A stretch of DNA of 57,638 nucleotides from Minisyncoccota bacterium (lineage in GTDB: Bacteria; Patescibacteriota; Minisyncoccia; Phycocordibacterales; CAJBRS01). The position numbers and the translations under genes were made by a program. Shown piece after piece: positions 1-57,638 of this stretch. Where the stretch lies: the NCBI GenBank assembly GCA_017881075.1, contig JADGRH010000001.1, forward strand, positions 1 through 57,638, in the 5' to 3' direction. Within the stretch, counting starts at the first letter, position 1, and each line of letters opens with the position of its first letter. The notes below the pieces were generated by a model, which saw only the letters and a list, made by a program, of their open reading frames with translations, did no database searches and was not told the DNA's origin.

Positions 1-638
1 AAACGAAGAACCTTACCAAGGTTAGAAATCTAGTTGAAGACATTTGGAAACTTATGTCGTTCGCAAGAACAATTAGACAGGTGTTGCATGGCCGTCGTCA
101 GTTCGTGGTTTGAATTGTTCCCTTAAGTGGGGTAACGAACGCAACCCTCGTTGGCTGTTACAAGTGTCAGCCGAGACTGCCCCAGATTTTGGTTATAACC
201 CCTCCCAACCCTCCCCTTGATTAAGGGGAGGGCGACACGCCTTAGGCGTGCGGGGGTGGGGTTGTAAGTAAAATCTGGGGAGGAAGGCGAGGATGACGCC
301 AGGTCAGCATGTCCCTCTGATATCCTGGGCTACACACATAATACAATCGCCGTTACAACGCGACGCAAAACCGCAAGGTAGAGCAAATCGTTAGAAAAGC
401 GGCGCCAGTTCGGATTGAGGTCTGCAACTCGACCTCATGAAGCCGGAATTGCTAGTAATCGCGGGTCAGCTATACCGCGGTGAATACGTTCTCAAGTCTT
501 GTACTCACCGCCCGTCAACTCAAGGAAACCAGAAGTACCCAAAATCTCACCTAGCGTGGGCCTACGGTAAATTTGGTAACAGGGAGTAAGTCGTAACAAG
601 GCACGGGTAGCGGAAGCTGCTCGTGGAATAATTCAAAT
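1..638 (+). rRNA. rrs: 16S rRNA, 3' portion (partial, cut by window edge)
   Basis: Conserved 16S blocks are present: AACGAAGAACCTTACC (1-20), GCATGGCCGTCGTCAG, GGTAACGAACGCAACCC, GGAGGAAGG..GATGACGCCAGGTCAGCATG, GGGCTACACAC, GAATACGTTC, CCGCCCGTCA and AAGTCGTAACAAGG. Helix 45 is a 10-bp stem with a GGAA loop at 602-625. The 3' end is approximate. Confidence 0.9.
181..280 (+). other. Expansion/insertion in 16S helix 40 (about 100 nt where E. coli has a 15-nt hairpin)
   Basis: It lies between GAGACTGC and GGAGGAAGG. The outer stem is CCCCAGATTTT/AAAATCTGGGG. It encloses GC-rich sub-hairpins CCCTCCCC-ttgattaa-GGGGAGGG and CGACACGCC-ttag-GCGTGCG. Confidence 0.75.
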
Positions 639-795
639 TGAAAAACGTACTGAGGCGTTCGCGTCGAAGTACTGACCGAGTCGATTTTGCGCACTCCAAT
701 TGGGTGCACAAAGGATCGTAGATATCCTAAAGCTACAGACAGCCGGGAAAGACCGGCATCATTGAACGGAACAAAAGAAAGAATGCTAACACTGA

Positions 796-822
796 AAAAG
801 CGCCCTAACGGGCGCTTTTTTG
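796..822 (+). terminator. Rho-independent terminator downstream of the 16S
   Basis: Stem GCGCCC, loop taac, stem GGGCGC, followed by TTTTTT. Confidence 0.7.
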
Positions 823-826
823 CTGG

Positions 827-855
827 TTGACTTTTAATGTGAAATGTGATAAAAT
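827..855 (+). promoter_or_regulatory. Sigma70-like promoter (TTGACT, 17 nt, TGaTAAAAT)
   Basis: -35 TTGACT at 827-832, a 17-nt spacer, and an extended -10 TGaTAAAAT ending at 855. The ATG of the small ORF is 9 nt downstream. Confidence 0.5.
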
Positions 856-864
856 ACAGAAAGC

Positions 865-1035
865 ATGAAAAAAAATAAAAATGATCTTTCCCGTTTCGAG
901 GGCCCAAGTGACTGGGAGCGCGCGCGGCAGCGACGTAATTTTAATCGTCTCCGCATGGTCTGCATCGCAGTCATCGTTGTTGGAGGGGCAGCCGTCGCTA
1001 CCTTTTATTGGTGTGTTGTCGGTCAACTTTCATAA
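865..1035 (+). CDS. Small single-pass membrane protein (56 aa), hypothetical
   Basis: Own translation: MKKNKNDLSRFEGPSDWERARQRRNFNRLRMVCIAVIVVGGAAVATFYWCVVGQLS. It has a basic N-terminus and one TM helix. It sits between a promoter and a hairpin at ~1050-1085. It is below the 60-aa cutoff of the ORF track. The overlapping track ORF 881..1069 looks non-protein-like. Confidence 0.3.
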   Translation: MKKNKNDLSRFEGPSDWERARQRRNFNRLRMVCIAVIVVGGAAVATFYWCVVGQLS

Positions 1036-1134
1036 CGAGTTAGTTTTGCGACGCCGCCATCTCTTTTAGAGATTGGCGGTGTTCTGTTTATATAACTTCC
1101 ATTTTCAGCCTATTTTTGTTATCTTTTAGAACAC

Positions 1135-1207
1135 GCGCTTGTAGCTCAGTTGGTAGAGCACATCACTGATACTGATGGGGTCCCAGGTTCGAATCCTGGC
1201 AGGCGCA
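1135..1207 (+). tRNA. tRNA-Ile (anticodon GAU)
   Basis: Cloverleaf: acceptor GCGCTTG/CAGGCGC, D-arm GCTC..GAGC, anticodon stem CATCA/TGATG with loop CTGATAC, T-arm CCAGG-TTCGAAT-CCTGG. CCA is not encoded. Confidence 0.9.
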
Positions 1208-1214
1208 CAAGACA

Positions 1215-1241
1215 AAAAATCCAAACTGCTTTGGATTTTTG
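1215..1241 (+). terminator. Rho-independent terminator after tRNA-Ile
   Basis: AAAAATCCAAA-ctgc-TTTGGATTTTT. Confidence 0.6.
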
Positions 1242-1357
1242 CGTACTTGTGCGAGGCGGAGCCATGTTTTCTGAGCACAGAAAACGGGCGAGCCGGGGTC
1301 GCGAAAATTTCGTTGCAACGAAATTATTTGTGACCACGACATGTTATTATTCTAACC

Positions 1358-2278
1358 ATGAATATCTTTTACATCCTTCTCACCGTCCTTGGCCTCTGTC
1401 TTTTTGAAATTATAAGCAGTATTGATAATGCCATTGTTAATGCAGAAGTGCTTTCGACGATGGGGAAGAAGGCTCGGGGGTGGTTTCTATTTTGGGGTAT
1501 TCTCTTTGCAGTGATAGTGGTGAGGGGATTATTGCCGTGGCTGATCGTTTGGTTGACGGTTCCTTCGCTTGGTCCAATTGGAGCACTGACGGCCACTTTC
1601 AGCAATGATCCGCAGGTGGCGGCGGCCATCCAACAGTCAGCGCCGGTACTGCTTCTTGGCGGCGCCGTTTTTTTGATCTTTTTGTTTTTTCACTGGCTAT
1701 TTTTGGAATCAAAGAATTATGGTCTGCCACACGAGAGATTCTTCCGTGCCCAAGGAGTTTGGTTTTTTGCTGTTGTCTCTATTGTCCTCGCCTTCATTGT
1801 TTGGGAGGCATTGCAAATCAATCCAATGCTTGCTTTTGGAGCGGTCATTGGCTCTACCGCTTTCTTCATTACTCATGGTTTTAAAGAGAATGCTGAAAAC
1901 AGCGAAAAGAAACTTTTAAATAATAACCGTCTTTCGGATCTTAGTAAGTTATTTTATTTGGAAGTGATTGACGCTACCTTTTCCATTGATGGAGTACTAG
2001 GGGCGTTTGCCTTCACACTTTCAGTTCCATTAATTATTTTAGGTAATGGTCTCGGCGCCTTCGTCCTTCGCCAGCTTACTGTAAGCAATATTGAGCGGAT
2101 TAAAAAATATCGTTTTCTAAAAAATGGAGCAATGTATTCAATATTCTTTCTTGGTTTGATTATGCTTTTTGATAGTTTCGGCTTACATATTCCAAATTGG
2201 GTCTCACCGGTAACCACTTTTGTTGTGATCATTTATTTCTTTTTGAAATCGAGAATTCCAGAAGAGTTGGTGCCGTAA
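1358..2278 (+). CDS. Integral membrane protein, TerC/DUF475-like
   Basis: 306-aa polytopic membrane ORF. The N-terminal motif FEIISSIDNAIVNA is typical of the TerC/DUF475 family. Confidence 0.6.
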   Translation: MNIFYILLTVLGLCLFEIISSIDNAIVNAEVLSTMGKKARGWFLFWGILFAVIVVRGLLPWLIVWLTVPSLGPIGALTATFSNDPQVAAAIQQSAPVLLLGGAVFLIFLFFHWLFLESKNYGLPHERFFRAQGVWFFAVVSIVLAFIVWEALQINPMLAFGAVIGSTAFFITHGFKENAENSEKKLLNNNRLSDLSKLFYLEVIDATFSIDGVLGAFAFTLSVPLIILGNGLGAFVLRQLTVSNIERIKKYRFLKNGAMYSIFFLGLIMLFDSFGLHIPNWVSPVTTFVVIIYFFLKSRIPEELVP

Positions 2279-2321
2279 ACAACTTGCAAATTTAGAGTCG
2301 ATATAATACATATAATAAATT

Positions 2322-2403
2322 GGGCGCGTGGCGGAATTGGTATACGCGTACGCTTCAGGAGCGTATGCCGCAAGGCTTGAGAGTTCAAATCTCTCCGCGC
2401 CCA
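2322..2403 (+). tRNA. tRNA-Leu (anticodon CAG)
   Basis: Acceptor GGGCGCG/CGCGCCC, anticodon stem TACGC/GCGTA with loop TTCAGGA, long variable arm TGCCGCAAGGCT, T-arm GAGAG-TTCAAAT-CTCTC. Confidence 0.9.
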
Positions 2404-2405
2404 CA

Positions 2406-2477
2406 CGGGGCATGGTGTAACGGTAACATTTACGATTCGGGTTCGTAAGACTCTGGGTTCAAATCCCAGTGCCCCGA
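2406..2477 (+). tRNA. tRNA-Pro (anticodon CGG)
   Basis: Acceptor CGGGGCA/TGCCCCG, anticodon stem TACGA/TCGTA with loop TTCGGGT, T-arm CTGGG-TTCAAAT-CCCAG. Confidence 0.85.
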
Positions 2478-2503
2478 AAGCATAGTGTATAATTTAATTA
2501 TTA

Positions 2504-2574
2504 GGGCCCATGGTATAGCAGTAACACACGTCCATGGCATGGACGAGTCCGGGGTGCGATTCCCCGTGGGTCCA
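2504..2574 (+). tRNA. tRNA-Ala (anticodon GGC)
   Basis: Acceptor GGGCCCA/TGGGTCC with the G3:U70 identity pair, anticodon stem CGTCC/GGACG with loop ATGGCAT, T-arm CGGGG-TGCGATT-CCCCG. Confidence 0.85.
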
Positions 2575-2586
2575 CAGAGTAATGTA

Positions 2587-2657
2587 GGGCTCGTAGTACA
2601 GTGGTAGTACACCCCATTCGCATTGGGGAGACACGGTTTCGATTACCGTCGAGTCCA
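2587..2657 (+). tRNA. tRNA-Ala (anticodon CGC)
   Basis: Acceptor GGGCTCG/CGAGTCC with G3:U70, anticodon stem CCCCA/TGGGG with loop TTCGCAT, T-arm ACGGT-TTCGATT-ACCGT. Confidence 0.85.
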
Positions 2658-2736
2658 CCGATTTTTTCTCTTGACAAATCAAGCCAAAATTATAAGGTGA
2701 TTTGTAGAGTAAATTCAAAAAAAGGACACCTAATTA

Positions 2737-3732
2737 ATGAAATCTCAGTCTATGACCACTGTCGTTCTGACAGTAGTGTTCACCTCGTTTTTTTTACCAA
2801 AAATAGGCGCAGAAAATGCGCCCATCGGATGGGATACGGAGAAACCTTACAAATTCCGTCGAGTGCTCACCGCGGGTTCAAAAGGCCTAGATGTCACGGC
2901 CTGGCAGAATAATCTGGAAAAAAAGAAATTTCTGGTAATGCCAGCCAAAGGGCGAAAAGGCCGTTTCGAAAAACTGACGACGAATGCGACGGCAAAATTC
3001 CAGAAGATCGTCGGTCTAAAGCCTACGGGACGACTAGACTCTGCAACACTTGCATATCTCTCGGCCTATGAGCCTCCACCGGACCCAATTCTGGCGCGGA
3101 TGGGTAACGAGAAAGACTTCCAGCCACCGCCGCCGCATCCAGAAGTGATAAAATCGGTCTGGGATTTCGATCCTACAGTGGACGATCGAACTCAGCCTTT
3201 TGTTCCGGAAAAATACGCCCTATGTCTCAATGCTTCCTACAAGCTTAGCTCACCGGACCGACGGAAGGATCCAAGTTTTGCCGAAGTGGTCACACTCATG
3301 AGGGTCATAAATAAGATTCCGTATCTCGATCTGCGTCGATGGATCCCCAATATTTCGGAACGTACCAAACTTTGCGACCGGGCCAACGACAAAAGTGTTC
3401 GTCACAAGTGCTTGGCTAAGACCTACCTCTTGCATGAGAAAGTGGTGACGGCCCAGCTGGTAGTCGGGGATCACATCAGCGTCAAAGAGTATCTGATGAG
3501 TAAGCGCACCTTTTTTATCGATCATGTTTGGTTACGATGGTACAAGGATGGTCGTTGGTGGGTGCTTGACTGCAGTCTGTGTGATGCACCGATTCTGGAA
3601 GCTAAGGTGCTTAACGAATATGTTCCATACTATGTGGCGGATAGGCGGGGTATAGCCATGGTAGATATTGTGCGGGGGACCTTTTACCCGGCGAATTATC
3701 AGGCCGAAAAGCTTCTCACTGCCACTCACTGA
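2737..3732 (+). CDS. Secreted protein with a peptidoglycan-binding (PG_binding_1-like) domain and a possible transglutaminase-like C-terminal domain
   Basis: N-terminal signal/TM segment. GSKGLDVTAWQNNL...KFQKIVGLKPTGRLDSATLAYL resembles a PG-binding repeat. The C-terminal DHVWLRWYKDGRWWVLD resembles the His/Asp part of transglutaminase-like cores; this part is weak. Confidence 0.5.
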   Translation: MKSQSMTTVVLTVVFTSFFLPKIGAENAPIGWDTEKPYKFRRVLTAGSKGLDVTAWQNNLEKKKFLVMPAKGRKGRFEKLTTNATAKFQKIVGLKPTGRLDSATLAYLSAYEPPPDPILARMGNEKDFQPPPPHPEVIKSVWDFDPTVDDRTQPFVPEKYALCLNASYKLSSPDRRKDPSFAEVVTLMRVINKIPYLDLRRWIPNISERTKLCDRANDKSVRHKCLAKTYLLHEKVVTAQLVVGDHISVKEYLMSKRTFFIDHVWLRWYKDGRWWVLDCSLCDAPILEAKVLNEYVPYYVADRRGIAMVDIVRGTFYPANYQAEKLLTATH

Positions 3733-3739
3733 ATTTAGG

Positions 3740-3781
3740 GGTGGCTTCGGGTTAAATTATCCGAAGCCACCATTTTTATTT
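3740..3781 (+). terminator. Rho-independent terminator
   Basis: GGTGGCTTCGG-gttaaattat-CCGAAGCCACC followed by ATTTTTATTT. Confidence 0.7.
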
Positions 3782-3857
3782 ATGCTGTCTCGTGGTATGC
3801 TAAAAATAACATGTTGCTGAACGGAAATATACAAACCTGGTCCGGATTCACCAATAG

Positions 3858-3939
3858 CTCCTTCTAGTCTTTACGGGGAGGGGGTTTAAGATCGCTAATT
3901 AGAAAAGCCGCCTCGCTGTAATTTCGAGGCGGCTTTTTT
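3858..3939 (+). promoter_or_regulatory. Candidate riboswitch/attenuator leader upstream of yhhQ (hairpin with preQ1-I-like loop, plus an intrinsic terminator)
   Basis: CUCC-UUCUAGUCUUUACGG-GGAG hairpin at 3858-3880. Loop UUCUAG (3862-3867) can pair with UUAGAA (3899-3904). Terminator AAAAGCCGCCUCG-cuguaauuu-CGAGGCGGCUUUUUU at 3903-3939 lies 21 nt before the ATG. See findings. Confidence 0.3.
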
Positions 3940-3960
3940 ACTCTTAATCAAATTAAAATC

Positions 3961-4629
3961 ATGTTCCAATTATCAGACAAAGCTCTTCTTAAATTATCGA
4001 TTGCTCTAAGTATATACATCACCTCGCTTGTGGCGGCCAACACTCTAGGCCTAAAGATCATGCCCTTTCTTTTCGGCTCGCATCTCTCCGTCGGAGTATT
4101 TTCTTTTCCGGTTGTTTTCTTGATGACAGATGTCGTGGGTGAAGTCTATGGTAAAAAGATGGCCAAATTCTTCGTCTGGGCCGGGTTTATCAGTACCGCA
4201 CTCTTCATTCTCTATTCTTTCATCTCTATCTGGACACCATGGTCGGATGCTGGTCTTTGGGTGAAGGATTCCTACAACCAAGTCTTTGCTATTTCCATCC
4301 GTATCTCCATCGCCTCTCTCGTGGCCTTCATTATTGGCGAATATCAGGATGTGCTCACTTTCTTTTTTATTAAAGGAAAAACCGGCGCGAAATATTTCTG
4401 GCTTCGATCTAATATCTCAAATCTTTGGTCGCAATTCCTTGATTCCGTGATCTTCATGTTGATAGCTTTTCTTGGCATCTATCCATTTCCGGTCCTACTA
4501 TCCATCATCGTCACGTGGTGGCTTTACAAGGTAGCCATGGGGGCTCTCTATACTCCGTTATCATATCTTAGCATCTGGCTACTTAAAGAGAAAAATGACG
4601 ACAACAAAATGAAAACTGTTATAATTTGA
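3961..4629 (+). CDS. yhhQ: Queuosine-precursor transporter, YhhQ/VUT (DUF165) family
   Basis: 222-aa polytopic membrane protein. ANTLGLKI...FSFPVVFLMTDVVGEVYGKKMA and the overall pattern match the YhhQ family. Confidence 0.7.
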   Translation: MFQLSDKALLKLSIALSIYITSLVAANTLGLKIMPFLFGSHLSVGVFSFPVVFLMTDVVGEVYGKKMAKFFVWAGFISTALFILYSFISIWTPWSDAGLWVKDSYNQVFAISIRISIASLVAFIIGEYQDVLTFFFIKGKTGAKYFWLRSNISNLWSQFLDSVIFMLIAFLGIYPFPVLLSIIVTWWLYKVAMGALYTPLSYLSIWLLKEKNDDNKMKTVII

Positions 4630-4635
4630 GAATCT

Positions 4636-5196
4636 ATGAAACCTTTACGCCCAATGAAGCTCGGTGTGGTTGGTCACCCCTCGAGCGGCAAGGATACTTT
4701 TGCTATCTATCTGAAAGATCATTATGGCTTCACCCATATTTCCACGGGTGATTTTATCCGTTTCTATGTGCTGGAAAATAATCTAGGGGAGCCCACCAGG
4801 CCACTTCTTCAACAAACGGGAAATTTTTTAAGAGAAAAATATGGACCCGATCATCTAATGAAATTGGCTTTGAAGAGCCAGGTTGAACGGATAGTGATCA
4901 GCGGTTTAAGAAACACAGCTGAAGCGGAGGCCCTAAAAAAAGGCGGTGGCAAGCTGGTGGTGGTTAGCGTACCGATTGAACAGAGATATAAATGGGCGGT
5001 AGCAAGAGGCAGACCGGGCGATAACCTTACTTTTGAGGAATTCAAAAAACAGCAGGAAGTGGAGGGGCAGAGTAATGATCCTAACGGTCTGAATGTGAAT
5101 GCGGTGATAAAGATGGCTGATTATGTGGTGGACAACTACAGCAACATCACCGAATTTCATAAGAAAATTGATGACTTTTTAAGTAAGATTTTATGA
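4636..5196 (+). CDS. P-loop nucleoside/nucleotide monophosphate kinase-like protein
   Basis: Walker A GHPSSGKDT, size ~186 aa, and the ISGLRN..E motif typical of small NMP/dNMP kinases. Confidence 0.5.
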   Translation: MKPLRPMKLGVVGHPSSGKDTFAIYLKDHYGFTHISTGDFIRFYVLENNLGEPTRPLLQQTGNFLREKYGPDHLMKLALKSQVERIVISGLRNTAEAEALKKGGGKLVVVSVPIEQRYKWAVARGRPGDNLTFEEFKKQQEVEGQSNDPNGLNVNAVIKMADYVVDNYSNITEFHKKIDDFLSKIL

Positions 5197-5223
5197 TTTC
5201 TTTAGCGAGATTTCATCTCTAAA

Positions 5224-5232
5224 TGTTATACT
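5224..5232 (+). promoter_or_regulatory. Extended -10 box TGtTATACT, 7 nt upstream of the radC ATG
   Basis: TGTTATACT at 5224-5232, then tattatc, then ATG at 5240. No SD-like purine tract. Confidence 0.4.
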
Positions 5233-5239
5233 TATTATC

Positions 5240-5986
5240 ATGAAAACTAATGCCCCATACCAATTGAGATCCAACGAATTGTATTTGGTGGATGGAGAAA
5301 ACAACAAGCCATACATTCTGAAGATCAAGGATATGCCGGAAGAGGAAAAGCCCCGGGAAAAGTTGCTCAAATACGGTCCGGGTGCCGTATCTCTGCAGGA
5401 GCTCGTTGCCATCGTTCTTGGGACCGGAACAGTCAAGGAAGACGTTTTGGAAATGTCTGGTCGGGTGATTAAGGAATATGGTGAGAGAAGTCTCTCCAGT
5501 CATATTAATCCAAAAGCCATGGCCAAGGATTTAAATATTCCTTTGGTAAAAGCGGTAGTTATCAGCGCTTGTGCCGAACTCGGCCGAAGATTTTTTCAGA
5601 AAAATACCATGGGACCGGCTGTTATCCGTACTCCTAAAGATGTCTATCAGTATGTTCAAGACATGCGCAATCTACCTAAAGAGCACTTGCGTGGAATCTA
5701 TCTCAATACTCATCACCGAGTTATTCATGACGAAGTCATTTCAATCGGTACGGTCAATTCCAATATCATTCACCCGAGGGAAGTTTTCAAGCCTGCCGTG
5801 GAGTATGGTGCGGCCGCCGTCATATTAGTTCATAATCATCCATCTGGAAGCATTAAACCAAGCCAGGCAGACATTGATGTTACTCGACAGTTAATTGAAG
5901 CAGGGAAACTTATCGGCATTAATTTAGTAGATCACGTCATTATTACCGACGGTGGTTATGCCAGCATTAAGGTGGATTATAATTAG
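5240..5986 (+). CDS. radC: RadC-family JAB/MPN domain protein
   Basis: C-terminal JAMM motif ILVHNHPSGSIKPSQADIDVTRQL and an N-terminal HhH-like region. Confidence 0.85.
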   Translation: MKTNAPYQLRSNELYLVDGENNKPYILKIKDMPEEEKPREKLLKYGPGAVSLQELVAIVLGTGTVKEDVLEMSGRVIKEYGERSLSSHINPKAMAKDLNIPLVKAVVISACAELGRRFFQKNTMGPAVIRTPKDVYQYVQDMRNLPKEHLRGIYLNTHHRVIHDEVISIGTVNSNIIHPREVFKPAVEYGAAAVILVHNHPSGSIKPSQADIDVTRQLIEAGKLIGINLVDHVIITDGGYASIKVDYN

Positions 5987-6009
5987 TTATTAATTAAATT
6001 TTTTATCAT

Positions 6010-6261
6010 ATGATGAAAACCTTAGTCAAAGAACGTTTCTATCTCATCCCTAGTATTTATCAAGTTGTTCACGACGAGCCGGCCCCGTCTCTGCAGGATC
6101 CCGTCGAGCTCTCAAAACATTTTGATGATGTTTATAAACTCTATTTGCGTCGGCTGAGTGATTTTGAGATGACTAATCAAATTGATCACACCAGAGAAAA
6201 TGAATTGACTTCGCTTTTGTCTGAACTGATCAGAGTAAAGAGGCAACTCAATGAGGGCTGA
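6010..6261 (+). CDS. Hypothetical protein (83 aa)
   Basis: ORF only. It overlaps the mpl ORF start by 11 nt. Confidence 0.35.
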   Translation: MMKTLVKERFYLIPSIYQVVHDEPAPSLQDPVELSKHFDDVYKLYLRRLSDFEMTNQIDHTRENELTSLLSELIRVKRQLNEG

Positions 6262-7771
6262 ATCCAGCCATTACTATAAAGAAAAGCTAAAGAGATTAGC
6301 TGATCATGATTTACGGCTATATGACCGGAAGATTCCAACTGATGTTAAAGATATTAAAAAAATCCATTTAATCGGTGTCTGTGGCACAGCTATGGGGTCT
6401 TTAGCCGGCCTCCTAAAGGAGGCCGGCTATGAAGTCTCCGGCTCTGACGAAGCCTGCTATCCTCCGATGGATAAGCAGATCGCCGAACTCGGTATCAGGT
6501 TTTTTGAAGGATTTAGAGCGGAAAATGTTGTAGGAGCCGATTTGGTAGTAGTCGGTAATTTCTCTGGGCCGAATAATCCGGAGACAGCATTTGCTAGAGA
6601 TCAGAAGTTAAAGACTCTTTCATTACCGGAAGCTTTCTCGCTATTTTTTATTTCACCCCGCCACGGCGGGGCAGGTAAGACATCGCTCGTCGTTGCCGGC
6701 ACTCACGGTAAGACTACCACGACCGGTCTTCTAGCTCATGTTTTTCAATCAGCAGGGGAAGATCCGACCTACCTCATCGGAGGAGTGACGGAGAATGAGC
6801 ACCATAGTTTTCGTTCGGGTGATGGCCAGTTTGTCATTATGGAAGGAGATGAGTATGATAGCGCTTATTTCGATAAGAGTCCGAAATTTCTGCATTATCG
6901 ACCAAATAGTGCCATCATCACCTCTCTTGAGTTTGATCATATTGATATTTATGATGACCTGAAAGATTACACCCAAGCTTTTAAATTCTTAGCAGAGGAA
7001 ATTCCGGAAGAGGGAAATCTTATTTTGTGGGGAGATGATCAGAATGTCAGAAATCTGGGCGATGTGGCAAAAAGTAACATTTATTTTTACGGATTGAAAG
7101 AAGACAACGACATTTCGGCCAGAGATATCAAAGTCGATAAAGACGGTCAGAATTTTACTTTGGTGGTAAAGGGAAAGGAGATTGGTGAGCTTCGGACGAC
7201 ACTGCATGGCAATCACAACCTTTTGAATACTTTGGCCGTTTGCGCCATAGCCATCGCAAACGGTATTTCTTTTGAGAAATTGAAGGAAGGACTAGCAACA
7301 TTTAAAGGAATGAAAAGGAGGCAGGAAATAGTGGGAGAAGTGCGAGGCATCACAATGATTGACGATTTTGCCCATCACCCCACGGCAGTGAGAGAAACGA
7401 TCGCGGCCATTAAAGAGAAATTTTCGGAGAGGCGGATAGTGGCCTTTTTTGAGCCGCGATCAAACACCAGCCGCCGTAAAATTTTTGAAGATGATTATGG
7501 CAAGGCTTTTGACGGGGCATCCAAAGTGTATTTGTCAGTGCCGCCTCTTCGACATAATGATACCCGCGAGGATTTTATAGATGAAGAAAAGGTGGGCGCG
7601 ACTATCAACGGTCGCGCCCGCAATCCAGAAAAGGCTCATTACTACTCCAACGCCGATTCGTTGCTCGAAGCAGCCCTTCCCGAATTGAAAGAAGGAGATG
7701 TGGTTTTGATCATGTCCAACGGTGCGTTTGGGGGGATACAGCAGAAATTACTTTTGAAATTGACATCCTAA
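6251..7771 (+). CDS. mpl: UDP-N-acetylmuramate:L-Ala-gamma-D-Glu-meso-DAP ligase (Mpl) / Mur ligase family
   Basis: IHLIGVCGTAMGSLAGLLKEAGYEVSGSD..YPPM is the Mpl-type N-terminus. The Mur ligase P-loop AGTHGKTTTT and DDFAHHP are present. The true start may be downstream of 6251. Confidence 0.75.
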   Translation: MRAESSHYYKEKLKRLADHDLRLYDRKIPTDVKDIKKIHLIGVCGTAMGSLAGLLKEAGYEVSGSDEACYPPMDKQIAELGIRFFEGFRAENVVGADLVVVGNFSGPNNPETAFARDQKLKTLSLPEAFSLFFISPRHGGAGKTSLVVAGTHGKTTTTGLLAHVFQSAGEDPTYLIGGVTENEHHSFRSGDGQFVIMEGDEYDSAYFDKSPKFLHYRPNSAIITSLEFDHIDIYDDLKDYTQAFKFLAEEIPEEGNLILWGDDQNVRNLGDVAKSNIYFYGLKEDNDISARDIKVDKDGQNFTLVVKGKEIGELRTTLHGNHNLLNTLAVCAIAIANGISFEKLKEGLATFKGMKRRQEIVGEVRGITMIDDFAHHPTAVRETIAAIKEKFSERRIVAFFEPRSNTSRRKIFEDDYGKAFDGASKVYLSVPPLRHNDTREDFIDEEKVGATINGRARNPEKAHYYSNADSLLEAALPELKEGDVVLIMSNGAFGGIQQKLLLKLTS

Positions 7772-7806
7772 TAGACATCTGATATAAGTGCTATTAGAAA
7801 GCGAGA

Positions 7807-8589
7807 TTGAAAAACTATATGAAAGTTGATTTTGATGATTTCACCTATCAGATACTAAGGCCGAGTGAGACAGAGGAAACACTTTTTACGACAGCTCAAC
7901 TGGTTCATATTCTTCTGCAATTTGCAGAGAACGACGTTACTCCTGAGAAACTGGATCGATTCATAGAAAGGGGGTTATTCGAAGATGTGGTGGAGGCAAT
8001 TGGCCAAATCGATCTTTCTTATGATCCTAAGAAAGTCAGTCGCAGAACACTACGCCAAATTTTTAATTTGAGTAGACTTTCTCCGATTGATAAGGATATG
8101 GAACCGAAGGGATCGTTACCACGACCCAAAATAATCTACAAAGATTATGTAGTGAGAATCAACTACGATCGGTCGCTAGTCTCCATGATACGATCTGCAA
8201 AACCTGTTACGGTGGATGAAGATATCACCAAGAAACGTTTTCCCAAATATAACTCGGGAATTGTTGACGAGAAACTTCGACTGGTCAGCATGGATGATAG
8301 GGAGTCTGATGTTACGGATTGTATCGGATTACTCGATATCATGAGTAAGATGGACGGCAACGGTTACAGCCCGGCTTCTATCCAACAACTGCTGGCCATT
8401 GTCTCCGAACGTTCAGATGTCGCACACGAAACCTTTTATGCTCTGGGGTGTAATGATCATCCAGATGGACGGGTGCCGGTATGGAATCTTGCCGGCAGAG
8501 AAGGAACAAGGAAAGAGCTGGTACTTAAACCCAAAGAGGATCATCTTCTCAGAATTGGCGCTCTCCTTTTCGTCAAACGTCAAGGATAA
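7807..8589 (+). CDS. Hypothetical protein; its C-terminal half is paralogous to the DGR variable protein at 33506..34075
   Basis: By-eye alignment to the DGR target: DEDITKKRFP vs DDITTKRFP, GYSPASIQQLL vs GYRPATIEELL, ALGC vs ALGS, GRVPVW vs RGVPYL, LLFVKRQ vs FAFVRK. Confidence 0.5.
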   Translation: MKNYMKVDFDDFTYQILRPSETEETLFTTAQLVHILLQFAENDVTPEKLDRFIERGLFEDVVEAIGQIDLSYDPKKVSRRTLRQIFNLSRLSPIDKDMEPKGSLPRPKIIYKDYVVRINYDRSLVSMIRSAKPVTVDEDITKKRFPKYNSGIVDEKLRLVSMDDRESDVTDCIGLLDIMSKMDGNGYSPASIQQLLAIVSERSDVAHETFYALGCNDHPDGRVPVWNLAGREGTRKELVLKPKEDHLLRIGALLFVKRQG

Positions 8590-8645
8590 CGCATACGGCG
8601 ACTCAGCAATGGGTCGCATTTTATTTTTTATGGTATTCTAATTTT

Positions 8646-9347
8646 ATGAATTTTTATGTTGTCGCTACCCCAATAGGGAATTTAGAAGATATCACTCTTC
8701 GGGCTTTGCGCATTTTAAAGGAGGTGGATCTTATTCTCTGTGAAGACACGCGGGTGACGAGTAGACTTTTGGTTAAATATGAGATTGGTACGGCGACGAT
8801 ATCGTACCCTTCGGATTCCCTCAGGGCAGGTCATTCACCAGCCAAAAGCTCCAAGATTGACAAGATACTTGACATGATTGAGTCGGGAAAAACTCTAGCT
8901 CTTGTTTCGGACGCTGGTACTCCCACCATTTCTGACCCCGGAAGTTTACTTGTATCAAAAATTCGAGAAAGTTTTCCGGATATTAAGATAATTAGCATCC
9001 CTGGACCGAGTGCTGTTGTCTCGGCCCTCGCCGCTTCCGGTCTCCCAGCATCCGACTTTCTTTTTCTCGGATTCTTGCCTCACAAAAAAGGTAGGGAAAC
9101 ATTATTCAAAGAAATCGCCACATCAAAGCGAACGGTGGTATTTTATGAATCTTCGCATCGCATTTTAAAGACTTTAGAAGCGCTCGGCCGGCATCTTTCG
9201 ACCGAGCGCCAAGTAGTCATCGCTCGCGAACTGACTAAAATCTATGAAGAAGTCATCTCCGGCACTCCATCTGAGGTCCTAAATTACTTCGAACAAAACA
9301 CCGAAAAAGTGAAAGGCGAATTTGTGGTGATGGTAAAAGGGAAATGA
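8646..9347 (+). CDS. rsmI: 16S rRNA (cytidine1402-2'-O)-methyltransferase RsmI
   Basis: FYVVATPIGNLEDITLRALRILKEVDLILCEDTR and ALVSDAGTPTISDPG are tetrapyrrole-methylase-fold RsmI signatures. Confidence 0.85.
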   Translation: MNFYVVATPIGNLEDITLRALRILKEVDLILCEDTRVTSRLLVKYEIGTATISYPSDSLRAGHSPAKSSKIDKILDMIESGKTLALVSDAGTPTISDPGSLLVSKIRESFPDIKIISIPGPSAVVSALAASGLPASDFLFLGFLPHKKGRETLFKEIATSKRTVVFYESSHRILKTLEALGRHLSTERQVVIARELTKIYEEVISGTPSEVLNYFEQNTEKVKGEFVVMVKGK

Positions 9348-9353
9348 TATAAT
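9345..9353 (+). promoter_or_regulatory. Extended -10 box TGaTATAAT, 6 nt upstream of the ATG at 9360
   Basis: TGATATAAT, then acctcc, then ATG. The box overlaps the rsmI stop codon. Confidence 0.4.
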
Positions 9354-9359
9354 ACCTCC

Positions 9360-9593
9360 ATGAATAAACACGCCGCAAATCTAACGCTTGCAATTCTCAT
9401 TATCATCATCCCACTCCTCGGCTTTCCGGGCACATGGAAGTCATTTTTTGTCATAATCCTTGCTCTAGCCTCGGGCATCATTTCCTTTAGATTGTATCGA
9501 CAGGATCTGACCAAGAATCTAAAGCTGAAGAACGAGTCAAAATCAACCACCTACGTTGATAACCTTAACGAAAAGGATTTCATAAATCATTAG
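9360..9593 (+). CDS. Small membrane protein (77 aa), hypothetical
   Basis: Two predicted TM helices (LAILIIIIPLLGF, FFVIILALASGIISF). Confidence 0.45.
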   Translation: MNKHAANLTLAILIIIIPLLGFPGTWKSFFVIILALASGIISFRLYRQDLTKNLKLKNESKSTTYVDNLNEKDFINH

Positions 9594-10786
9594 TGGCAAG
9601 GAAAAAAGCTAAAAAGACAGTTTTTGGATTCGGAACATTTATTCTTATTCTGATTTTATTTATTGCTCTTTATTATTTCCTACCCAATTTTTTTCCAACT
9701 ACCTATAGCAGCGCAAATGAAAAAGCGACAGTGGCCGCAGCAAATCAGGTTAAGGCTGTTACTGAAGCGAAGGTAATGCCGGTAGTTGCCAGCCACCTTG
9801 ATACTCCGAGCCAGGTGAAAGGTCTCTATATGTCCAGTTGGGTAGCAGGCACTCCAAGTTTCCGTCAGAAGTTGATTAATTTAATAGACACCACCGAACT
9901 GAATGCCGTTGTTATTGATATCAAAGACTCAACCGGAGTGATCGCCTTTCCGGTAAATGATCCGGAATTGAAAAAATATGCCTCCGACTCTACCCGAATT
10001 AGCGATATTGATTCTTTCATCGCCACCCTTCATCAGAAAGGAATCTATGTTATCGGCAGAGTGTCTACATTTCAAGATCCAGAGATGGTGAAAAGTCACC
10101 CCGAGCTCGCGGTAAAACGCGCAAGTGATGGCGGTATCTGGAAGGATCGCAAGGGTATTAGTTGGATAGACGCCGGGGCGAAGGCAAACTGGGATTACTT
10201 GGTGCTTATCGGTAAAGAAGCATACAGTCGTGGTTTTGATGAAATTAATTACGATTATATTCGCTATCCGACTGATGGAAATATGAAAGACATTTCATAT
10301 CCATTCAGCAACGGAAAAGTGAAGCATCAAGTCATCAGTGAGTTTTTTGCTTATGTCGCTAAAGGTCTTAAACCAACAGGAGCAAAAGTTTCGGCAGATC
10401 TTTTCGGTCTCACTACAGTGGCGACGGATGATGTGGGAATCGGACAAGTGCTGGAAGATGCTCTGGCTTCTTTCGATTACGTTGCCCCGATGGTCTATCC
10501 GTCTCATTTTTACCCCGGCACTGACGGATACAAAAATCCGGCAGACTATCCATATGAAATAGTCAAATATTCAATGTCCGGAGGAGTGGCCAAGGCGGAA
10601 ACGGCCTCAAGCTCGCCTTCCAAACTTCGTCCATGGCTTCAGGCTTTTGATTTGGGGGCCACTTACACTCCGGCCATGATTCGGAGCCAAATTCAAGCCA
10701 CTTACGATGTCGGCCTTAATTCCTGGATGCTTTGGGATGCGGCCAATAAGTACACGGCGGCGGCAAGTGCTTTGAATAAGCAGTAG
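9593..10786 (+). CDS. Putative glycoside hydrolase-like TIM-barrel protein (GHL/DUF4015-like), membrane-anchored
   Basis: N-terminal TM anchor. GFDEINYDYIRYP and the overall pattern match the putative glycosyl hydrolase domain family. GTG start overlaps the upstream stop. Confidence 0.55.
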   Translation: MARKKAKKTVFGFGTFILILILFIALYYFLPNFFPTTYSSANEKATVAAANQVKAVTEAKVMPVVASHLDTPSQVKGLYMSSWVAGTPSFRQKLINLIDTTELNAVVIDIKDSTGVIAFPVNDPELKKYASDSTRISDIDSFIATLHQKGIYVIGRVSTFQDPEMVKSHPELAVKRASDGGIWKDRKGISWIDAGAKANWDYLVLIGKEAYSRGFDEINYDYIRYPTDGNMKDISYPFSNGKVKHQVISEFFAYVAKGLKPTGAKVSADLFGLTTVATDDVGIGQVLEDALASFDYVAPMVYPSHFYPGTDGYKNPADYPYEIVKYSMSGGVAKAETASSSPSKLRPWLQAFDLGATYTPAMIRSQIQATYDVGLNSWMLWDAANKYTAAASALNKQ

Positions 10787-10969
10787 GGAAGACTATAATA
10801 CAGATATTACCCGTGTCCCCCGTATCGCTCCTGCCCGACTTTCCTCCTCTGCTGACTCGGAAGAGTCGTTCACGAGCTCTGCGGGAACAGCCTGGACCAT
10901 TGGGTATTGCAAAGTGTTTATGTGGTGGCGGGGATAAACTTTTTAATTTAATTCGGCTCCTTAGATAAA

Positions 10970-12820
10970 ATGCACGACGACAATAAAATAACTTATTTTG
11001 CCGAGACTGATTCCCGAAACAAACGGGTTAAGTTTGGCATAAAAAGAGACGACCGCTCCCGCCATACCTACGTCATTGGTAAGACAGGCATGGGCAAATC
11101 CACCATGCTTGAGAACATGGCCATTCAGGATATTAAGAATGGTGAAGGTCTGGCATTCATTGATCCTCACGGCAAGACGGCCGAAATGCTTCTTGATTAT
11201 GTGCCGGAGCATCGCATCAAAGATGTTTTGTATTTTGCCCCTTTTGACACCGATTACCCAATCTCTTTCAACGTCATGGAAGATGTCGGGCCAAACAAGC
11301 GGCATCTAGTAGCCCACGGTTTGATGAGCGCCTTTAAAAAGATCTGGGTGGATGCCTGGTCGGCCAGAATGGAATATATTCTCAATAACATTCTGCTTGC
11401 CCTTTTGGAATATCCCGGCTCAACTCTTATTGGCGTCAATCGGATGCTTGCTGATAAAGAATACAGACGGAAAGTAGTGGAAAACATCACTGATCCATCG
11501 GTGCGCTCTTTCTGGTTGGATGAATACGCCAAATATACCGATCGTTTTGCCGCGGAGGCGGCGCCGGCCATTCAAAATAAGATCGGTCAATTCATTGCCA
11601 ACCCGCTTATTCGAAATATCATTGGTCAGCCGAAATCCACTTTTGATATCAGAAAAATGATGGATGAGCGGAAGATTTTGATTATTAATCTTTCCAAAGG
11701 AAGAATGGGGGAGACGAACGCAAACCTTTTGGGAAGTATGTTGATTACTAAGATCTATCTTGCGGCCATGAGTCGAGCTGATCAGAGCGAACATGAGCTT
11801 CGAGGATTGCCGAATTTTTATCTTTATGTTGATGAATTCCAAAACTTCGCTAATGAATCATTCGCCGACATTCTTTCGGAGGCCAGGAAATATAAATTAA
11901 ATCTTACCGTTGCTCATCAATACATTGAACAGATGTCGGAGGAAGTCCGGGCCGCTGTTTTCGGCAACGTTGGAACTATGGTCACTTTCAGGGTAGGGGC
12001 CTTTGATGCGGAAATTTTGGAGAAAGAGTTTGCTCCTCAATTTACGGCTGAAGATCTGGTTAGTTTAGGATTCGTGCAGATATATTTGAAGCTTATGATT
12101 GACGGCGTTTCCTCGCAACCATTTTCCGCTACCACCCTTCCACCAATTGAAAGGCCCATAGTTTCATTTAAAAAGGAGATTTTTGATAACTCTCGGAAAA
12201 CTTACGCTAATGATCGTCGGGAAGTGGAAGCAGCGATCAAACTCTGGCATGAGCAGGCTGGAGGTGGGGGTCAAGAAAGCAGGCTACCAACCGCCTCAAG
12301 TGGCTACTCCTCGCGTCCGCCGGCTGATTATAGAAAAACTCCTCATAAGCAATTAAGTCCAAATCCGATAAGACCACCGGGGGTCCAACTCCCGTCCACC
12401 CACGGAAGAAATTATCCACCTCCAAGAGACACAAGAGAAAATAGAGATAAGGTAGAAATCAAAGATAGGGCAATTGCTATAGAACGTGAAGCGGATGAAA
12501 CAGCATTACGAAAAGCAATGTCCCTTGATCATCTGAAACCAAAAGAAGAAGTAAAAAATGACAAAAAAACTCCGACCAAGGAAAACATTTCACAACTACG
12601 CGAGGCACTTTTGTCGGTGATGGGGGATGCTCTGAATCAAACATCCGAGACACCACCTGCGAGTAAGATTGAAGATGCTCCAATATTGTCACAAAAAAAA
12701 CCGGAAACAACTAATTCGGAAATAAAGAAACCGGAAAATCCACTACCAAAAAAAATATCAGACGAACAAAGAGAAGTGCCGGAAGAAGTTTTGAGGAGGA
12801 TCTTAGAGATTGATAAATAA
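10970..12820 (+). CDS. VirD4/TraG/TraD-like type IV coupling ATPase with a long disordered C-terminal tail
   Basis: Walker A GKTGMGKST and Walker B-like FYLYVDEFQNF, with TraD/TraG-type organisation. The last ~200 aa are Pro/Lys/Glu-rich and low-complexity. Confidence 0.6.
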   Translation: MHDDNKITYFAETDSRNKRVKFGIKRDDRSRHTYVIGKTGMGKSTMLENMAIQDIKNGEGLAFIDPHGKTAEMLLDYVPEHRIKDVLYFAPFDTDYPISFNVMEDVGPNKRHLVAHGLMSAFKKIWVDAWSARMEYILNNILLALLEYPGSTLIGVNRMLADKEYRRKVVENITDPSVRSFWLDEYAKYTDRFAAEAAPAIQNKIGQFIANPLIRNIIGQPKSTFDIRKMMDERKILIINLSKGRMGETNANLLGSMLITKIYLAAMSRADQSEHELRGLPNFYLYVDEFQNFANESFADILSEARKYKLNLTVAHQYIEQMSEEVRAAVFGNVGTMVTFRVGAFDAEILEKEFAPQFTAEDLVSLGFVQIYLKLMIDGVSSQPFSATTLPPIERPIVSFKKEIFDNSRKTYANDRREVEAAIKLWHEQAGGGGQESRLPTASSGYSSRPPADYRKTPHKQLSPNPIRPPGVQLPSTHGRNYPPPRDTRENRDKVEIKDRAIAIEREADETALRKAMSLDHLKPKEEVKNDKKTPTKENISQLREALLSVMGDALNQTSETPPASKIEDAPILSQKKPETTNSEIKKPENPLPKKISDEQREVPEEVLRRILEIDK

Positions 12821-12824
12821 AATG

Positions 12825-12858
12825 GGCCGGCGAGTGTGTCTGTTCTCGCCGGCCGCAG
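12825..12858. terminator. Bidirectional hairpin terminator between convergent genes
   Basis: GGCCGGCGAG-tgtgtctgtt-CTCGCCGGCC. Confidence 0.55.
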
Positions 12859-12860
12859 CC

Positions 12861-13742
12861 CTACAATCCATGATGAACGAGCATTAGTCCATCTCTTTCC
12901 TTATCGCCTCGGCGCTTTGAAAAGAATTTATATTGACCGTTTTCATCCACGTCGGCGAAGGTATCAATGCCATCTTCAGTAAAGATATTCTTAGCAGGAA
13001 CTCCTCTCCTAATCAGCTGACCCTTGGCCCGCATTTTTAGAGAGATTTGTCCAAAATCGGGTTCACCAATCAAGGCTTCTGGAGTTCGCTTCTGAATATA
13101 CTGAATGAGAGCTCGATTCCTTTCTCCGAATTCGGGATGACTCACTGGATGTTTAAAATTTATCGCTCCAATGCTGAAAATGACGGCACATTGAAGGTGT
13201 GGCCATTCCTCCTGATCAAAATGGGACAAACCTACATCGATCACGCTTTCATGCTGACGAAGTTCGCCATGAGGAAGCCCGGCTTCCTGCAAGGCTCTTT
13301 CCCAATCGCTTGAAGAAGCAAGGCCATAATGAGAAACAAAAAGCTTTCCACTTTTTGCCCCCCGCATGATTAAGAAGGCGCAATCGGCCAGAACCTGCCA
13401 GAATCCCATCCATGGAGGCAAAAGCATGGCATCAGCATTAGCTTCGGGTCCACGCCAGAGCTCCATCCCAAAGTATTCCTTTTTAGCTGAAGTGATCTTT
13501 TGGGTAAATTCCGGACTGTCCGGATAAAGACACTTCGCATTGGAAAGATGAGGGTCTGGTTGATAGATTTTCCGGACTCCAGCTCTCTGGGCGATCCAAA
13601 AAATCCTTTCAATGATCGGCCGCTGCTCTGCAGTACCCCGATTCCACCGATCTCTGACAGGACCGGTCGCCGCATTCATCGGAGTCCCACTGATAAAAGT
13701 CAGAACTTTTCCGCCAAAAAGCGGTAAGGGAAGTAATCTCAT
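12861..13742 (-). CDS. Possible YfiH/PgeF (DUF152, laccase-domain) family protein
   Basis: Weak motif resemblance: LADCAFLIM...VSHYG and C-terminal FFSKRRGDKERDG. It is preceded by an AAAGGAGGG SD-like sequence, which is unusual for this window. Confidence 0.35.
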   Translation of the reverse strand: MRLLPLPLFGGKVLTFISGTPMNAATGPVRDRWNRGTAEQRPIIERIFWIAQRAGVRKIYQPDPHLSNAKCLYPDSPEFTQKITSAKKEYFGMELWRGPEANADAMLLPPWMGFWQVLADCAFLIMRGAKSGKLFVSHYGLASSSDWERALQEAGLPHGELRQHESVIDVGLSHFDQEEWPHLQCAVIFSIGAINFKHPVSHPEFGERNRALIQYIQKRTPEALIGEPDFGQISLKMRAKGQLIRRGVPAKNIFTEDGIDTFADVDENGQYKFFSKRRGDKERDGLMLVHHGL

Positions 13743-13791
13743 TTTCCCTCCTTTCTATCTTGAGATTAGAGAAATTCGGGCAGATTGTCAA

Positions 13792-14571
13792 TCAAAAACC
13801 AATGGCGCGAGCAACGACTCGGAGGCAACCCTTAAGAAGAGCCATATAAAAATTAGGATAGGAACGACGATAGCGTTTTATGATAAAGAGCATTGTCCAG
13901 GCGCCCTTGATTTTCTTGGTGCCGGAGATGCCGTCGGAGTGAATGCGGTAGGCGGTGGTGGTCTCGGCCAGGTTGGCTAATTTTCCAACCTGGCCGAGTC
14001 GCAGCCAAAGATCATAATCTTCCCAAATGAAAAGGGAAGGATTATAGGCGCCCGCCTGAAGGGCGGGCGCCCTCCTAAACATTACACTGGAATGAGCGAA
14101 TTCATTTCGGAGGAGCAATTTTTGGCGAATATCTTTGTCAGAAATAAGAACGGGCACCTTTCTGATTGTCCGTCCACTTTCGTCGATTATTTCAAAATTA
14201 GTGCCGACTAAGACATGATTTTTATATTCTCTCAGAAACTTAATCTGTTTTGAGAGTTTTTCCGGATCAGTCCAAACATCATCACTATCCAAGATGGCAA
14301 CATATTCACCTTTAGCCATATTTAGTCCGATATTTCTATTTCTGGCAATGCCAAGATTTTCGGACTGTTTAAGGAAGTGCACTCGGGGATTGACTAAATA
14401 TGGAGTAATGACCGATTCGGAATTATCTCTAGAGCCGCCATCAATGATTAAAAGTTCCCAATTAGCAAAGTTTTGATCTAAAACACTTTCAATCGCCGCA
14501 CCAATATATTTGGCCCGATTATATGAGAGCATAATTATGCTAACCTCCGGATTTTTTAGATTTTCGTCCAT
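13792..14571 (-). CDS. Glycosyltransferase family 2
   Basis: VSIIMLSYNRAKYIGAAIESVLDQNFANWELLIIDGGSRDNS and a DSDD motif. Confidence 0.8.
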   Translation of the reverse strand: MDENLKNPEVSIIMLSYNRAKYIGAAIESVLDQNFANWELLIIDGGSRDNSESVITPYLVNPRVHFLKQSENLGIARNRNIGLNMAKGEYVAILDSDDVWTDPEKLSKQIKFLREYKNHVLVGTNFEIIDESGRTIRKVPVLISDKDIRQKLLLRNEFAHSSVMFRRAPALQAGAYNPSLFIWEDYDLWLRLGQVGKLANLAETTTAYRIHSDGISGTKKIKGAWTMLFIIKRYRRSYPNFYMALLKGCLRVVARAIGF

Positions 14572-15422
14572 GTTGGAGGGATTTCTTTATAATAATCACT
14601 GCCTGTTTTAGCCAGCCATTTTTCCGGAGCAATTACTATTTTGTTTGGATTTTTATTTAACCAAGCGCCCCACCAGCTGAAGCTGGAATTGGCAATTATA
14701 TTATTTTTACACAGACTCATCAGATAAACCTCTTCATGGAAGGGAATAGCAGGATTAGTAACATAGACATGCGGATCGCTAAATGGAATATTCTTTTTTA
14801 CCCATTCAATATCATCCGAAAAAACGAAGATTTTAATATTACCGACTTTATTTTTCATTATCTGAATTGCCCCACCGTAGTATTCCGTGGTCATTAATCC
14901 GTGATATTTAAGGGTGCCGGGGTCACTGGCAAAGTCTCCTCGCCGAACATGTAAAGAGACGCTTGTCTCAGAGGATTTTTGGATTTCACTAGCGATTGTC
15001 ACTCCAGCGGAGGAAAGTGGATCTTTTAAGCTAAAATCTTCAAGAATGATGTCTTTAATATCAATAAAATATTTTTCATTATGCCAATATCCGTCCACGT
15101 AAGCGTCTTGTTTTATCTCAAGGTATTTTGAATCAAAACCTATTTTTTGTCTTTTTAAAATCCAAAATTGATATGCTCGGCTGAATTTGGAAAATATGCC
15201 GAACGGATATTTTAGTTTCTTTACCTCTTTCTCTATAGCAAAAGTAGCCTTGATGTTAAAATGCCCAAGAGAATATTCTCGCGCCGCATTCTTTTGGAAA
15301 ACCTCTGGAGAGGCGCCGATGTCAAGTTTCAGTTCAGTTTTTTTCAATATGGACAATTTTCTGCCCATAGCATACTGGAACATTTGATTGCCGAGCCCCC
15401 CTTTTAATTTCACTATAATCAT
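14556..15422 (-). CDS. Alpha-1,2-fucosyltransferase-like glycosyltransferase (GT11)
   Basis: GGLGNQMFQYAMGRKL, SLHVRRGDF and NSSFSWWGAWLN are the GT11 motifs. Confidence 0.8.
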   Translation of the reverse strand: MIIVKLKGGLGNQMFQYAMGRKLSILKKTELKLDIGASPEVFQKNAAREYSLGHFNIKATFAIEKEVKKLKYPFGIFSKFSRAYQFWILKRQKIGFDSKYLEIKQDAYVDGYWHNEKYFIDIKDIILEDFSLKDPLSSAGVTIASEIQKSSETSVSLHVRRGDFASDPGTLKYHGLMTTEYYGGAIQIMKNKVGNIKIFVFSDDIEWVKKNIPFSDPHVYVTNPAIPFHEEVYLMSLCKNNIIANSSFSWWGAWLNKNPNKIVIAPEKWLAKTGSDYYKEIPPTWTKI

Positions 15423-16561
15423 GGTTTTATTATACGCAATAAATCCTCAATTTCCTTTTTAGCTGATCCCACTGAAATATTTTTAATTGATGGATGTGTA
15501 TCATCTCCGTAGAGATAAGCATCATCCCATCCGCCGAGGGTATAGCTATGCTCTTTATCATAAAGAGCCCGATTTTTTCGGGAGTCGCCGTAAGGAAAAA
15601 ATCTCCTTAATCCTCCACTACCGACAATAGCAATAGAGGGGACTCCTAATGCTACGGCAAGGTGAAGTGGACCGGTATCACTGCCAAAATAGAACAAAGA
15701 ATGATGTAAGAGATGAGCAAGGTCGGCAAAATCAGTCTTGCCATCATTGGTTTGGCCGCTAAGGTCAATGACCTTGCTTCGCACTTTTTGATTGACCCGA
15801 TTTAATATGTCGACTACAAGCGGCTTTTCTCTGATACTGCTGCAGATGACGGGAGTGAGACCTTGTTCAATAATAAATTCTATAATGGCGGCAAAGCGTT
15901 CGAGTGGCCATATACGATATTTATAGTTGCCAGTCTCCGGAAATATAAAGATAAATTGTTTATCTATCAGGTGATTTTTATGAATAAGTTCTAAGGCTTT
16001 TTCTTTCGGTAGCTTCTCGATCTCTATAGTAGGGAAAGTAATCTCTGCTTTTTTTCCAGTAACCTTTTCGGCAAAATATACATCTCTATCAAGCTCAGAG
16101 ATCATTTCCGGAGGGGTGATAATGTTAACACCAAATTCAATTCTTTCTTTTGCTGCCGTTATTTTTATCATCAAATCACCGATAGCTTCCCTGGAAAAGA
16201 CTGGATAGATAGCAACGTCATAACCCGTCTGTTTTAAATCAAGTAAGAATCTTCGCCGATAGAAAAAATTAGAACCGAAACGCCTGTGATCAAACCAAAT
16301 CACTTTATCCACATCTGTGAGTAGGGGAGCCAGAGTTTGGAATAATTTCGGAAAAATCAGGGTTATTTCTGCATCTTTATAAAATTCTCGATACAATTTC
16401 AACGTGGGGTAGAAGATAATACAATCTCCCAGGCCATCCTTGCGTAAAATGAGCACTCGCCGCCCCGCCTTTTCTCTCTTGGTGGGGCGGTGATGAAAAA
16501 ATGATTCAAAATAGATAGCTCCGTCTATTATTTTTCTTAAGCTATTTTTTGGATTTGTCAT
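15419..16561 (-). CDS. Glycosyltransferase family 9 (heptosyltransferase-like)
   Basis: RVLILRKDGLGDCIIFYPTL and GSDTGPLHLAVALGVPSIAIVG. Confidence 0.7.
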   Translation of the reverse strand: MTNPKNSLRKIIDGAIYFESFFHHRPTKREKAGRRVLILRKDGLGDCIIFYPTLKLYREFYKDAEITLIFPKLFQTLAPLLTDVDKVIWFDHRRFGSNFFYRRRFLLDLKQTGYDVAIYPVFSREAIGDLMIKITAAKERIEFGVNIITPPEMISELDRDVYFAEKVTGKKAEITFPTIEIEKLPKEKALELIHKNHLIDKQFIFIFPETGNYKYRIWPLERFAAIIEFIIEQGLTPVICSSIREKPLVVDILNRVNQKVRSKVIDLSGQTNDGKTDFADLAHLLHHSLFYFGSDTGPLHLAVALGVPSIAIVGSGGLRRFFPYGDSRKNRALYDKEHSYTLGGWDDAYLYGDDTHPSIKNISVGSAKKEIEDLLRIIKP

Positions 16562-17331
16562 AAACCTTGATTCAGTAATATTTTCTGGTCAGATGTGGTC
16601 CTGCTTTTTAATATCTTCCTGATCAGGAGGTCAGCCTGAATTTTAGTCAAGAAATTTATTATTTTCAGGATACCGGAAGTCAATTTCCTTTTTGAAATAA
16701 GGTGAAGGTTATTCCCGTCGGTTTCATAATTCAGATTGAACTTTCGGGCAATGAAATCTAGTGTCTTTGTGGAATAAAATGAAATGTGTTGACCATGATT
16801 GAGACCGTAATATTCCCAACTTTCGTCAGGTACGATTCCCGCTGGTCTTAGACGAGTAGAGAAAAACAAATTCTCGCCATACAAAAGCATCTTCTCCATT
16901 TCTTTTATAGGCTCACTAAAATGCTCAAATCCCTCAAAGCAAGTTACAGCTTTAACCTTTTCTCCTTTGTGCTCAAATCCCTGAGCGAAGAGATTCTGTG
17001 TATGCGGATCGTGCCAGAAAAAATTCAGACCGTAGTCGCGCATAATTCTTACCAACATCCCATAGCCGGCCGCATAATCTAAAAAGTGGTCGTCTTTTTT
17101 AAATAAAATATAGAATAGCAGGAGAGTTTTTCTAGAGAGATACATATTTCTCATGACGTAGCCCGTATCCGTAGTATTGATGGGGGATTGGTAGGCTTCC
17201 TCAAGCCAGCTAGGATTTTCCACGAACATGAAATCGCAATTAGCACACAGATAATATTCGGCGGTATAGGCATTTCGTACCGTGGCCTTTTTGACCAATT
17301 TCGCCCGTCCGAGGCATATTTTACAGTCCAT
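16558..17331 (-). CDS. Class I SAM-dependent methyltransferase with an N-terminal Cys4 zinc ribbon
   Basis: CKIC...CANC followed by a Rossmann-like DYAAGYG region. Confidence 0.6.
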   Translation of the reverse strand: MDCKICLGRAKLVKKATVRNAYTAEYYLCANCDFMFVENPSWLEEAYQSPINTTDTGYVMRNMYLSRKTLLLFYILFKKDDHFLDYAAGYGMLVRIMRDYGLNFFWHDPHTQNLFAQGFEHKGEKVKAVTCFEGFEHFSEPIKEMEKMLLYGENLFFSTRLRPAGIVPDESWEYYGLNHGQHISFYSTKTLDFIARKFNLNYETDGNNLHLISKRKLTSGILKIINFLTKIQADLLIRKILKSRTTSDQKILLNQGL

Positions 17332-17345
17332 CCGCTAAATATACC

Positions 17346-18203
17346 CTAATTTATGAGGCTTATAAAGGCGCTCCAGAGGCGTTGCCAAGGAGATTTTATA
17401 TACAAAGTCTCGGTTAATTGTGTATCCGCTTCCTTGTCCGTTTCTATCAGAAGAGGATCTTTAATTTGATCTAGCTTTGAAGTGGGTCGATGAAGCTTTT
17501 TATCATCTAAATTTTCAACTAAATTAACATTAGGAGTAATGGCTAAACCATCTGACTTCATCAGAGCAAAGGCCCACTGAGTATCCCAGGTATCAACATT
17601 TTTATTTTTAATATGTCGGAACAGGGAAATCCAAAATTTTGAAGCTCTTTTATCGCTGAAAAAATCATCTATCTTTTTTGAAGAAATGAATGAATCCAGA
17701 TCTCTCATTTCAAGATCGTATGTTTGCCAGGCTCGTCGCCAACTGGCCCAGCCCCAAATATGAACACAATGAGAGAAATGATAACTGTCCGAACCGCGCT
17801 CTTCCCCAGATTGGAAGTTTGTTCCACCGACGTGCATAATTTTTGAATTGTTTCGGTACTTTTCCAACATTAAATCGGCAAAAGAGAAGAAACTTTGATT
17901 GGGGAGACAATCATCTTCTAGAATTATTCCTTCTTCCACCTGCTCAAAAAACCATGAGATGCCACCTGAAACAGCAATTTTACAACCAAGATTCTTTTCT
18001 CTAAAAAGAGTCTTTACTTCACATGGCCAATCGATTCGCTCAACGATTTTTCGTGCCTCCAGACACTTTTCCGCGTCGCCTTTTTTGTCCGGTTTTGGGC
18101 CGTCTGCGGCGATAAAAAGTTTTTGAGGTTTGGCCTCGCGGATCTTTTCAAAGACCTTGAATGTGTAGGCGGGACGATTGTAAATGAGGAATAGAATATT
18201 CAT
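17346..18203 (-). CDS. GT-A fold nucleotide-diphospho-sugar transferase (GNT-I/HlpA-like)
   Basis: NILFLIYNRPAYTFKVFEKIREAKPQKLFIAADGP and EDDC. The start is placed at the internal Met (MNILF), which removes the overlap with the upstream gene. The track ORF extends to 18281. Confidence 0.55.
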   Translation of the reverse strand: MNILFLIYNRPAYTFKVFEKIREAKPQKLFIAADGPKPDKKGDAEKCLEARKIVERIDWPCEVKTLFREKNLGCKIAVSGGISWFFEQVEEGIILEDDCLPNQSFFSFADLMLEKYRNNSKIMHVGGTNFQSGEERGSDSYHFSHCVHIWGWASWRRAWQTYDLEMRDLDSFISSKKIDDFFSDKRASKFWISLFRHIKNKNVDTWDTQWAFALMKSDGLAITPNVNLVENLDDKKLHRPTSKLDQIKDPLLIETDKEADTQLTETLYIKSPWQRLWSAFISLIN

Positions 18204-18216
18204 TTCTAGTACCTCA

Positions 18217-18987
18217 TTATTTTGTGAACCAAAAACAGCCACATCCCCAAGATTGTTGGTCACTGGTTTCTTTATTGGCATTTTTAATTAAGCCGAATTT
18301 CTTAAAATCATCTGGAACCAAAGAGAATTCCTTTAATTGTAAGTCAGAAAATAAATGCATGACCTGATCATAAGAGTAAACTCTATGAGCGTTGAATTCT
18401 ATTCGGGGCTGTCCCGTAAGGGGAGTTACAAAAAGTAGTGTACCCCCAGGCCTCAAGACTCTCTTTAGCTCATTAATTGCCTTTATGTCACCGTCTGCGT
18501 CAACTGGATCGCCGTATCGTCCAAGGCCTATGTGTTCCACAGTATGCATACAGGATAAAGATTCGACGCTGTTGTTTTCAAACGGCAACTTCATGAGATC
18601 ACCCTCTTTGCATAATAAGTTATCAAGTTTCACTTCGGCTGGACGGAAATCATAGAATTCGACTGGCACAAAAGCGGAGACAAGGGTACTGAAGTGGAGA
18701 ATGGAAGAAACGTCGATATGTTTGGCAGGTTTAATTTTAGCGATAACTCTCGCGGCCCAAGCAGGATGGTAGGTGTAGTGCGGATCAAAGTTGGTTTTTT
18801 TAGTATTGTCGAATAGGCAGGGGAAGAAATTTCGGGGCGAAAGCTTGAATCGGTTATCTATCCTTGATTGCTTTTTAAAGACAAAATAATCCTTTAAAAA
18901 TGAGGGGTAATTTTTGAGCCATAATGCTAAGAAATAAAATGATCGAAACCAGAAAGATCGACTAAGTAGTATTTTAATTTTTTTCAT
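18217..18987 (-). CDS. SAM-dependent methyltransferase (Methyltransf_11-like)
   Basis: LSCMHTVEHIGLGRYGD...LRPGGTLLFVTP. Confidence 0.6.
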   Translation of the reverse strand: MKKIKILLSRSFWFRSFYFLALWLKNYPSFLKDYFVFKKQSRIDNRFKLSPRNFFPCLFDNTKKTNFDPHYTYHPAWAARVIAKIKPAKHIDVSSILHFSTLVSAFVPVEFYDFRPAEVKLDNLLCKEGDLMKLPFENNSVESLSCMHTVEHIGLGRYGDPVDADGDIKAINELKRVLRPGGTLLFVTPLTGQPRIEFNAHRVYSYDQVMHLFSDLQLKEFSLVPDDFKKFGLIKNANKETSDQQSWGCGCFWFTK

Positions 18988-19001
18988 GACTTATAATTTT
19001 A

Positions 19002-19871
19002 TCACATGCGTATCCATTCGACGGGCAAGATATCATCGACGGACAAGTTCTGACCCGGTATCCATACTGATGGCCCAATCACTATTTTACCTGGCTTATT
19101 ATCGAGCCATGATCCCCACCAGCCAAAAGTAGAGTTTGCAATTATATGCAAGTCACAGAGACTCATCAAGGCAAGTCGTTCATAGTCAGGTGACTCTGTT
19201 TCAGATATGTAGGTGGTGTCATGAGGTATTATAATGTTTTTTCTGACCCATTCAACATCATCAGAAAAGACAAAAACAGATAAAGTGTCCCTTTCTTTTG
19301 CAAGAAATGTTAGGGCTCTGTTGTAGTAGTTTTGATCGCAGTAAGAGCCGTAGATATGCAGATTTTGTTCACTCTCTACAAAATCGCCTCGGCGGACATG
19401 GAGAGACACAGAATTTTTACTTCCCTGTATGTTATCAGCTATGAGTTGAGATACTTTGGTAAACGACTCTCTGAGACTGAATTCCTTAAGGAGAACATTT
19501 CTAATATCTTTGAAATATTTTTCACTTTGCCAAAATCCTGCGAGGTATATAGGACCGGTTTTTTTCAGTATGTAAGGTTCAAATCCTACATGATCATGAT
19601 TCAGAATCATTCTTTCTAAACGGTTCCGTATCTTTGATACGAAATTACCATAAGGGTATTTTAATGCTCTAATCTGTTCCGGAGTGGCAAAATCATTGGT
19701 AATTTTAAAATGTTTAAGACTAAAATGACGATAATGCTTGTCTGATTTATTGACGTCGAAGACACTTATGTCTAAAAGGAGTAGATCGTTATTTTTTATT
19801 GCCATCTTTCTGCCGAGGGCATATTGGAACATTTGATTGCCAAGCCCGCCACCCAAACTAGTGATTACCAT
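19002..19871 (-). CDS. Alpha-1,2-fucosyltransferase-like glycosyltransferase (GT11), second copy
   Basis: GGGLGNQMFQYALGRKMA, SLHVRRGDF, NSTFGWWGSWL. The start is placed at Met13 (MVITS), which is preceded on the minus strand by TGcTATAAT, 6 nt, then ATG. The track ORF extends to 19907. Confidence 0.8.
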   Translation of the reverse strand: MVITSLGGGLGNQMFQYALGRKMAIKNNDLLLLDISVFDVNKSDKHYRHFSLKHFKITNDFATPEQIRALKYPYGNFVSKIRNRLERMILNHDHVGFEPYILKKTGPIYLAGFWQSEKYFKDIRNVLLKEFSLRESFTKVSQLIADNIQGSKNSVSLHVRRGDFVESEQNLHIYGSYCDQNYYNRALTFLAKERDTLSVFVFSDDVEWVRKNIIIPHDTTYISETESPDYERLALMSLCDLHIIANSTFGWWGSWLDNKPGKIVIGPSVWIPGQNLSVDDILPVEWIRM

Positions 19872-19877
19872 TTTTTT

Positions 19878-19886
19878 ATTATAGCA
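19878..19886 (-). promoter_or_regulatory. Extended -10 box TGcTATAAT, 6 nt upstream of the ATG at 19871 (minus strand)
   Basis: The reverse complement of 19872-19886 reads TGCTATAATAAAAAA, followed by ATG. Confidence 0.4.
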
Positions 19887-19948
19887 AATAGGCCATTTTT
19901 TTAACACTTGCCTTGGACTTCCAACATTGTTTGTATTAGTATTTAAAA

Positions 19949-20881
19949 ATGAAGAAAGTAATAGTGACTACGACGATAAATGAGCCGACAGAGGCTACGT
20001 TGAAATATTGTCAGAAAGAAGAATGGATATTTATTATTGTGGGGGACACTAAGACGCCTCATGTATCGTATAGAAAGTTAGAAGATAAATATAAAAATGT
20101 TATTTATATTGACCCTGAAGAGCAGGAAAAGGATTACAAACAACTCTCCGATCTTATTGGATGGAAATCTATTCAGCGTAGAAATATTGGTTTTGTTAAG
20201 GCTTATAATTTAGGAGCAGATGTTATTGCTACAGTAGATGATGATAATATTCCCTATGATACATGGGGAGAAGATCTGCTCATTGGTAAGAAAGTATCAG
20301 TAGATCTTTATGAGTCCGAAAATGGAGTCTTTGACCCTTTATCTGTTACCAAGAGTAATCATCTGTGGCATCGCGGTTATCCCATAGAGCTTCTCCAGAC
20401 ACGTCATAAGGTCCAAAATATAGGAAAGAAAGAAATAAAAGTCCTTATACAAGCCGATTTATGGGATGGTGATCCAGATATAGATGCAATTGCTCGACTG
20501 ACATTCAGACCAGAAGTTAAATTTTCAGAAATCACCAGTCCATATGCTTCAGGGGCTATGTCGCCATTCAACTCTCAAAACACTTTCCTTGCTAGAGAGG
20601 TTATTCCTTTTTATGCGGTTCTACCTCATATTGGACGTATGGATGATATATGGGGAGGATACATCGTTCAAAAATATTTTCCAGATTCATTGGTATATAA
20701 TAAAGCCTCTGTTTATCAAGATCGAAATGCTCAAGATCTCATCACCAATCTTGAGAAAGAGATAATAGGGTATAGAAACAACCTTAAGCTGATAAACGAT
20801 ATAGATAACTATAAAAACTATCTCCCCGAGGCAACACGTCTCTTTTATGAAGTCTACAGAAAACAATTCTCAAAGGAATAG
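19949..20881 (+). CDS. Putative GT-A glycosyltransferase (STELLO/DUF288- or RGP-like)
   Basis: IVTTTINEPTEA N-terminus and a VDDDN (DxD) motif. Confidence 0.4.
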   Translation: MKKVIVTTTINEPTEATLKYCQKEEWIFIIVGDTKTPHVSYRKLEDKYKNVIYIDPEEQEKDYKQLSDLIGWKSIQRRNIGFVKAYNLGADVIATVDDDNIPYDTWGEDLLIGKKVSVDLYESENGVFDPLSVTKSNHLWHRGYPIELLQTRHKVQNIGKKEIKVLIQADLWDGDPDIDAIARLTFRPEVKFSEITSPYASGAMSPFNSQNTFLAREVIPFYAVLPHIGRMDDIWGGYIVQKYFPDSLVYNKASVYQDRNAQDLITNLEKEIIGYRNNLKLINDIDNYKNYLPEATRLFYEVYRKQFSKE

Positions 20882-21773
20882 GCGAAAAATTATCATTTGT
20901 ACGACTTTTCGTGAATTCAATGGCAATTCAAATGATTGGATACAGAGAGTGTTTCTTGGTACTTTAAAGAAACAAACCTATCAAAACTACATTCTTGTTG
21001 CTACAACATTTGGAGAGGAGAATGTGGAAAAAGTATTGGCAGAAGAGAATATTCCGCATATCACTGTTGCTGGAGAAGCTGACCAATACAGATTTTCCTC
21101 CACTCAAGTATTAGAAAACGGCATTAATATTATAGATAAACCGGAGTCCTATATCATTATCTGGACTACCTGCGATGACCTTTTTGATGAGACCTTTTTT
21201 GAGAAACTAGTCTCGGAACTTCTTCCACTTTCAGCATATACCTCACTACCACACATTGTCTATAAAAATGTTGAGGATTATAAAATGGGGAAAGTGGGTT
21301 CATATTGTTATGGTGGGATAGATACTGTTTGTTTTGATGCCGATATCTTTCTTATTCCCGAAGTAAGAGAAGTTATTCATAAATACCAAAATAAAGGCTG
21401 GGGTTTCTTTGAGTATTTTTTAAGTGGTGTTGGTAAGGTTTTTTGCAAAGAGATGATAAATCTATGGCCTACAAAGATTGCCAGAATTGATAATGATCGG
21501 TCTGCAAATAATGAGACAAGGGCATATTTTGACCTAACTTCTTCTCATAACGCAAAAACATATGGAGAATTCAAACATAAGTATTCAATAAAAGGGGATG
21601 TATATAGTTCTATCTTCTATTATAAAACACCAATGAAATATGCAGGAATTAAACTGCGCACATTTCTTAGAATTACTGAGTATCGTCTAAAGAACAAATT
21701 TGCCAAGAAAATCATCCGTTTTTTACCCAGAAGCCTAAAAGATCTACTTAAGAAAATTTTTGTCTTAAATTAA
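20847..21773 (+). CDS. Hypothetical protein, possibly glycosyltransferase-like
   Basis: ORF in the glycan locus. The IIICTTFREF...YILVATT pattern is weak evidence. Confidence 0.35.
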   Translation: MKSTENNSQRNRRKIIICTTFREFNGNSNDWIQRVFLGTLKKQTYQNYILVATTFGEENVEKVLAEENIPHITVAGEADQYRFSSTQVLENGINIIDKPESYIIIWTTCDDLFDETFFEKLVSELLPLSAYTSLPHIVYKNVEDYKMGKVGSYCYGGIDTVCFDADIFLIPEVREVIHKYQNKGWGFFEYFLSGVGKVFCKEMINLWPTKIARIDNDRSANNETRAYFDLTSSHNAKTYGEFKHKYSIKGDVYSSIFYYKTPMKYAGIKLRTFLRITEYRLKNKFAKKIIRFLPRSLKDLLKKIFVLN

Positions 21774-22911
21774 ACACCGCTGAGATAATTCTATTTAGAA
21801 AAGGATTTCTATAGTATTTTTTATAGAGAATCTCTGGTTTTGTTAGCATGCCTTCAATAAGTAATGAGACCTCTTTTTCGATCAGGCATTTTTCTGTACC
21901 GGACAATCCTTTTGCTACGCGTAACATATTGTAATATATAGTTTTTCCGGAAAGTCCGTTTTTAAGACAGACCCTTAAATAATCAAGAGATTTATCATAG
22001 TTTTGGTTCTTATAAGTTTCTATCGCTTGGATGAAAATCTGCATTGACTCGTCTATTTCTTCACTCTTCTTCCTGAAAAGTAGATTTTTCTTATGTAGTA
22101 TTTTTAGGGCGACAAAAAGATTGTCGTTTAGTGTGGTTTTTTTAAATATATCAAAAATAGTGATAGTTTTGAGAGCGGTATTACTGAAAAGGTCTAAAAT
22201 ATCCTCAATACATAGATAATAATTAAGCGAGAAGTTACCCGCATTGTATTCCCGTTCAAAGTAAGACTGGTTTTTCCCCACCTGCCGGTGATAGAAAATA
22301 CTCCCGGGACATATATAGACAATATTGCCCGCGGACAAGTAACGTATTTCAAATCCCTGTGTATCAAAGCCGTGATGCTCGGGATACCCTTGGGTTTTTA
22401 GGAAAGATTTCTTTGTAAAGAGGAAATTATCAAGCAAAATATTTGGATCAGTAAAAAGGTCTGAAATATTAATAGATCGATCTAGAACAGTATTAAATAG
22501 GGAGGTATATCTGTTTGGATTATTTCCATTAAAGAATCTTCTTTCGTGAAAAGCAACACCGTCTGCTGATTTTTTTATAAGATGACTTACCATTTGATGA
22601 AGTGAATTTGGCGTAAAATAATTATCACTATCAAGACAACAAATAAACTCTCCATCAGCGGCATTTATTCCAATATTGCGAGTGGCTCCTCCACCCTTAT
22701 TTTCTTTATTAAAAAAGACCTTTATTTCCTTGTGTTTTTTTGCCAGAGTTTCCATGAGGCGTGGAGTCTCATCAGTAGATCCATCGTCAATCATTATAAT
22801 CTCAAAATGATCTAACCCTTGAGAGAAACATGAATTCACAGCCTCTTCCAGTGTTTGAGAAGAGTTATAGCAAGGTATAACGATTGATACTTTATAAGAG
22901 TTCGTACTCAT
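21748..22911 (-). CDS. Glycosyltransferase family 2 with a helical (TPR-like) C-terminal extension
   Basis: VSIVIPCYNSSQTLEEAVNSCFSQGLDHFEIIMIDDGSTDET and DSDN. Confidence 0.8.
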   Translation of the reverse strand: MSTNSYKVSIVIPCYNSSQTLEEAVNSCFSQGLDHFEIIMIDDGSTDETPRLMETLAKKHKEIKVFFNKENKGGGATRNIGINAADGEFICCLDSDNYFTPNSLHQMVSHLIKKSADGVAFHERRFFNGNNPNRYTSLFNTVLDRSINISDLFTDPNILLDNFLFTKKSFLKTQGYPEHHGFDTQGFEIRYLSAGNIVYICPGSIFYHRQVGKNQSYFEREYNAGNFSLNYYLCIEDILDLFSNTALKTITIFDIFKKTTLNDNLFVALKILHKKNLLFRKKSEEIDESMQIFIQAIETYKNQNYDKSLDYLRVCLKNGLSGKTIYYNMLRVAKGLSGTEKCLIEKEVSLLIEGMLTKPEILYKKYYRNPFLNRIISAVFNLRQKFS

Positions 22912-22912
22912 T

Positions 22913-23806
22913 TTAGTTTGTGTTGCGGATTTTATCTATCCAATAATCCATAAAAAGAGGCGGTCGATTAACATTATGCATTATTTCTCTGAATTTTGTC
23001 TCAAGTATCTTCTCATCTACTGATTCTAACTCTTTCCAATCATGCACTACCCATAATGGCATACCCAGACTCTCAAAATAATCTATGGTAATGGAACTTT
23101 TCACAATGGGCACAATACCAATATACAGAGCCTCCCAGGTACGGTGTCCTTCTACACTCGATCCTGGAGGCGAGACTACAAATTTATATGTTGCAAGTAA
23201 ATTTAGATATGAATTAAAGTTCACCCACTTTTTTACTGTTTCAGCCAGAGGGTGTTTTACCAAGACATCAAATGCCGACTGCCTTTCAAGTATATTTGTC
23301 CATGTCGTAAAACCATAGAAGATTTTATTTTGTTTTGGATAATTTTTTTTTGCTACTCGAGTGAATATCCATGGAATGCCCGTGACATAGAAGTGTTTGT
23401 TGGCTATTCCAAGAGGTAAAGGAGTGACTTTGGGATGTTTCACCCCAACATTGATGCCGTACCATTTAATGATTTTTTCATCTACATATTTAAGTACTTC
23501 TTCATTTATAAATTCGTCCCCGTTATGTGTGATTAGGATATACCTCTCTTTTATCTTTGGATGAATGTCGCGCAGAAAGTTTTTAATATTTTCATCTCCG
23601 ACGAACACAACATCTCTTTCTTTTACTCTATGAGGCTGAATAACCATATGGGCTTTGTCGTAAATATGGTCTGCAATATTTCTGAATCCATCACCGGTTA
23701 TATATGGATAACTGGAAGGACGAGGATTTGAGGAATATTGTATTAGAATCCTCCCGATAATTCGGTATATCCTGAAAAGGGTTTCATAAATACTGTCGAT
23801 GATCAT
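22913..23806 (-). CDS. Exostosin-like (GT47-like) glycosyltransferase, putative
   Basis: FVVSPPGSSVEGHRTWEALYIGIVPIV resembles the exostosin C-terminal motif. Confidence 0.4.
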   Translation of the reverse strand: MIIDSIYETLFRIYRIIGRILIQYSSNPRPSSYPYITGDGFRNIADHIYDKAHMVIQPHRVKERDVVFVGDENIKNFLRDIHPKIKERYILITHNGDEFINEEVLKYVDEKIIKWYGINVGVKHPKVTPLPLGIANKHFYVTGIPWIFTRVAKKNYPKQNKIFYGFTTWTNILERQSAFDVLVKHPLAETVKKWVNFNSYLNLLATYKFVVSPPGSSVEGHRTWEALYIGIVPIVKSSITIDYFESLGMPLWVVHDWKELESVDEKILETKFREIMHNVNRPPLFMDYWIDKIRNTN

Positions 23807-24750
23807 ACGGTTTCCTTATAATAGAAGGACATTTCACTAGCGATAAATTTTTTAGCAAGGTCCCCATCTTCTTCGTGGAAAATAGCAACGTCATAATAAG
23901 CGAAAGGCGTCCGTGTTTTTTTGTCTATGCGGTTATGCATCTGTTTGAGCAGGAGCTCATTCTCTAAGCTCGAAGATATGATTAACTTCCCGAGATTATC
24001 ATAGAAAATAATATCCCGATAGCCAGAATCTCTTAGTAAAAGTAGTGTTGACAAACCATCCTCCTTATTTTCATCAAGGAATACGGGATCATATTCAAAA
24101 AATAACACAGGCTTGGTGTTTTGAATATACATCATAGCCCCCCGGAGTATCTTCATATCGTAGCCGTCAGTATCAATCTTTAATAGCTTGGCACGGCTCC
24201 ATTGATGATTTTCTTTTAGGAAGTCATCGAGGGTAATTATGCGCACCAATGAAGACACTTCTGGAGATCCGGCCGCCTTTAGTCTGGCCGTTTCAGCATC
24301 TTTTCCTAGAGTAGCATTAAGATATCCACCCTCCTCTCCCAGAAGAGCTTTGAATATCTCAACATCTTTGAAATCACTCATGTTTCTTTTCAGTATGTCA
24401 AAAAAATCCTGATCTCCTTCTATGCAAGCAATAGGGAAATGACACTTACTTCTTGTAAGCGCTACAGTGTCTCCAATGTTGGCGCCGACATCTATCATCG
24501 AGACATCCTTGTATTTTTTAAGCACCTCCACAGCCAATCGGGGGAGGTTCATTGAATAGAGTGGCTGGTATTTAAAATAGATTGGTAACTGATTATCGTC
24601 TTTCATCAGTAGGGTAAATTTTCCTACCCTTGATCTCATCAACACACCTGAGCTCTCTCTCTTTTTGGGTATCTTTGAAATGATGAAGCCACATTTTCTG
24701 AAAGCCCACTTTACGAAATCATTTATTTTTTTCTCTATCTTATTTTTCAT
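23803..24750 (-). CDS. FkbM-family methyltransferase
   Basis: MIDVGANIGDTVAL and LLKIDTDGYD. Confidence 0.65.
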   Translation of the reverse strand: MKNKIEKKINDFVKWAFRKCGFIISKIPKKRESSGVLMRSRVGKFTLLMKDDNQLPIYFKYQPLYSMNLPRLAVEVLKKYKDVSMIDVGANIGDTVALTRSKCHFPIACIEGDQDFFDILKRNMSDFKDVEIFKALLGEEGGYLNATLGKDAETARLKAAGSPEVSSLVRIITLDDFLKENHQWSRAKLLKIDTDGYDMKILRGAMMYIQNTKPVLFFEYDPVFLDENKEDGLSTLLLLRDSGYRDIIFYDNLGKLIISSSLENELLLKQMHNRIDKKTRTPFAYYDVAIFHEEDGDLAKKFIASEMSFYYKETV

Positions 24751-24815
24751 AAAGAATTTTATAGAAGTTCAATGCCAGCTTTAATTCGTTAATATCTATA
24801 GGCCATAAAGATGAT

Positions 24816-26243
24816 CTAGTTCTTTACATCAGGTTCAATAATTAGAAGGTCGCTACTTTGAGATGTTTTGTATTCAGGCGCTATGGAGGAAATGATGGTT
24901 TTGAGTTCTGATAGAGTTGGATAATCATTTGTTCCATTAAACTCTCGCATATCATCGATAACGATAACATGTTTTTTTATTTTATGCCAAAAGATTGACT
25001 GTAGTTCCTGCACGATAGGAGTATCACTAACTCCTCGAGCTGTTCCATCACCAGAATAATGAGCATCAAGCCAGAAAAGAGCAGGTTCTTTTAGATCTTT
25101 TAAAATTTGTTTTAAAACTATACCGCTGTCTCCCTCAAAACATTTAATGTTGTCGTATTGTCGAGTCTCGGCTTTTCCACGGTGGTAAAGTGTTGGATCA
25201 AGCTCGATTGTGTAGAGGTTTTTAAAGATTTTTTGAAGGGCTAGCACGGTGCCGCCACCGGCTGTTCCAGTCTCTATGAATGTATCAAGGTTATACAACC
25301 GTTTGTATTTTTTAAAAATTTTTCGTTTGTATAACATATGTGCCATCAAAGGATTTTTTTTCATCTTCCACACGGTGTAGCTTTTTAAATTTCTGAATCT
25401 TTCTATATTCTTCACGCCGATTATTCTCTTTAAAATTGGTTTTATTGCATCTTTTGTATAGTTCCACCTAATTCGGATTGGTGAATGTTTTAAAAAAAAG
25501 AGGCTGCCATTTTCAATCAATTCTTTTTCAAGAGGCAATCCCATACCAAAGGCAGGACTTTGAGAAAAAGCATAGGCTCCTTTGTATCCAGTAATTAGGT
25601 AAGTTAAAGTTGTTGTATCTGCTAGACCCTCAAATGTGGTATCAACATCTGTAAAAAGGTCTTTGAATTTTTTATCTACAAAGAAGCAATTGTTTTTAGT
25701 CATGGCCACAATCATGTAACCTTTTTTATCTGCCAGCTCAACCAGAGCTTTTGCAGAGGATCCAAAGAAGGCGTCTTCTCTTGATACAATATTCAATTCT
25801 GGTGGAATTGTGTGGTTGTACTCAATGACTATTATAGGAGGGTGAAGGGAAGTGAGACCTTTAAGAATATGATACTCATTACCATCAATATCTATACATA
25901 TGAATTTTATATCTTCGAAATTTATATTCTGGTCAATTAGAATATTTTCAAGTGACTGATTTCCGGCCGGAGTGACAAATTTATTTAAGGGAATGCAATC
26001 ATAATCAGCGACAACCTTTTTTAAAGTTTCAAATTTTTGGCTGTCAGATTCAATGAGGACCCCCTTCCAACCATTTGTCCATAATATGGCAGCATTAGAA
26101 AGTGCAACGCCGTCCCAGGCACCAAACTCTACACATATTCCTGAAGATACATTTAATCTTTTTAGTATTTCTCGGGTTATACCATCTTCACCATATTGAG
26201 AAAATATATTTTCTTTGCAGTCATTTAGTGTTTTAGTTTTCAT
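24816..26243 (-). CDS. Two-domain methyltransferase fusion (FkbM-like N-terminal domain plus class I SAM MTase C-terminal domain)
   Basis: SQYGEDGI...VEFGAWDGVALSN and ICIDIDGNE in the N-terminal half. IETGTAGGGTVLAL..YTIELD in the C-terminal half. Confidence 0.5.
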   Translation of the reverse strand: MKTKTLNDCKENIFSQYGEDGITREILKRLNVSSGICVEFGAWDGVALSNAAILWTNGWKGVLIESDSQKFETLKKVVADYDCIPLNKFVTPAGNQSLENILIDQNINFEDIKFICIDIDGNEYHILKGLTSLHPPIIVIEYNHTIPPELNIVSREDAFFGSSAKALVELADKKGYMIVAMTKNNCFFVDKKFKDLFTDVDTTFEGLADTTTLTYLITGYKGAYAFSQSPAFGMGLPLEKELIENGSLFFLKHSPIRIRWNYTKDAIKPILKRIIGVKNIERFRNLKSYTVWKMKKNPLMAHMLYKRKIFKKYKRLYNLDTFIETGTAGGGTVLALQKIFKNLYTIELDPTLYHRGKAETRQYDNIKCFEGDSGIVLKQILKDLKEPALFWLDAHYSGDGTARGVSDTPIVQELQSIFWHKIKKHVIVIDDMREFNGTNDYPTLSELKTIISSIAPEYKTSQSSDLLIIEPDVKN

Positions 26244-27774
26244 CTTTTAGTTTGAATTTTTTGAGAATAATAAGATAGAAGAGTTCTAAATCTTTCCAGT
26301 CTTGCTTCTCAAAGAAACCAAGAAGTCGGTAAGTAATAAAATAGAGTAATGCTGATACCCCCCCTATTAAAAGAAGGGTAATTAAGCTCACTATAAAATA
26401 TCCTAAAAGAATATTTACAGTCCATATGATAAGAGAGGTAATGAGTGTGCCTAAAATTGTCCGTATATAATATTTTTTCCTTTTAGGAAGATTAAGGTAA
26501 CGAGTTTCGGTGTAGTAGAAAAGATAAATTACAGGTAAAACAGATATTAGGTAGGCCCAACTTGCTCCAATAATGCCATATTTTGGCAAGAGAATAAAAA
26601 GAAGCCCAGCATTAAATAAAGCCATTCCTATTGAAGAGTAGATTAATGGTTTTAATTTTCCTAAACCAAGAAGAAAATTTGATAAAGGACCGAATAGGGC
26701 CAGGATAAAATTCGTAAGAGCTAATACAATAAGAACACCGGAAGAATGCTTGGCAAAATCATTATTGAGCCAAAATTGAAGAATTTTATAAGAAAAAGAG
26801 ATTGATGTTATGGTCAAAGCTCCTCCTACGATAGTTATTAAACGAAATGATCGAACATAAAGATTTTCGATACGAGGAATATTTTCACTTCCACTTAATT
26901 GCGAGACTGTCGGGAATAGGCTAATACCTAAAGTATTTGACATGCCGGGAATTTTGGCTGTGACATTTCCTGGAATACTATAATAAGTAAGATTAGTCGG
27001 GCCAACAAAGATAGGTATTATCAGTCTATCAAGTGATGCCAGTGAACCATTAGCAATATTATTAATAAAATTTACAATTCCAAATCTGTAGCAATGTTTA
27101 ATTTCATTTTTATTCCAACCTAATTTAAATGAGATAAGAGGCATTATTTTTTTTGTTACATAAAAAGTTGTAGAAGAAATAAGGATAATTAATATCAGTT
27201 GAGACAAGAAGATTGCACGAAGCGAACCGCCTAGTTTGACCACCAGTAGCATACTAAGACTGGAGAAAGTAACAGACACTAACCCTATCTTATTAATAAT
27301 ATCAAAGCGTTGTAATGCAAAGAGTGTAGCGTTATATGTAGCAGATATGGTTGTAAAGAAAAGGCCACCTCCTGCAATAAGAAATAAAATAGAGTATTGG
27401 TGGTAGGCTGAAAATCTGTCGGGTAAAAAATGATTACCTCCAAAAACAATTAACACTAAAAGTAAATAACCCACAATACCCAGTATAAGAAAAAGAGAGT
27501 TAGCTGATTGTTCTAGACGCTTTATACCCTCCATATCATTTTTTCCGTAATAAAAGGACATATGTTTTGTGACGGCTATTCCTAAGCCAAGATCCAGAAG
27601 TCCAAGTAATGATATAACCGCATTTACAAAAATATAAATTCCATACTCTTTAACTCCAAGGCTGAATATAATAATTGGAGTAACCAGAAGAGTGAAAATC
27701 ATCGGCCAAAGGAAACCTACAATGTTGTATAGGCTATTTTTAAATACTTTAAAGGTTAGAGAACTTTGTTCCAT
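26233..27774 (-). CDS. wzx: Polysaccharide flippase, Wzx/MOP superfamily
   Basis: 513-aa protein with ~12-14 TM helices, located in a glycan locus. Confidence 0.7.
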   Translation of the reverse strand: MEQSSLTFKVFKNSLYNIVGFLWPMIFTLLVTPIIIFSLGVKEYGIYIFVNAVISLLGLLDLGLGIAVTKHMSFYYGKNDMEGIKRLEQSANSLFLILGIVGYLLLVLIVFGGNHFLPDRFSAYHQYSILFLIAGGGLFFTTISATYNATLFALQRFDIINKIGLVSVTFSSLSMLLVVKLGGSLRAIFLSQLILIILISSTTFYVTKKIMPLISFKLGWNKNEIKHCYRFGIVNFINNIANGSLASLDRLIIPIFVGPTNLTYYSIPGNVTAKIPGMSNTLGISLFPTVSQLSGSENIPRIENLYVRSFRLITIVGGALTITSISFSYKILQFWLNNDFAKHSSGVLIVLALTNFILALFGPLSNFLLGLGKLKPLIYSSIGMALFNAGLLFILLPKYGIIGASWAYLISVLPVIYLFYYTETRYLNLPKRKKYYIRTILGTLITSLIIWTVNILLGYFIVSLITLLLIGGVSALLYFITYRLLGFFEKQDWKDLELFYLIILKKFKLKDEN

Positions 27775-28751
27775 TACTTTTTTATCCGATCACTTATCCA
27801 CTCATAAGTCTTAGTTAGACCTACCTCTAGTCTTTGATTTGGACTCCAACCCATTTTTTCTGCGAAGAGTTTATTGTCTGAATTTCTGCCCCGCACTCCT
27901 AATGGTCCGACAATATGTTTAATAGAGAGTTTTTTCCCGGCAATTTTCATCGTCATTTCTGCAAGCTGATTGATGGTTACCATCTCTTCTGATCCGATGT
28001 TAACAGGTCCGGTAAAGTCTGACTCCATCAATCTCCTAACTCCCTCTAAACACTCATCTATATAAAGAAAGGAACGAGTTTGCTTGCCATCACCCCATAT
28101 TTCAATTTCACCACCATCTTTAGTTTCAGCCACTTTACGACAAATGGCGGCGGGCGCTTTCTCTCGCCCGCCGCGCCATGTTCCATTTGGGCCGAAGATA
28201 TTATGGAATCTAGCAATGCGAACATTCAAACCGTAATTACGATGGAAGGCTAAATATAGTCTCTCGCTAAAAAGCTTCTCCCAGCCATATTCACTATCCG
28301 GAGCGGCAGGGTAGGCTGATTCCTCCGAACACTTTGGATTTTCCGGATCTAACTGATTGTATTCTGGATATATGCAAGCTGAGGATGAATAGAAAATCTT
28401 ACCAACTCCGACTTTTTGTGCAATACCGGCAATGTTTAGATTGATGCCAGCGGAATTATGCATAACGTTCGCATCATGATTGCCAGTAAAGATATATCCA
28501 GCCCCTCCCATGTCAGCAGCTAACTGGTAAACCTCATCAAATGGAACATCCAAAACTTTGTGGCAATGAATTTTGTCACAAAGGTCTCCTAATATGAATT
28601 CATCTGCTCTAGTTTGACTGTATTCTGGTTTTTTTATATCGGCGCCACGCACCCAATAGCCCTCATCTTTCAGCCTCTTTACTAGATGACTTCCAATGAA
28701 CCCACCGGCTCCTAGAACCAAGGCCTTTTTGGGATTGTTCATAATGTTCAA
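27774..28751 (-). CDS. gme: GDP-mannose 3,5-epimerase-like NAD-dependent epimerase (SDR)
   Basis: GAGGFIGSHL, AADMGGAGYI, SSACIYPEYNQ, FHNIFGPNGTWRGGREKAPAAICRK and WGDGKQTRSFLYIDECLEG closely track the plant/bacterial GME signature blocks as I recall them. Confidence 0.75.
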   Translation of the reverse strand: MNIMNNPKKALVLGAGGFIGSHLVKRLKDEGYWVRGADIKKPEYSQTRADEFILGDLCDKIHCHKVLDVPFDEVYQLAADMGGAGYIFTGNHDANVMHNSAGINLNIAGIAQKVGVGKIFYSSSACIYPEYNQLDPENPKCSEESAYPAAPDSEYGWEKLFSERLYLAFHRNYGLNVRIARFHNIFGPNGTWRGGREKAPAAICRKVAETKDGGEIEIWGDGKQTRSFLYIDECLEGVRRLMESDFTGPVNIGSEEMVTINQLAEMTMKIAGKKLSIKHIVGPLGVRGRNSDNKLFAEKMGWSPNQRLEVGLTKTYEWISDRIKK

Positions 28752-28835
28752 ATACTATTATATTTTTGCTCCTATATCAATTTTACTTTTTATCGTCATG
28801 ATATGATATATTTATACTTTAATTAATTCAGATTT

Positions 28836-31097
28836 ATGAGCTTAAACAAAGCACTTAGATATACTATTCTTTCCGGGCTCTTTCTGATTCCGTTTGTTGC
28901 TTTATTGGTTAGTACCTCTCTATATTTCCCATACATTACTGGTAAGAATTTTCTTTTTCGAGCTCTGGTGGAAATTATATTTGTCTGCTACGCCGCTCTG
29001 GCCTTTCGTGATCCTCAATATAGACCAAGATGGAAAAGTTCTATCGTTATTTCTCTCTCCATTTTTGTAGTTATTCTTTTTCTGGCCGATATTTTTGGTG
29101 AGCATTTTTACAAAAGTTTCTGGAGTAATTTCGAAAGAATGGAAGGGTTCATTACTTTTCTGCATCTTTTTGCTTTATTTTTCATCTCAACAGTGATGTT
29201 GAATACAGAGACTCTCTGGCGCCGTCTTTTTCATACCTCTTTTGCGGTCGGAATTATCATGGGTTTTATCGGTCTCTATCAGCATTTTCATAATCATATA
29301 GATAGGATTGATGCTCAGTTGGGGAACTCTACTTACCTCGGCGCCCTGATGCTTTTCAATATTTTTCTTTTACTCTTCTATTTGATGAGAACTATTCGGG
29401 AAAGGCGGCCGCCGTGGATTTATGCGGCCGTCGGCTACACCTTAGCTATTATTTTTGATGCCTACATTCTGTTTTTGACTGGAACCCGAGGGGCTTTTCT
29501 TGGCGTTCTGGCCGGCCTCTTTTTCATTGCTCTGATGTTTGCTTTCTTTGAGCGGGAACAAAAGGCGGTTAAATATGCCGGCGTCACCCTCTTATTGTTA
29601 GGAGTGCTCGGCATAGGCTTTCTGGCTGTTTTTAGAAACTCGGATCTGGTGAAAAATAACGTCCTTCTCTCTCGATTCAGCGCTCCCGTTAATGCTGTTC
29701 TAACTTTAGATATTAAAAAATTCGCCGAGACAGAAGGGAAGGGACGTCTCCTAATCTGGCAGGCGGCACTAAAAGGGGTTGCGGAGAGACCTGTCTTAGG
29801 ATGGGGACAGGAGAATTTTAATTACATTTTCAACAAATATTATGACCCTCAAATGTATGATCAAGAGCAGTGGTTTGATAGGAGTCACAACGTCTTTCTG
29901 GATTGGCTGACTCAAGCCGGAGTTCTAGGTCTCCTTAGCTACCTCTCTCTTTTTGGTTTGCTCATATTTGGTATCTGGAAAAAAGGCAGTAATAATTTTT
30001 CGCTTGAAGATAGAGCCATACTCACAGGTCTTTTGATAGCTTACTTCATTCATAATTTTTTCGTCTTTGATAATATTACCAGCTACATTTTCTTCTTCTT
30101 TCTGTTGGCTTATGTCAATCGAAATCGGCAAGATTCCACAATAGAAAAGAAAAAGATGAACATTAATCCGGACATTGCAGATTATGCTCTAACCCCGATT
30201 GCTTTTATTGTAGTAGCTACCGCCTTCTATTTTTCCGTTCTTACTCCATATTTTGCCAGTGCTAAGCTCATTAATGCTTTAACGACACAACAGGCCTCGG
30301 CCAATAACCCTCAAGCTCTTCAGACAAGTTTCGAAGATTACCAGAAGGCCATCTCCTATAACAGTTTCGGTAATCCGGAGATAAGAGAGCAACTACTGCA
30401 GTTTTTGCCACTCGCCGTTTCTTCCGGTGCTGATGATAAGACAAAACAGGCTATAATTAGTTTTGGCCGCACTGAAATGGAGCAAGAGTTGAAAGAAGCT
30501 CCTACTGATGCCCGTTACTTTCTATTTTATGGATACACTCTGGATCACTTTGGTGATTATTCTGAAGCCAATCTCTATCTGGAGCGGGCTCATCAATTGT
30601 CTCCTCATAAACAAACCATTGCTTTTGAGCTTGGCCTCAACTACATCGATCAGAAGAATTTTAACCAAGGACTCTCTATCTTAAAAGAAGCCTATGACTC
30701 TGCTCCGGAGTACCAAGATGCCAAGATTAGTTACGCCATGGGTCTTATCTACACCGGCAAAGATGCCGAGGCGGATGCTTTGCTCAAAACGGCGGATCCA
30801 GTGGTCCTCGGTGACAGCAGATTACTGCGGGCTTATTATGACACCAAACAATATCAGAAAGTGATAGATATATATCACTTAGCCATAAAGAGGGATCCCA
30901 ACAATGTTCAAAATTATCTTGGTGCGACCGCCTTTGAAATGGCCACCAATCAAAAACTGGCTGCCGTTGCCGAACTTCAGAAAGTTGTTGATCTCTTTTC
31001 AACATTGAATGATCCGAATGCTTCAAACGTTGTCCTAGCTGCCAAATCCTACATTGACCAAATCAAGGCGGGTAAGAATCCATTACCTATTAAATAA
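28836..31097 (+). CDS. O-antigen ligase/polymerase-like (Wzy_C) membrane protein with a C-terminal TPR domain
   Basis: About 11 TM helices, the RSHNVFLDWLTQAGVLGLLSY motif, and C-terminal TPR-like repeats (~300 aa). Confidence 0.65.
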   Translation: MSLNKALRYTILSGLFLIPFVALLVSTSLYFPYITGKNFLFRALVEIIFVCYAALAFRDPQYRPRWKSSIVISLSIFVVILFLADIFGEHFYKSFWSNFERMEGFITFLHLFALFFISTVMLNTETLWRRLFHTSFAVGIIMGFIGLYQHFHNHIDRIDAQLGNSTYLGALMLFNIFLLLFYLMRTIRERRPPWIYAAVGYTLAIIFDAYILFLTGTRGAFLGVLAGLFFIALMFAFFEREQKAVKYAGVTLLLLGVLGIGFLAVFRNSDLVKNNVLLSRFSAPVNAVLTLDIKKFAETEGKGRLLIWQAALKGVAERPVLGWGQENFNYIFNKYYDPQMYDQEQWFDRSHNVFLDWLTQAGVLGLLSYLSLFGLLIFGIWKKGSNNFSLEDRAILTGLLIAYFIHNFFVFDNITSYIFFFFLLAYVNRNRQDSTIEKKKMNINPDIADYALTPIAFIVVATAFYFSVLTPYFASAKLINALTTQQASANNPQALQTSFEDYQKAISYNSFGNPEIREQLLQFLPLAVSSGADDKTKQAIISFGRTEMEQELKEAPTDARYFLFYGYTLDHFGDYSEANLYLERAHQLSPHKQTIAFELGLNYIDQKNFNQGLSILKEAYDSAPEYQDAKISYAMGLIYTGKDAEADALLKTADPVVLGDSRLLRAYYDTKQYQKVIDIYHLAIKRDPNNVQNYLGATAFEMATNQKLAAVAELQKVVDLFSTLNDPNASNVVLAAKSYIDQIKAGKNPLPIK

Positions 31098-31186
31098 ACT
31101 TGTATTTCTGGGTCATGTATGCTATACTCTATATATGTGAGAGCTGATTATTAATGAGTTAGCTCATAACAAAGTAAATATCGCAC

Positions 31187-31213
31187 AAAACCCGCCTTCG
31201 GCGGGTTTTGTGT
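31187..31213 (+). terminator. Rho-independent terminator
   Basis: CAAAACCCGCC-ttcg-GGCGGGTTTTGTG. Confidence 0.65.
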
Positions 31214-31342
31214 TCTATTTGAACCCCTTGTTGTATAATGACCATAGGGTTGCTCCAACTGACGGTTAGCGGCTGCACTCACATAGATATTTACTTTGGA
31301 GCTAGCACCCGCTAACCATCAATCGGTGGAACCTTTACCCAA

Positions 31343-32380
31343 ATGAGAGAGTTACTGATAGAAAAGGATGTTTCTCTGGCCCCTCTTACTACCTTTCGGA
31401 TAGGGGGGAGGGCCAAATATTTTGTTAGGGTAAATAATATTGAGGAGTTAAAGGCAGTTCCGACTTTTCTCTCGGAAAGGGAGGGGCTACCTATTTTTAT
31501 TTTAGGTGGCGGCTCAAATATTTTGGTCGGCGATGAGGGGTTTTCTGGATTAGTGATAAAGATGGAATTGAAAGGAGTGGAGTGGAAGGAGGAGAAAAAC
31601 GCCCCTTCGACTTTGCTCAGGGCAGGCGCCGGAGAAGTCTGGGACGAATTAGTGGGAGAAGTGGTTAGTCGCGGTTTCTCCGGAATGGAAAATCTTTCCG
31701 GCATTCCCGGATCGGTCGGTGGATCAGTGGTGCAGAATATCGGCGCCTACGGCGCCGAACTAAAAGACATTCTCCATTCCGTGGAAGTTTTTAATTTAAA
31801 CACAGGCCATCTTGAGACTCTTTCAAATGAGGAATGTCTGTTTGATTATCGTCATAGTGTATTTAAGACAAGTGGCGGCGATGGTCGCATCATCATCGCC
31901 GCCACTCTTCGTCTGAATAAAAGAGGTTTGCCCAATCTGACTTATCGTGACCTAGAAATATATTTTAAAAATCGACCGGCGCCTACGGCGCCGGAAATCC
32001 GCCAAGCCGTTTTAAATATTCGTCAATCCAAATTCCCACCGCTTAGTGAGGTCGGCACCGCCGGCTCCTTCTTCAAAAACCCGATTGTTAGTAGGGAAAA
32101 GTTTCGCCAACTGAGTTCAACTTATCCCGACATGCCAAATTATTTTGTGGATGAAGATAATGTAAAGGTTCCAGCCGCTTGGCTTTTGGATAAAGTCGGA
32201 AACTTTAAAGGAGTCCGCGAAGAGAATGTAGGCTCGTGGCAGAACCAAGCTCTTGTTTTAGTTAATTACGGAAAAGCCAGCGCCAAAGAAATAAAGGCGC
32301 TGGCGAATAAAATGCAAAAAATTATTCAGGATAAAACAGGCATCGCCCTTGAGCCGGAAGTCGGGTTTATTGGAGAGTGA
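31343..32380 (+). CDS. murB: UDP-N-acetylenolpyruvoylglucosamine reductase
   Basis: LAPLTTFRIGGRAKYFV, ILGGGSNIL, and C-terminal AGSFFKNP and AAWLLD. Confidence 0.9.
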   Translation: MRELLIEKDVSLAPLTTFRIGGRAKYFVRVNNIEELKAVPTFLSEREGLPIFILGGGSNILVGDEGFSGLVIKMELKGVEWKEEKNAPSTLLRAGAGEVWDELVGEVVSRGFSGMENLSGIPGSVGGSVVQNIGAYGAELKDILHSVEVFNLNTGHLETLSNEECLFDYRHSVFKTSGGDGRIIIAATLRLNKRGLPNLTYRDLEIYFKNRPAPTAPEIRQAVLNIRQSKFPPLSEVGTAGSFFKNPIVSREKFRQLSSTYPDMPNYFVDEDNVKVPAAWLLDKVGNFKGVREENVGSWQNQALVLVNYGKASAKEIKALANKMQKIIQDKTGIALEPEVGFIGE

Positions 32381-32390
32381 GTTTCGAAAA

Positions 32391-32900
32391 TTAAGCGGCT
32401 TCTTCCAGCTCTGTCGCTTCCTCTCGCTTTCTGTGAGGATTAAGTTCTGTTCGTAAACTAGCCAATCGTAAAGCCTTTTCTTTGCGCAGGGAGCCTTCCA
32501 GTTTAGGATCTTTAAGTTCGCTTTCTAGTTTTTCGATTCTTTTATTAATACCTCGGTTCATCTCTATGAGTGGCTGCAGATCAGGAGTATTTCTATTAAC
32601 TTTAACCTTTCCCTTGACTTCGTTTCGAGACGCCTCTTCCCGCGCTTTCACATAAGCTCTTTCTCCCACTATTTTAGGCTTTCTTGCATCATCTCGTCTC
32701 GCCGCTATTTCAGCCGGAGAAAGGTTATGAAGGTTTTCCGGAGCTTCTGCGGATAGGTCTTCCTGGGTAATATCGGCAGTTGGTATAAAATCAGATTCAA
32801 GCGGATCGAACTTTTTCTCAAACCCTAAATTCTCAGCATTTTCGTCTCCTTGTTCAAATTGTTTAGTCATAGTTTTGCGATTACCTATTAATGACATCAT
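32391..32900 (-). CDS. Hypothetical charged/coiled-coil protein (169 aa)
   Basis: ORF only. Highly charged. Confidence 0.4.
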   Translation of the reverse strand: MMSLIGNRKTMTKQFEQGDENAENLGFEKKFDPLESDFIPTADITQEDLSAEAPENLHNLSPAEIAARRDDARKPKIVGERAYVKAREEASRNEVKGKVKVNRNTPDLQPLIEMNRGINKRIEKLESELKDPKLEGSLRKEKALRLASLRTELNPHRKREEATELEEAA

Positions 32901-33197
32901 GATTACATACTATTCGACTTTTGTTAATGACCTCATTCCAAGATCGATTTGATCCCAAATAATTTTATTTTTTTGAAATTGTTTGTAAATAAATTTATTT
33001 TAGAGAAAAATTTTCGCTTCAGACTTATCCACAACTTTCTTCTCAAAATGATTGCATTCGTCGCTCAATGTAAGATAATTGAAGTAAGGTTCTCAAGATA
33101 ATTTTTAATTCCACTCTGAGGGATGAGCGGGGTCGAAAAATTTTTCTACGAGACAATCGTTAAAAATAAATATTACCGACACAATCGGCAAAATAAT

Positions 33198-33278
33198 ATG
33201 GCAAAAAAGAAAAAGGCTAAGAAAGTCGCAAAGCGAAAGCCAGCTAAGAAGCGAAAAGCTGCAAAACGACGAAGATAG
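33198..33278 (+). CDS. Polybasic micro-protein (26 aa: MAKKKKAKKVAKRKPAKKRKAAKRRR)
   Basis: Own translation. An ATG start and a TAG stop, with a 12-bp GAAA-tetraloop terminator starting 17 nt after the stop codon. It is below the ORF-track cutoff. Confidence 0.35.
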   Translation: MAKKKKAKKVAKRKPAKKRKAAKRRR

Positions 33279-33294
33279 TCTTCGTCCCACTTAA

Positions 33295-33335
33295 GGAAAA
33301 GCCCTCGAAAGAGGGCTTTTCCTTTGGCGTTTTTC
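33295..33335 (+). terminator. Rho-independent terminator
   Basis: GGAAAAGCCCTC-gaaa-GAGGGCTTTTCC followed by a T-rich stretch. Confidence 0.65.
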
Positions 33336-33340
33336 TTAGC

Positions 33341-33370
33341 TTGACAAAAGACTATCAAGTATGGTATAAT
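33341..33370 (+). promoter_or_regulatory. Near-consensus sigma70 promoter (TTGACA, 18 nt, TGgTATAAT) driving the DGR target gene
   Basis: TTGACA at 33341-33346. TATAAT at 33365-33370, preceded by TGg. Confidence 0.65.
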
Positions 33371-33505
33371 ACAGCCAAATAAGGTCTTTGAAATTACTTG
33401 CGAATGGTCATAGCCAAAAGCCTCGATTTCTTCGAGATTTCTGGCTATGACCATAAAGGTCTAGTGTCTGTCTCTAATAGGGATAGATAAACCCACAACC
33501 AGCAG

Positions 33506-34075
33506 TTGAAAGGAAATATTATGAAATACGCAGATGTGACACTCGGTCGTGTCGAAGCAGTTTGGAACAAACTCGGTGGCGAAGAAGGGGTTGATAAACT
33601 CCTTCGCGGAGAACTAACGTTTTCCGAACCGGAAAAGCCAAAACCCGGAACGAACGTTTTCACCGTCACGGTAGACTTCGGACAAACGCTCGAAGAGATG
33701 ATCGCCGCCGGTCGCTACGACTGGAAGAACGACGACATCACTACGAAGCGATTCCCGGTCAAAGGCGAAGGCAAGAAAGAAGTCGAGATCACTGTGGTCC
33801 ACTTCAATCGCGTCATTGAGTCCGACGAGGCAATCAAGGAGATGGATGCGCTGGGTTATCGCCCCGCGACCATTGAAGAACTCTTGGGGTTCGGCAAAGA
33901 GCACCCGGATCTTCAAAGGAGTTTCCCGATCATCGCCCTCGGTTCCGTCGGCGAGGTGCGCGGCCACCGTGGCGTGCCTTACCTCCGCGGGCGCGGCTCC
34001 AGGCGCAACCTCGACCTCCGCTGGTTTGACCATGGGTGGAGTGCCGACTGCCGGTTCGCGTTCGTTCGCAAGTAA
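33506..34075 (+). CDS. DGR variable (target) protein, with the VR at the C-terminus
   Basis: The last 42 codons match the TR except at TR adenines. It has no signal peptide. The track uses a TTG start at 33506. The ATG at 33521 (MKYADV) is preceded by AAAGGA and is more likely. Confidence 0.85.
   Translation: MKGNIMKYADVTLGRVEAVWNKLGGEEGVDKLLRGELTFSEPEKPKPGTNVFTVTVDFGQTLEEMIAAGRYDWKNDDITTKRFPVKGEGKKEVEITVVHFNRVIESDEAIKEMDALGYRPATIEELLGFGKEHPDLQRSFPIIALGSVGEVRGHRGVPYLRGRGSRRNLDLRWFDHGWSADCRFAFVRK
33943..34069 (+). repeat. DGR variable repeat (VR), 127 nt
   Basis: Gap-free alignment to 34445-34571. There are 21 mismatches: 20 at TR adenines and 1 T-to-G that is synonymous (GTT to GTG). Confidence 0.9.
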
Positions 34076-34164
34076 CTCTTAGATCTTTGGTTTCTGGTTC
34101 TTCTTGAATCTTAAACCTTAGCTCTTAGCGATTTTGGTGGCGTATCCACCATAAACTTCAACCT

Positions 34165-34194
34165 CAGCCCTGCGTTTTTCACAACGCGGGGCTG
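34165..34194 (+). terminator. Hairpin/terminator downstream of the target gene
   Basis: CAGCCCTGCGT-ttttcaca-ACGCGGGGCTG followed by AATTTATTT. Confidence 0.45.
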
Positions 34195-34444
34195 AATTTA
34201 TTTATGTATAATAAAGACGAGCAAAAGGTATTGTGTCCGCGGGTACGCTTTCGGACGCCTAGCTCAAGTATCACTTAGTCGGGAATGTTTTTGGGTACGC
34301 TTGAAAACAGAGTGACTATTTAAACTTTCAAAAAATGAAGATACTTGGTGTAGGGTGTTAGGGAATTATGATTCCGAATAAGATACAACCTTTAGAATGC
34401 TACGGAGTATTCAAGAGGTGGTGGCATAGAAGACACTCTCCACA

Positions 34445-34571
34445 TTCCGTCGGCAAGGTTAACGGCAACCGTAACGTGCCTTACCTCAACAGGAACGGCT
34501 CCAAGCGCAACCTCAACCTCAACTGGTTTGACAATAGGTGGAATGCCAACTACCGGTTCGCGTTCGTTCGC
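34445..34571 (+). repeat. DGR template repeat (TR), 127 nt, 31 adenines, rich in AAC/AAT codons
   Basis: In the VR frame it reads ..VGKVNGNRNVPYLNRNGSKRNLNLNWFDNRWNANYRFAFVR. The A-free 3' end CCGGTTCGCGTTCGTTCGC is identical in TR and VR (IMH-like). Confidence 0.9.
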
Positions 34572-34579
34572 TACTCTCT

Positions 34580-34984
34580 TCATTTCTCTCCTACCTTTAG
34601 GGCAGGGGAGTTTTGTTTTATAAGTTGATTTCTCCAACCGCCAAGCATTTTTCCTATCTCTTCTAGACTTTTGCTTAACAGGACATACTTTTTAGTATCC
34701 ACACCTTTAGTCTCCCAAAGGAGATTAAGAAAGAATTTAAGAGTATCCAATTTGACTATCGATTTGGTTATAAATGGCGGCTTCTGATCCTTGCTCAAAA
34801 AGCTTGCTGTAATTGCCCCTTCTATCGCTTCTATAAAAAATAGATCAATTTTTGTACCCAATGTGTATTTTTGCTGTCTTGGAATATGCTGTTGGTATTC
34901 TTGCCATAGTTTATATGCACTTGTAAACTTTGATATTACTCCGGGCGTTGGGGGGGGGGGTACCTTATAGTCTTTTTGATCCAT
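34580..34984 (-). CDS. avd: DGR accessory variability determinant (Avd; four-helix-bundle, 23S-IVS protein family)
   Basis: 134 aa. KLWQEYQQHIPRQQKYTLGTKIDLFFIEAIEG and EEIGKMLGGWRNQL resemble Avd/S23-IVS family motifs. It is adjacent to the RT but on the opposite strand. Confidence 0.75.
   Translation of the reverse strand: MDQKDYKVPPPPTPGVISKFTSAYKLWQEYQQHIPRQQKYTLGTKIDLFFIEAIEGAITASFLSKDQKPPFITKSIVKLDTLKFFLNLLWETKGVDTKKYVLLSKSLEEIGKMLGGWRNQLIKQNSPALKVGEK
34950..34960. repeat. G11 (C11 on the avd strand) homopolymer tract inside avd codons 9-12
   Basis: Counted from the sequence: ...gcgttGGGGGGGGGGGtacc.... On the minus strand it encodes VPPPPT. Confidence 0.95.
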
Positions 34985-35002
34985 AAAAAAATCTTAACAT
35001 AA

Positions 35003-35998
35003 ATGCGACAACTAAATCTAAAGTACGAAGATATTGTATCTATCGAAGATCTTCTCGATGCGTGGAAAGAATTTAAGAGAGGGAAGATCCAGAAAAGAGA
35101 TGTAATTGAATTCAACCTTCACCTTATGGATAACCTTATCCAATTACATCGGGAACTAGCTTCTCTAACATATACTCATCACGGTTATTATGCTTTTAAT
35201 ATATCCGATCCTAAACCAAGGAACATTCATAAAGCCATTGTAAAGGATAGGCTTTTGCATCACGCTATATACCAGAAGATATATCCTTTTTTTGATTCTA
35301 CTTTTATATATGATTCCTATTCTTGTCGAAAAGAAAAAGGAACTCATATAGCTATGGAGCGGTTTAAGAGGTTTATTTATAAGGTGTCTAAAAATAATAC
35401 TAAACAATGCTGGGTATTAAAGTGTGATGTTAAAAAATTCTTTGCTTCAATTGATCATTTAATTTTGTTTCGAATTCTTAAAAGTTACATTTCCGATGAA
35501 AATATATTATGGCTTATCGTGCAAGTAGTAAGGAGCTTTACTGGAGCAAAAGAAGGAGTGGGGTTACCTCTTGGTAATTTAACTTCACAACTTTTGGTAA
35601 ATGTTTATATGAATGAATTTGATAAATACATTAAACATGTTGTTAAAGCAAAATATTATATTCGCTACGCTGACGATTTTGTTATTTTAAGTGAGGATAG
35701 AGATGGGCTTTTGGAGCTCACACCTAAAATTAGTGATTTTTTGAAAGAAGAATTGGGTCTGTCGCTTCACCCAGACAAAGTGTTAGTTAGATCTATTTCT
35801 TCCGGTGTTGATTTCTTGGGCTGGGTTCATTTTCCGGATCATAGAATTCTTCGAACAGTAACTAAGAAAAGAATGATTAAAAAGATGAAACATTCTGAAA
35901 AAGAGGAGACGACACAATCGTATTTAGGTATGTTGAGTCACGGAAATGCTAAAAAGCTGGAAAAGAAAATTAAATCAGAAATTTTAGCACCAAAATAG
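35003..35998 (+). CDS. DGR reverse transcriptase
   Basis: RT motifs are present, including the DGR-diagnostic LPLGNLTSQLLVNVYM ([LIV]GxxxSQ) and the catalytic YIRYADDFVIL. Confidence 0.9.
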   Translation: MRQLNLKYEDIVSIEDLLDAWKEFKRGKIQKRDVIEFNLHLMDNLIQLHRELASLTYTHHGYYAFNISDPKPRNIHKAIVKDRLLHHAIYQKIYPFFDSTFIYDSYSCRKEKGTHIAMERFKRFIYKVSKNNTKQCWVLKCDVKKFFASIDHLILFRILKSYISDENILWLIVQVVRSFTGAKEGVGLPLGNLTSQLLVNVYMNEFDKYIKHVVKAKYYIRYADDFVILSEDRDGLLELTPKISDFLKEELGLSLHPDKVLVRSISSGVDFLGWVHFPDHRILRTVTKKRMIKKMKHSEKEETTQSYLGMLSHGNAKKLEKKIKSEILAPK

Positions 35999-36026
35999 AA
36001 TTTTATGCTATATTAAGCACCTAATT

Positions 36027-38567
36027 ATGGCTTTTCTTAAGACAATTTTCGGTGATTCCAGTGCCAAAGTGATGAAAAACTATGCTTCGCTGGTGCAGAA
36101 GATAAACGCCTTTGAGGCGGAATTTTCTGCTTTTTCGGATGAAGAGTTAAAAAAGAAAACCCCTCAATTCAAAGAGAGGATCGCTCAAGGGGCCACTCTG
36201 GATTCTATTTTGCCGGAAACTTTTGCCACTGTTCGGGAGGCAGCTAAGCGTACGGTCAAACAGAGACCATTTGACGTACAGTTGGTCGGAGGAGTCATTC
36301 TTCATGAAGGCAAGATTGCTGAAATGAAAACCGGAGAAGGAAAAACTTTAGTGGCGACATTACCGACATATTTGAATGCCTTAGAGGGCAAGGGAGTTCA
36401 TATAGTGACTGTCAACGACTACCTCTCCCGTCGAGATGCCGTTTGGATGGGAGAAATCTATTCTTTTCTCGGTCTGTCCATTGGTGTTATCAATCATGAC
36501 TCTTCCTATATCTATGACCCGAGTCATCGTGAGCTTGATGAGAAGCGAGATGAAGTAGCTTCGTTTAAAGTAGTCTATGAATTTCTGCGGCCGATCTCTA
36601 GAACAGAGGCTTACAACGCTGATATTACTTATGGCACCAATAATGAATTTGGTTTTGATTTTCTTCGCGACAATATTGAATATGATACGCGTCGACTTCG
36701 TCAACGCGCCTACAACTTTGCCATTGTTGACGAAGTAGACTCCATTTTAATTGATGAAGCCAGAACTCCTCTGATTATTTCCATGCCTACTACGGACTCG
36801 GAGAGCCTTTATGGAACTTTTGCCGCTCTGGCTCGAAAAATGGAGAAGGAAAAGCATTTTACGGTGGATGAGAAATTAAAGGCCATTACTTTAACTGACG
36901 AAGGTATTGATCTGGCTGAAAAGACTCTAGGAGTAGAAAATATTTATACTGAAAAAGGAATGAAGTATGTTCACCATTTAGAGACAGCAATACGAGCAAA
37001 ATCTCTTTTTGAAAAAGATAAGGACTACGTCATTAAAGATAATGAAATAATCATTGTGGATGAATTTACAGGGAGACTTCAGCAGGGACGTCGCTGGTCT
37101 GAAGGACTCCACCAGGCCATTGAAGCCAAGGAGGGAGTAAAAGTTCAAAAAGAATCCCGCACGGCCGCATCCATTACCTTCCAAAATTATTTTCGTCTCT
37201 ATCCGAAACTAGCCGGCATGACTGGTACGGCCAAAACAAACGCCGAAGAGTTTTACAAAGTTTACGGCCTTGATGTCATTGAAGTGCCCACCAACGTGCC
37301 AGCCATTCGAATCGATCACGACGACCTCATTTTTCAATCGGAGAAAGGAAAATTCATGGCCATTGCCAAGAAGATTAAAGAATTAAATGAAAAAGGCCAG
37401 CCTGTTCTTGTCGGAACCGTTTCCATTGAAAAAAATGAACTTCTTTCAGCTTATCTGAAACGTGAGGGCATTGATCACCAAATTTTAAATGCTAAACCGG
37501 AATATGCGGAGAAAGAAGGAGAAACTATCGCTCAAGCGGGCAAAAATGGGGCGGTTACCATTTCCACCAACATGGCCGGCCGTGGAGTGGATATTAAACT
37601 GGGCGGGGCGCCGGGAAGCCCTGAAGTCTATGAAGAAGTAAAAAATCTAGGCGGTTTGTATGTTCTTGGAACGGAGCGTCACGAGGCGCGCCGTATTGAC
37701 AATCAACTACGAGGTCGTAGCGGACGACAAGGGGATCCCGGAGGCACCCAATTTTTTGTTTCTTTGGAAGATAGCTTGATGCGTATTTTTGCTACCGATA
37801 CTATTAAAAAATTGATGGGACGCTTCGGTATTCCGGAAGATCAGCCAATTGAAAATCGTTTGATCACTCGCGCTCTGGAAAATGCCCAAACCAAAATTGA
37901 AGGCTTCAACTTTGATGCCCGAAAGAGCATCTTAGAATACGATGATGTGCTGAATTTTCAGCGAAAAGTGGTCTACGAACGTCGCCGAAAAATTCTTGTC
38001 GGCAATAAGCAGGATGTTGAAACAGAGTTTGCGGAAGTGGAATCAATGGCTACTCCGGAAGAGAAGGAGCACATTGAAAGAAAGAGGAAAGAACTTGGCG
38101 ACGATCAATTCTATCAGGTCATTAAAAGATTAATTCTTCAGGTGACTGATGTCTTCTGGATGGATCATTTGGAGGGAATGGATTATATGAGAAACTCGGT
38201 GCGCCTGCGAGCTTATGGTCAGCGTGATCCACTAGTGGAATATAAAAAAGAAGGATTGCGACTATTCAAGGAAATGGAGGAAGCCATTGACTTGGAAATT
38301 TTACGGGCCATTCCGAATATTGGGCAAGGTGTTGCTGTAGTAAATCAAGGTCCGACAATAGAAGTTCACCAAAATGCTCAAATTCTCGGCAATCTTGGCA
38401 ACACTTCTTCCAGCGCTGATACTGTAAATCGCACCGTCACTTCAAACTCCAATGAACCAAAAGTCGGCAGAAATGATCCCTGCCCCTGCGGCTCCGGCAA
38501 AAAATATAAAAACTGCGGTCTAAATAATACAGAAGAGCATCAGAAGTTGATGTCGGCAAAGAAATAA
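36027..38567 (+). CDS. secA: Preprotein translocase ATPase SecA
   Basis: 846 aa. MKTGEGKTLVATLP, VTVNDYLSRRD, DEVDSILIDEARTPLIIS, TNMAGRGVDI, and the C-terminal zinc motif CPCGSGKKYKNCG. Confidence 0.95.
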   Translation: MAFLKTIFGDSSAKVMKNYASLVQKINAFEAEFSAFSDEELKKKTPQFKERIAQGATLDSILPETFATVREAAKRTVKQRPFDVQLVGGVILHEGKIAEMKTGEGKTLVATLPTYLNALEGKGVHIVTVNDYLSRRDAVWMGEIYSFLGLSIGVINHDSSYIYDPSHRELDEKRDEVASFKVVYEFLRPISRTEAYNADITYGTNNEFGFDFLRDNIEYDTRRLRQRAYNFAIVDEVDSILIDEARTPLIISMPTTDSESLYGTFAALARKMEKEKHFTVDEKLKAITLTDEGIDLAEKTLGVENIYTEKGMKYVHHLETAIRAKSLFEKDKDYVIKDNEIIIVDEFTGRLQQGRRWSEGLHQAIEAKEGVKVQKESRTAASITFQNYFRLYPKLAGMTGTAKTNAEEFYKVYGLDVIEVPTNVPAIRIDHDDLIFQSEKGKFMAIAKKIKELNEKGQPVLVGTVSIEKNELLSAYLKREGIDHQILNAKPEYAEKEGETIAQAGKNGAVTISTNMAGRGVDIKLGGAPGSPEVYEEVKNLGGLYVLGTERHEARRIDNQLRGRSGRQGDPGGTQFFVSLEDSLMRIFATDTIKKLMGRFGIPEDQPIENRLITRALENAQTKIEGFNFDARKSILEYDDVLNFQRKVVYERRRKILVGNKQDVETEFAEVESMATPEEKEHIERKRKELGDDQFYQVIKRLILQVTDVFWMDHLEGMDYMRNSVRLRAYGQRDPLVEYKKEGLRLFKEMEEAIDLEILRAIPNIGQGVAVVNQGPTIEVHQNAQILGNLGNTSSSADTVNRTVTSNSNEPKVGRNDPCPCGSGKKYKNCGLNNTEEHQKLMSAKK

Positions 38568-38570
38568 AAA

Positions 38571-38597
38571 ATGGCCGACGTCCAAAGTGTCGGCCAT
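38571..38597. terminator. Bidirectional hairpin between convergent secA and purO
   Basis: ATGGCCGAC-gtccaaagt-GTCGGCCAT. Confidence 0.5.
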
Positions 38598-38607
38598 CAC
38601 TATCAAA

Positions 38608-39351
38608 TTACTTCACCTTTTCGTACTTGTTGATGATCTTTATATCGGGATGTTTCGGATGATCCACCGAAGTGAATTTCACCGCTAGAGAGATACGATT
38701 GTCCGAATTCAAAGCATCCCAGTAGAGCTCAAGGTTCTTATCGATGTCACCGACAACAGGCATTATCCGCGGCTCACCCCGGAATGGTGGAAGAGGATCG
38801 CCGTCGCCGGCATAAGTGGTAAGACTCACCCCGGAACCACTTGGAAGATCTGGATAGCGGGCGAAGAATCTCTCGCAGCTCTGACTGTCGGTGGCTTTTC
38901 TGAGGAGAGCTAGCTGGAAATAAGGAGTAAATTCTGCCCAGTGACAAATTGCGGTGATTCGTGGGGTATAGTTCGGATGATCTGGTTCATACTGCCATTC
39001 GGCAAGAATATCTTCGACCCCGCCATTCTCGCCATTGTAGTGCTCTGCTACGGTATCGGTTTGATGACCGTTACTGACGATCGATACGTACTCATTATCA
39101 GTCATGGCGTTGTAAATAATGAGTGATGGGTCTTTCACCTTGGAAGGATCTGCCGGCTCGGTAAAAACTCTGGCACCATCCACGCTAAAGACTCGATTCC
39201 GGCTGTTTTCACTTCTCCCTGTGAGGAAGTAGATTTGAACGATGTTTTTGCCACTCTCGTCCACTCCGACCACGAAGCCGCGGCCGGGGTATGAGTTAAT
39301 CTGCAGGGCGGAGAAGCCCTTTGACGCTTCCACTTCGGTATATGTTTTCAT
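38608..39351 (-). CDS. purO: IMP cyclohydrolase, archaeal PurO-like
   Basis: YPGRGFVVG...YFLTGRSENSRNR and IIYNAM...IVSNGHQTDT resemble PurO family blocks. Confidence 0.6.
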   Translation of the reverse strand: MKTYTEVEASKGFSALQINSYPGRGFVVGVDESGKNIVQIYFLTGRSENSRNRVFSVDGARVFTEPADPSKVKDPSLIIYNAMTDNEYVSIVSNGHQTDTVAEHYNGENGGVEDILAEWQYEPDHPNYTPRITAICHWAEFTPYFQLALLRKATDSQSCERFFARYPDLPSGSGVSLTTYAGDGDPLPPFRGEPRIMPVVGDIDKNLELYWDALNSDNRISLAVKFTSVDHPKHPDIKIINKYEKVK

Positions 39352-39472
39352 TGTTCTGTGTCTTTCTATCTAAAGGTACTTTATATTCTTTCTAAAATAG
39401 TGTCAATTAAAAAATATTCCGATTTGAGTATGGTAAAATAGGAACATCAGAATCTGATAGGAACTAAATAAT

Positions 39473-39793
39473 ATGGAAGGCGAACCAGAAATAGAAGAAT
39501 TTCAAAGTGCGGAGTTGGTAATAGAAGATCCGATTATGGATAAAAATTTCATGATCAGTTTTGAGGCAGAAAATGAAGATCAAAATCGGGCTTATAATGT
39601 CGCTATAAGTGAAATATGCAACAGAGAAAAATTAAAGCCATTTCATCAAGTCGGTTCTCATGAATCTTCGGGCTATCAGGCCTGGGAGATGTGGACAGAG
39701 ACGGACAAAGAGAAACTAAATCAATTATTGTCAAAAATTCAAAGTCTGGCTAAGGAAACATATGACCGATGGAAGGAGTCAAAGATCATTTAA
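39473..39793 (+). CDS. Hypothetical acidic protein (106 aa)
   Basis: ORF only. Confidence 0.4.
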   Translation: MEGEPEIEEFQSAELVIEDPIMDKNFMISFEAENEDQNRAYNVAISEICNREKLKPFHQVGSHESSGYQAWEMWTETDKEKLNQLLSKIQSLAKETYDRWKESKII

Positions 39794-39816
39794 TTAACGA
39801 AGTCTGACTTCGTTAA
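39794..39816. repeat. REP-like palindrome, family A (TTAACGAAGTC-T-GACTTCGTTAA)
   Basis: Perfect 11-bp arms. It starts immediately after the stop codon of 39473..39793. Confidence 0.85.
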
Positions 39817-39870
39817 TCTGCTACAATCGTAGATGAAATTTCTATAAAAATCTCTTAAAGATGATTTCAT

Positions 39871-39887
39871 CAGAGGTCTGACCTCTG
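39871..39887. repeat. REP-like palindrome, family B (CAGAGGTC-T-GACCTCTG)
   Basis: Perfect 8-bp arms. Same core as the copies in gatB. Confidence 0.8.
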
Positions 39888-39888
39888 C

Positions 39889-39911
39889 ATGTCAACGTGG
39901 CACGTTGACAT
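39889..39911. repeat. Palindrome ATGTCAACGTG-G-CACGTTGACAT
   Basis: Perfect 11-bp arms, adjacent to the REP copies. No second copy was noticed in the window. Confidence 0.6.
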
Positions 39912-39936
39912 TGGAGTTTGGTCTCTAAAGTCCCTG

Positions 39937-39945
39937 TGGTATAAT
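39937..39945 (+). promoter_or_regulatory. Extended -10 box TGgTATAAT, 7 nt upstream of the ATG at 39953
   Basis: TGGTATAAT, then tatctaa, then ATG. Confidence 0.45.
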
Positions 39946-39952
39946 TATCTAA

Positions 39953-41962
39953 ATGAGAAAATACTTACTTTTCGCCATTCTATTCTCCTTATTTTTCGTC
40001 CCGCTTCTCTCTTTGGCACGACCTACACTACCGGTACAGAATAATTCTTCTTTTTCCCCTCCATCTTCTTGTATAAATATAACCGTTAACCTTTCTCAAG
40101 GATCAACGGATTCATCCACCGGAGGAGCAGTATCGTTACTTCAAATATTTTTAAATACTAAAGGCTATTTAAGCTCCCAACCTACCGGATATTTTGGTTC
40201 GATGACGACACAAGCGGTAGTCAATTTTCAAAAAGCCAATGGTCTTTCGGCTGTTGGAACCGTTGGTCCTCAGACTCGCGATAAGATCAATGCTCTTACT
40301 TGCGGTTCAATGAATACAAGCTCGGCGCAATCAAGTACGAACTCTGCTCAATCAACTAACAACATAAATTATAATACAACGGATTTGGGAAAGTGGATAG
40401 ATGCAAGATCACAAGGAAGTTATTACGCTGCTTTCCCGTCCTTTTTAAGGGATGATTCCGGCAAGTTAAATATTTCTTATTGTTCTTCTGGTGAAGATTT
40501 TAATCCAAATTTTGCTCCGGACTGGAGAAATACCACCGCCTATACGACCGATAAAGTAAGATACCAATCTTCTACGAATAATGGAGCAACGTGGTCTAGC
40601 GCTAGCACCCTCGTCAGTGCTTACAGACAAAATAACCAAGATAATTTAGATCAGGGCGCTTGCACCAATTCCGCCATCTATTATCAGGGTAGATATTATC
40701 TTTATTTTGAATCTTACCAACACGATACCGGCATGATCGCTATTTTTGTCGCTCGTTCAGATAGTCTTGCTGGGCCATACGATATCTATACTTACGATGG
40801 GTGGCAGAGGAATCCAACCCAATCGGTTTGGAAACCAGTTTTAAGGCCAAGCGTTTACGATATACCTGGTGGAATCGCTTGGGCGGCACAGTTTAAAAAC
40901 TTAAATAACGGAATAGGAAATGTCTATTGGGGTGCTGGTATTCCAAAAATCACTCAAAAAGATGGCAGATTATATCTATATTATGTTGATACCACTTATT
41001 TCCTGATATGGGCTGATTCGCAAGGTGTCCATCAGTATCCCGGAGTAGGAAGTCCTCCTTATACCGGGATTCCATATCAATTAGTATCAATAAGTAATGA
41101 CCCCGTTAACTTTAGTAATGTCTATGCCAACAAAATGGTTGAGCAGGGGGGATCTGATATATGGTCAGAACTGCGCCCTAAATATTTCCCCGCAACTCAA
41201 GAATTCATGGCCTTCTATTTTAAGAGAGCAGACAACAACAATGAGCTTGTTTCCAGAAGCTCTAGCAATGGAATTGCGTGGAGCGGGGAAAAGGTATCAT
41301 CATTAAATTTTACTCAAAATGATCCTCTAGACAGTGGCGGTCAAGGCAATATTGTTACAATAAACCCCTCAATAACCATACTCTCCAATAAAGACGGTCA
41401 AGCAAGTATGCCTGATCTATATGGAATTTTTTGGAAGAGGTTTATATTACCCAATGCTCCTGTTGGATGGAGAGATACTCCAAATTACAAATGGTACTAC
41501 GGCGGCTATGATATTTACGGAATAAAAATTTCTCCGATTTTAAATCCTCCATCCCCTCCACCTCCACCATCCGTAACTACACCCCTAGTCATTAATCTTA
41601 CCAATCGTTATTCAAGTGCAGATAGCGCCAGCGGCTTCTACGTTTGCGGTACCGGATTTAAAGATAATATTTATGCCAGTGTCATTTGGACTAAGCCGGA
41701 TGGTACTGTTATGAATGGTCCAAATGATGTGATCTGGTATACCAAAAACAGTCAAGCTCCATTTTCGATAGCTTCTTATATTGATTCTGCATCATCTGTA
41801 AAAAAACAATGCGCTTTTATTTCTCTTGATGCCGCACTTCAATCTTCAACATTTAGTGGCGGATGGAAAGCTTCTTTCACTCTATATAATGCAGACAACA
41901 ATCTTCACACAACTGTAGATATAACGCCTCCAGGATTGACGAATAATCCTAAGAATACCTAA
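39953..41962 (+). CDS. Secreted protein with an N-terminal peptidoglycan-binding domain and a large beta-rich (propeller/GH-like) domain
   Basis: Signal peptide. LLQIFLNTKGYL..GYFGSMTTQAVVNFQKANGLSAVGTVGPQTRDKI is a PG_binding_1 pattern. A PPSPPPPPS linker is present. Confidence 0.5.
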   Translation: MRKYLLFAILFSLFFVPLLSLARPTLPVQNNSSFSPPSSCINITVNLSQGSTDSSTGGAVSLLQIFLNTKGYLSSQPTGYFGSMTTQAVVNFQKANGLSAVGTVGPQTRDKINALTCGSMNTSSAQSSTNSAQSTNNINYNTTDLGKWIDARSQGSYYAAFPSFLRDDSGKLNISYCSSGEDFNPNFAPDWRNTTAYTTDKVRYQSSTNNGATWSSASTLVSAYRQNNQDNLDQGACTNSAIYYQGRYYLYFESYQHDTGMIAIFVARSDSLAGPYDIYTYDGWQRNPTQSVWKPVLRPSVYDIPGGIAWAAQFKNLNNGIGNVYWGAGIPKITQKDGRLYLYYVDTTYFLIWADSQGVHQYPGVGSPPYTGIPYQLVSISNDPVNFSNVYANKMVEQGGSDIWSELRPKYFPATQEFMAFYFKRADNNNELVSRSSSNGIAWSGEKVSSLNFTQNDPLDSGGQGNIVTINPSITILSNKDGQASMPDLYGIFWKRFILPNAPVGWRDTPNYKWYYGGYDIYGIKISPILNPPSPPPPPSVTTPLVINLTNRYSSADSASGFYVCGTGFKDNIYASVIWTKPDGTVMNGPNDVIWYTKNSQAPFSIASYIDSASSVKKQCAFISLDAALQSSTFSGGWKASFTLYNADNNLHTTVDITPPGLTNNPKNT

Positions 41963-42684
41963 AGCCCCGCTAATTGAATAGCAACATAAAGCACGGCAAC
42001 GCCGAGGACGGTCATTAATGTGGTCCATTTTGTGGGGTGGGCGTGATGGCTTTCGGGCAGGAGGTCGCTCGCACCTATATATAGAAAGAAACCGGTGAAG
42101 ATAGCGAGGACTATTCCCAGGGTTGATTCGGAAAGAGTGAAGAGGAAAGTGGATACAACTCCGAGTACTGGAGCTAACGCATCGGCGAGTAGCCATTTGA
42201 AGGCTTCACTACGGCCGCCGTGGTTTTTGGAGATGAGGCCAACGGTGTTGATGCCATCGGAGAAATCGTGGACTAAAACGGCGACGGCGACCACTGCTCC
42301 AACGGCGGCAGAGACCTGGAAGGCGACGCCAATGGCGACGCCGTCAAGAAAACTATGAAATGAAAGACTGCCTGCCCCTAATCTGCCGCGTCTGTTTTCA
42401 ATATGCGGATGAGAGTCATCATCCGTATGGCTGTGCATAATAATCATTCGGTCTAATATCAAATAAACCACAAAACCCAGAGCCATCATGGATGTAATAA
42501 ATGAGCCTGAGTAATTGACGCTACCGAGATTAATTGCTTCTGGCATCAAGTCAAAGAAGGCTACTCCAATAACAGCTCCGGCACTGAATCCTAAGATGAG
42601 ATGAAGACGATCCTGAAAACGCAAGGCGAATAACCCCCCGAGTAATGTAGCGACAAAAGCGGCGATAGCAATTAGAATAATCAT
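41959..42684 (-). CDS. ZIP-family metal (Zn/Fe) transporter, ZupT-like
   Basis: Polytopic membrane protein with a His-rich loop (HSHTDDDSHPH) and HDFSDG/HSFLDG motifs. Confidence 0.7.
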   Translation of the reverse strand: MIILIAIAAFVATLLGGLFALRFQDRLHLILGFSAGAVIGVAFFDLMPEAINLGSVNYSGSFITSMMALGFVVYLILDRMIIMHSHTDDDSHPHIENRRGRLGAGSLSFHSFLDGVAIGVAFQVSAAVGAVVAVAVLVHDFSDGINTVGLISKNHGGRSEAFKWLLADALAPVLGVVSTFLFTLSESTLGIVLAIFTGFFLYIGASDLLPESHHAHPTKWTTLMTVLGVAVLYVAIQLAGL

Positions 42685-42767
42685 AATAATTTAAGTATAA
42701 GTAAAATCAATTTGTAAATCAAAGTTCTTTCCTATAAGCTAAAAGCTATAACCTAATAGCTATTCAT

Positions 42768-43508
42768 ATGCCAATTGTTGAAGTAAAAAATCTGGTGAAG
42801 AAATTCGGCGACACTACCGCCGTTGATAATCTCACTTTTGAGATTGAAGAGGGTAAGATCACCGGTCTTCTTGGGCCAAATGGAGCGGGGAAGACCACTA
42901 CCATTCAGATGCTTCTTGATCTGATTATTCCCACTTCCGGTAGCATTCGTATTTTTGGCAAAGAGATGAAAAATTCTCGAGAAGAAATCTTGAGTAAGAT
43001 AAATTTTTCTTCCCCTTATGTTTCACTGCCGACTAATCTAAAAGTTTGGGAAAATCTGACCACTTTTGCTCGACTTTACGGAGTTAAAAATATTGAAAAA
43101 AAGATTGATGAACTAACAACCTTTTTTGATATCAAAGATTTTCTACCAAAGATGACTTCGGCACTTTCTACCGGCCAGCTCACTCGGCTTAATTTGACCA
43201 AGGCCCTACTTAATGACCCGGCCCTGCTTTTTCTGGATGAACCGACCGCTTCACTTGATCCCGATATTGCCGATCGGACCAGACAGCTCTTGAAACGTAT
43301 TCAAAAAGAAAGAAATGTCACTATTCTTTACACTACCCACAATATGGCCGAAGTAGAGGAGATATGTGATCGGGCCATCTTTATTCATCATGGAAAAATG
43401 AAGGACGATGGAGCACCTGCCGATCTGATTAAAAAATATGGTCGGGAAGATTTAAACGATGTTTTTTTAATGATTGCCAGAGGAGAAGCCGAGAATGTAA
43501 AATCATAG
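42768..43508 (+). CDS. ABC transporter ATP-binding protein (ABC-2 type)
   Basis: GLLGPNGAGKTTT, LSTGQLTRL, LLFLDEPTASLD. Confidence 0.85.
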   Translation: MPIVEVKNLVKKFGDTTAVDNLTFEIEEGKITGLLGPNGAGKTTTIQMLLDLIIPTSGSIRIFGKEMKNSREEILSKINFSSPYVSLPTNLKVWENLTTFARLYGVKNIEKKIDELTTFFDIKDFLPKMTSALSTGQLTRLNLTKALLNDPALLFLDEPTASLDPDIADRTRQLLKRIQKERNVTILYTTHNMAEVEEICDRAIFIHHGKMKDDGAPADLIKKYGREDLNDVFLMIARGEAENVKS

Positions 43509-43510
43509 AT

Positions 43511-44302
43511 ATGAACTTCAATCGCATCAGTGCCTTAATGATGAGACATCTTTATCTCTACCAGCGGAGCTTGCCGAGGCTGATGGATCTATTTTTTTGG
43601 CCGATTTTGGAAATTTTGGTATGGGGATTTTTAAGCGTCTATTTAGAAAAAATGAATTTGGGAGGATTAAATATTGTCAGCTTGCTTCTGGGGGCGATTA
43701 TCTTCTGGGATTTATTAAGTCAATCTCAAAAGGCGGTCTCTTTTGCTTTTATGGAAGAAGTTTGGGAAAAGAATTTCTTAAATATTTTTGTTACCCCTCT
43801 CAAAGTAAGTGAGTTCCTTTTTTCCACTTTTTTTCTGGGACTGATAAGAATCGTTTTAGTTGGAATTATTTTGGGCCTTTTCTCTTTTCTTTTGTATCAT
43901 TTTAATATATTTCAATTTGGACTTTATACTGTTCCTTTTATCATCAACCTACTTCTTTTTGGTTGGACTCTCGGTATCTTTACCACGGCCATCATTTTCC
44001 GTTTTGGTAGCTCCGCCCAGATCTTTGCCTACAGTTTAATATTCTTAATTCAGCCGTTTAGTGCCGTTTTTTATCCAATTTCAGCTTTGCCCCAAGCCCT
44101 GCAATTTGTTGCCTATCTTTTCCCGTCATCCTATGTTTTTGAGGGTATGAGGGCAATCATTCACAACGGGGTCTTTCCACTCAATTATTTCCTACTCTCT
44201 CTTGGACTGAATTTAGTCTATATGGCAGTAATTTTTTTCTTTTTCTATAAGGCTTTCTATTGGGTTAGAGTTCACGGCCGGTTAATGAAGATCGAGGGAT
44301 AA
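43511..44302 (+). CDS. ABC-2 type transporter permease
   Basis: Six-TM protein immediately downstream of the ATPase. Confidence 0.7.
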   Translation: MNFNRISALMMRHLYLYQRSLPRLMDLFFWPILEILVWGFLSVYLEKMNLGGLNIVSLLLGAIIFWDLLSQSQKAVSFAFMEEVWEKNFLNIFVTPLKVSEFLFSTFFLGLIRIVLVGIILGLFSFLLYHFNIFQFGLYTVPFIINLLLFGWTLGIFTTAIIFRFGSSAQIFAYSLIFLIQPFSAVFYPISALPQALQFVAYLFPSSYVFEGMRAIIHNGVFPLNYFLLSLGLNLVYMAVIFFFFYKAFYWVRVHGRLMKIEG

Positions 44303-44359
44303 TATTTGTGATAGAATATCATTGAAGTTAGAAAGCTTTATTAATTAATTTTATAAACC

Positions 44360-44509
44360 ATGCTTACAACAATCGCAGTCATATTGGTTGTTCTTTGGCT
44401 AATCGGGTGGGTAGCCCTGCCTGCTATAGGAGGTTTTATTCACATTCTGCTAGTCATAGCTATCATTGTTATCTTGGTCCGGATTATTCGGGGAAAGTCG
44501 GTGGTTTAA
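44360..44509 (+). CDS. Small membrane protein (49 aa), lmo0937-like family
   Basis: Own translation: MLTTIAVILVVLWLIGWVALPAIGGFIHILLVIAIIVILVRIIRGKSVV. It is followed by a strong terminator and was missed by the 60-aa cutoff. Confidence 0.55.
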   Translation: MLTTIAVILVVLWLIGWVALPAIGGFIHILLVIAIIVILVRIIRGKSVV

Positions 44510-44520
44510 AGAGTTTTGAA

Positions 44521-44556
44521 AACAGCCCCGCGGCCTTTGGCCGCGGGGCTGTTTTC
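44521..44556 (+). terminator. Rho-independent terminator
   Basis: AACAGCCCCGCGGCC-ttt-GGCCGCGGGGCTGTT followed by TTC. Confidence 0.7.
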
Positions 44557-44574
44557 TATAGTAAAATAGAATGG

Positions 44575-45399
44575 ATGAAAAGCACCCCCCACATTGCCCA
44601 TCGTCACCGTCACTCCGCCATTAGCTATCCAATATCTCTTAGCCAGAGGCTCTATACTTTTTTTGTAGGGCCTCTTTTAGTTGTTCTGATTCTATTTATA
44701 GTGGTCAAGTTTTTCTCCGGCTCGTCATTTGCCATAGTGGAGAAATTTTCTTTGGATGATCTGGTTAAGGCTCTTCTTGCCACATCCCTGCGTTTACTCA
44801 TTGCCTACATTTTGGCTCTTGTTGTTGCCGTACCACTTGCTCTTTTCGCCACTAGTAGTCGCTCTGCCGAAACTATTTTCCTGCCGGTCTTTGATATTCT
44901 GGAATCCGTTCCGGCTCTAGCCTTCTTTCCAATTCTTATTGTCTTTTTTGTCCGGCTGGATTTCTTGAATGGGGCCGCTATTTTTATTCTTTTTCTTTCC
45001 ATGCTTTGGAATATTGTTTTTACCTTAGTTGGCGGACTGAAAATCATTCCGAAAGATATTAAAGATGCCGCTCAAATCTTCGGCATCCGTGGTTGGAATT
45101 ATTTTCGCAAGGTTCTTCTTCCGGCTATTTTTCCGGAGCTTGTCACCGGCTCTATCTTAGCCGTAGCCCAGGGTTGGAACATCACTATTATTGCGGAAGT
45201 TCTCCATGTCTATATTCCTGGCGGCAACGCAAGCCATGACCTTTTTGGTATCGGCAGTATCTTGGTACAGGCCGCCTCCGGCGGCAAGACCGATCTTTTT
45301 ATTGTGGCCCTGGTTTTAATGGTTTTGATGATCGCCTTACTCAATTTCTTCCTTTGGCAAAAATTACTTCGTTATGCCGAACGATTCAAATTTGAATGA
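44575..45399 (+). CDS. ABC transporter permease (NitT/TauT-type, BPD_transp_1)
   Basis: The start is placed at the Met of MKSTPH, downstream of the terminator at 44521-44556. The track ORF from 44395 reads through the small gene and the terminator. Permease motifs: LLIAYILALVVAVPLAL..., SVPALAFFPI. Confidence 0.65.
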   Translation: MKSTPHIAHRHRHSAISYPISLSQRLYTFFVGPLLVVLILFIVVKFFSGSSFAIVEKFSLDDLVKALLATSLRLLIAYILALVVAVPLALFATSSRSAETIFLPVFDILESVPALAFFPILIVFFVRLDFLNGAAIFILFLSMLWNIVFTLVGGLKIIPKDIKDAAQIFGIRGWNYFRKVLLPAIFPELVTGSILAVAQGWNITIIAEVLHVYIPGGNASHDLFGIGSILVQAASGGKTDLFIVALVLMVLMIALLNFFLWQKLLRYAERFKFE

Positions 45400-46111
45400 A
45401 ATGAATAATATTATTGAATTAAAAAATGTTAGCAAGCTCTACAACCAGCCTCATCAGCTTGCTCTGGAGAACATTAACCTCTCAATCAGAGAAGGGGAGT
45501 TTATCTGTCTCATTGGTCCGTCGGGCGGTGGTAAGACAACACTACTTAAGATTATTGCTGGATTGGAAAAAGAAACGGCTGGAGAAGTAGTAAAACCGGA
45601 GAATGTCTCAATGGCTTTTCAGGGAGGAGCGCTCTTTCCATGGCTCACCGTTTATGAAAACGTGGCCCTAGGCCTGCAGGAGCAAGATCTTTCGGATTCC
45701 AAGATAAAGACCGAAGTTTTGAAATATTTAGAGATGATGAAGATGACTGACTTTGCTCTCAAATATCCGGCCGAACTTTCCGGCGGTCAGCGTCAAAGGG
45801 TTGGCATTGCCCGAGCATTAGCAGTGGAGCCAAGCGTTCTTCTTATGGATGAACCTTTCTCTGCTCTCGATGCTAAAACTACAGCTGAACTTCACGACGA
45901 TCTTATAAAAATCTGGAGAGACACCAAAAGAACTATCATTATGGTATCGCATCTCATCGAAGAAGCCGTCTCCCTCGCCGAGCGGGTGGTTCTGATAAAA
46001 AATTCCACCATCGCCGAGATCTTCAACATTGAGCTCCCATATCCCCGTCGCGAGCAGGGCTTGGCTTTCCATCACGACGTCATGAAGATCCGCCGCGAAT
46101 TCTTCAAATAA
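45374..46111 (+). CDS. ABC transporter ATP-binding protein (nitrate/sulfonate/taurine type)
   Basis: LIGPSGGGKTTLL, LSGGQRQRVGIARAL, LLMDEPFSALD. An alternative start at 45401 (MNNII) removes the overlap. Confidence 0.85.
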   Translation: MPNDSNLNEMNNIIELKNVSKLYNQPHQLALENINLSIREGEFICLIGPSGGGKTTLLKIIAGLEKETAGEVVKPENVSMAFQGGALFPWLTVYENVALGLQEQDLSDSKIKTEVLKYLEMMKMTDFALKYPAELSGGQRQRVGIARALAVEPSVLLMDEPFSALDAKTTAELHDDLIKIWRDTKRTIIMVSHLIEEAVSLAERVVLIKNSTIAEIFNIELPYPRREQGLAFHHDVMKIRREFFK

Positions 46112-46127
46112 CATCGAATTATCGTCG

Positions 46128-46154
46128 AATTATCGAAGTCTGACTTCAATAATT
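46128..46154. repeat. REP-like palindrome, family A (AATTATCGAAGTC-T-GACTTCAATAATT, 1 mismatch)
   Basis: Upstream flank of the Y1 transposase gene. Confidence 0.75.
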
Positions 46155-46207
46155 TATTTTTTCTTTATAAATTTTTTAGCGAAAATTCATCTCTGTTCAT
46201 TATTATT

Positions 46208-46234
46208 AAATATCGAAGTCAGACTTCGATATTT
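46208..46234. repeat. REP-like palindrome, family A (AAATATCGAAGTC-A-GACTTCGATATTT)
   Basis: Perfect 13-bp arms. It abuts the ATG at 46235. Confidence 0.85.
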
Positions 46235-46921
46235 ATGAGAAAAGAGCCATATACAGTTGGATCATACGTTCATGTAGTAAAAAGAGGACAGCGTAAGCAA
46301 CCGATTACCAAAGATATTCAAGATCAATGGCGTTTTTTAAAAATACTCAGACATTTTAATGATCAGTTTTCCTCTCCTAATTGGTATGGAGATTTAAATC
46401 CTAAAGAGCCATTCAAAAGAATTTCTCAATGGTCGCCTCAGCGACCCTTGGTGGAGATTCTAGCCTTTTGCCTAATGCCTAACCATTTTCACCTTCTTCT
46501 TAGAGAAATTCGAGAAGGAGGTATTTCAAAGTTCATGCAGAAAATAGGGACAGGTATGAGTAATTATTATAATATGAAATATGAAGAGGTTGGTAGTTTA
46601 TTTCAAGGAGCATTCAAGTCAAGAACAATTAACGAAGATATTTACCTTCGTTATGTCGCAGTCTATATTATGGTAAAGAATCCGTTAGAATTGTATCCAG
46701 GAGGTTTATCTAAAGCTATAGAAGATTTTGATTCCGCTTATGATTGGGCGGTCAATTACGAATTCGCTAGCCTGAAGGACTTCATAGGGAAAAGACACTA
46801 TTCCATTATCAGTCCGGGAATATTAAAAAATCTTTTCAAAGACGAAGCAGAATTTAAAGCCTTTGCTAAAGACTGTCTTGAAGGGAGAAATATGGATTTT
46901 AACGAAGTCAGACTTCGTTAA
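46235..46921 (+). CDS. IS200/IS605-type Y1 (HUH) transposase, REP-associated tyrosine transposase (RAYT)-like
   Basis: HUH motif CLMPNHFHLLL and the tyrosine region LRYVAVYIMVKNP, in a 228-aa protein flanked on both sides by the dispersed palindromes. Confidence 0.7.
   Translation: MRKEPYTVGSYVHVVKRGQRKQPITKDIQDQWRFLKILRHFNDQFSSPNWYGDLNPKEPFKRISQWSPQRPLVEILAFCLMPNHFHLLLREIREGGISKFMQKIGTGMSNYYNMKYEEVGSLFQGAFKSRTINEDIYLRYVAVYIMVKNPLELYPGGLSKAIEDFDSAYDWAVNYEFASLKDFIGKRHYSIISPGILKNLFKDEAEFKAFAKDCLEGRNMDFNEVRLR
46899..46921. repeat. REP-like palindrome, family A (TTAACGAAGTC-A-GACTTCGTTAA)
   Basis: It overlaps the last 7 codons and the stop codon of the transposase ORF (FNEVRLR*). Confidence 0.85.
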
Positions 46922-46951
46922 TTCGGGAATTCGTGTTATGATTTTAAATAT

Positions 46952-48067
46952 ATGAAAGACTCAAAGAAGGGCTTTGTTGGAGTGGCTTTATTAATAATCC
47001 TTGGTTTATTGGTTGTTGGCGGGGGAGCGTATTATTTTGGTACTCGTCATAGCGCAGAAGCGCCCGCGCAGGTTTCTACCGGTGATCAATCTGGCAGTGT
47101 TCCGAAATTGAATGATTATAGTAATCCTTCTACTAATACGACAGTGAACACTCCTAATACAACGTCAGGGAACGTTTCAAACACCACAAATTGGAAAACT
47201 TATACCAATGCTCAATATGGTTTTCAATTTCAATATTCAAGTGAAATTATTTTTCCATCTCCTACTTCCAACCCTCGGAATGTTTTTGCTCTTCAGTCAA
47301 AAAATTCAATTAGCAGTCCAATTTTGGGTCTATATATTTCATTACTTAAAGATTCAGGAGAGAATACATTACAAAATGATAAAGACACTTTAACCAATGG
47401 ACGAACAGGGATACAGATAAAAAATCTTACAATCGGAGGAAACCCTGGATTTATGGCCAGCCATATCGATAAAGAAGTAAGCGATGTCGGAGGACATATT
47501 ACCTACACCGCAAATTCTATAGTTGAGACCTTTAAAGATGGTAATATTTATGCGTTTGAATGTAGTCAGAATGGTACAGATACGAGTGAATGTAATCAGA
47601 CTATTTCCACCTTTAAATTCACCCAAGTAGCTCAAAATACAGATTGGAAAACTTATTCAGATTTCGGATTCTCATTTAATTATCCAAACAATATAGTACT
47701 AGCCCCTACTGGAGCAAGATTCGCCGTCGATTTCTTTTTAGACAATCCGTCAGATGCAAATATGGTTACCTTCTCGGCAGAAGATCCGGTGGCTACATGT
47801 GATGACATGGATAATGCAATAGGACCCAATGGAGTCCATAATTATAAAGGAGAAATGAAAATAATTAATGGTGTGAGTTTTCACAAAGCTGAATCATCTG
47901 AAGGATTCGCTGGAGGATCTGCACATTCTATTGATTACTACACTGTTCATAATAATTTATGTTTTGATTTGCGCTTTTCACATGCATCGTATACATCTAC
48001 TCTATCCGAATCAACTGCAATTTCAATGTTTGAAAACATTGTTGCAACCTTTAAACTCAAAAACTAA
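46952..48067 (+). CDS. Membrane-anchored or secreted hypothetical protein (371 aa)
   Basis: N-terminal TM/signal segment and a Ser/Thr/Asn-rich linker. No recognised domain. Confidence 0.5.
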   Translation: MKDSKKGFVGVALLIILGLLVVGGGAYYFGTRHSAEAPAQVSTGDQSGSVPKLNDYSNPSTNTTVNTPNTTSGNVSNTTNWKTYTNAQYGFQFQYSSEIIFPSPTSNPRNVFALQSKNSISSPILGLYISLLKDSGENTLQNDKDTLTNGRTGIQIKNLTIGGNPGFMASHIDKEVSDVGGHITYTANSIVETFKDGNIYAFECSQNGTDTSECNQTISTFKFTQVAQNTDWKTYSDFGFSFNYPNNIVLAPTGARFAVDFFLDNPSDANMVTFSAEDPVATCDDMDNAIGPNGVHNYKGEMKIINGVSFHKAESSEGFAGGSAHSIDYYTVHNNLCFDLRFSHASYTSTLSESTAISMFENIVATFKLKN

Positions 48068-48285
48068 TGGACCAAGAACTTCAAAAATTGCAGGCGAAGA
48101 TTGATGAGCAGAAGGTGCAGATTGATCAAATGTATCAGTCGGTGGAAAAGTTGCGCAAGTATTTTAAATGGACGATGATTATTACTATTATCGTTGTGGT
48201 TTTGCCACTGATCGGTCTCGTTTTTGCCCTACCGACTTTTCTTAATAATTATGTTGGTCAGGCCAATTCTCTCAGTGGTTTTTAA
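48067..48285 (+). CDS. Small tail-anchored membrane protein (72 aa)
   Basis: Coiled-coil N-terminus and one TM helix. Its start overlaps the upstream stop. Confidence 0.45.
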   Translation: MDQELQKLQAKIDEQKVQIDQMYQSVEKLRKYFKWTMIITIIVVVLPLIGLVFALPTFLNNYVGQANSLSGF

Positions 48286-48288
48286 TTC

Positions 48289-49572
48289 ATGAAGTTAGCA
48301 CCGAAAAAGCAGGTTTATTGGTATACCAAAAAGACTCCCACAATAAAAAAACTGGAGAATAATGCCGCCGCCGACGTGGTCATTGTCGGCGGGGGAATGG
48401 CCGGCCTCTCGGCCGGCCAGAAACTAAGCGAGGCCGGTCTAAAAGTCATTATTCTTGAATGTACTTTTTGTGGTGGGGGAGCGAGCGGCAAAAGCTCCGG
48501 CTTTCTCACTCCGGATTCGGAGCTCCAACTCGCCGATCTTTTGGAGAAATACGGCCCCGAAGGGGCCGTCAAAATGCGTCAATTTGTCGATGTTGGCCTT
48601 AATCTCATTCGGGATAACATTAAAAAATATAATATTGACTGCGATTACCAAATTCAGGATTCCCTCTTTGTCGCCAACTCAAGGAAGTCTTTTAGGAAAG
48701 TGGAAGTTGAACATCAGGCCAGAGTGAAACTCGGCTACGAAAGCAAGCTTTATTCGGAGGAAAAGTTGCCGGAAATTTTAGGAGGTAATAAATATTTCGG
48801 CGGTGTGCGATATCCCGGTAGCTTTGGCCTCAACTCTTATTTATATTGCCAGGCAATGAAAGAAATATTGGAAAAAAATGGTGTGGAGATTTACGAAGAA
48901 AGTTCGGTTTCGGAAATTATGGAAGGGAAGGTGAAAGCGGGAGACTTTGTTGTTTCAGCAAAATACATTATTGTCGCTACTGATCACTTTTTATCTAACT
49001 TCAATATTAGAAAGAGAGATGTTTATCATGCTCAAACATTTTTGGCTGTTTCCGCTCCACTTGAAGATTCAAAGTTTCGAAAGATCTTTCCGAACGACGT
49101 AACTATGGTCTGGGACACCGATCTCATCTATCAATATTTTCGTCCGATCGAAGGAAACAGATTACTCTTCGGTGCCGCTAATCTTCTTTACACTTATAAA
49201 CCACATGAAAAGAAAAATTTTGCAGATGTTATCCAAAAGATGCGGCGATATCTGAAAAATAAATTTGATCTCGACGATATTGTCTTTGAATATTCTTGGC
49301 CGGGCATGATTGGCGTTGCCAAGGATTTTGTACCGATTGCTGGGATTGATCCAAAAATGAAAAATGTTTTATATATGAGCGCCGCCACCGGTCTCCCCTG
49401 GGCGGCGGCCCTCGGCGACTATCTTGCCGGCAAGATCACTAACGGCCGGCAAGACTATGATCAATTTTTCTCGCCCGAACGACATTATCCCGTCAGTAAT
49501 AATATTCAAGTCGTTATCTCCAAGCCAGTTGCTTTTGCCATCAGTCATGGCATTATTAAGTACTTTAAATAA
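48289..49572 (+). CDS. FAD-dependent oxidoreductase (DAO family)
   Basis: VVIVGGGMAGLSAGQKL dinucleotide-binding motif, 427 aa. Confidence 0.7.
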   Translation: MKLAPKKQVYWYTKKTPTIKKLENNAAADVVIVGGGMAGLSAGQKLSEAGLKVIILECTFCGGGASGKSSGFLTPDSELQLADLLEKYGPEGAVKMRQFVDVGLNLIRDNIKKYNIDCDYQIQDSLFVANSRKSFRKVEVEHQARVKLGYESKLYSEEKLPEILGGNKYFGGVRYPGSFGLNSYLYCQAMKEILEKNGVEIYEESSVSEIMEGKVKAGDFVVSAKYIIVATDHFLSNFNIRKRDVYHAQTFLAVSAPLEDSKFRKIFPNDVTMVWDTDLIYQYFRPIEGNRLLFGAANLLYTYKPHEKKNFADVIQKMRRYLKNKFDLDDIVFEYSWPGMIGVAKDFVPIAGIDPKMKNVLYMSAATGLPWAAALGDYLAGKITNGRQDYDQFFSPERHYPVSNNIQVVISKPVAFAISHGIIKYFK

Positions 49573-49574
49573 AC

Positions 49575-50141
49575 ATGGACAAACTATTTATTCCAATTTT
49601 GCTTGGTACGGCTAGAGACGAGAGAGAATCGGAAAAGGTGGCGAAATTTGTTTTTGATCAATTTTCAAAAAATACCAAAATAAAAACCGAACTGATTGAT
49701 ATCAGAAATTTTGCTTTGTCCGAGACCACTCCTTCCTGGGTGGAAAGTCCGATCATAGCAGAATGGAGAGAAACTCTCACTAAGGCGGATGGATTGATAA
49801 TCGTTGCTCCGGAATACAATCATGGCTATCCAGGCGAGTTGAAATTACTGATCGATTCAGCCCTGAAAGAATATGAAAAAAAGCCCGTTGCCATCTGTGG
49901 CGTTTCGAGTAGCGCCATTGGTGGTGCCCGAATGATGCAGCACCTGATTCCCACTCTAAGCAAGCTGGGGATGATACCAATCAAAGATGCCGCTTACTTT
50001 TCTGTTGTCAAAGAGTTATTTAACCAAAAGGGTAAAATAAAAAACAAACAGAAATGGCAGAAAATTCTGAAAAAGATCTTCGACGAGCTTCTCTGGTATG
50101 CTAAAGTCCTAAAGGAAGGAAGAATTAAATATCCAAAATAA
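49575..50141 (+). CDS. NAD(P)H-dependent FMN reductase-like flavoprotein
   Basis: LIIVAPEYNHGYPGELKLLID motif. Confidence 0.7.
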   Translation: MDKLFIPILLGTARDERESEKVAKFVFDQFSKNTKIKTELIDIRNFALSETTPSWVESPIIAEWRETLTKADGLIIVAPEYNHGYPGELKLLIDSALKEYEKKPVAICGVSSSAIGGARMMQHLIPTLSKLGMIPIKDAAYFSVVKELFNQKGKIKNKQKWQKILKKIFDELLWYAKVLKEGRIKYPK

Positions 50142-50142
50142 A

Positions 50143-51039
50143 ATGCCTAAAGTAAAAATCATTACTCACGACGGTAATTTTCATCCGGATGAGCTTTTTG
50201 CTGTAGCTACTCTGCTTCTAGTACTTGACCTAAGTAATGATGAATATGAAATTATTCGGACGCGCGATCCAGAAGCGATTAAGACGGGAGATTATATTTT
50301 AGATGTTGGGGGTATTTATGATCCTGCCAACAATAGATTTGATCATCATCAAATCGGGAGAGCGGGGGAAAGACCGAACGGTATTCCTTATGCCACTTTT
50401 GGGCTAGTGTGGAAAAAGTTTGGAGAGAAGATTTGTGGAGGTAAAGAAATAGCAGATAGAGTGGATGAAAAAATGGTGCAATCGATTGACGCTGACGATA
50501 ATGGAGTGGCCACATTCCAACCTTTATCAAAAGACATCACACCTTACCAATTTGAATCGGCTATCTCGTCCTTCATTCCAACTTGGCGAGAAAAAGATCA
50601 AAACATTGACGCGGCTTTTTTAAAGGTGCTCGTTCTGGTGGAAGAAGTATTGGCTAGAGAGATCACTCGGGCAAAGCATTATTTTGAAGGCAAGAGTCTT
50701 ATATTGGAGGCTTATGAAAAAGCGGAAGATAAAAGAATTATTATTCTTAAAGACGCTTATTCTTGGAAAGAGGTCTTAAGTAAATTCCCAGAACCGTTAT
50801 TTGTAGTTGGCAATGATGGTCGCCGGTCGGAATGGGCCGTAGCCAGTGTCAGGGAAGAAGGGGCATCATTTGTAAGTCGTAAACTTTTACCGGAAAGCTG
50901 GGCCGGAAAACGCGATGACCAATTAGCAAAGATTACGGGTGTAAAAGAGGCGTTTTTTTGCCATAACGGTCGTCATCTTGCCATGGCCAAAACTTTTGAT
51001 GGGGCTATGGCTATGGCCAAACTGGCTTTAGAATCTTAA
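50143..51039 (+). CDS. MYG1/UPF0160 family metal-dependent hydrolase
   Basis: ITHDGNFHPDELFAVATL and FDHHQ motifs. Confidence 0.7.
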   Translation: MPKVKIITHDGNFHPDELFAVATLLLVLDLSNDEYEIIRTRDPEAIKTGDYILDVGGIYDPANNRFDHHQIGRAGERPNGIPYATFGLVWKKFGEKICGGKEIADRVDEKMVQSIDADDNGVATFQPLSKDITPYQFESAISSFIPTWREKDQNIDAAFLKVLVLVEEVLAREITRAKHYFEGKSLILEAYEKAEDKRIIILKDAYSWKEVLSKFPEPLFVVGNDGRRSEWAVASVREEGASFVSRKLLPESWAGKRDDQLAKITGVKEAFFCHNGRHLAMAKTFDGAMAMAKLALES

Positions 51040-51075
51040 TCAGACCTATAAGCTAACACCTAACACCTATCCTTT

Positions 51076-52086
51076 ATGCCATTCGTTGACGAATTAAAAA
51101 TTCATATTAGGTCAGGGAAAGGCGGGGACGGGGTGGTGCGCTGGCTGCATGAGAAAGGAAAGGAATTTATGGGTCCGGCTGGAGGAAATGGCGGCCGTGG
51201 TGGAAATGTTTCGGTAGAAGCGGTCAGTGATTTGAATATTTTATTTCACTATCGACATAAAAAAGAATTCAAAGCTGAAGATGGAGGAAACGGCATGAGT
51301 AGAAGTATGCATGGTAAGGATGGTGCAGATCTCATAATCAATGTGCCAATAGGCAGTGTTATTACTAATTTAGATACGGATAAGAAAATTTCTCTGTCAG
51401 AGAAAGGAGAGAAAGCGACGTTACTTGTCGGCGGCCATGGCGGGTTGGGTAACGAGTACTTTAAAGGTTCTAAGAATGTTCGGCCGAAAGAATCAACACT
51501 TGGTAAGGTCGGCGAAGAAGCAGATTTTTTTATTGAAGTGGAACTGGTTGTGGCGGCTGGTCTTGTCGGACTTCCGAACGCAGGCAAATCAAGCTTGTTG
51601 AATGCCATGACTGCGGCAGAAGCGAGAGTGGGGGAATATCAATTCACAACACTTGAACCAAATCTCGGTGCTCTCTACGAATTCGTTTTAGCCGACATCC
51701 CCGGCCTCATCGGAGGGGCATCGCTCGGAAAAGGTTTGGGTCATAAATTTCTACGACACGTTAAACGCACCAAAATTCTTTTTCACTGTATTTCTTTAGA
51801 GGAGGATGTATTAAATGCTTACCAGACTATTCGGAATGAAATAGAGCTTTTTGATCCAGAATTAGGAAAAAGGAAGGAAGTTATTATTCTCACTAAAACG
51901 GATCTTGTTTCCAAAGAAATTTTAGAGCAAGCTAGAAAAACTCTTTCCAATAAAAATTCCAAAATTTATGATGTGTCGGTTTTTGATGACCAATCGGTGG
52001 AAACATTAAAAGAAAAGATCCTCAAAATTCTGCGCTCGCCCACAGCTATAAAACAGACCGCTCCGGGGCGCTTGCCCAAGTCTTAG
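51076..52086 (+). CDS. obg: GTPase Obg/CgtA
   Basis: FVDELKIHIRSGKGGDG Obg fold, G1 GLPNAGKSSLL, G3 DIPGLI, G4 TKTD. Confidence 0.9.
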   Translation: MPFVDELKIHIRSGKGGDGVVRWLHEKGKEFMGPAGGNGGRGGNVSVEAVSDLNILFHYRHKKEFKAEDGGNGMSRSMHGKDGADLIINVPIGSVITNLDTDKKISLSEKGEKATLLVGGHGGLGNEYFKGSKNVRPKESTLGKVGEEADFFIEVELVVAAGLVGLPNAGKSSLLNAMTAAEARVGEYQFTTLEPNLGALYEFVLADIPGLIGGASLGKGLGHKFLRHVKRTKILFHCISLEEDVLNAYQTIRNEIELFDPELGKRKEVIILTKTDLVSKEILEQARKTLSNKNSKIYDVSVFDDQSVETLKEKILKILRSPTAIKQTAPGRLPKS

Positions 52087-52120
52087 TCTGTTTTATAGCT
52101 GTGGGCTTCGCTAGAATTTT
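52024..52120. repeat. Long imperfect inverted repeat spanning the obg 3' end and stop codon
   Basis: Inner arms CCCACAGCTATAAAACAGAC (52039-52058) and GTCTGTTTTATAGCTGTGGG (52086-52105) are perfect 20-mers. Outer arms are AAAATTCT/AGAATTTT. The loop is 27 nt. Confidence 0.8.
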
Positions 52121-52142
52121 GATTAAGTGATATATTTTTCAT

Positions 52143-53687
52143 ATGGAACCTAAATACTACCCGACAATTGGCTTGGAAATTCATGCGGAATTGGCGACTA
52201 AGACCAAGATGTTCTGCGACTCAAAAAATGACCCGAACGAGAAAGAACCAAATGTAAATATCTGTCCCATTTGCCTGGGGCATCCAGGCACTCTTCCCGT
52301 TATCAATAAAGAGGCGGTGAAGCATGTCATTAAGGTGGGTATTGCCGTGGGTGGAGAGATTGCCGATTTTACTGAATTTGATCGTAAGAATTATTTCTAC
52401 CCCGATATTCCAAAGAGCTATCAGATCTCCCAATACAAATATCCTCTAGTTAAGGGGGGCACCCTTGATGGAGTAAAACTGACACGCATTCACCTTGAAG
52501 AAGACACGGCTACCTCAAAACATGACCAAGGAGATTTCTCTCTCATCGATTTCAATCGGGCCGGAGTGCCACTAATGGAATTGGTGACCGAGCCGGTCAT
52601 TCACAGCGCTGAAGAAGCCTCAAGTTTTGCTAAGGAGCTTCAATTACTTTTGCAATATCTTGGAGTGGCCGAAGCTAACATGGAGAAAGGAGAGATGAGG
52701 GTGGAAGCGAATATATCAATAAGCCCAATATCGAAGTCTGACTTCGATATTGGGAAGAAATATCGAAGTCAGACTTCGATATTGGGAACAAAAGTAGAAG
52801 TAAAAAATCTAAACTCATTTAAATCTGTAGAAAAAGCTATTGCATATGAGATTAACCGAATGGCAGAAATCTTAGAGAAAGGAGAGAAAGTAATTCAGGA
52901 AACGCGTGGCTGGGACGAAATCAAACAGAAAACTTTTTCTCAAAGGGAGAAAGAAGAATCGCATGACTATCGTTATTTTCCGGATCCCGATCTTCCGAAG
53001 CTTTACATCAGCGAGGTGCCAGAATTTAAAAAAGAAGTTTTAGAAAAAGAGATTCCTGAATTACCGTCTCAAAAAAGGGAACGTTATAAAAAAGATTTTG
53101 GACTGAAGAATGAAGATGTAGAAATGTATGTTAGGGGAAAGGAGTGGGGAAAATTTTTTGAAGAAGTAGTTTCAAAACTTGCAGAGGTCAGACCTCTGCA
53201 AGAGCAAGAGAAAAGCAGAGGTCTGACCTCTGCAAGTTTGGTGGTGCTGGCTTCAAATTATGTTACTTCTGATCTGGTGGGAATTTCTAAGAATTCAGCA
53301 GAGAGAGGCCTGCCCGCCGCGCCGGCTAGGCAGGCGAGTGAAATTTTCGGAAAAATCTCGGCCGAAAATTTCGCCGAACTGATCCGGATGATCGGCGCCC
53401 GAGCGATCTCTTCTCGGGCGGCCAAAGATATTCTGGCTATTATGCATAAGGAAGGCGGCGATCCCCAAAAGATCGCCGCCTCCAAGAATCTCCTTCAAAA
53501 GCAAGATGCGGCCGAGTTAAAGATCATTGTTCAAAATATCATTGCCTCTAGCCCTCAAGTAGTAGCTGATTACAAAGGAGGCAAAGAAACCGCCCTTCAG
53601 TTTTTTGTTGGGCAGGCCATGAAAGAAACCAAAGGGGCGGCTAATCCAGAGAAATTGAGAGAGATTTTGCTAGAGCTGCTACAGTAA
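52143..53687 (+). CDS. gatB: Asp-tRNA(Asn)/Glu-tRNA(Gln) amidotransferase subunit B, carrying in-frame repeat insertions
   Basis: IGLEIHAEL, CPICLGHPGTLPV, FDRKNYFYPDIPK, RIHLEEDT, NRAGVPLMELVTEP, KNLNSF, and a C-terminal YqeY-like domain. It is 514 aa, longer than the usual ~475-480 as I recall. Confidence 0.9.
   Translation: MEPKYYPTIGLEIHAELATKTKMFCDSKNDPNEKEPNVNICPICLGHPGTLPVINKEAVKHVIKVGIAVGGEIADFTEFDRKNYFYPDIPKSYQISQYKYPLVKGGTLDGVKLTRIHLEEDTATSKHDQGDFSLIDFNRAGVPLMELVTEPVIHSAEEASSFAKELQLLLQYLGVAEANMEKGEMRVEANISISPISKSDFDIGKKYRSQTSILGTKVEVKNLNSFKSVEKAIAYEINRMAEILEKGEKVIQETRGWDEIKQKTFSQREKEESHDYRYFPDPDLPKLYISEVPEFKKEVLEKEIPELPSQKRERYKKDFGLKNEDVEMYVRGKEWGKFFEEVVSKLAEVRPLQEQEKSRGLTSASLVVLASNYVTSDLVGISKNSAERGLPAAPARQASEIFGKISAENFAELIRMIGARAISSRAAKDILAIMHKEGGDPQKIAASKNLLQKQDAAELKIIVQNIIASSPQVVADYKGGKETALQFFVGQAMKETKGAANPEKLREILLELLQ
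52724..52783. repeat. REP family A doublet inside gatB
   Basis: CCCAATATCGAAGTC-T-GACTTCGATATTGGG (52724-52754) and AATATCGAAGTC-A-GACTTCGATATT (52759-52783). Translated as PISKSDFDIGKKYRSQTSI. Confidence 0.9.
53178..53233. repeat. REP family B doublet inside gatB
   Basis: CTTGCAGAGGTC-A-GACCTCTGCAAG (53178-53202) and GCAGAGGTC-T-GACCTCTGC (53215-53233). Translated as LAEVRPLQEQEKSRGLTSA. Confidence 0.9.
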
Positions 53688-53755
53688 ATAGTTTATCCCC
53701 AGGGAGTGTTTTACATTAGTTTTTAGTGTATAATATTTAATATACATATCAATCC

Positions 53756-54400
53756 ATGTTGAAGCATCTAAAAATCATCTTACCGCTCTCGCTTCTATTT
53801 ACTGTTGGGGCCTTTTTCACTTACGGTGCTTTTGAACCCCAATTAGCTAACGCTATCACTGCCAGCGATTCAGTGGTCATTACTCTTGTTGTCAATAAGG
53901 AGATTACAATCACTAGTCCGGCAGATTCTAGTATGAGCACCAATCTCGGTCTTGCTCAAAACACCGCCGTTGGTACTACTACCTGGAATGTTAAAACCAA
54001 TGACTCTACCGGTTACACTATGGCGGTCCAGGCCACTAGTGCACCGGCGATGCAGTCTGGGGCCTTTTCTATTACCGATTATCAAACAAATGCTCCTAAT
54101 CTTTGGTCGGCCACCTCTGGCAATGCCTATTTTGGTTATTCTGCTTTTGGTAGCGATACTCTTTCTGCCACATGGGGAACCGATACGGATTGTTATGGAG
54201 CAACTAACAACAGTATTTCTACCGGTTTAAAATACCAAGGCTTTAAAACTAGTGCCGGTACCAACATTGCCAGTCATAGCGCCACCACTACATCTGCCGG
54301 TGTCGATACTACGGTCTGCTATGCCGTTGAACAGAATGCTTTCTTTATTCCTGCCGGTACATATACCGCCACTATTACTGCAACCGCGACTGGTGTTTAA
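53756..54400 (+). CDS. Secreted surface protein, WxL-like/paralogue of 55370..56110
   Basis: Signal peptide. TTWNVKTNDSTGYTMAVQATSAPAM parallels STWTVTTDDVAGYQLTVIATTTPAL in the paralogue. C-terminal TYTATITATATGV. Confidence 0.5.
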   Translation: MLKHLKIILPLSLLFTVGAFFTYGAFEPQLANAITASDSVVITLVVNKEITITSPADSSMSTNLGLAQNTAVGTTTWNVKTNDSTGYTMAVQATSAPAMQSGAFSITDYQTNAPNLWSATSGNAYFGYSAFGSDTLSATWGTDTDCYGATNNSISTGLKYQGFKTSAGTNIASHSATTTSAGVDTTVCYAVEQNAFFIPAGTYTATITATATGV

Positions 54401-54402
54401 AC

Positions 54403-55365
54403 ATGACAGCCTATGTTAAAAGAGGGGTGTGGGTTTTACTTCTAGCCTTTCTCGGCCTTTTTTTCATGGGGCAAGTATTAGCTTTTAATATTACTTCAAC
54501 CACAGTTGAAGATAGAAACGATTTTATTGTTGAACCGACCAAACAAGAAATAATATTAAATCCGGGGGAAGTAGACACTCGATCCGTCTATATTACAAGC
54601 CGAATTAAGACCCCCACCGCCTTTAGGGTAGAAATAGAGGATATTGTCGGTTCAGAAGATCCTAATACACCGGTGATTTTATTGGGGGGAGATAGAAGCC
54701 CGTATTCATTAAAGGATTATCTTCATCCGGATATTCAAGAGTTCACTTTAAAGTTTGGGGATAAAATCCAGATACCGATTAATGTTAATCTGCCTTCTAC
54801 CGCCGCTCCAGGAGGATTTTATGCCGCGGTTATTATTTCTAATGCTCCTTCCAAAGAGGGTACTTCCACCGCAGGAATAAGCTCAACCAAAGTTATTTCC
54901 CGAATCGCCTCCCTTTTTCTGGTCAGAATTACTGGCCCGGTAAATCAAAATGGACATTTAGACGATTTTAAAATCAAGGACCCCAAGCCAATTTATCAAA
55001 AAGCCGACCTCACTTTTCAGATTTACTTTAAAAATGAAGGCACGATCCATCTTGTCCCGTATGGAACTATAGATATTAAGAATATGTGGGGGCAAGTAGT
55101 CAGTACCGTTCCGGTGGACGCCTATTTCTCTCTTCCTCAATCATTGCGTTATCGGGAAGTTCAATGGAACAGTCCGCTGGCCATTGGAAGATACACCGCT
55201 ACCCTAAACTTACATCGTGGTTATGGTGACACCGTCGACCAAAAAATAATCGCTTTCTGGATTATTCCCTGGAAAATTATTATCATCACCCTCCTCATCA
55301 TCATTGTTCTTGTCGGTCTTGTCTACTTCTTTGTCAAAAACTTTGAACTGAAGAAAAAGAAATAG
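54403..55365 (+). CDS. Cell-surface protein with a C-terminal TM anchor (DUF916/CscA-like)
   Basis: Signal peptide, an Ig-like beta-rich body (GGFYAAVIISN), and a C-terminal TM helix followed by KKKK. Confidence 0.4.
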   Translation: MTAYVKRGVWVLLLAFLGLFFMGQVLAFNITSTTVEDRNDFIVEPTKQEIILNPGEVDTRSVYITSRIKTPTAFRVEIEDIVGSEDPNTPVILLGGDRSPYSLKDYLHPDIQEFTLKFGDKIQIPINVNLPSTAAPGGFYAAVIISNAPSKEGTSTAGISSTKVISRIASLFLVRITGPVNQNGHLDDFKIKDPKPIYQKADLTFQIYFKNEGTIHLVPYGTIDIKNMWGQVVSTVPVDAYFSLPQSLRYREVQWNSPLAIGRYTATLNLHRGYGDTVDQKIIAFWIIPWKIIIITLLIIIVLVGLVYFFVKNFELKKKK

Positions 55366-55369
55366 GTCT

Positions 55370-56110
55370 ATGAAGATATTTAAGTATCTCGTCTCGGTTA
55401 TAGTTTTAACCGCCCCCCTCTTTATCTTGGCAGCGGTAATGCAAAGTAGCAGCTATCGTATTCAAACCGACAGTCTGAATATTGGCGGAGGCTACTCTAG
55501 CAGTACTAATTATCAACAACAGAGTACTATTGGAGAAGTCGGTAGCGGTACCAGTTCCAGTGCCTCATATAATCTTAGTGCCGGCTATCAGGCAATGCAG
55601 TCAACTTATTTAGCTATCACCGATTCGGCAAACATTACTCTTCCTCCTATCGGCGGAGTTTCTGGTGGAAATAGCACCGGACAATCTACCTGGACAGTTA
55701 CTACGGATGATGTAGCCGGATATCAACTAACCGTTATTGCTACCACTACTCCAGCCCTAAAATCGGCCAGCAGTAGCATAGCGGATTACGTTCCAGCTGG
55801 TGGCAATCCGGACTATATCTTTACCTATGCTTCAAATGTCTCAACTTTCGGCTTTTCGCCTGAAGGAGGAGATATTATTCAACGCTATAAAGATAATGGC
55901 TCATCCTGTAATACAGGATCAGGGAACACGGTGGATCGTTGTTGGGACGGCCTTTCCACCACTCCTATTCTTATTGCTCAAAGTTCAGCGGCCAATCACC
56001 CCTCTGGGACAAATACCACAATTAAATATCAGGTCGGTATTGGCGCCAGTAAGATTCAAGACTCTGGCACTTACCAGGCTAATGTAGTGGTGACGGCCAC
56101 GGCGCTGTAA
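55370..56110 (+). CDS. Secreted surface protein, paralogue of 53756..54400
   Basis: Signal peptide, then the MQSSSYRIQTDSLNIGGGYSSSTNYQQQSTIGE repeat-like N-terminus. Shared central and C-terminal blocks. Confidence 0.5.
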   Translation: MKIFKYLVSVIVLTAPLFILAAVMQSSSYRIQTDSLNIGGGYSSSTNYQQQSTIGEVGSGTSSSASYNLSAGYQAMQSTYLAITDSANITLPPIGGVSGGNSTGQSTWTVTTDDVAGYQLTVIATTTPALKSASSSIADYVPAGGNPDYIFTYASNVSTFGFSPEGGDIIQRYKDNGSSCNTGSGNTVDRCWDGLSTTPILIAQSSAANHPSGTNTTIKYQVGIGASKIQDSGTYQANVVVTATAL

Positions 56111-57429
56111 TGAAAACAATTTGGAAAATTATCGCTGTGGTTATTTTTATTTTAATGGCGGTTGCCTCGCCTGCGGCGAGGCAACCCTCTCCGCTCTACG
56201 CTCAATCTGCCGATGCCGGAAACATAGTTCATCTTCAAGTTAATAACTGCAACAACAACGGAATCTGTGAACCGCAGTTCGGCGAAAATTATTTAGGCTG
56301 TCCACTTGATTGCCCGGGCAATCCTCCACCACCTCCTCCTCCAGTGCACCATCCTTCTGCCAATCATTCTCTTGATCCTTACAACATCAGCGTCACCGTT
56401 AATGAAGATTTAACTGCTCTAATAACATGGAACACTTATGATGCTTCTGTCGGATATTTATCATGGGGTAGGACTGCAGAAACTGCAGACGGCACAATTG
56501 CCGAAATCAATTTTGGAATCGAACACGCAATTCAACTCACTAGTCTACAGCCAAACAGTCAATATTTTTTCAAGATTGAGACAAGGTCGGAAGACGGTCG
56601 GCATGGTCAATCAAGCGTTTACTCTTTTATCACTCCTTCATTAATCTCTTCACCGCAGAATATCACCGACTTCCATTTTCAATTAGTGGGACAGGATATT
56701 TTGCTTCTCTGGCAAAATCCCAACGATCCTAATTTTCAAAAGACAATAATTCTCCGGTCAGACATTTTTTATCCGAATGATCCTCAAGGGCCCGGCTTAA
56801 TATATGAAGGGCAGGGGACCACCACTCTCGACCAAAGAGTAAAAGTCTTTCATGATTATTATTACACTGCTTTCGCTGAAGATATTTATGGGCATTACTC
56901 TTCCGGTGTCACCTTGCATGTACGATTAATTCCTTATACTGAAAAGTTGGCTTCATCAACTTCTTCTGTTCTTCCCACCATTATTCAATTATCCGATATT
57001 GGTATTGAACAAAATAGACATCAAGTTTATTTTTCTAACGGCATAGCAGAGATAGAGAAAAATATTCCAATCCGTTTCTTTATCGGAGAAAGTGCTTTGC
57101 CAACAGGCACCAATGAAATTATCTTGAATATCGAAAATGAATTTGCTCCAGGATCATTTACCTCATCTCTTATGAGAACTACTGTTAATGATCATGTTTA
57201 TGAAGCCACTGTCCCGGCCTTCACCTCTCTCGGTCAATATCGATTTCTAATCAGTGCTTTGAATAAAAAAAATCAGACTATTGGTCAGGCTGGGGGGATA
57301 TTGGAAGTAATAAAGCAAAAGTCCTTTTGCTGGTATTGCTACTTGTGGGAAATTTACAAGGCGGATTATTATGTGGCCTATTTCTTCGGTTTTTTGGACT
57401 ATCTCGGCTGGTTAGTTATCCACATTTAA
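56110..57429 (+). CDS. Secreted protein with a Pro-rich linker and an FN3-like domain; C-terminal hydrophobic tail
   Basis: Signal peptide, PPPPPPPVHHP, an FN3-like ISVTVNEDLTALITWNTYDASVGYLSWG...LQPNSQYFFKIE, and a C-terminal aromatic/hydrophobic segment. Confidence 0.5.
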   Translation: MKTIWKIIAVVIFILMAVASPAARQPSPLYAQSADAGNIVHLQVNNCNNNGICEPQFGENYLGCPLDCPGNPPPPPPPVHHPSANHSLDPYNISVTVNEDLTALITWNTYDASVGYLSWGRTAETADGTIAEINFGIEHAIQLTSLQPNSQYFFKIETRSEDGRHGQSSVYSFITPSLISSPQNITDFHFQLVGQDILLLWQNPNDPNFQKTIILRSDIFYPNDPQGPGLIYEGQGTTTLDQRVKVFHDYYYTAFAEDIYGHYSSGVTLHVRLIPYTEKLASSTSSVLPTIIQLSDIGIEQNRHQVYFSNGIAEIEKNIPIRFFIGESALPTGTNEIILNIENEFAPGSFTSSLMRTTVNDHVYEATVPAFTSLGQYRFLISALNKKNQTIGQAGGILEVIKQKSFCWYCYLWEIYKADYYVAYFFGFLDYLGWLVIHI

Positions 57430-57511
57430 ATTCAAGTTGCTTTCGGGCCTCTTTAGGCTATAATTCTAGGCGAGGGATATAGAGAGGGATATATTTCAGA
57501 GGGATTCTGAA

Positions 57512-57638
57512 ATGATCCAAAACAGGCTTAAAAGTAAACTACAATTAAATAAATTAGACGTAAGATCCCTCATACTTACACTCCTTATTACTGGGAGTAT
57601 TTTTTTTGTTTTATTTTCGCTCTATAGTAATGTGGCGC
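57512..57638 (+). CDS. 5' fragment of a membrane-protein ORF (runs off the window)
   Basis: ATG at 57512. MIQNRLKSKLQLNKLDVRSLILTLLITGSIFFVLFSLYSNVA..., open to the window end. Confidence 0.25.
   Translation, partial: MIQNRLKSKLQLNKLDVRSLILTLLITGSIFFVLFSLYSNVA

What the first reader, a model, noticed from the sequence alone, without database searches (positions are those of the whole stretch)
33506..35998. Complete diversity-generating retroelement with a textbook adenine-specific TR/VR mismatch pattern
**TR/VR alignment**
- The 127 nt at 33943-34069 is the 3' end of the 189-aa ORF. It aligns without gaps to 34445-34571.
- I counted 21 mismatches. Twenty fall on TR adenines (20 of the 31 TR adenines are changed).
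- The single non-A change is T to G at the third position of a Val codon, so it is synonymous.
- The remaining 95 non-A positions are identical.

**Supporting features**
- The TR is built from AAC/AAT (Asn) codons, as DGR templates are.
- The A-free 3' end CCGGTTCGCGTTCGTTCGC is conserved in both copies, as an IMH would be.
- A reverse transcriptase with the DGR-specific LGNLTSQ motif and YADD lies next to it, as does an Avd-family four-helix-bundle protein.

**Unusual points**
- The target is short and has no signal peptide, so it is apparently cytoplasmic. It ends in W....RFAFVRK.
- By eye, the target gene is clearly more GC-rich than avd and the RT.
Basis: partly seen in the sequence, partly recalled or inferred. 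Interest (0 to 1): 0.85.

Follow-up and report, generated by a model that had tools for sequence, protein, structure and literature searches.

The report
Patescibacteria DGR with upstream template-RNA leader
This is a real, complete diversity-generating retroelement of the type already catalogued in Patescibacteria (tiny candidate-phyla bacteria); the element itself is ordinary, but its whole clade carries a conserved folded RNA in front of the template and a slippery G-run in the helper gene avd that I found described nowhere.

Summary
**Observation:** confirmed. VR 33943-34069 and TR 34445-34571 align without gaps. There are 21 mismatches, 20 of them on TR adenines (P=1.6e-14).

**Components**
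- The RT's best solved relative is the Bordetella phage DGR RT (E=2.7e-45).
- avd lies on the minus strand and passes Pfam bAvd.
- The 184-aa target models confidently as a divergent C-type-lectin-like domain.

**Classification:** the layout target–TR–(avd)–RT is the published "B3" architecture. B3 accounts for 90% of catalogued CPR DGRs. Small targets without a signal peptide are also a known trait of this clade. The element is therefore a new member of a known kind.

**Clade-wide features, all present in the window, that I found described nowhere in the searchable library**
1. A ~230-nt covarying RNA leader lies 5' of TR. One continuous leader strand pairs with both flanks of TR. A terminator-like hairpin follows TR. 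This suggests a self-contained ~400-nt template RNA, with the BPP-1 "spacer" functions moved upstream.
2. A poly-G tract sits in the first codons of avd (G11 in the window). Its length varies between loci, and it puts the start codon in each of the three frames about equally often.
3. An array of CTTGG-like repeats follows the target's stop codon.

Current activity could not be tested.

The parts
33341..33370 (+). Perfect sigma-70-type promoter-like site (TTGACA-18-TATAAT with TG), ~150 nt upstream of the target start
   Evidence: 12 of 12 matches. Function inferred.
33404..33454 (+). 23-nt inverted repeat (87% complementary, 5-nt loop) in the target's long 5' leader
   Evidence: I2. Not followed up.
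33521..34075 (+). DGR target gene, 184 aa. It has an N-terminal two-helix module (~35 aa), a linker, and a C-type-lectin-like core whose last ~42 residues are the VR.
   Evidence: ORF. Homologues start MKYP. AF2 pLDDT 92 (full length) and 97 (core). Foldseek hits are C-type lectin domains only. No Pfam, NCBIfam or PDB sequence match.
33943..34069 (+). Variable repeat (VR)
34051..34069 (+). IMH-like A-free 19-mer at the VR 3' end. It is followed by AAGTAA, the conserved ...CGCAAGTA(A/G) end of target ORFs in this clade.
34076..34130 (+). Array of ~7 CTTRG-type short repeats directly after the target stop codon
   Evidence: ~9-fold enrichment at this fixed position in related loci with different targets. 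Role unknown.
34164..34195 (+). Intrinsic-terminator-like hairpin (13 bp) plus T-run ending the target transcription unit
34205..34212 (+). Extended -10 promoter-like element (TGTATAAT), 3 nt before the conserved 5' end of the leader
   Evidence: Sequence. -10-like hexamers stand at the same place in related loci (by eye). Inferred.
34216..34444 (+). Conserved structured leader of the template RNA. P1 34235-34256. P2 34278-34316. Strand a 34333-34341. Near-invariant A34343. P3 34348-34359 paired with 34432-34443. P4 ~34361-34376. P5 34388-34419.
   Evidence: (42 pairs, 95.8% paired, 31 compensatory). No Rfam match.
34445..34571 (+). Template repeat (TR). Its last 19 nt (34553-34571) are IMH*-like and identical to the VR end.
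34577..34585 (+). Strand a' (TCTTCATTT), 5 nt after TR, complementary to leader strand a
   Evidence: 87.6% paired in 52 loci, against 47-53% slid and 75.9% row-permuted
34586..34619 (+). Stem-loop (34586-34610) followed by TTTTGTTTT. Terminator-like, and positioned like the Avd-binding stem-loop of BPP-1.
   Evidence: present in 22 of 22 loci with different stem sequences.: 55 further loci, mean dG -16.5. Handa 2024.
34580..34984 (-). avd (134 aa), convergent with TR and divergent from the RT gene
   Evidence: bAvd 3.9e-10; DivGenRetAVD 1.4e-16, below cut-off
34950..34960 (.). G11 homopolymer (C11 in the avd sense, codons 9-12 PPPP), 43-53 nt upstream of the RT start codon. In frame here.
   Evidence: (the only G/C run of 8 or more in the window)
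35003..35998 (+). DGR reverse transcriptase (331 aa) with LGNLTSQ and YADD

Best explanation
**What it is.** This is a chromosomal DGR of the Patescibacteria-specific clade, with cassette target(+) - TR(+) - avd(-) - RT(+). It rewrites the last ~42 codons of a 184-aa C-type-lectin-like protein.

**Shown here**
- All parts are intact.
- The VR differs from the TR at adenines only (one synonymous T>G aside).

**Established for DGRs (BPP-1) and inferred here**
- The RT-Avd complex copies the TR RNA into cDNA.
- It misincorporates at template adenines.
- The cDNA replaces the VR, with the A-free 19-mer marking the 3' boundary.

**Inferred from comparative analysis**
1. The template RNA is probably a separate ~400-nt transcript.
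   - It would start at about 34216, just behind a TGTATAAT box.
   - It would end at the hairpin and U-run at 34586-34619.
2. A ~230-nt folded leader precedes TR.
   - One continuous leader strand pairs first with the 9 nt just 3' of TR (a:a').
   - After a 3-nt bulge with a near-invariant A (A34343), the same strand pairs with the 12 nt just 5' of TR (P3).
   - TR is therefore held as a closed loop.
3. This matches, in strand order and spacing, the BPP-1 spacer strand.
   - That strand forms the template:primer duplex and then the cPRT-stop duplex.
   - Here it lies upstream of TR instead of downstream.
4. By analogy, I propose that cDNA synthesis is primed at or next to the bulged A and starts at about C34576.
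   - It would stop at P3.
   - The post-TR hairpin would play the Avd-binding role.
5. Expression of Avd, and hence mutagenesis, is probably gated by the hypermutable G/C tract in avd. In the window the tract is in frame.
For: **DGR identity**
- The TR/VR pattern gives P=1.6e-14.
- The RT is closest to bRT, 2.7e-45.
- Avd is present.
- The target has a C-type-lectin-like model.

**Clade membership**
- About 28 genome loci share the same gene order and show ~20 A-specific mismatches each.
- All 60 metagenome RT relatives with enough upstream sequence have avd on the minus strand just upstream of the RT.
- This is the published B3 architecture.

**Leader RNA**
- RNAalifold predicts 42 pairs.
- 95.8% of cells are paired, against 40-51% with slid partners. 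31 pairs have compensatory changes. 0 of 500 shuffles reach the observed values.
- A covariance model of the core hits once per DGR, always just 5' of TR.
- On 58 matches in the metagenome loci (one of which duplicates the genome locus L004): 96.1% paired, 20 of 23 pairs compensatory, covariation score 0.673 against at most 0.151 slid.

**a:a' helix**
- Own-partner duplex energy against permuted partners: -8.34 vs -4.36±0.47 (0 of 20000) and -8.78 vs -6.81±0.26 (0 of 5000).
- 87.6% of cells are paired on a sequence-anchored alignment of 52 loci, against 47-53% slid and 75.9±1.0% row-permuted.
- The bulged A is conserved in 55 of 56 sequences.

**Other elements**
- A hairpin plus U-run follows TR in 22 of 22 and 55 of 55 loci.
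- The 170 nt after the hairpin (antisense of avd) yield no consensus structure, 0 pairs.
- L021 holds two target-leader-TR cassettes and no avd or RT on its 4.8-kb contig.
- BPP-1 reference anatomy: Handa 2024.

**Tract**.
Against: - No transcript ends, cDNA or read data are available. Current activity, the RNA's 5' and 3' ends and the priming site are all inferred.
- The hairpin may only attenuate transcription. Read-through into antisense avd and the RT gene is not excluded.
- The -35 region of the proposed TR promoter is poor, and the consensus scan did not call it.
- a:a' is short and A/U-rich.
  - On a crude ungapped alignment it scores only 71% paired against 47-58% slid.
  - Four of 16 representative loci gave weak duplexes.
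- The covariance-model alignment is fitted to the model's structure, which inflates pair counts.
- Foldseek matches for the target are weak (E≥0.06, TM 0.44-0.53). The solved DGR variable proteins are not among the top hits.
- I could not read Paul et al. 2017, the primary paper on CPR DGRs. The leader or the tract may already be described there.
Confidence: 0.85

Rival explanations
1. The template RNA follows the canonical BPP-1 layout. TR is co-transcribed with the RT gene through antisense avd, and the primer and stop strands lie downstream of the post-TR hairpin. The conserved upstream leader then has another job, such as RNA stability, processing, regulation or protein recruitment.
For: - In the only DGR solved, every functional RNA element except one stop-duplex strand lies 3' of TR.
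- Handa 2024 report putative Avd-binding stem-loops and up/downstream stop duplexes in 207 of 278 Avd-containing DGRs, CPR members included.
- Termination at the hairpin is unproven.
Against: - The 170 nt after the hairpin align without gaps, as a protein-coding stretch would (conservation looks codon-periodic by eye). They give no consensus structure, 0 pairs.
- The leader gives 42 covarying pairs.
- The leader strand a-bulge-b reproduces the order and spacing of Sp 47-56, 57-58 and 59-70.
- P3 sits exactly where cDNA synthesis should stop.
- L021 has leader-TR cassettes without an adjacent avd-RT.
Confidence: 0.25
2. The element is an intact-looking but currently silent or relic DGR. The VR pattern records past activity only.
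For: - No population data are available.
- A pattern scan of the metagenome collection found no other copy or VR variant of this element.
- In related loci two thirds of avd genes have the start codon out of frame.
- Some relatives are decayed: L008 has a degenerate TR and no RT; L036 has only a fragment of the RT.
Against: - In the window the RT (331 aa, YADD, LGNLTSQ), avd (134 aa, in frame through G11) and the target are all open.
- Non-A positions of TR and VR are 95 of 96 identical. This argues for recent homogenisation by retrohoming rather than long drift.
Confidence: 0.2
3. The G/C tract in avd is not a heritable ON/OFF switch. Either frames are restored at the RNA or ribosome level (transcriptional slippage or programmed frameshifting on the C-run), or the apparent frameshifts are homopolymer assembly errors.
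For: - The uniform frame distribution (22:23:21) is also what one expects if DNA length does not matter because slippage during expression restores the frame.
- Homopolymers are error-prone in sequencing.
- L017 has assembly Ns at this spot.
Against: - Consensus errors would not put two thirds of 66 independent assemblies out of frame.
- In four loci the same position is occupied by (GA)n repeats of different length, three of them in frame. These fit slipped-strand DNA variation.
- Tract lengths of 7-14 differ between close relatives: L006 has C9, L007 has C11.
Confidence: 0.35
4. The TR/VR pair is an ordinary duplication or gene-conversion tract, unrelated to the RT.
For: None beyond the existence of a repeat.
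Against: - Twenty of 21 differences fall on A of one copy only, P=1.6e-14.
- All those A are at codon positions 1 or 2.
- The same pattern recurs in ~24 related loci.
Confidence: 0.01

Closest known systems
Patescibacteria (CPR) DGRs: architecture B3, TR-(avd)-RT, of Wu et al. 2018 (PMC5758913); DGR clade 2 of Roux et al. 2021 (PMC8144416)
   Same: - Same gene order and orientation.
- Same host group: every organism name or record title given for the target homologues points to Patescibacteria or is uninformative, apart from a few bins labelled otherwise.
- Chromosomal location, here between murB and secA.
- A small target with no signal peptide, transmembrane segment or Pfam domain.
- RT 52-65% identical to more than 600 relatives.
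   Different: - Nothing structural separates the window from this group. It is one more member.
- The leader RNA, the avd tract and the CTTGG array are properties of the group. They do not appear in the two surveys' main text that I could read.
- The supplements of Wu 2018 and the paper of Paul 2017 were not available.
Bordetella phage BPP-1 DGR (mtd-avd-TR-brt), the mechanistic prototype (Handa 2018 and 2024)
   Same: - The RT is homologous (E=2.7e-45) and includes the LTSQ motif and R74 equivalents.
- It has an Avd.
- Mutagenesis is adenine-specific.
- The VR lies at the C-terminus of a lectin-like fold.
- A stem-loop follows TR directly, like Sp 3-33.
- A duplex sits immediately 5' of TR, like the cPRT stop.
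- One continuous strand pairs with both TR flanks, separated by 2-3 unpaired nt.
   Different: - avd is on the opposite strand and downstream of TR.
- The strand that clamps TR, and most of the folded RNA, lies 5' of TR rather than in a 3' spacer.
- The RNA seems to have its own promoter and terminator.
- There is no GC-rich inverted repeat right after the IMH. A CTTGG-type repeat array stands there instead.
- The host is a cell, not a phage.
- The target is not a tail fibre.
Retron msr-msd RNA
   Same: Topology only. A structured RNA 5' of the template carries the proposed priming nucleotide, and helices bring the 3' end of the template to it. An RT of a related superfamily is involved.
   Different: - The RT groups with DGR RTs, not retron RTs (2.7e-45 against 2e-17 and weaker).
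- There is a TR/VR pair and an Avd.
- The priming chemistry here is unknown.
Simple-sequence-repeat contingency loci (homopolymer phase variation, e.g. Neisseria, Campylobacter, Bordetella)
   Same: - A G/C homopolymer of 7-14 nt, or a dinucleotide repeat, lies within the first codons of a gene.
- Its length differs between relatives.
- All three frames are populated.
   Different: - The gated gene is the accessory protein of a mutagenesis machine, not a surface antigen or restriction system.
- Switching within a population has not been shown.
- No paper in the library links DGRs with such tracts.

Membership tests
Diversity-generating retroelement (DGR) | Reverse transcriptase of the DGR clade ([I/L]GxxxSQ in motif 4, YxDD), closer to bRT than to group II intron or retron RTs | tested here: met
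   LGNLTSQ and YADD are in the ORF. Best PDB match is 8ub7 (bRT), E=2.7e-45, against 7.1e-19 for group II and 2e-17 for retron-type RTs. NCBIfam has no DGR RT model; its best hit, group II, is far below cut-off.
Diversity-generating retroelement (DGR) | TR/VR near-repeat whose differences fall on adenines of the TR | tested here: met
   20 of 21 mismatches are on TR-A, P=1.6e-14.
Diversity-generating retroelement (DGR) | VR at the 3' end of a protein-coding target; TR adenines at codon positions 1 and 2 (AAC/AAT-rich) | tested here: met
   The VR forms the last 42 codons. TR A count by codon position is 15/17/0. There are 9 AAC and 2 AAT codons.
Diversity-generating retroelement (DGR) | IMH / IMH* boundary element at the 3' end of VR and TR | tested here: met
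   An identical A-free, GC-rich 19-mer ends both copies, and the sequences diverge right after it. Its function is not testable here.
Diversity-generating retroelement (DGR) | GC-rich inverted repeat directly downstream of IMH (present in only ~34% of DGRs, Wu 2018) | tested here: not met
   The first inverted repeats are ~65 nt (34135-34149) and ~95 nt (34164-34195, terminator-like) after the VR. A CTTRG repeat array lies in between. This is not a universal feature.
Diversity-generating retroelement (DGR) | Accessory variability determinant (Avd) | tested here: met
   Pfam bAvd 40.6 bits (cut-off 40), E=3.9e-10. NCBIfam DivGenRetAVD E=1.4e-16 but 60.7 bits, below the cut-off of 80.
Diversity-generating retroelement (DGR) | Ongoing diversification (population heterogeneity restricted to A positions) | not testable with these tools
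   No reads are available. An exact-pattern scan of metagenome contigs for VR variants found nothing.
C-type-lectin-fold DGR variable proteins | C-type-lectin fold with the VR forming the C-terminal strands and binding face | tested here: inconclusive
   The AF2 core model has pLDDT 97 and pTM 0.91. All top Foldseek PDB hits are C-type lectin domains, with probability up to 0.95. TM is only 0.44-0.53 and E≥0.06, and the solved DGR variable proteins are absent from the top 50. There is no sequence-level match.
CPR DGR architecture B3 (Wu 2018) | Core order TR-(avd)-RT with avd on the reverse strand | tested here: met
   TR 34445-34571 (+), avd 34580-34984 (-), RT 35003-35998 (+). The same order is found in ~28 genome loci and 60 of 60 metagenome loci. 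Definition.
BPP-1-type DGR RNA (avd-TR-Sp) | Stem-loop immediately 3' of TR (Avd-binding element) | tested here: met
   Hairpin at 34586-34610, 15 nt after TR. Present in all 22 and 55 related loci with varying stem sequence. Binding to Avd is not testable.
BPP-1-type DGR RNA (avd-TR-Sp) | Primer strand and cPRT-stop strand located in a structured spacer 3' of TR | tested here: not met
   There is no conserved structure in the 170 nt after the hairpin. The equivalent strand (a, bulge, b) lies 5' of TR.
SSR-mediated phase-variable (contingency) gene | Simple-sequence repeat in the 5' coding region whose length changes shift the frame | tested here: met
   G11 at 34950-34960 lies in avd codons 9-12. 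A tract is present in 58 of 60 metagenome loci (56 poly-G of 7-14 nt, 2 dinucleotide repeats) and in most genome loci (16 poly-C plus 4 (GA)n). Start-codon frames are 22:23:21.
SSR-mediated phase-variable (contingency) gene | Reversible length variation within one population, with matching ON/OFF expression | not testable with these tools
   This needs reads or single-cell and clone data.

The most novel reading that the evidence does not exclude
**Two linked claims about this Patescibacteria DGR clade (more than 600 members)**

1. The template RNA is a self-contained ~400-nt non-coding RNA.
   - The primer and stop strands that lie 3' of the template in the Bordetella phage prototype are circularly permuted into a folded 5' leader.
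   - Reverse transcription would then be primed from an upstream, near-invariant bulged adenosine, a retron-like topology.
   - Target-plus-template cassettes could be served in trans by a separate avd-RT module.

2. Mutagenesis is switched stochastically by a hypermutable G/C (or GA) tract in the first codons of avd. This would be a phase-variable switch placed on top of a hypermutation device.
Probability: 0.4. Interest if true: 0.75.

Novelty: new member of a known kind. Interest (0 to 1): 0.5.

Why it matters
**As a DGR call, this adds one more member to a well-populated class.** It matters little on its own.

**The comparative follow-up matters more.**
- Everything known about how DGR RNAs prime and stop cDNA synthesis comes from one phage element.
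- Patescibacteria carry the densest known population of cellular DGRs, and their cassette is arranged differently.
- Suppose the covarying 5' leader does take over the role of the phage spacer.
  - It would show that the RNP architecture is conserved while the RNA is permuted.
  - It would give a compact, defined RNA (~400 nt) plus two small proteins for reconstitution and engineering.
  - It would explain how RT-less target-TR cassettes can exist.
- A slippery tract in avd would be the first suggested ON/OFF control of a DGR. It bears on how cells limit the cost of self-mutagenesis.
- The family of small lectin-like proteins without a signal peptide remains an open question: what do ultra-small symbiotic bacteria diversify, and against what ligand?

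Tried and rejected
**Searches that found nothing**
- Sequence searches for the target found nothing: Pfam and NCBIfam, PDB with the single sequence and with a profile.
- Rfam at gathering and at E≤10 found no family over 33300-35100 beyond chance-level hits. The RT-1 to RT-19 motifs of Weinberg 2017 are therefore excluded.
- An exact-pattern scan of metagenome contigs for VR variants of this very element found none. Population-level diversification could not be addressed.

**Attempts that failed for technical reasons**
- The search for related loci with the 50-sequence alignment failed for lack of a conserved stretch. It worked with 30 closer sequences.
- RNAalifold on a plain MAFFT alignment of the post-TR hairpin gave no pairs, because stems of different length were out of register. 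Per-sequence folds show the hairpin in all loci.
- RNAduplex on whole leaders against long 3' flanks gave uninterpretable long duplexes. It was replaced by short anchored segments.
- A regex anchor for the TR 3' flank picked wrong sites. It was replaced by a MAFFT alignment of the flank.
- A crude ungapped alignment of a:a' gave only modest excess pairing.

**Leads dropped**
- The single-sequence MFE fold pairs the leader's 5' end (GACGAGC) with the TR 3' end. This pairing is not conserved in relatives, by eye, so I dropped it.
- I rejected three alternative readings of the locus:
  - a group II intron or retron RT;
  - a plain duplication;
  - a prophage context, because the neighbours are a Wzy_C-domain (O-antigen-ligase-type) membrane protein, MurB, SecA and an IMP-cyclohydrolase-like protein.

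**Papers not available**
- Wu 2018's supplements.
- Paul 2017.

Full report
**1.

The 127 nt at 33943-34069 (the end of the target ORF) and 34445-34571 align without gaps.
- There are 21 mismatches. Twenty are at adenines of the second copy (14 A>G, 6 A>C, no A>T). One is a synonymous T>G.
- With 31 A among 127 positions, the chance of at least 20 of 21 mismatches hitting A is 1.6e-14.
- All TR adenines are at codon positions 1 or 2, and the TR frame has 9 AAC and 2 AAT codons.
- Both copies end in the same A-free 19-mer, and similarity stops right after it.
- No further copy exists in the window.

**2. The parts**

*RT (35003-35998)*
- It has LGNLTSQ and YADD.
- Its best solved relative is the Bordetella phage DGR RT: 8ub7, E=2.7e-45, against 7e-19 for a group II intron RT and 2e-17 for a retron-type RT.

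*Avd*
- The ORF is on the minus strand (34580-34984), convergent with TR and divergent from the RT gene.
- It passes the Pfam bAvd cut-off (40.6 against 40 bits).
- It matches NCBIfam DivGenRetAVD at 1.4e-16, below that model's cut-off.

*Target*
- It most likely starts at ATG 33521 (184 aa).
- It has no Pfam, NCBIfam or PDB sequence match.
- It has at least 155 homologues. The few that carry an organism name are Patescibacteria hypothetical proteins.
- AlphaFold models are confident: pLDDT 92 for the full length and 97 for residues 44-184.
- Foldseek finds almost only C-type lectin domains, with probability up to 0.95. TM is only 0.44-0.53 and E≥0.06.
- The fold is therefore lectin-like but remote from solved examples. 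It is not a new scaffold.

*Context*
- The locus is chromosomal: 16S rRNA and tRNAs at the window start, and a Wzy_C-domain (O-antigen-ligase-type) membrane protein, MurB, SecA and an IMP-cyclohydrolase-like protein around the element.

**3. It belongs to a known class**

- A scan of species-representative genomes with the target family returned 51 loci. Nearly all are titled as Patescibacteria or unclassified bins.
- About 28 of them have exactly target(+)-TR(+)-avd(-)-RT(+), with an RT 52-65% identical.
- Each shows ~20 adenine-specific TR/VR differences.
- Wu et al. 2018 define this order as architecture B3. [quoted passage not shown]
- Roux et al. 2021 describe a Patescibacteria-restricted DGR clade whose targets typically lack transmembrane or known domains. 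They leave open whether these proteins are truly non-membrane.
- The GC contrast is also clade-wide. Targets stay near 0.54-0.60 GC whatever the host GC, on average 15 points above the RT. I have no tested explanation for this.

**4. What lies between the target and TR**

The 370-nt gap contains three elements in order:
- a terminator-like hairpin for the target gene (34164-34195);
- a TGTATAAT box (34205-34212);
- a ~230-nt stretch that is conserved across the related loci.

The conserved stretch is a folded RNA.
- RNAalifold on 15 diverse sequences predicts 42 pairs in six helices.
- 95.8% of cells are paired, against 40-51% when partners are slid. 31 pairs have compensatory changes, and 0 of 500 shuffles reach the observed values.
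- No Rfam family matches it.

A covariance model of its 3' half finds exactly one copy per DGR, always directly 5' of TR.
- I then sampled the clade through its RT instead of its target. There are at least 579 relatives in metagenome contigs, of which 80 were fetched.
- The model hit 58 of them. By my reading of the locus tables, that is all but two (L071, L099) of those with enough upstream sequence.
- Only 14 of the 40 loci with enough sequence carry this target family.
- On these matches 96.1% of cells pair and 20 of 23 pairs show compensatory change. The caveat is that the alignment is fitted to the model.

**5. How the leader relates to TR**

- Helix P3 (34348-34359 with 34432-34443) ends one nucleotide before TR starts.
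- Six nucleotides upstream of P3's 5' strand lies an A-rich segment (a, 34333-34341). It is complementary to the 9 nt that begin 5 nt after TR (a', 34577-34585).
- This pairing co-varies.
  - Own-partner duplexes are more stable than permuted ones in two independent sets: -8.34 against -4.36±0.47, and -8.78 against -6.81±0.26. No permutation reached the observed value.
  - The 3' flank was also aligned by sequence alone. On that alignment 87.6% of cells pair in 52 loci, against 47-53% slid and 75.9±1.0% with rows permuted.
  - A cruder alignment gave weaker support.
- Strands a and b are separated by a 3-nt bulge whose middle A is conserved in 55 of 56 sequences (A34343).
- Right after a' comes a 7-14-bp hairpin and a U-run, in all 22 and 55 loci examined, with differing stem sequences.
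- The 170 nt beyond it, antisense to avd, align without gaps, as coding sequence would. They have no consensus structure.

**6. Reading this against BPP-1**

The phage RNP has the following layout (Handa 2024).
- The spacer 3' of TR forms an Avd-binding stem-loop (Sp 3-33).
- It then provides a primer strand that pairs with the TR 3' end (Sp 47-56, priming A56).
- Two unpaired nucleotides follow.
- Next comes the strand that pairs with the sequence just 5' of TR to make the cPRT stop (Sp 59-70).

The Patescibacteria RNA has the same three items:
- a hairpin right after TR;
- a strand pairing at the TR 3' flank;
- after 3 nt, a strand pairing at the TR 5' flank.

The double-pairing strand, however, lies upstream of TR. 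My best reading is a circularly permuted DGR RNA, transcribed on its own.
- It would be primed at or beside the bulged A.
- It would stop at P3.
- This topology recalls retron msr-msd.
- The helices are shown by covariation. Priming, termination and protein contacts are inferred.
- L021 supports modularity. It has two tandem target-leader-TR cassettes, with 19 of 20 TR/VR differences on A in one of them, and no avd or RT on the 4.8-kb contig.

**7. A slippery tract in avd**

- The window has G11 at 34950-34960 (C11 in the avd sense, codons 9-12). It is the only G/C run of 8 or more in 57.6 kb.
- In 511 kb of related genome loci, 16 of the 18 G/C runs of 8 or more sit at this same spot: 14 counted by the script, plus L029 and L035 by coordinates. 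So do all four (GA)n arrays of 6 or more repeats.
- In the metagenome set, 58 of 60 loci have a tract there. Fifty-six are poly-G of 7-14 nt, mostly 9 or 10, and two are dinucleotide repeats.
- Close relatives differ in length (L006 has C9, L007 has C11; (GA)n arrays of 7 to 17 repeats).
- The ATG upstream of the tract is in frame with the Avd domain in 22 loci, +1 in 23 and +2 in 21. In the genome set the split is 6 in frame and 11 out of frame (plus the window).
- A conserved tract with a random frame is what a hypermutable switch at equilibrium would give. Slippage during transcription or translation could give the same picture. Assembly error alone is unlikely to put two thirds of independent assemblies out of frame.
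- In the window avd is in frame.
- No paper in the searchable library links DGRs with such tracts.

**8. Other clade-wide features**

- Target ORFs end in ...CGCAAGTA(A/G).
- They are followed by 3-7 CTTGG-like repeats (window 34076-34130).
- This position shows ~9-fold enrichment in loci with unrelated targets.
- It replaces the GC-rich inverted repeat of the phage element. Its role is unknown.

**9. Verdict**

- The element is a new member of a known, abundant class. On that ground alone it is ordinary.
- Current activity is untested.
- The leader RNA is strongly supported.
- The a:a' clamp and the upstream-priming model are moderately supported.
- The avd tract is very consistent in occurrence, but its mode of action is open.
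- All three are properties of the clade. They appear undescribed, with the caveat that Paul et al. 2017 and the supplements of Wu 2018 could not be read.

Noticed in passing
window 34950-34960 (and the same position in L004-L044 and L056-L135): A G/C homopolymer of 7-14 nt, or (GA)n, lies in the first codons of avd, 43-53 nt upstream of the RT start. It is nearly universal in the clade and its length varies. The start-codon frame relative to the Avd domain is uniformly distributed (22:23:21). It may be a phase-variation or slippage gate on the DGR.
   Followed up: yes
window 34076-34130; related loci directly after target stop codons: An array of 3-7 CTTGG/CTTAG-like motifs with ~9-10 nt spacing follows the conserved ORF end CGCAAGTA(A/G). 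It is enriched ~9-fold at a fixed position in loci with different target families. It is also present after some 'orphan' target homologues and absent after others (L001-3, L022, L023, L032, L039, L048).
   Followed up: partly
window 33341-33454: A perfect sigma-70-type promoter (TTGACA-18-TATAAT) is followed by a 23-nt inverted repeat (33404-33426 / 33432-33454), in a ~150-nt leader before the target gene. It may be a regulatory hairpin or attenuator.
   Followed up: no
window 33521-33625; P0105, P0110, P0114, P0118; L021:969-1595; L008:6001-6582: The N-terminal ~35-aa two-helix module MKYxDxxLGxVEAxxNKLGGxEGVxRFL is shared by proteins whose cores belong to at least two unrelated families. 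At least one of these has its own leader and TR-like stretch next to it (L021). Other members of the target family carry different N-terminal modules. This suggests domain shuffling onto variable lectin-like cores.
   Followed up: partly
L021 (4.8-kb contig) and L008: L021 carries two tandem target-leader-TR cassettes and no avd or RT on the contig. L008 has a leader but a decayed TR and no RT. Leader-TR units can exist apart from the avd-RT module.
   Followed up: partly
L001-L003 (P0002, 70% identical to the window target): The closest homologue of the target sits as two tandem paralogues inside a conjugative-element-like region (relaxase, TrwB/TraG-type coupling protein, DnaG-like primase, RHS/YD-repeat protein). 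There is no DGR within 6 kb and no CTTGG array.
   Followed up: no
window 33521-33942 against 34580-35998; 24 related loci: Target genes outside the VR hold ~0.54-0.60 GC irrespective of host GC (0.38-0.59). They average 15 points above the adjacent RT (window 0.52 against 0.33). Unexplained.
   Followed up: partly
VRs of the window and of 23 related loci: Fixed substitutions at TR adenines are biased towards G. My hand sum of the per-locus counts gives about 292 A>G, 111 A>T and 87 A>C. The window has 14, 0 and 6. Either the RT's misincorporation spectrum or selection could be responsible.
   Followed up: no
window 1-2657: The window opens with the 3' 575 positions of a bacterial 16S rRNA (1-638). 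A tRNA follows at 1135-1207, then four clustered tRNAs at 2322-2657. No 23S rRNA follows directly.
   Followed up: no

What the first reader, a model, noticed from the sequence alone, without database searches (positions are those of the whole stretch)
46128..46921. REP/RAYT-like system: an IS200-type Y1 transposase flanked by copies of a dispersed palindromic repeat family
**The transposase and its flanks**
- The 228-aa ORF has an HUH motif (NHFHLL) and a tyrosine region (VAVYIMVKNP), typical of IS200/IS605 TnpA and REP-associated tyrosine transposases.
- It is bracketed by near-perfect palindromes with the core CGAAGTC-W-GACTTCG, at 46128-46154, 46208-46234 and 46899-46921.
- The 46208-46234 copy abuts the ATG. 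The 46899-46921 copy supplies the last 7 codons and the stop codon.

**Dispersed copies in this window**
- The same family A recurs at 39794, 52724 and 52759.
- A sister family B (GCAGAGGTC-W-GACCTCTGC) recurs at 39871, 53178 and 53215.
- That makes nine copies in 57.6 kb.
- Copies come in both central-base states (T or A), meaning both orientations.

**Context**
- This is the signature of a REP/REPIN population maintained by a domesticated single-copy transposase.
- I am not aware of this being described in CPR-type genomes.
Basis: partly seen in the sequence, partly recalled or inferred. Interest (0 to 1): 0.75.

Follow-up and report, generated by a model that had tools for sequence, protein, structure and literature searches.

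The report
CPR RAYT gene with REP palindromes
One tyrosine-transposase-like gene in a small-genome (CPR/Patescibacteria) bacterium is bracketed by, and surrounded with, copies of a short perfect DNA palindrome; this is a REP/RAYT-type repeat system from a protein clade I found no description of, and some of its repeats sit in frame inside an essential gene.

Summary
GARGTCWGACYTC occurs 9 times in the window, against 0 expected.

**The gene.** ORF 46235-46921 is a Y1/HUH protein. It matches Pfam Y1_Tnp, and its best structural match is the E. coli REP-associated transposase 4ER8.

**The flanks.** Perfect odd palindromes flank the gene. One ends on the A of the ATG. Another encodes the last seven codons and the stop.

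The four copies at 52.7 and 53.2 kb form two doublets that fold as long hairpins. Both lie in frame inside gatB. Each adds 14 codons compared with the closest GatB.

**The wider family.** The protein belongs to a large Patescibacteria family.
- Of 74 distinct homologous loci, 36 carry the same palindrome on both sides of the gene. Only 3 of 253 control ORFs have a palindrome on both sides.
- Palindrome type follows protein relatedness.
- The hairpin tip G-T-Y-W-R-A-C is conserved across the family.
- Extra copies lie elsewhere in the genomes, often inside real genes.

**Differences from described RAYTs.**
- The tyrosine motif is Y-x3-K-N, not Y-x3-N-P.
- There is a roughly 29-residue insert.
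- This window's palindromes have no GTAG foot.

**Verdict.** This is a genuine REPtron-like system and a new variant of a known kind. Enzyme activity and genome-wide copy number remain untested.

The parts
46235..46921 (+). Y1/HUH tyrosine transposase-like gene (RAYT-like), 228 aa. HuH is N83-H84-F-H86, followed by F123-Q124, Y144, K148 and N149.
   Evidence: Pfam Y1_Tnp 2.9e-9. Family invariants. AF2 model with pLDDT 91.7. Top Foldseek match 4er8_A, E=1e-5.
46207..46235 (.). Family-A palindrome TAAATATCGAAGTC-A-GACTTCGATATTTA with 14-nt arms. It abuts and overlaps the ATG.
   Evidence: DNA hairpin -10.5 kcal/mol, z -6.0.
46129..46153 (.). Degenerate family-A palindrome (11 of 12 pairs, central T), 80 nt upstream of the previous copy. 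Together they form an upstream pair.
   Evidence: Fold -4.5 kcal/mol, z -2.0.
46899..46921 (.). Family-A palindrome TTAACGAAGTC-A-GACTTCGTTAA that encodes the last codons (NEVRLR) and the stop of the Y1 gene.
   Evidence: Fold -8.2 kcal/mol.
39793..39817 (.). Dispersed family-A palindrome (12-nt arms, central T). It starts on the last base of the stop codon of ORF 39473-39793.
   Evidence: Fold -9.2 kcal/mol, z -7.4.
39871..39887 (.). Dispersed family-B palindrome CAGAGGTC-T-GACCTCTG, intergenic, 74 nt from the family-A copy.
   Evidence: Fold -5.9 kcal/mol.
52724..52786 (.). Family-A doublet (REPIN-like): two 28-nt arms with a 7-nt spacer, 63 nt in all, in frame in gatB. It encodes PISKSDFDIGKKYRSQTSILG.
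   Evidence: Net +14 codons compared with the closest GatB. Folds as a 28-bp hairpin, -31.5 kcal/mol, z -12.8.
53175..53239 (.). Family-B doublet: two 25-nt arms with a 15-nt spacer, in frame in gatB. It encodes KLAEVRPLQEQEKSRGLTSASL.
   Evidence: Net +14 codons. Folds as a 25-bp hairpin, -30.4 kcal/mol, z -11.3.
52143..53687 (+). gatB, the host gene that carries both doublets. It is 514 aa, against 465-495 aa for most of the 119 listed homologues.
   Evidence: (PDB GatB 1e-110).

Best explanation
This is a REPtron. A single Y1/HUH single-strand-DNA nuclease and strand-transferase gene of the RAYT (TnpA-REP) kind sits between copies of its own target palindrome. More copies of that palindrome lie nearby, as singlets and as inverted doublets (REPIN-like).

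**Shown**
- The gene has the Y1 fold and the HuH and Tyr residues.
- The same gene-plus-matching-palindrome layout recurs in dozens of independent Patescibacteria loci.
- Palindrome type changes along with the protein.
- Only the hairpin tip G-T-(C/T)-W-(G/A)-A-C is conserved across the family.
- Copies occur away from the gene, including in frame inside genes.

**Inferred from the E. coli TnpA-REP and IS608 precedents**
- The palindromes fold into hairpins when the DNA is single-stranded, for example on the lagging-strand template.
- The protein recognises the conserved tip and the stem.
- It cuts with Tyr144, using the His84/His86 metal site, and rejoins the strands.
- In this way it excises and inserts singlets or doublets.
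- Insertion of either strand, or in either orientation, would give the two central-base states A and T.
- Insertions survive only where they keep the reading frame and fall in tolerant loops, as in gatB.
For: **The gene**
- Pfam Y1_Tnp.
- Invariant N83-H84-x-H86, F123-Q124, Y144, K148 and N149.
- The AF2 model's top Foldseek match is 4er8_A (REP-associated transposase bound to a REP hairpin), followed by the IS608 and ISDra2 TnpA structures.

**The palindromes in the window**
- 9 copies against 0 expected.
- Stable DNA hairpins, and doublets at about -31 kcal/mol.

**Family-wide association**
- Among 74 distinct loci, an odd perfect palindrome lies upstream in 46, downstream in 44 and on both sides in 36. 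In all 36 the inner arms are identical.
- Control ORFs: 17, 25 and 3 of 253.
- The upstream copy ends about 15-30 nt before the ATG. The downstream copy starts 0-10 nt after the stop, or overlaps it.
- Related proteins share related palindromes.
- Tip logo: G 76%, T 82%, C/T 92%, W 97%.

**Dispersal**
- The exact 19-mer ATCGAAGTCWGACTTCGAT is found at 21 loci in about 11 species-level CPR genomes.
- In three of these loci it brackets a Y1 homologue about 760 bp across. In the others it is dispersed.

**Low copy number and non-viral origin**
- One Y1 gene in the window.
- One contig for this protein in its sample.
- No TnpB next door.
- Synteny is kept on both sides between loci whose proteins are 62-90% identical.
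- Only two weak relatives in viral contigs.

**Real insertions**
- gatB carries +14 codons twice compared with its 72%-identical relative.
- A 27-nt singlet encodes QVSKSDFDT in an RsmI-like gene. By comparison with my recollection of the E. coli RsmI sequence, this looks like about 9 added codons.
Against: - No activity data exist.
- The genome-wide copy number in this organism could not be measured. Only 57.6 kb is visible, and all nine copies lie within 13.4 kb.
- The NCBIfam REP_Tyr_transpos score of 33 is far below the cut-off of 80.
- The Y motif is Y-x3-K-N rather than Y-x3-N-P, so catalytic details may differ.
- This window's palindromes lack the GT[AG]G guide that canonical RAYTs read.
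- Copy numbers seen in the other genomes are low: 6 exact copies in 482 kb of MAG nzgw456.
- Some related genes are not syntenic, so the cassette itself may move.
- Family B has no identified enzyme of its own.
Confidence: 0.8

Rival explanations
1. This is an autonomous IS200-like insertion sequence. The gene and its two hairpin ends move as one unit, and the dispersed palindromes are solo ends or MITE derivatives left by that IS, not the substrate of a resident single-copy enzyme.
For: - Hairpins sit at both gene ends, as in IS200 elements. This comparison rests on established knowledge of the family.
- Several pairs of related genes lie in unrelated contexts: L026/L029, L099/L105 and L003/L095.
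- The cassette is inverted between the same neighbours in L003 and L006.
Against: - One copy in the window and one contig for this protein in its sample.
- No near-identical gene duplicates were seen in any locus.
- Proteins sharing the same 19-mer palindrome are only 66-78% identical to each other.
- Synteny is kept on both sides at 62-90% protein identity.
- There is no tnpB.
- The Y motif is not Y-x3-Q.
- The palindromes also occur alone, far from any Y1 gene and inside genes.
Confidence: 0.08
2. The palindromes are host-function DNA sites, such as binding or processing sites used in replication, repair or DNA uptake. Selection maintains them. The Y1 protein is a fully domesticated nuclease that acts on them without spreading them.
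For: - The identical 19-mer occurs in about 11 species-level genomes of 46-61% GC, and in this 41% GC window. The associated proteins are only 46-78% identical.
- In an Exo_endo_phos gene, the palindromic codon set sits on a native motif at the same codons in 4 species found by DNA search.
- The same holds for 2 of 4 further orthologues chosen by peptide alone. My own rough estimate for chance codon choice is about 1 in 2000.
- The window holds no decayed copies.
- Many host genes carrying copies act on DNA: UvrC, HolB and the exonuclease beside dprA and topA.
Against: - Palindrome sequences differ widely between lineages apart from the 7-nt tip.
- Positions are mostly not conserved.
- The gatB and RsmI-like copies are lineage-specific additions in loops, which looks like insertion rather than function.
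- Intragenic REPs in repair and replication genes are already reported for mobile REPs (PMC3733652).
Confidence: 0.1
3. The palindromes are ordinary transcription terminators or RNA-level regulatory hairpins, and they lie near a transposase gene by coincidence.
For: - Three of the copies (39793-39817, 39871-39887 and 46899-46921) lie at or just after ORF ends.
- The stems are stable.
Against: - No T-tract follows them, and the terminator scan does not call them.
- Four copies lie in frame inside gatB.
- Rfam finds nothing above threshold.
- The flanking association with Y1 genes is 36 of 74 loci against 3 of 253 control ORFs, with matching sequences.
Confidence: 0.02

Closest known systems
E. 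coli TnpA-REP (RayT/YafM) with REP/BIME sequences, the REPtron (Quentin subclass 2.2, Bertels Group 2; PDB 4ER8)
   Same: - A Y1/HUH fold, and the best structural match.
- A low-copy gene bracketed by its own palindromes.
- The same palindromes dispersed as singlets and inverted pairs.
- Protein and repeat vary together.
   Different: - Sequence similarity is undetectable. phmmer and a family profile both miss 4ER8, and the NCBIfam score is 33 against a cut-off of 80.
- The protein is 228 aa, against 165 residues in the 4er8_A chain.
- Y-x3-K-N replaces YIHYNP.
- The repeats are perfect odd palindromes with a conserved GTYWRAC tip. In this window they have no GTAG foot.
- Many copies are intragenic.
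Quentin et al. 2018 subclass 2.1, equal to Bertels Group 1 RAYTs and the TIRYTs of Di Nocera 2013
   Same: - The closest relatives found in cultivated bacteria (Pseudomonas and Legionella plasmid 'transposases', 26-31% identity) carry the motifs of this subclass (PMC6006769 Table 1).
- The HuH variant NH[YF]H and the FQ motif are shared.
- The length of about 230-240 aa and the extra C-terminal region are similar.
   Different: - Subclass 2.1 is reported to have no REPs, or GGGGWSAS terminal inverted repeats (PMC6006769, PMC3733652). This clade has hairpin palindromes in a REPtron layout.
- This clade has a roughly 29-residue insert containing the invariant W66.
- It also has a longer Y region, YI[MQ]VKN..EL.P against YIELNP.
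Quentin subclass 2.4 (Bertels Group 4): 'double-foot' REPs and REPs inserted in frame in the tnpA gene
   Same: - Many relatives' palindromes carry TGT[GA]G...C[TC]ACA on both feet.
- Matching palindromes lie in frame inside the Y1 gene itself in L044, L049, L058, L063, L081, L085, L094 and L098.
   Different: - The protein motifs differ: WQ and YIxNNP there, FQ and Y-x3-K-N here.
- The window's own palindromes lack the GT[AG]G feet.
IS200/IS605 TnpA (IS608, ISDra2)
   Same: - The same fold and HuH/Tyr chemistry. These are the second-best structural matches.
- Hairpin recognition on single-stranded DNA is the model for the mechanism.
   Different: - No Y-x3-Q motif.
- Not multi-copy.
- No tnpB.
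- The protein is about 80 residues longer.
- The repeats are dispersed without the gene.
Rickettsia palindromic elements and other intragenic REPs (Di Nocera 2013, PMC3733652)
   Same: - Palindromic repeats inserted in frame in housekeeping genes, adding short peptide segments.
- Dimers encode 20-30 residues.
- DNA repair and replication genes are often hit.
   Different: - Here the putative mobilising enzyme is encoded next to copies of the repeat.
- The units are shorter, at 17-31 nt.
- One site (the exonuclease gene) is a native motif written in palindromic codons, not an added segment.

Membership tests
RAYT / TnpA-REP (REP-associated tyrosine transposases) | Y1 HUH fold with a HuH motif and a catalytic tyrosine | tested here: met
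   Pfam Y1_Tnp 2.9e-9. N83-H84-F-H86 and Y144 are invariant in 28 of 28 sequences. Top Foldseek match is 4er8_A.
RAYT / TnpA-REP (REP-associated tyrosine transposases) | Class-2 tyrosine signature Y-x-x-x-N-P (PMC6006769) | tested here: not met
   The family has Y144-I-M-V-K148-N149-P, with K and N invariant. The motif is one residue longer, or carries a 6-residue insert when aligned to subclass 2.1 proteins.
RAYT / TnpA-REP (REP-associated tyrosine transposases) | Gene flanked by its own palindromic repeats (REPtron layout) | tested here: met
   In the window: 46207-46235 and 46899-46921, plus 46129-46153. Across the family, 36 of 74 distinct loci have matching palindromes on both sides, against 3 of 253 control ORFs.
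RAYT / TnpA-REP (REP-associated tyrosine transposases) | The same repeats dispersed in the genome in more copies than the gene | tested here: inconclusive
   The window has 6 family-A and 3 family-B units for 1 gene, all within 13.4 kb. MAG nzgw456 has 6 exact 19-mers in 482 kb, 4 of them away from the gene. L097 has 9 and L065 has 9 in 7-13 kb. The whole genome of this organism was not available.
RAYT / TnpA-REP (REP-associated tyrosine transposases) | 5' GT[AG]G guide tetranucleotide at the foot of the hairpin | tested here: not met
   The window's feet are AATATCG, TTAACG and CTTGCAG. Many relatives do have TGTGG or TGTAG feet on both sides.
RAYT / TnpA-REP (REP-associated tyrosine transposases) | Single or low copy number, no near-identical duplicates, mostly vertical inheritance | tested here: inconclusive
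   One Y1 gene in 57.6 kb and one contig in its sample. Two-sided synteny holds for L003/L091, L087/L096, L044/L081 and L002/L075, but not for several other pairs.
RAYT / TnpA-REP (REP-associated tyrosine transposases) | NCBIfam equivalog REP_Tyr_transpos (NF047646) score cut-off | tested here: not met
   33.1 bits against a cut-off of 80.
RAYT / TnpA-REP (REP-associated tyrosine transposases) | Sequence-specific binding and cleavage of the REP hairpin in single-stranded DNA | not testable with these tools
   This needs the purified protein and oligonucleotides.
IS200/IS605 TnpA insertion sequence | Y-x-x-x-Q tyrosine motif and a short protein of about 150 aa | tested here: not met
   Y-x3-K-N and 228 aa (PMC6006769 Table 1).
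IS200/IS605 TnpA insertion sequence | Several near-identical copies per genome, often with tnpB | tested here: not met
   One copy in the window. The neighbouring genes are an ABC ATPase and a 371-aa protein with no Pfam family on record.
Quentin subclass 2.1 / TIRYT | NH[VYF]H, W[EQ] or FQ, and Y[IV](E/H)LNP motifs with a C-terminal HTH-like domain | tested here: inconclusive
   NHFH and FQ are present. The Y motif differs, and a roughly 29-aa insert is present. The C-terminal 150-222 region is helical in the model and has no Pfam match. HTH similarity was not tested.
Quentin subclass 2.1 / TIRYT | No REPs, or terminal inverted repeats carrying GGGGWSAS | tested here: not met
   The flanks are hairpin palindromes with a GTYWRAC tip, not GGGGWSAS repeats.

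The most novel reading that the evidence does not exclude
The Patescibacteria clade is a previously unclassified RAYT subclass with three unusual properties.
- Its catalytic helix is altered: an invariant Lys sits at Tyr+4, where IS200 has Gln and other RAYTs have Asn.
- It recognises a conserved hairpin tip (GTYWRAC) rather than a GTAG foot.
- Its palindromes are actively kept perfect. They are even written into native coding sequence at the same codons in different species, as with the exonuclease motif [IV]SKSDFDI.

This would imply hairpin-templated correction, gene conversion or selection on the DNA sites. The repeat population would then be a long-lived, partly host-integrated system in streamlined genomes, not a transient parasite.
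Probability: 0.25. Interest if true: 0.75.

Novelty: new variant of a known kind. Interest (0 to 1): 0.62.

Why it matters
**Why it bears on RAYT/REP biology**
- RAYT/REPIN systems are the main example of a transposase that stays with one lineage and tends a population of short repeats. They have been characterised mainly in Proteobacteria, with additional subclasses reported in Cyanobacteria, Bacteroidetes and other phyla.
- This finding extends them to Patescibacteria. Those genomes are very small and tightly packed, with little intergenic space to hide repeats.
- Here the repeats survive in frame inside essential genes such as gatB, uvrC, holB and rsmI-like genes.

**What the clade offers**
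- It is large. 451 clusters at 50% identity score E<=1e-30 against the family profile.
- Dozens of natural protein and palindrome pairs share a common 7-nt tip. That makes it a ready-made data set for working out how a Y1 enzyme reads a hairpin.
- The altered tyrosine motif and the palindromic recoding of a native exonuclease motif are concrete, testable oddities.

**Practical consequences**
- These palindromes can break assemblies.
- They add short peptide inserts that can confuse annotation and protein alignments of CPR genomes.

Tried and rejected
- **Solved structures by sequence.** phmmer found nothing, and the family profile gave only ISDra2 TnpA at E=0.33. Placement therefore rests on the predicted fold.
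- **This organism's own genome.** I hoped the genome-contig scan would return it so that copies could be counted. It did not. Only other species matched.
- **Relics.** The search with 2 mismatches gave only chance-level extras.
- **Closest gatB relative.** L031 (72% identity) is not syntenic upstream and has no GTCWGAC palindromes with arms of 6 nt or more. Exact insertion boundaries and target sites could not be read at that divergence.
- **Same element in the same GatB loop elsewhere.** This was rejected for L112 and L113. Their loop inserts are different imperfect inverted repeats. L113 does carry a GGAGGTTaAACCTCC unit elsewhere in gatB.
- **Exonuclease copies as insertions.** This was rejected. 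The peptide motif is native to the family.
- **Terminator, promoter and known-RNA readings.** All were rejected.
- **Viral origin.** This was rejected. Only two weak hits were found.
- **Literature.** Searches for RAYT with Patescibacteria or CPR found nothing specific. One preprint merely lists the KEGG term.
- **Central base as an orientation marker.** The central base (A or T) shows no fixed relation to gene orientation.
Full report
**Observation**

The pattern GARGTCWGACYTC has nine exact matches in the window, at 39799, 39873, 46135, 46215, 46904, 52733, 52765, 53184 and 53218. Shuffles expect 0.00. Allowing two mismatches adds only four matches where three are expected, so all copies are intact and there are no decayed relics.

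Each copy is an odd palindrome with one central A or T. Perfect arms run from 8 to 15 nt. The copy at 46129-46153 is the exception, with one mismatch.

ORF 46235-46921 (228 aa) matches Pfam Y1_Tnp at 2.9e-9. The palindrome 46207-46235 ends on the A of the ATG. The palindrome 46899-46921 encodes NEVRLR and the stop.

As single-stranded DNA the units fold at -6 to -10.5 kcal/mol.

The four copies at 52.7 and 53.2 kb lie inside gatB (52143-53687) and are read in frame.

They form two inverted doublets:
- 52724-52786 has 28-nt arms and a 7-nt spacer. It folds at -31.5 kcal/mol.
- 53175-53239 has 25-nt arms and a 15-nt spacer. It folds at -30.4 kcal/mol.

This GatB is 514 aa, where most of the 119 listed homologues are 465-495 aa. 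Against the closest relative (72% identity, 486 aa), each doublet is a net gain of 14 codons. One falls in the loop between ...EANISIS and GTKVEVKN. The other falls after ...VVSKL. Solved GatB structures also lack the first segment.

All nine copies lie within 13.4 kb centred on the Y1 gene, and none lies in the first 39.7 kb. With so few independent sites, that is only suggestive of local spread.

**The protein**

A search of 5.8 billion proteins found 1712 relatives. The best non-self hits are 50-57% identical. Where the source names them, they come from Kaiserbacteria, Yanofskybacteria, Paceibacterota or the Patescibacteria group. A profile search of 1.84 billion cluster representatives found 451 clusters at E<=1e-30.

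In a 28-sequence alignment the invariant residues include N83-H84-x-H86, F123-Q124, Y144, K148 and N149.

An AlphaFold model has mean pLDDT 91.7. Its best PDB match is 4er8_A, the E. coli REP-associated tyrosine transposase bound to a REP hairpin (E=1e-5). The IS608 and ISDra2 transposases follow.

Sequence-only searches of the PDB miss all of these. NCBIfam's REP_Tyr_transpos model scores 33 bits against a cut-off of 80.

The nearest relatives in annotated plasmids of cultivated bacteria are 26-31% identical. Two of them, from Pseudomonas and Legionella, carry NHVH or NHYH, WE or FQ, and YIELNP or YIVLNP. These are the marks of subclass 2.1 of Quentin et al. (PMC6006769), which equals Group 1 of Bertels et al. 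(PMC5581495).

Compared with those two proteins, the Patescibacteria clade has a roughly 29-residue insert carrying the invariant W66. It also has a longer tyrosine region: Y-I-M-V-K-N-P-L-E-L-Y-P against Y-I-E-L-N-P. So it fits neither the Y-x3-N-P signature of class 2 RAYTs nor the Y-x3-Q signature of IS200.

**Association of gene and palindrome across the family**

I gathered homologous loci in two ways: by exact-protein look-ups and by one metagenome scan. Of 74 distinct loci with at least 80 nt on both sides:

| Position of an odd perfect palindrome (arm >= 7) | Y1 loci (n = 74) | Control ORFs in the same loci (n = 253) |
|---|---|---|
| Within 150 nt upstream | 46 | 17 |
| At or after the stop | 44 | 25 |
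| Both sides | 36 | 3 |

In all 36 two-sided cases the inner six bases of the two copies are identical.

These counts leave out loci whose flanks are 3-nt-loop hairpins or long doublet hairpins, which are also common.

The upstream copy typically ends 15-30 nt before the ATG. The downstream copy starts 0-10 nt after the stop, or overlaps it. In several proteins the C-terminal tail is palindrome-encoded: EVRLR here, and QVRPA in P0049 and P0082.

The palindromes differ between lineages. Examples are GAAGTCwGACTTC, GAGGTTwAACCTC, GATATCwGATATC and GAGAGCCwGGCTCTC. Related proteins nevertheless carry related palindromes.

The tip is conserved: G at -3 in 76%, T at -2 in 82%, C or T at -1 in 92%, and A or T at the centre in 97%.

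Many relatives have TGT[GA]G on both feet. This recalls the "double-foot" REPs of subclass 2.4. The window's own copies do not have these feet.

**Dispersal in other genomes**

The exact 19-mer ATCGAAGTCWGACTTCGAT occurs at 21 loci in about 11 species-representative genomes, nearly all labelled as CPR groups or as unclassified MAGs.

In L024, L026 and L029, two copies about 760 bp apart bracket a Y1 homologue that is 46-48% identical to the window's. These three proteins are 66-78% identical to each other. The other 18 loci are dispersed copies.

Thirteen of those 18 lie inside ORFs of at least 120 aa. Ten of those ORFs were scanned against Pfam, and nine have Pfam domains in that frame: UvrC, a MurD-like ligase, HolB (twice), an RsmI-like methylase and an Exo_endo_phos nuclease (four times).

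The encoded peptides are the three reading frames of the palindrome: VSKSDFD(T/I), YRS(Q/L)TSI and (I/N)EVRLR.

In-frame copies also lie inside the Y1 gene itself in eight loci. Quentin et al. reported the same for subclass 2.4.

Intragenic REPs, often in repair and replication genes, are already described for other bacteria and include some Rickettsia palindromic elements (PMC3733652).

**An unexplained detail**

In the Exo_endo_phos gene, which sits between dprA and topA, the palindrome falls on the same codons in four species. Their proteins are only 49-65% identical.

It is not an insertion. The motif x[SA]x[SA]DFD is native to that family, and [IV]SKSDFD is one common variant, seen in 17 of 120 sequences.

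To avoid the bias of having found these loci by DNA search, I fetched four more orthologues chosen only for that peptide. Two carry the perfect palindromic codon set TCG AAG TCT GAC TTC GAT. Two use TCA AAA AGC GAT TTC GAY. My own rough estimate is that codon choice alone would give the palindrome about once in 2000.

So something acts on the DNA here: repeated replacement, conversion from other copies, or selection. I cannot tell which.

**Copy number and inheritance**

The window holds one Y1 gene. The sample's own assembly holds one contig with this protein. No TnpB-like neighbour is present.

Pairs of loci whose proteins are 62-90% identical keep the same neighbours on both sides: L003/L091, L087/L096, L044/L081 and L002/L075. 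Other pairs do not. In L003 and L006 the gene is inverted between the same neighbours.

L034 has two different Y1 genes, each with its own palindrome type. Viral contigs hold only two weak relatives.

**Interpretation**

The layout is that of a REPtron:
- a resident, low-copy Y1 enzyme gene lies between copies of its substrate palindrome;
- singlets and inverted doublets of that palindrome are dispersed nearby;
- protein and repeat change together across the family.

The mechanism is inferred from the E. coli TnpA-REP and IS608 precedents, not shown here. In that model, hairpins form on single-stranded DNA, the enzyme recognises tip and stem, Tyr144 cleaves at the His84/His86 metal site, and strand transfer follows.

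The rivals fit less well:
- An ordinary IS200-type element does not fit the single-copy state, the deep divergence, the missing tnpB or the solo repeats.
- A pure host-function reading is not excluded and would explain the exonuclease site. However, most copies are lineage-specific additions in loops.
- Terminator and RNA readings fail on the in-frame copies, on the lack of T-tracts and on Rfam.

**Novelty**

I found no paper on RAYT/REP systems in Patescibacteria. In the two classification papers, a term search of one and the passages read of the other show no candidate-phyla names.

The system is of a known kind. It differs in its catalytic motif, its insert, its tip-conserved perfect palindromes and its heavy intragenic load. 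I rate it a new variant of a known kind.

**Main gaps**

- There are no activity data.
- There is no whole-genome copy count for this organism.
- No enzyme has been assigned to family B.

Noticed in passing
L014 6766-6790, L019 213-235, L022 4502-4522, L030 3357-3377, L118 10064-10086, L119 1596-1616: In an Exo_endo_phos gene beside dprA and topA, the family-A palindrome sits on a native motif ([IV]SKSDFDI) at the same codons in six species. Two other orthologues with the same peptide (L116, L117) use unrelated codons. This is not an insertion, and the cause is unknown.
   Followed up: partly
L003 10001-10711 versus L006 10001-10711: Both loci have the same neighbours (pth, an S1-domain gene, lactamase_B and gyrA), but the Y1 gene is inverted between them. 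Inversion between the flanking palindromes, or re-insertion, could explain this.
   Followed up: partly
L034 6001-6699 and 10043-10696: Two different Y1 genes lie 3.3 kb apart (54% and 30% identical to the query). Each is flanked by its own palindrome type.
   Followed up: no
L112 2034-2068 (gatB): The loop insert of another CPR GatB begins with a 14-bp hairpin. Its left arm is native coding sequence (VEANVS) and its right arm is an inverted copy of that sequence. The rest of the insert is a different imperfect inverted repeat.
   Followed up: no
L113 gatB loop (RVEAN...VEVKN) and 1896-1910: A third GatB has a different AG-rich/CT-rich imperfect inverted repeat in the same loop. It also has a GGAGGTTaAACCTCC unit in frame at about residue 388.
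   Followed up: no
L044 6292, L049 2776, L058 6171, L063 4211, L081 2096, L085 1124, L094 6177, L098 1063: Matching palindromes lie in frame inside the Y1 genes themselves, around residue 57-67 or around residue 193-195.
   Followed up: partly
window 39793-53239: All nine copies lie within 13.4 kb centred on the Y1 gene, and none lies in 1-39.7 kb. This may reflect local spread, but there are too few independent sites to test it.
   Followed up: partly
window 44518-44556: A perfect 18-bp GC-rich hairpin (GAAAACAGCCCCGCGGCC ttt GGCCGCGGGGCTGTTTTC) lies after the small ORF 44360-44509. It looks like an ordinary two-way terminator and is unrelated to the repeat family.
   Followed up: no
L118 15267-15319: A 53-nt perfect palindrome is built from nested ATGTCGGACAT units with a TCaGA centre. 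It looks like a compound version of the same kind of repeat.
   Followed up: no
L017 3908-4249 and L023 7559-7999: MAGs nzgw457 and nzgw456 each also carry a more distant Y1 paralogue (37-38% identity to the query) in addition to the family-A palindromes.
   Followed up: no

Follow-up and report, generated by a model that had tools for sequence, protein, structure and literature searches.

In-frame palindromic repeats in gatB of a Patescibacteria genome as probable REP-type elements linked to a RAYT-type transposase

The window analysed here, a 57,638-nt stretch of the genome of an ultrasmall bacterium (Patescibacteria), contains one gatB locus, the only one returned by a search of these 57 kb for a second copy, and, 6 kb upstream of it, a single open reading frame for a RAYT-type tyrosine transposase (46235-46921); short palindromes of two families, designated A and B, lie within gatB, at the transposase gene and at two intergenic positions (Table 1). 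The gatB product carries the Pfam domains GatB_N (348 bits) and GatB_Yqey (115 bits), its top sequence matches in the PDB are GatB chains (E 1e-110), and the two domains, the invariant residues and the GatB fold together identify it as GatB. An initial annotation, made from the letters of the DNA, had described palindromic doublets in frame within this gene, an open frame of 514 amino acids and retention of the catalytic motifs. The doublets are as described, at 52724-52786 (family A) and 53175-53239 (family B), the translations quoted for both insertions agree with that of the ORF, the frame is intact, and every residue invariant among 95 GatB sequences is present. An independent Logan assembly of SRR10489828 (L027) is 100% identical over 5573 nt, both doublets included.

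Table 1. Positions of the gatB and transposase genes and of the palindromic copies in the window.
Feature	Position	Strand	Details
Intergenic family A variant ATTAACGAAGTCTGACTTCGTTAAT	39793..39817		outside genes
Intergenic family B copy, 1 mismatch	39870..39888		perfect palindrome at 39871-39887
Degenerate family A copy, centre T, 3 mismatches	46130..46152		spaced pair with 46207-46235
Family A palindrome directly upstream of transposase	46207..46235		ends on the A of the transposase start codon
RAYT-type Y1/HUH tyrosine transposase, 228 aa	46235..46921	+	motifs YVHVVKRG, MPNHFHLLL (HUH) and YLRYVAVYIMVKNP
Family A variant TTAACGAAGTCAGACTTCGTTAA	46899..46921		encodes the final six transposase residues and the stop codon
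gatB ORF, intact, 514 aa	52143..53687	+	four in-frame palindromes; ORF list, Pfam and PDB
Site 1 copy 1, family A, centre T	52724..52754		CCCAATATCGAAGTC-T-GACTTCGATATTGGG; 15-nt arms, 100% complementary
Site 1 copy 2, family A, centre A	52759..52786		AATATCGAAGTC-A-GACTTCGATATT at 52759-52783
Site 2 copy 1, family B, centre A	53175..53202		CTTGCAGAGGTC-A-GACCTCTGCAAG at 53178-53202
Site 2 copy 2, family B, centre T	53215..53239		GCAGAGGTC-T-GACCTCTGC at 53215-53233

The doublet at site 1 spans 63 nt, with 28-nt arms (52724-52751 and 52759-52786) that are 100% complementary and separated by a 7-nt spacer, and that at site 2 spans 65 nt, with 25-nt arms (53175-53199 and 53215-53239) and a 15-nt spacer. 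The two copies are translated as P-I-S-K-S-D-F-D-I-G and Y-R-S-Q-T-S-I-L at site 1 and as A-E-V-R-P-L-Q and S-R-G-L-T-S-A at site 2, and the core of the first of these is identical to that of the copy adjoining the transposase gene. The predicted peptides spanning the inserts are SKSDFDIGKKYR and AEVRPLQEQEK. Core matches to family A or B numbered 0.00 in 100 dinucleotide-preserving shuffles, and the apex common to both families, RGTCWGACY, was observed 10 times against 0.87 expected. As RNA, the site 1 doublet folds at -48.1 kcal/mol (z -13.7) and the site 2 doublet at -48.5 kcal/mol (z -8.8); an Rfam search of the region matched neither gatB nor the palindromes, finding only rRNA and tRNAs.

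That these segments are insertions rather than ancestral GatB sequence, as originally proposed, is borne out by an orthologue alignment, in which they are absent from the closest orthologue (P0002, 72% identical) and from most of 94 relatives; the protein collection searched contained no relative more than 72% identical. The loop at site 1 is 22 residues long against a mode of 8 among the 94 orthologues, and that at site 2 is 31 against 17, a gain of 14 in each case. Close relatives have 474-486 aa, and the extra length here comprises the 28 aa of the two doublets and a small number of residues from a third region that is variable by nature. The latter region also contains a GC-rich hairpin at about 53308-53335, considered as a third insertion; its folding is not significant (z -1.7, with 16 of 200 shuffles folding as well), and because it falls where length varies naturally it is not claimed as one.

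What was inserted is smaller than the palindromic block. The initial annotation had treated the whole block as inserted DNA, and insertion itself is upheld, but the net gain is only 42 nt per site rather than 60-65 nt, so that part of each block must occupy ancestral codon positions; with the whole 63-65-nt doublet taken out, the loops would be shorter than those of all 94 orthologues. Deleting one 21-nt palindrome per copy leaves ISIS-PIGKKL-GTK at site 1 and KL-EQEKSLVV-LASNY at site 2, which fit the orthologue profiles in length and character, and under two such insertions the empty gatB site would read ...CCCAATTGGGAAGAAATTGGGAAC.... Removal of two 21-nt blocks scores above removal of one 42-nt block (8.6 versus 3.8 bits at site 1, 19.1 versus 15.1 at site 2), a result that only favours the two-block model, since that model has more freedom. 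Each site probably reflects two separate 21-nt events rather than one of 42 nt. In rsmI of L020 a single family A copy corresponds to an exact 7-residue gap relative to E. coli RsmI. Two genes count against this accounting: the tsaD copy (L030) adds only about 2 residues relative to T. maritima TsaD, against a gain of 7 codons, and the segment hosting the EEP nuclease copy looks native in length, against insertion. Perfect complementarity also extends over 25-31 nt, beyond the 21-nt net gain, an excess that simple insertion leaves unexplained, and the presence at both gatB sites of opposed copies 11-15 nt apart would be unlikely if insertions were independent and random. In the window and the collections searched, no transposition event, excision product or empty site in a near-identical strain was seen.

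The AlphaFold model of the protein retains the GatB fold, with TM values of 0.72-0.84 when full-length GatB chains are used for normalisation. In this model site 1 falls in a loop predicted with low confidence (pLDDT about 51) that joins strands 185-194 and 218-223, and site 2 forms the connection between helices 333-348 and 363-387; the predicted placement between two strands and between two helices is in keeping with the earlier suggestion that the inserts are tolerated as loops. The two beta strands around site 1 belong to the catalytic cradle domain, and the two helices around site 2 to the helical domain.

Across the 57 kb there are nine palindromic copies of the two families where none is expected; four lie in gatB, one more overlaps the stop codon of the transposase gene, and the copies outside gatB begin at 39793, 39870, 46130, 46207 and 46899. 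All are within roughly 7 kb of the transposase gene, and the first 39 kb of the window has none. The motif GTCWGAC occurs 11 times in the window as against 0 in a 21-kb locus of the closest relative. A core match at 28016 has no surrounding palindrome and is attributed to chance.

The transposase scores 37.5 bits against Pfam Y1_Tnp, above the cut-off of 23, and its best and only NCBIfam match is NF047646 (REP_Tyr_transpos) at 33 bits, below the cut-off of 80; a PDB sequence search gave no match. It has more than 1700 homologues; those few that carry an organism name come from Patescibacteria, and JGI named one of the homologues RayT. Both ends of the transposase gene have family A palindromes within 0-45 nt, in the window as well as in L016, L018 and L021, and the homologues in L090, L091 and L092 are flanked by palindromes or inverted doublets of their own. 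No copy of family B adjoins the transposase gene of the window; in L032 a RAYT homologue contains one family B copy and has a second about 220 nt upstream. The analogy with REPINs that was drawn from the doublets is strengthened by this RAYT-type Y1 gene, flanked by family A and 6 kb upstream of gatB, and because family A brackets the transposase here and in three other Patescibacteria genomes the palindromes are best regarded as REP/REPIN-like elements of a REP-RAYT system.

Genes of other Patescibacteria contain these palindromes too. The exact 21-mer (family A) or 19-mer (family B) lies in frame in Pfam-confirmed genes that include a uvrC-like gene, murD, holB, rsmI, grpE, an EEP nuclease gene, acs, tsaD, topA and recO (as a doublet in recO of L074), and gpsA also hosts an in-frame copy. 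The peptides encoded are those found in GatB: AEVRPLQ arises from family B in acs, topA and a comEA-like gene of other contigs, and [GSC]RG[QL]TSA recurs in tsaD, gpsA, recO and one RAYT gene. In other genomes, recognisable genes host about 10 of 23 family A copies, and roughly 40-50% of the copies sampled are inside genes. In one reading frame a T at the centre would create the stop codon TGA; the six family B copies that occupy this frame within long open frames, GatB included, all carry A on the coding strand, a sign of translation. Five of these are solid, and the sixth, in L053, probably precedes the true start codon. When 30 family A and 31 family B copies are aligned in a common orientation, their flanks are symmetric, without target-site duplications and without a GTAG or CGTC tag; the GTCWGAC apex is conserved between families whose stems differ, and the outer stems vary from copy to copy. 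About 25 of 62 family B metagenome matches, on contigs of 68-73% GC and representing one conserved locus, were excluded; in these the hairpin precedes a T-run and is probably an unrelated terminator.

REP/REPIN-RAYT systems are characterised by dispersed hairpin repeats with lineage-specific stems and by a Y1/HUH transposase that such repeats flank (PMC3116915, PMC3479197). The present elements resemble those of E. coli, Pseudomonas and Stenotrophomonas in being short, dispersed, hairpin-forming and multicopy, in their lineage-specific stems, in flanking a Y1/HUH gene on both sides, and in the inverted doublets typical of REPINs, which occur at both gatB sites, as the pair upstream of the transposase, in recO of L074 and in a flank of L092. 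They differ in that orientation is marked by the central base alone, the element being otherwise symmetric with perfect stems; in that the hairpin foot has no GTAG, the tetranucleotide required by the E. coli RAYT for binding and cleavage (PMC3479197), the conserved part being the apex GTCWGAC instead; in the very short unit, with a net gain of about 21 nt (about 7 codons); in the large share of copies in genes, at odds with an extragenic definition; and in the host phylum, Patescibacteria, and the longer transposase (228 aa), which falls under the NCBIfam RAYT cut-off.

The initial annotation considered in-frame palindromes rare outside Rickettsia, a view that calls for correction, as GTAG/CGTC REPs inside genes are on record from several phyla. 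In the account of Di Nocera et al. (2013), such REPs occur as singles or dimers in frame in known genes, including those of replication and repair, with dimers encoding 20-30 aa, some genes hit twice, and some REPs supplying stop codons to flanking ORFs (PMC3733652). Those repeats are mostly intergenic and belong to Proteobacteria, PVC, Cyanobacteria and Chloroflexi (PMC3733652), and families A and B share neither tag nor sequence with them. The palindromic selfish elements (RPEs) of Rickettsia are likewise found in frame in housekeeping genes at positions compatible with fold and function (PMC10969869); the likeness to insertion at permissive positions in a small-genome host is one of behaviour, not of membership. 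RPE-1 is about 100-150 bp and encodes a conserved 30-50-aa peptide, against a unit of about 21 nt here, and the short RPE-4 and RPE-6 bear a CGTC tag that these 19-31-nt units do not have; RPEs are, moreover, confined to Rickettsia and have no known dedicated transposase, whereas here a RAYT-type gene is linked and the host is a member of the Patescibacteria. By description, then, length, tag and host place the present elements outside the RPE family. With IS200/IS605 elements such as IS608 and ISDra2 they have the Y1/HUH transposase fold family in common. In IS200/IS605 the subterminal hairpins are recognised in single-stranded DNA and no target-site duplication is made (PMC3479197), but those elements are autonomous and move as one unit of transposase gene and ends; they have imperfect, asymmetric hairpins with guide tetranucleotides, and their insertion sites adjoin a specific tetra- or pentanucleotide. 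The definition of a MITE, which needs terminal inverted repeats, a non-palindromic body and target-site duplications, does not apply to a unit that is wholly one palindrome without flanking direct repeats. A literature search for REPs or RAYTs in Patescibacteria/CPR found no report. In kind, therefore, the phenomenon is already known, since intragenic REPs and Rickettsia RPEs have been described; what differs here is the phylum, the fully symmetric palindrome without GTAG, the GTCWGAC apex, the gain of about 7 codons per copy and the high share of copies in genes.

Very probably, then, the gatB palindromes are REP-type mobile elements of a REP-RAYT system in this Patescibacteria genome, and linkage suggests that they are mobilised by the transposase at 46235-46921. 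In the mechanism proposed, this single-strand-DNA tyrosine (HUH/Y1) enzyme would have copied elements into two positions of gatB where additional residues are tolerated, each copy adding about 21 nt, or 7 codons, so that the reading frame is kept, while selection would remove copies that place a stop codon in frame. The expected outcome is a functional GatB with two translated 14-residue decorations, and in DNA or RNA each doublet could form either two small hairpins or one long REPIN-like hairpin. The inserts are probably neutral passengers rather than useful to their host.

It is unlikely, on balance, that the hairpins are instead retained for a role in gatB, as mRNA structures affecting stability or translation rate or as protein sites at the GTCWGAC apex. 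Such a role would accord with the very stable folds (about -48 kcal/mol each, z -8.8 to -13.7), with a perfect helix of 25-28 bp that is a potential RNase III substrate, with an apex conserved across families of differing stems, and with intergenic copies at the ends of genes, a location for which an action of REPs on RNA has been suggested (PMC3733652). Identical 21-mers or 19-mers moreover occupy the same position of holB, EEP nuclease and gpsA genes in different species, with 150-nt flanks only 53-75% identical (88% in one case); this conservation was found by exact-match search, which samples no decayed copies. Yet the closest GatB orthologues and most relatives do without the hairpins, the same sequence sits in numerous unrelated genes, in any of the three frames and at varying positions, and no RNA family matches the region. 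A functional role also overlaps in part with the mobile-element explanation, for the palindromes could have arrived as mobile DNA and now be a functional part of the gene, a combination to which we give the same low weight.

Harder to sustain is an origin in place, by quasi-palindrome correction or by template switching as the DNA is replicated that duplicated and inverted local sequence in tolerant loops. Complementarity does reach positions aligned with ancestral codons, the outer stems differ between copies, perfect GC-rich palindromes exist in coding sequence of normal length (Mur ligase, 6402-6429; glycosyltransferase, 14047-14071), and other lineages carry unrelated hairpin-forming inserts in the same GatB loop; but other loci of the window and more than 12 other genomes carry identical 19-23-nt cores, as do both flanks of a transposase gene, and the same foreign sequence at unrelated sites cannot come from local duplication. 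Least credible is that the inserts are assembly artefacts, or that this gatB is decaying or not read through, as in ribosomal bypass, with its function supplied elsewhere. Palindromes can confuse or break assemblers, the Logan contig itself ends in another large inverted repeat at 52066, and the search for a second gatB covered 57 kb of the genome; against this stand the base-for-base agreement of two assemblies, the intact ORF with all invariant residues, net insert lengths that are stop-free multiples of three, a copy orientation that avoids TGA in the one risky frame, and the reading of the same elements through many intact housekeeping genes in independent assemblies.

To our knowledge, movement of REPs by a RAYT has never been shown directly, and the present repeat, a single perfect hairpin of about 21 nt whose apex is conserved and which has no guide tag, offers a simple substrate for tests of RAYT activity. 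Such repeats break assemblies and lengthen predicted proteins, and the peptides VSKSDFD, YRSQTSI, AEVRPLQ and xRG[QL]TSA are ones that annotators and structure predictors can learn to recognise. A broader proposal, for which the case falls somewhat short of even, is that these palindromes form a phylum-wide, RAYT-linked class of minimal, perfectly symmetric elements, of about 7 codons per copy, whose main habitat is the permissive loops of essential proteins and whose copies are actively maintained; such a habitat would follow from genomes of about 1 Mb with almost no intergenic space, and active maintenance from copies that are identical at orthologous sites while their flanks have diverged to 55-70% identity. 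If true, this class would be a general and so far unrecognised source of lineage-specific insertions in CPR proteins and a compact natural system for RAYT-REP movement. Selfish DNA appears to persist in these extremely compact genomes by residing within essential genes, which could account for some of the many insertions in Patescibacteria proteins that still lack an explanation.

The palindrome doublets that lie within gatB are probably REP-type mobile elements that inserted in frame and are translated as part of the protein. Functional exaptation of the elements and an origin of the palindromes in place are minor alternatives. Each doublet is built from perfect palindromes (see the table below); overall, site 1 has 28-nt arms that are 100% complementary and separated by a 7-nt spacer, and site 2 has 25-nt arms with a 15-nt spacer. 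Dinucleotide-preserving shuffles of the window predict less than one match each for the family A and family B cores, and the RGTCWGACY apex common to both families is observed 10 times in the window against 0.87 expected. The folding energy of either gatB doublet as RNA is about -48 kcal/mol (z -13.7 at site 1, -8.8 at site 2).

Genes and palindromic copies located in the window
Feature	Position	Strand	Sequence and remarks
16S rRNA gene, 3' part	1-638		window start cuts the gene
tRNA gene, one	1135-1207
tRNA genes, four	2322-2657
Family A variant	39793		TTAACGAAGTCWGACTTCGTTAA
Family B copy	39870
Family A, degenerate copy	46130
Family A copy	46207-46235		last base is the A of the transposase-ORF ATG
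Family A variant	46899-46921		TTAACGAAGTCWGACTTCGTTAA; encodes last six transposase residues and stop codon
gatB ORF	52143-53687	+	514 aa; domains GatB_N and GatB_Yqey
Site 1 copy 1, family A	52724-52754		CCCAATATCGAAGTC-T-GACTTCGATATTGGG; perfect palindrome, followed by AAGA
Site 1 copy 2, family A	52759-52783		AATATCGAAGTC-A-GACTTCGATATT; perfect palindrome, after AAGA
Site 2 copy 1, family B	53178-53202		CTTGCAGAGGTC-A-GACCTCTGCAAG; perfect palindrome
Site 2 copy 2, family B	53215-53233		GCAGAGGTC-T-GACCTCTGC; perfect palindrome

That the doublets reflect an assembly artefact, or that this gatB is a pseudogene, is a minor alternative. In the Logan assembly of SRR10489828, contig L027 (7556 nt) is identical to the window across 5573 nt and encodes exactly the same GatB. 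The gene is a single locus within the window, its product retains every family-invariant column of a 95-sequence alignment, and sequence searching of solved structures returns GatB chains 3AL0_B and 3H0L_B as top matches (E ~1e-110); its closest relatives are Patescibacteria (Parcubacteria/Paceibacteria) proteins of 474-486 aa. In an AlphaFold2 model (mean pLDDT 84.8), whose best structural matches are also GatB chains (TM 0.72-0.84, normalised to full-length targets), site 1 (residues ~195-214, pLDDT ~51) falls between strands 185-194 and 218-223, and site 2 (residues ~347-368, pLDDT 76-90) between helices 333-348 and 363-387, so that both join secondary-structure elements. The protein looks functional.

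Distances between invariant anchors in the GatB alignment (window plus 94 relatives) give a site 1 loop of 22 residues in the window versus a mode of 8 (7 or 8 residues in 85 of the 94 relatives) and a site 2 loop of 31 versus a mode of 17, and therefore an excess of 14 residues per site; codon-level alignment with the gene of the nearest relative (P0002, 72% identity; locus L001) matches these distances, with +14 codons twice. The initial annotation had claimed, from sequence alone, that palindrome doublets were inserted in frame in gatB: the doublets are confirmed by the agreement of sequence, shuffles and the independent Logan assembly, and their insertion is borne out by the orthologue alignment. 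With one 21-nt palindrome removed for each of the four copies, the loops become ISIS-PIGKKL-GTK and KL-EQEKSLVV-LASNY, which have orthologue lengths and resemble the consensus SPEKGKFGTK and xxDxKLIx. Two 21-nt deletions outscore any single 42-nt deletion against orthologue-loop profiles (8.6 versus 3.8 and 19.1 versus 15.1 bits), a preference only, since the two-block model has greater freedom. In rsmI, one lone family A copy corresponds to exactly a 7-residue gap relative to E. coli RsmI. We infer that the insertion unit is probably 21 nt per copy, two per gatB site; a unit of this size always preserves the frame, a property that would account for the survival of so many intragenic copies. 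Complementarity of the copies extends over 25-31 nt, exceeding the 21-nt net gain, and the outer stem consensus is lineage-specific (AA..TT in the window, AAG..CTT in groundwater genomes, TTGG..CCAA in family B). The tsaD copy brings a gain of only ~2 residues, and the copy in an EEP nuclease gene occupies a segment of native-looking length. The opposed pairing of copies at both gatB sites, 11-15 nt apart, points to insertion in a coupled manner, to old copies attracting new ones, or simply to a small number of insert-tolerant places in GatB. Unrelated inserts of 12-30 aa occupy the site 1 loop of several Paceibacteria GatB proteins (P0033, P0035, P0039, P0046, P0070, P0101 and P0111; loci L023-L026), their DNA being hairpin-forming (e.g. 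with 10-nt arms in L023 and, in L024, as a long inverted repeat rich in G-U pairs), and the loop is a recurrent landing place for inserts.

An ORF at 46235-46921, bracketed by two of the tabulated palindromes, encodes a Y1 transposase (Pfam PF01797, 37.5 bits against a cut-off of 23) with two motifs, HUH (MPNHFHLLL) and a tyrosine motif resembling YxxxYIxxNP; its only NCBIfam match, REP_Tyr_transpos, scores under that model's cut-off. Around homologues of ~50% identity in three other genomes (L016, L018, L021), family A palindromes lie no more than 45 nt from either end. Three more homologues, some of them from Kaiserbacteria and Yanofskybacteria, have palindromes or inverted doublets of their own on their flanks, in one case with the AGTCWGACT apex on different stems. 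A transposase gene flanked by its repeats is the defining REP-RAYT arrangement (PMC3116915; PMC3479197). The REPIN analogy drawn in the initial annotation now extends beyond shape alone, given a RAYT-type gene with flanking palindromes in the window and three genomes, and its overall interpretation proves essentially right, with the doublets absent from orthologues and the REP-RAYT linkage found. If it works as in IS200/IS605 and E. coli TnpA_REP, this transposase would act at the replication fork, where it would recognise the hairpin in single-stranded DNA before cutting and rejoining it (PMC3479197). Homologues number more than 1700; the few with a source-given organism name are Patescibacteria, JGI calls one of the homologues 'REP element-mobilizing transposase RayT', and many lie on ~1-kb contigs, a size to be expected if repeats on either side interrupt assembly. 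All nine palindromic copies (39793-53239) lie within ~7 kb of the transposase gene and the window's first 39 kb has none, a clustering that suggests local spread.

The exact family A 21-mer occurs at 21 loci in about a dozen other species-level genomes, and the family B 19-mer at 62 metagenome loci, of which ~37 are low in GC and resemble Patescibacteria. Many of the copies lie within long ORFs that read through them and that Pfam confirms as housekeeping proteins (UvrC-like, MurD, DNA polymerase III delta', RsmI, GrpE, EEP nuclease, acetyl-CoA synthetase, TsaD, topoisomerase I and RecO); GpsA (identified from sequence, without a Pfam run) and a RAYT gene are further carriers. The peptides equal those in GatB (VSKSDFD[IT] and YRSQTSI for family A; AEVRPL[QP], [GSC]RG[QL]TSA and LQRSDLC for family B), and RecO of L074 carries a doublet resembling gatB site 2. 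The RAYT homologue at L032:345-1133 (minus strand) has an in-frame family B palindrome at 896-930 (GRGLTSA) in its N-terminal part, and a second copy lies ~220 nt upstream. Palindromes with the GTCWGAC apex on other stems (e.g. GTGAAGGTCAGACCTTCAC) lie beside family A copies at L013:3995-4040 and L002:3633-3700, which suggests several stem families per genome. Of the 62 family B loci, L035, L037, L047 and ~22 others (68-73% GC) represent one conserved locus of high-GC organisms, where the 19-mer has GCACGGGTCGTGCCGGG before it and a T-run after; in L047 Rfam finds nothing but tRNAs. The 19-mer there looks like an intrinsic terminator and probably has no connection with the Patescibacteria elements.

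Identical palindromes occupy orthologous positions in different species in holB (L017/L019), the EEP nuclease gene (L006, L011, L014, L022) and gpsA (L031, L060, L065), an identity inflated by exact-match ascertainment, with 150-nt flanks 53-75% identical, and one at 88%. Even so, the same 21-mer at such sites implies maintenance, concerted evolution or repeated insertion; in the EEP gene, one species has T as the central base of the copy and three have A. There is one reading frame in which T at the centre would give the stop codon TGA, and in it the coding strand has A in all six family B copies in long open frames, GatB included; one of the six (L053) is probably upstream of the real start codon. 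Selection on the translated sequence predicts this bias towards A, in a small sample.

Other hairpins occur in the window. An inverted repeat at 52022-52122 (101 nt; 37-nt arms, 84% complementary, 27-nt loop; -60 kcal/mol, z -9.5) is single-copy there, is unrelated to families A and B, and ends 20 nt ahead of the gatB start codon. It overlaps the 3' end of obg, which it extends by ~16 residues at the C-terminus (SPTAIKQTAPGRLPKS) and provides with its stop codon; relatives end in ...KILRK. Contig L027 starts within its loop (52066). GC-rich perfect palindromes with 10-13-nt arms, those of 12-13 nt far exceeding chance, lie in coding sequence at 6402-6429 (native-looking LAGLLKEAGY of a Mur ligase) and 14047-14071 (RAPALQAGA of a family 2 glycosyltransferase), both without obvious length gain, and at 56160-56186, in the N-terminal region of a protein that looks secreted. 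In gatB itself (41% GC) a GC-rich hairpin, GCCTGCC...GGCAGGC, at 53308-53335 encodes GLPAAPARQA (residues ~389-398); it was rejected as a further insertion, its fold being non-significant (z -1.7) and GatB length naturally variable in this third region.

Housekeeping genes with palindromic DNA inserted in frame have been described for Rickettsia RPEs (PMC10969869) and for the GTAG/CGTC-tagged REPs of Opitutus, Thauera, Thioalkalivibrio and others, where dimers encoding 20-30 aa make up over half of the intragenic inserts and some genes have been struck twice (PMC3733652); the in-frame behaviour is therefore not new. Oriented alignments of family A and B copies revealed no GTAG or CGTC tag, asymmetric flank or target-site duplication. 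Unlike canonical REPs, the Patescibacteria elements lack a tag at the hairpin foot, are perfectly symmetric except for the central base, conserve the apex rather than the foot, are very small, have a high intragenic share and are accompanied by a divergent, longer transposase, differences that set them apart from the GTAG-REP and RPE families. No paper that connects REP, REPIN or RAYT to Patescibacteria/CPR turned up in full-text searches of the literature. The main additions made here are a linked RAYT-type transposase and the presence of in-frame copies in many essential genes across Patescibacteria.
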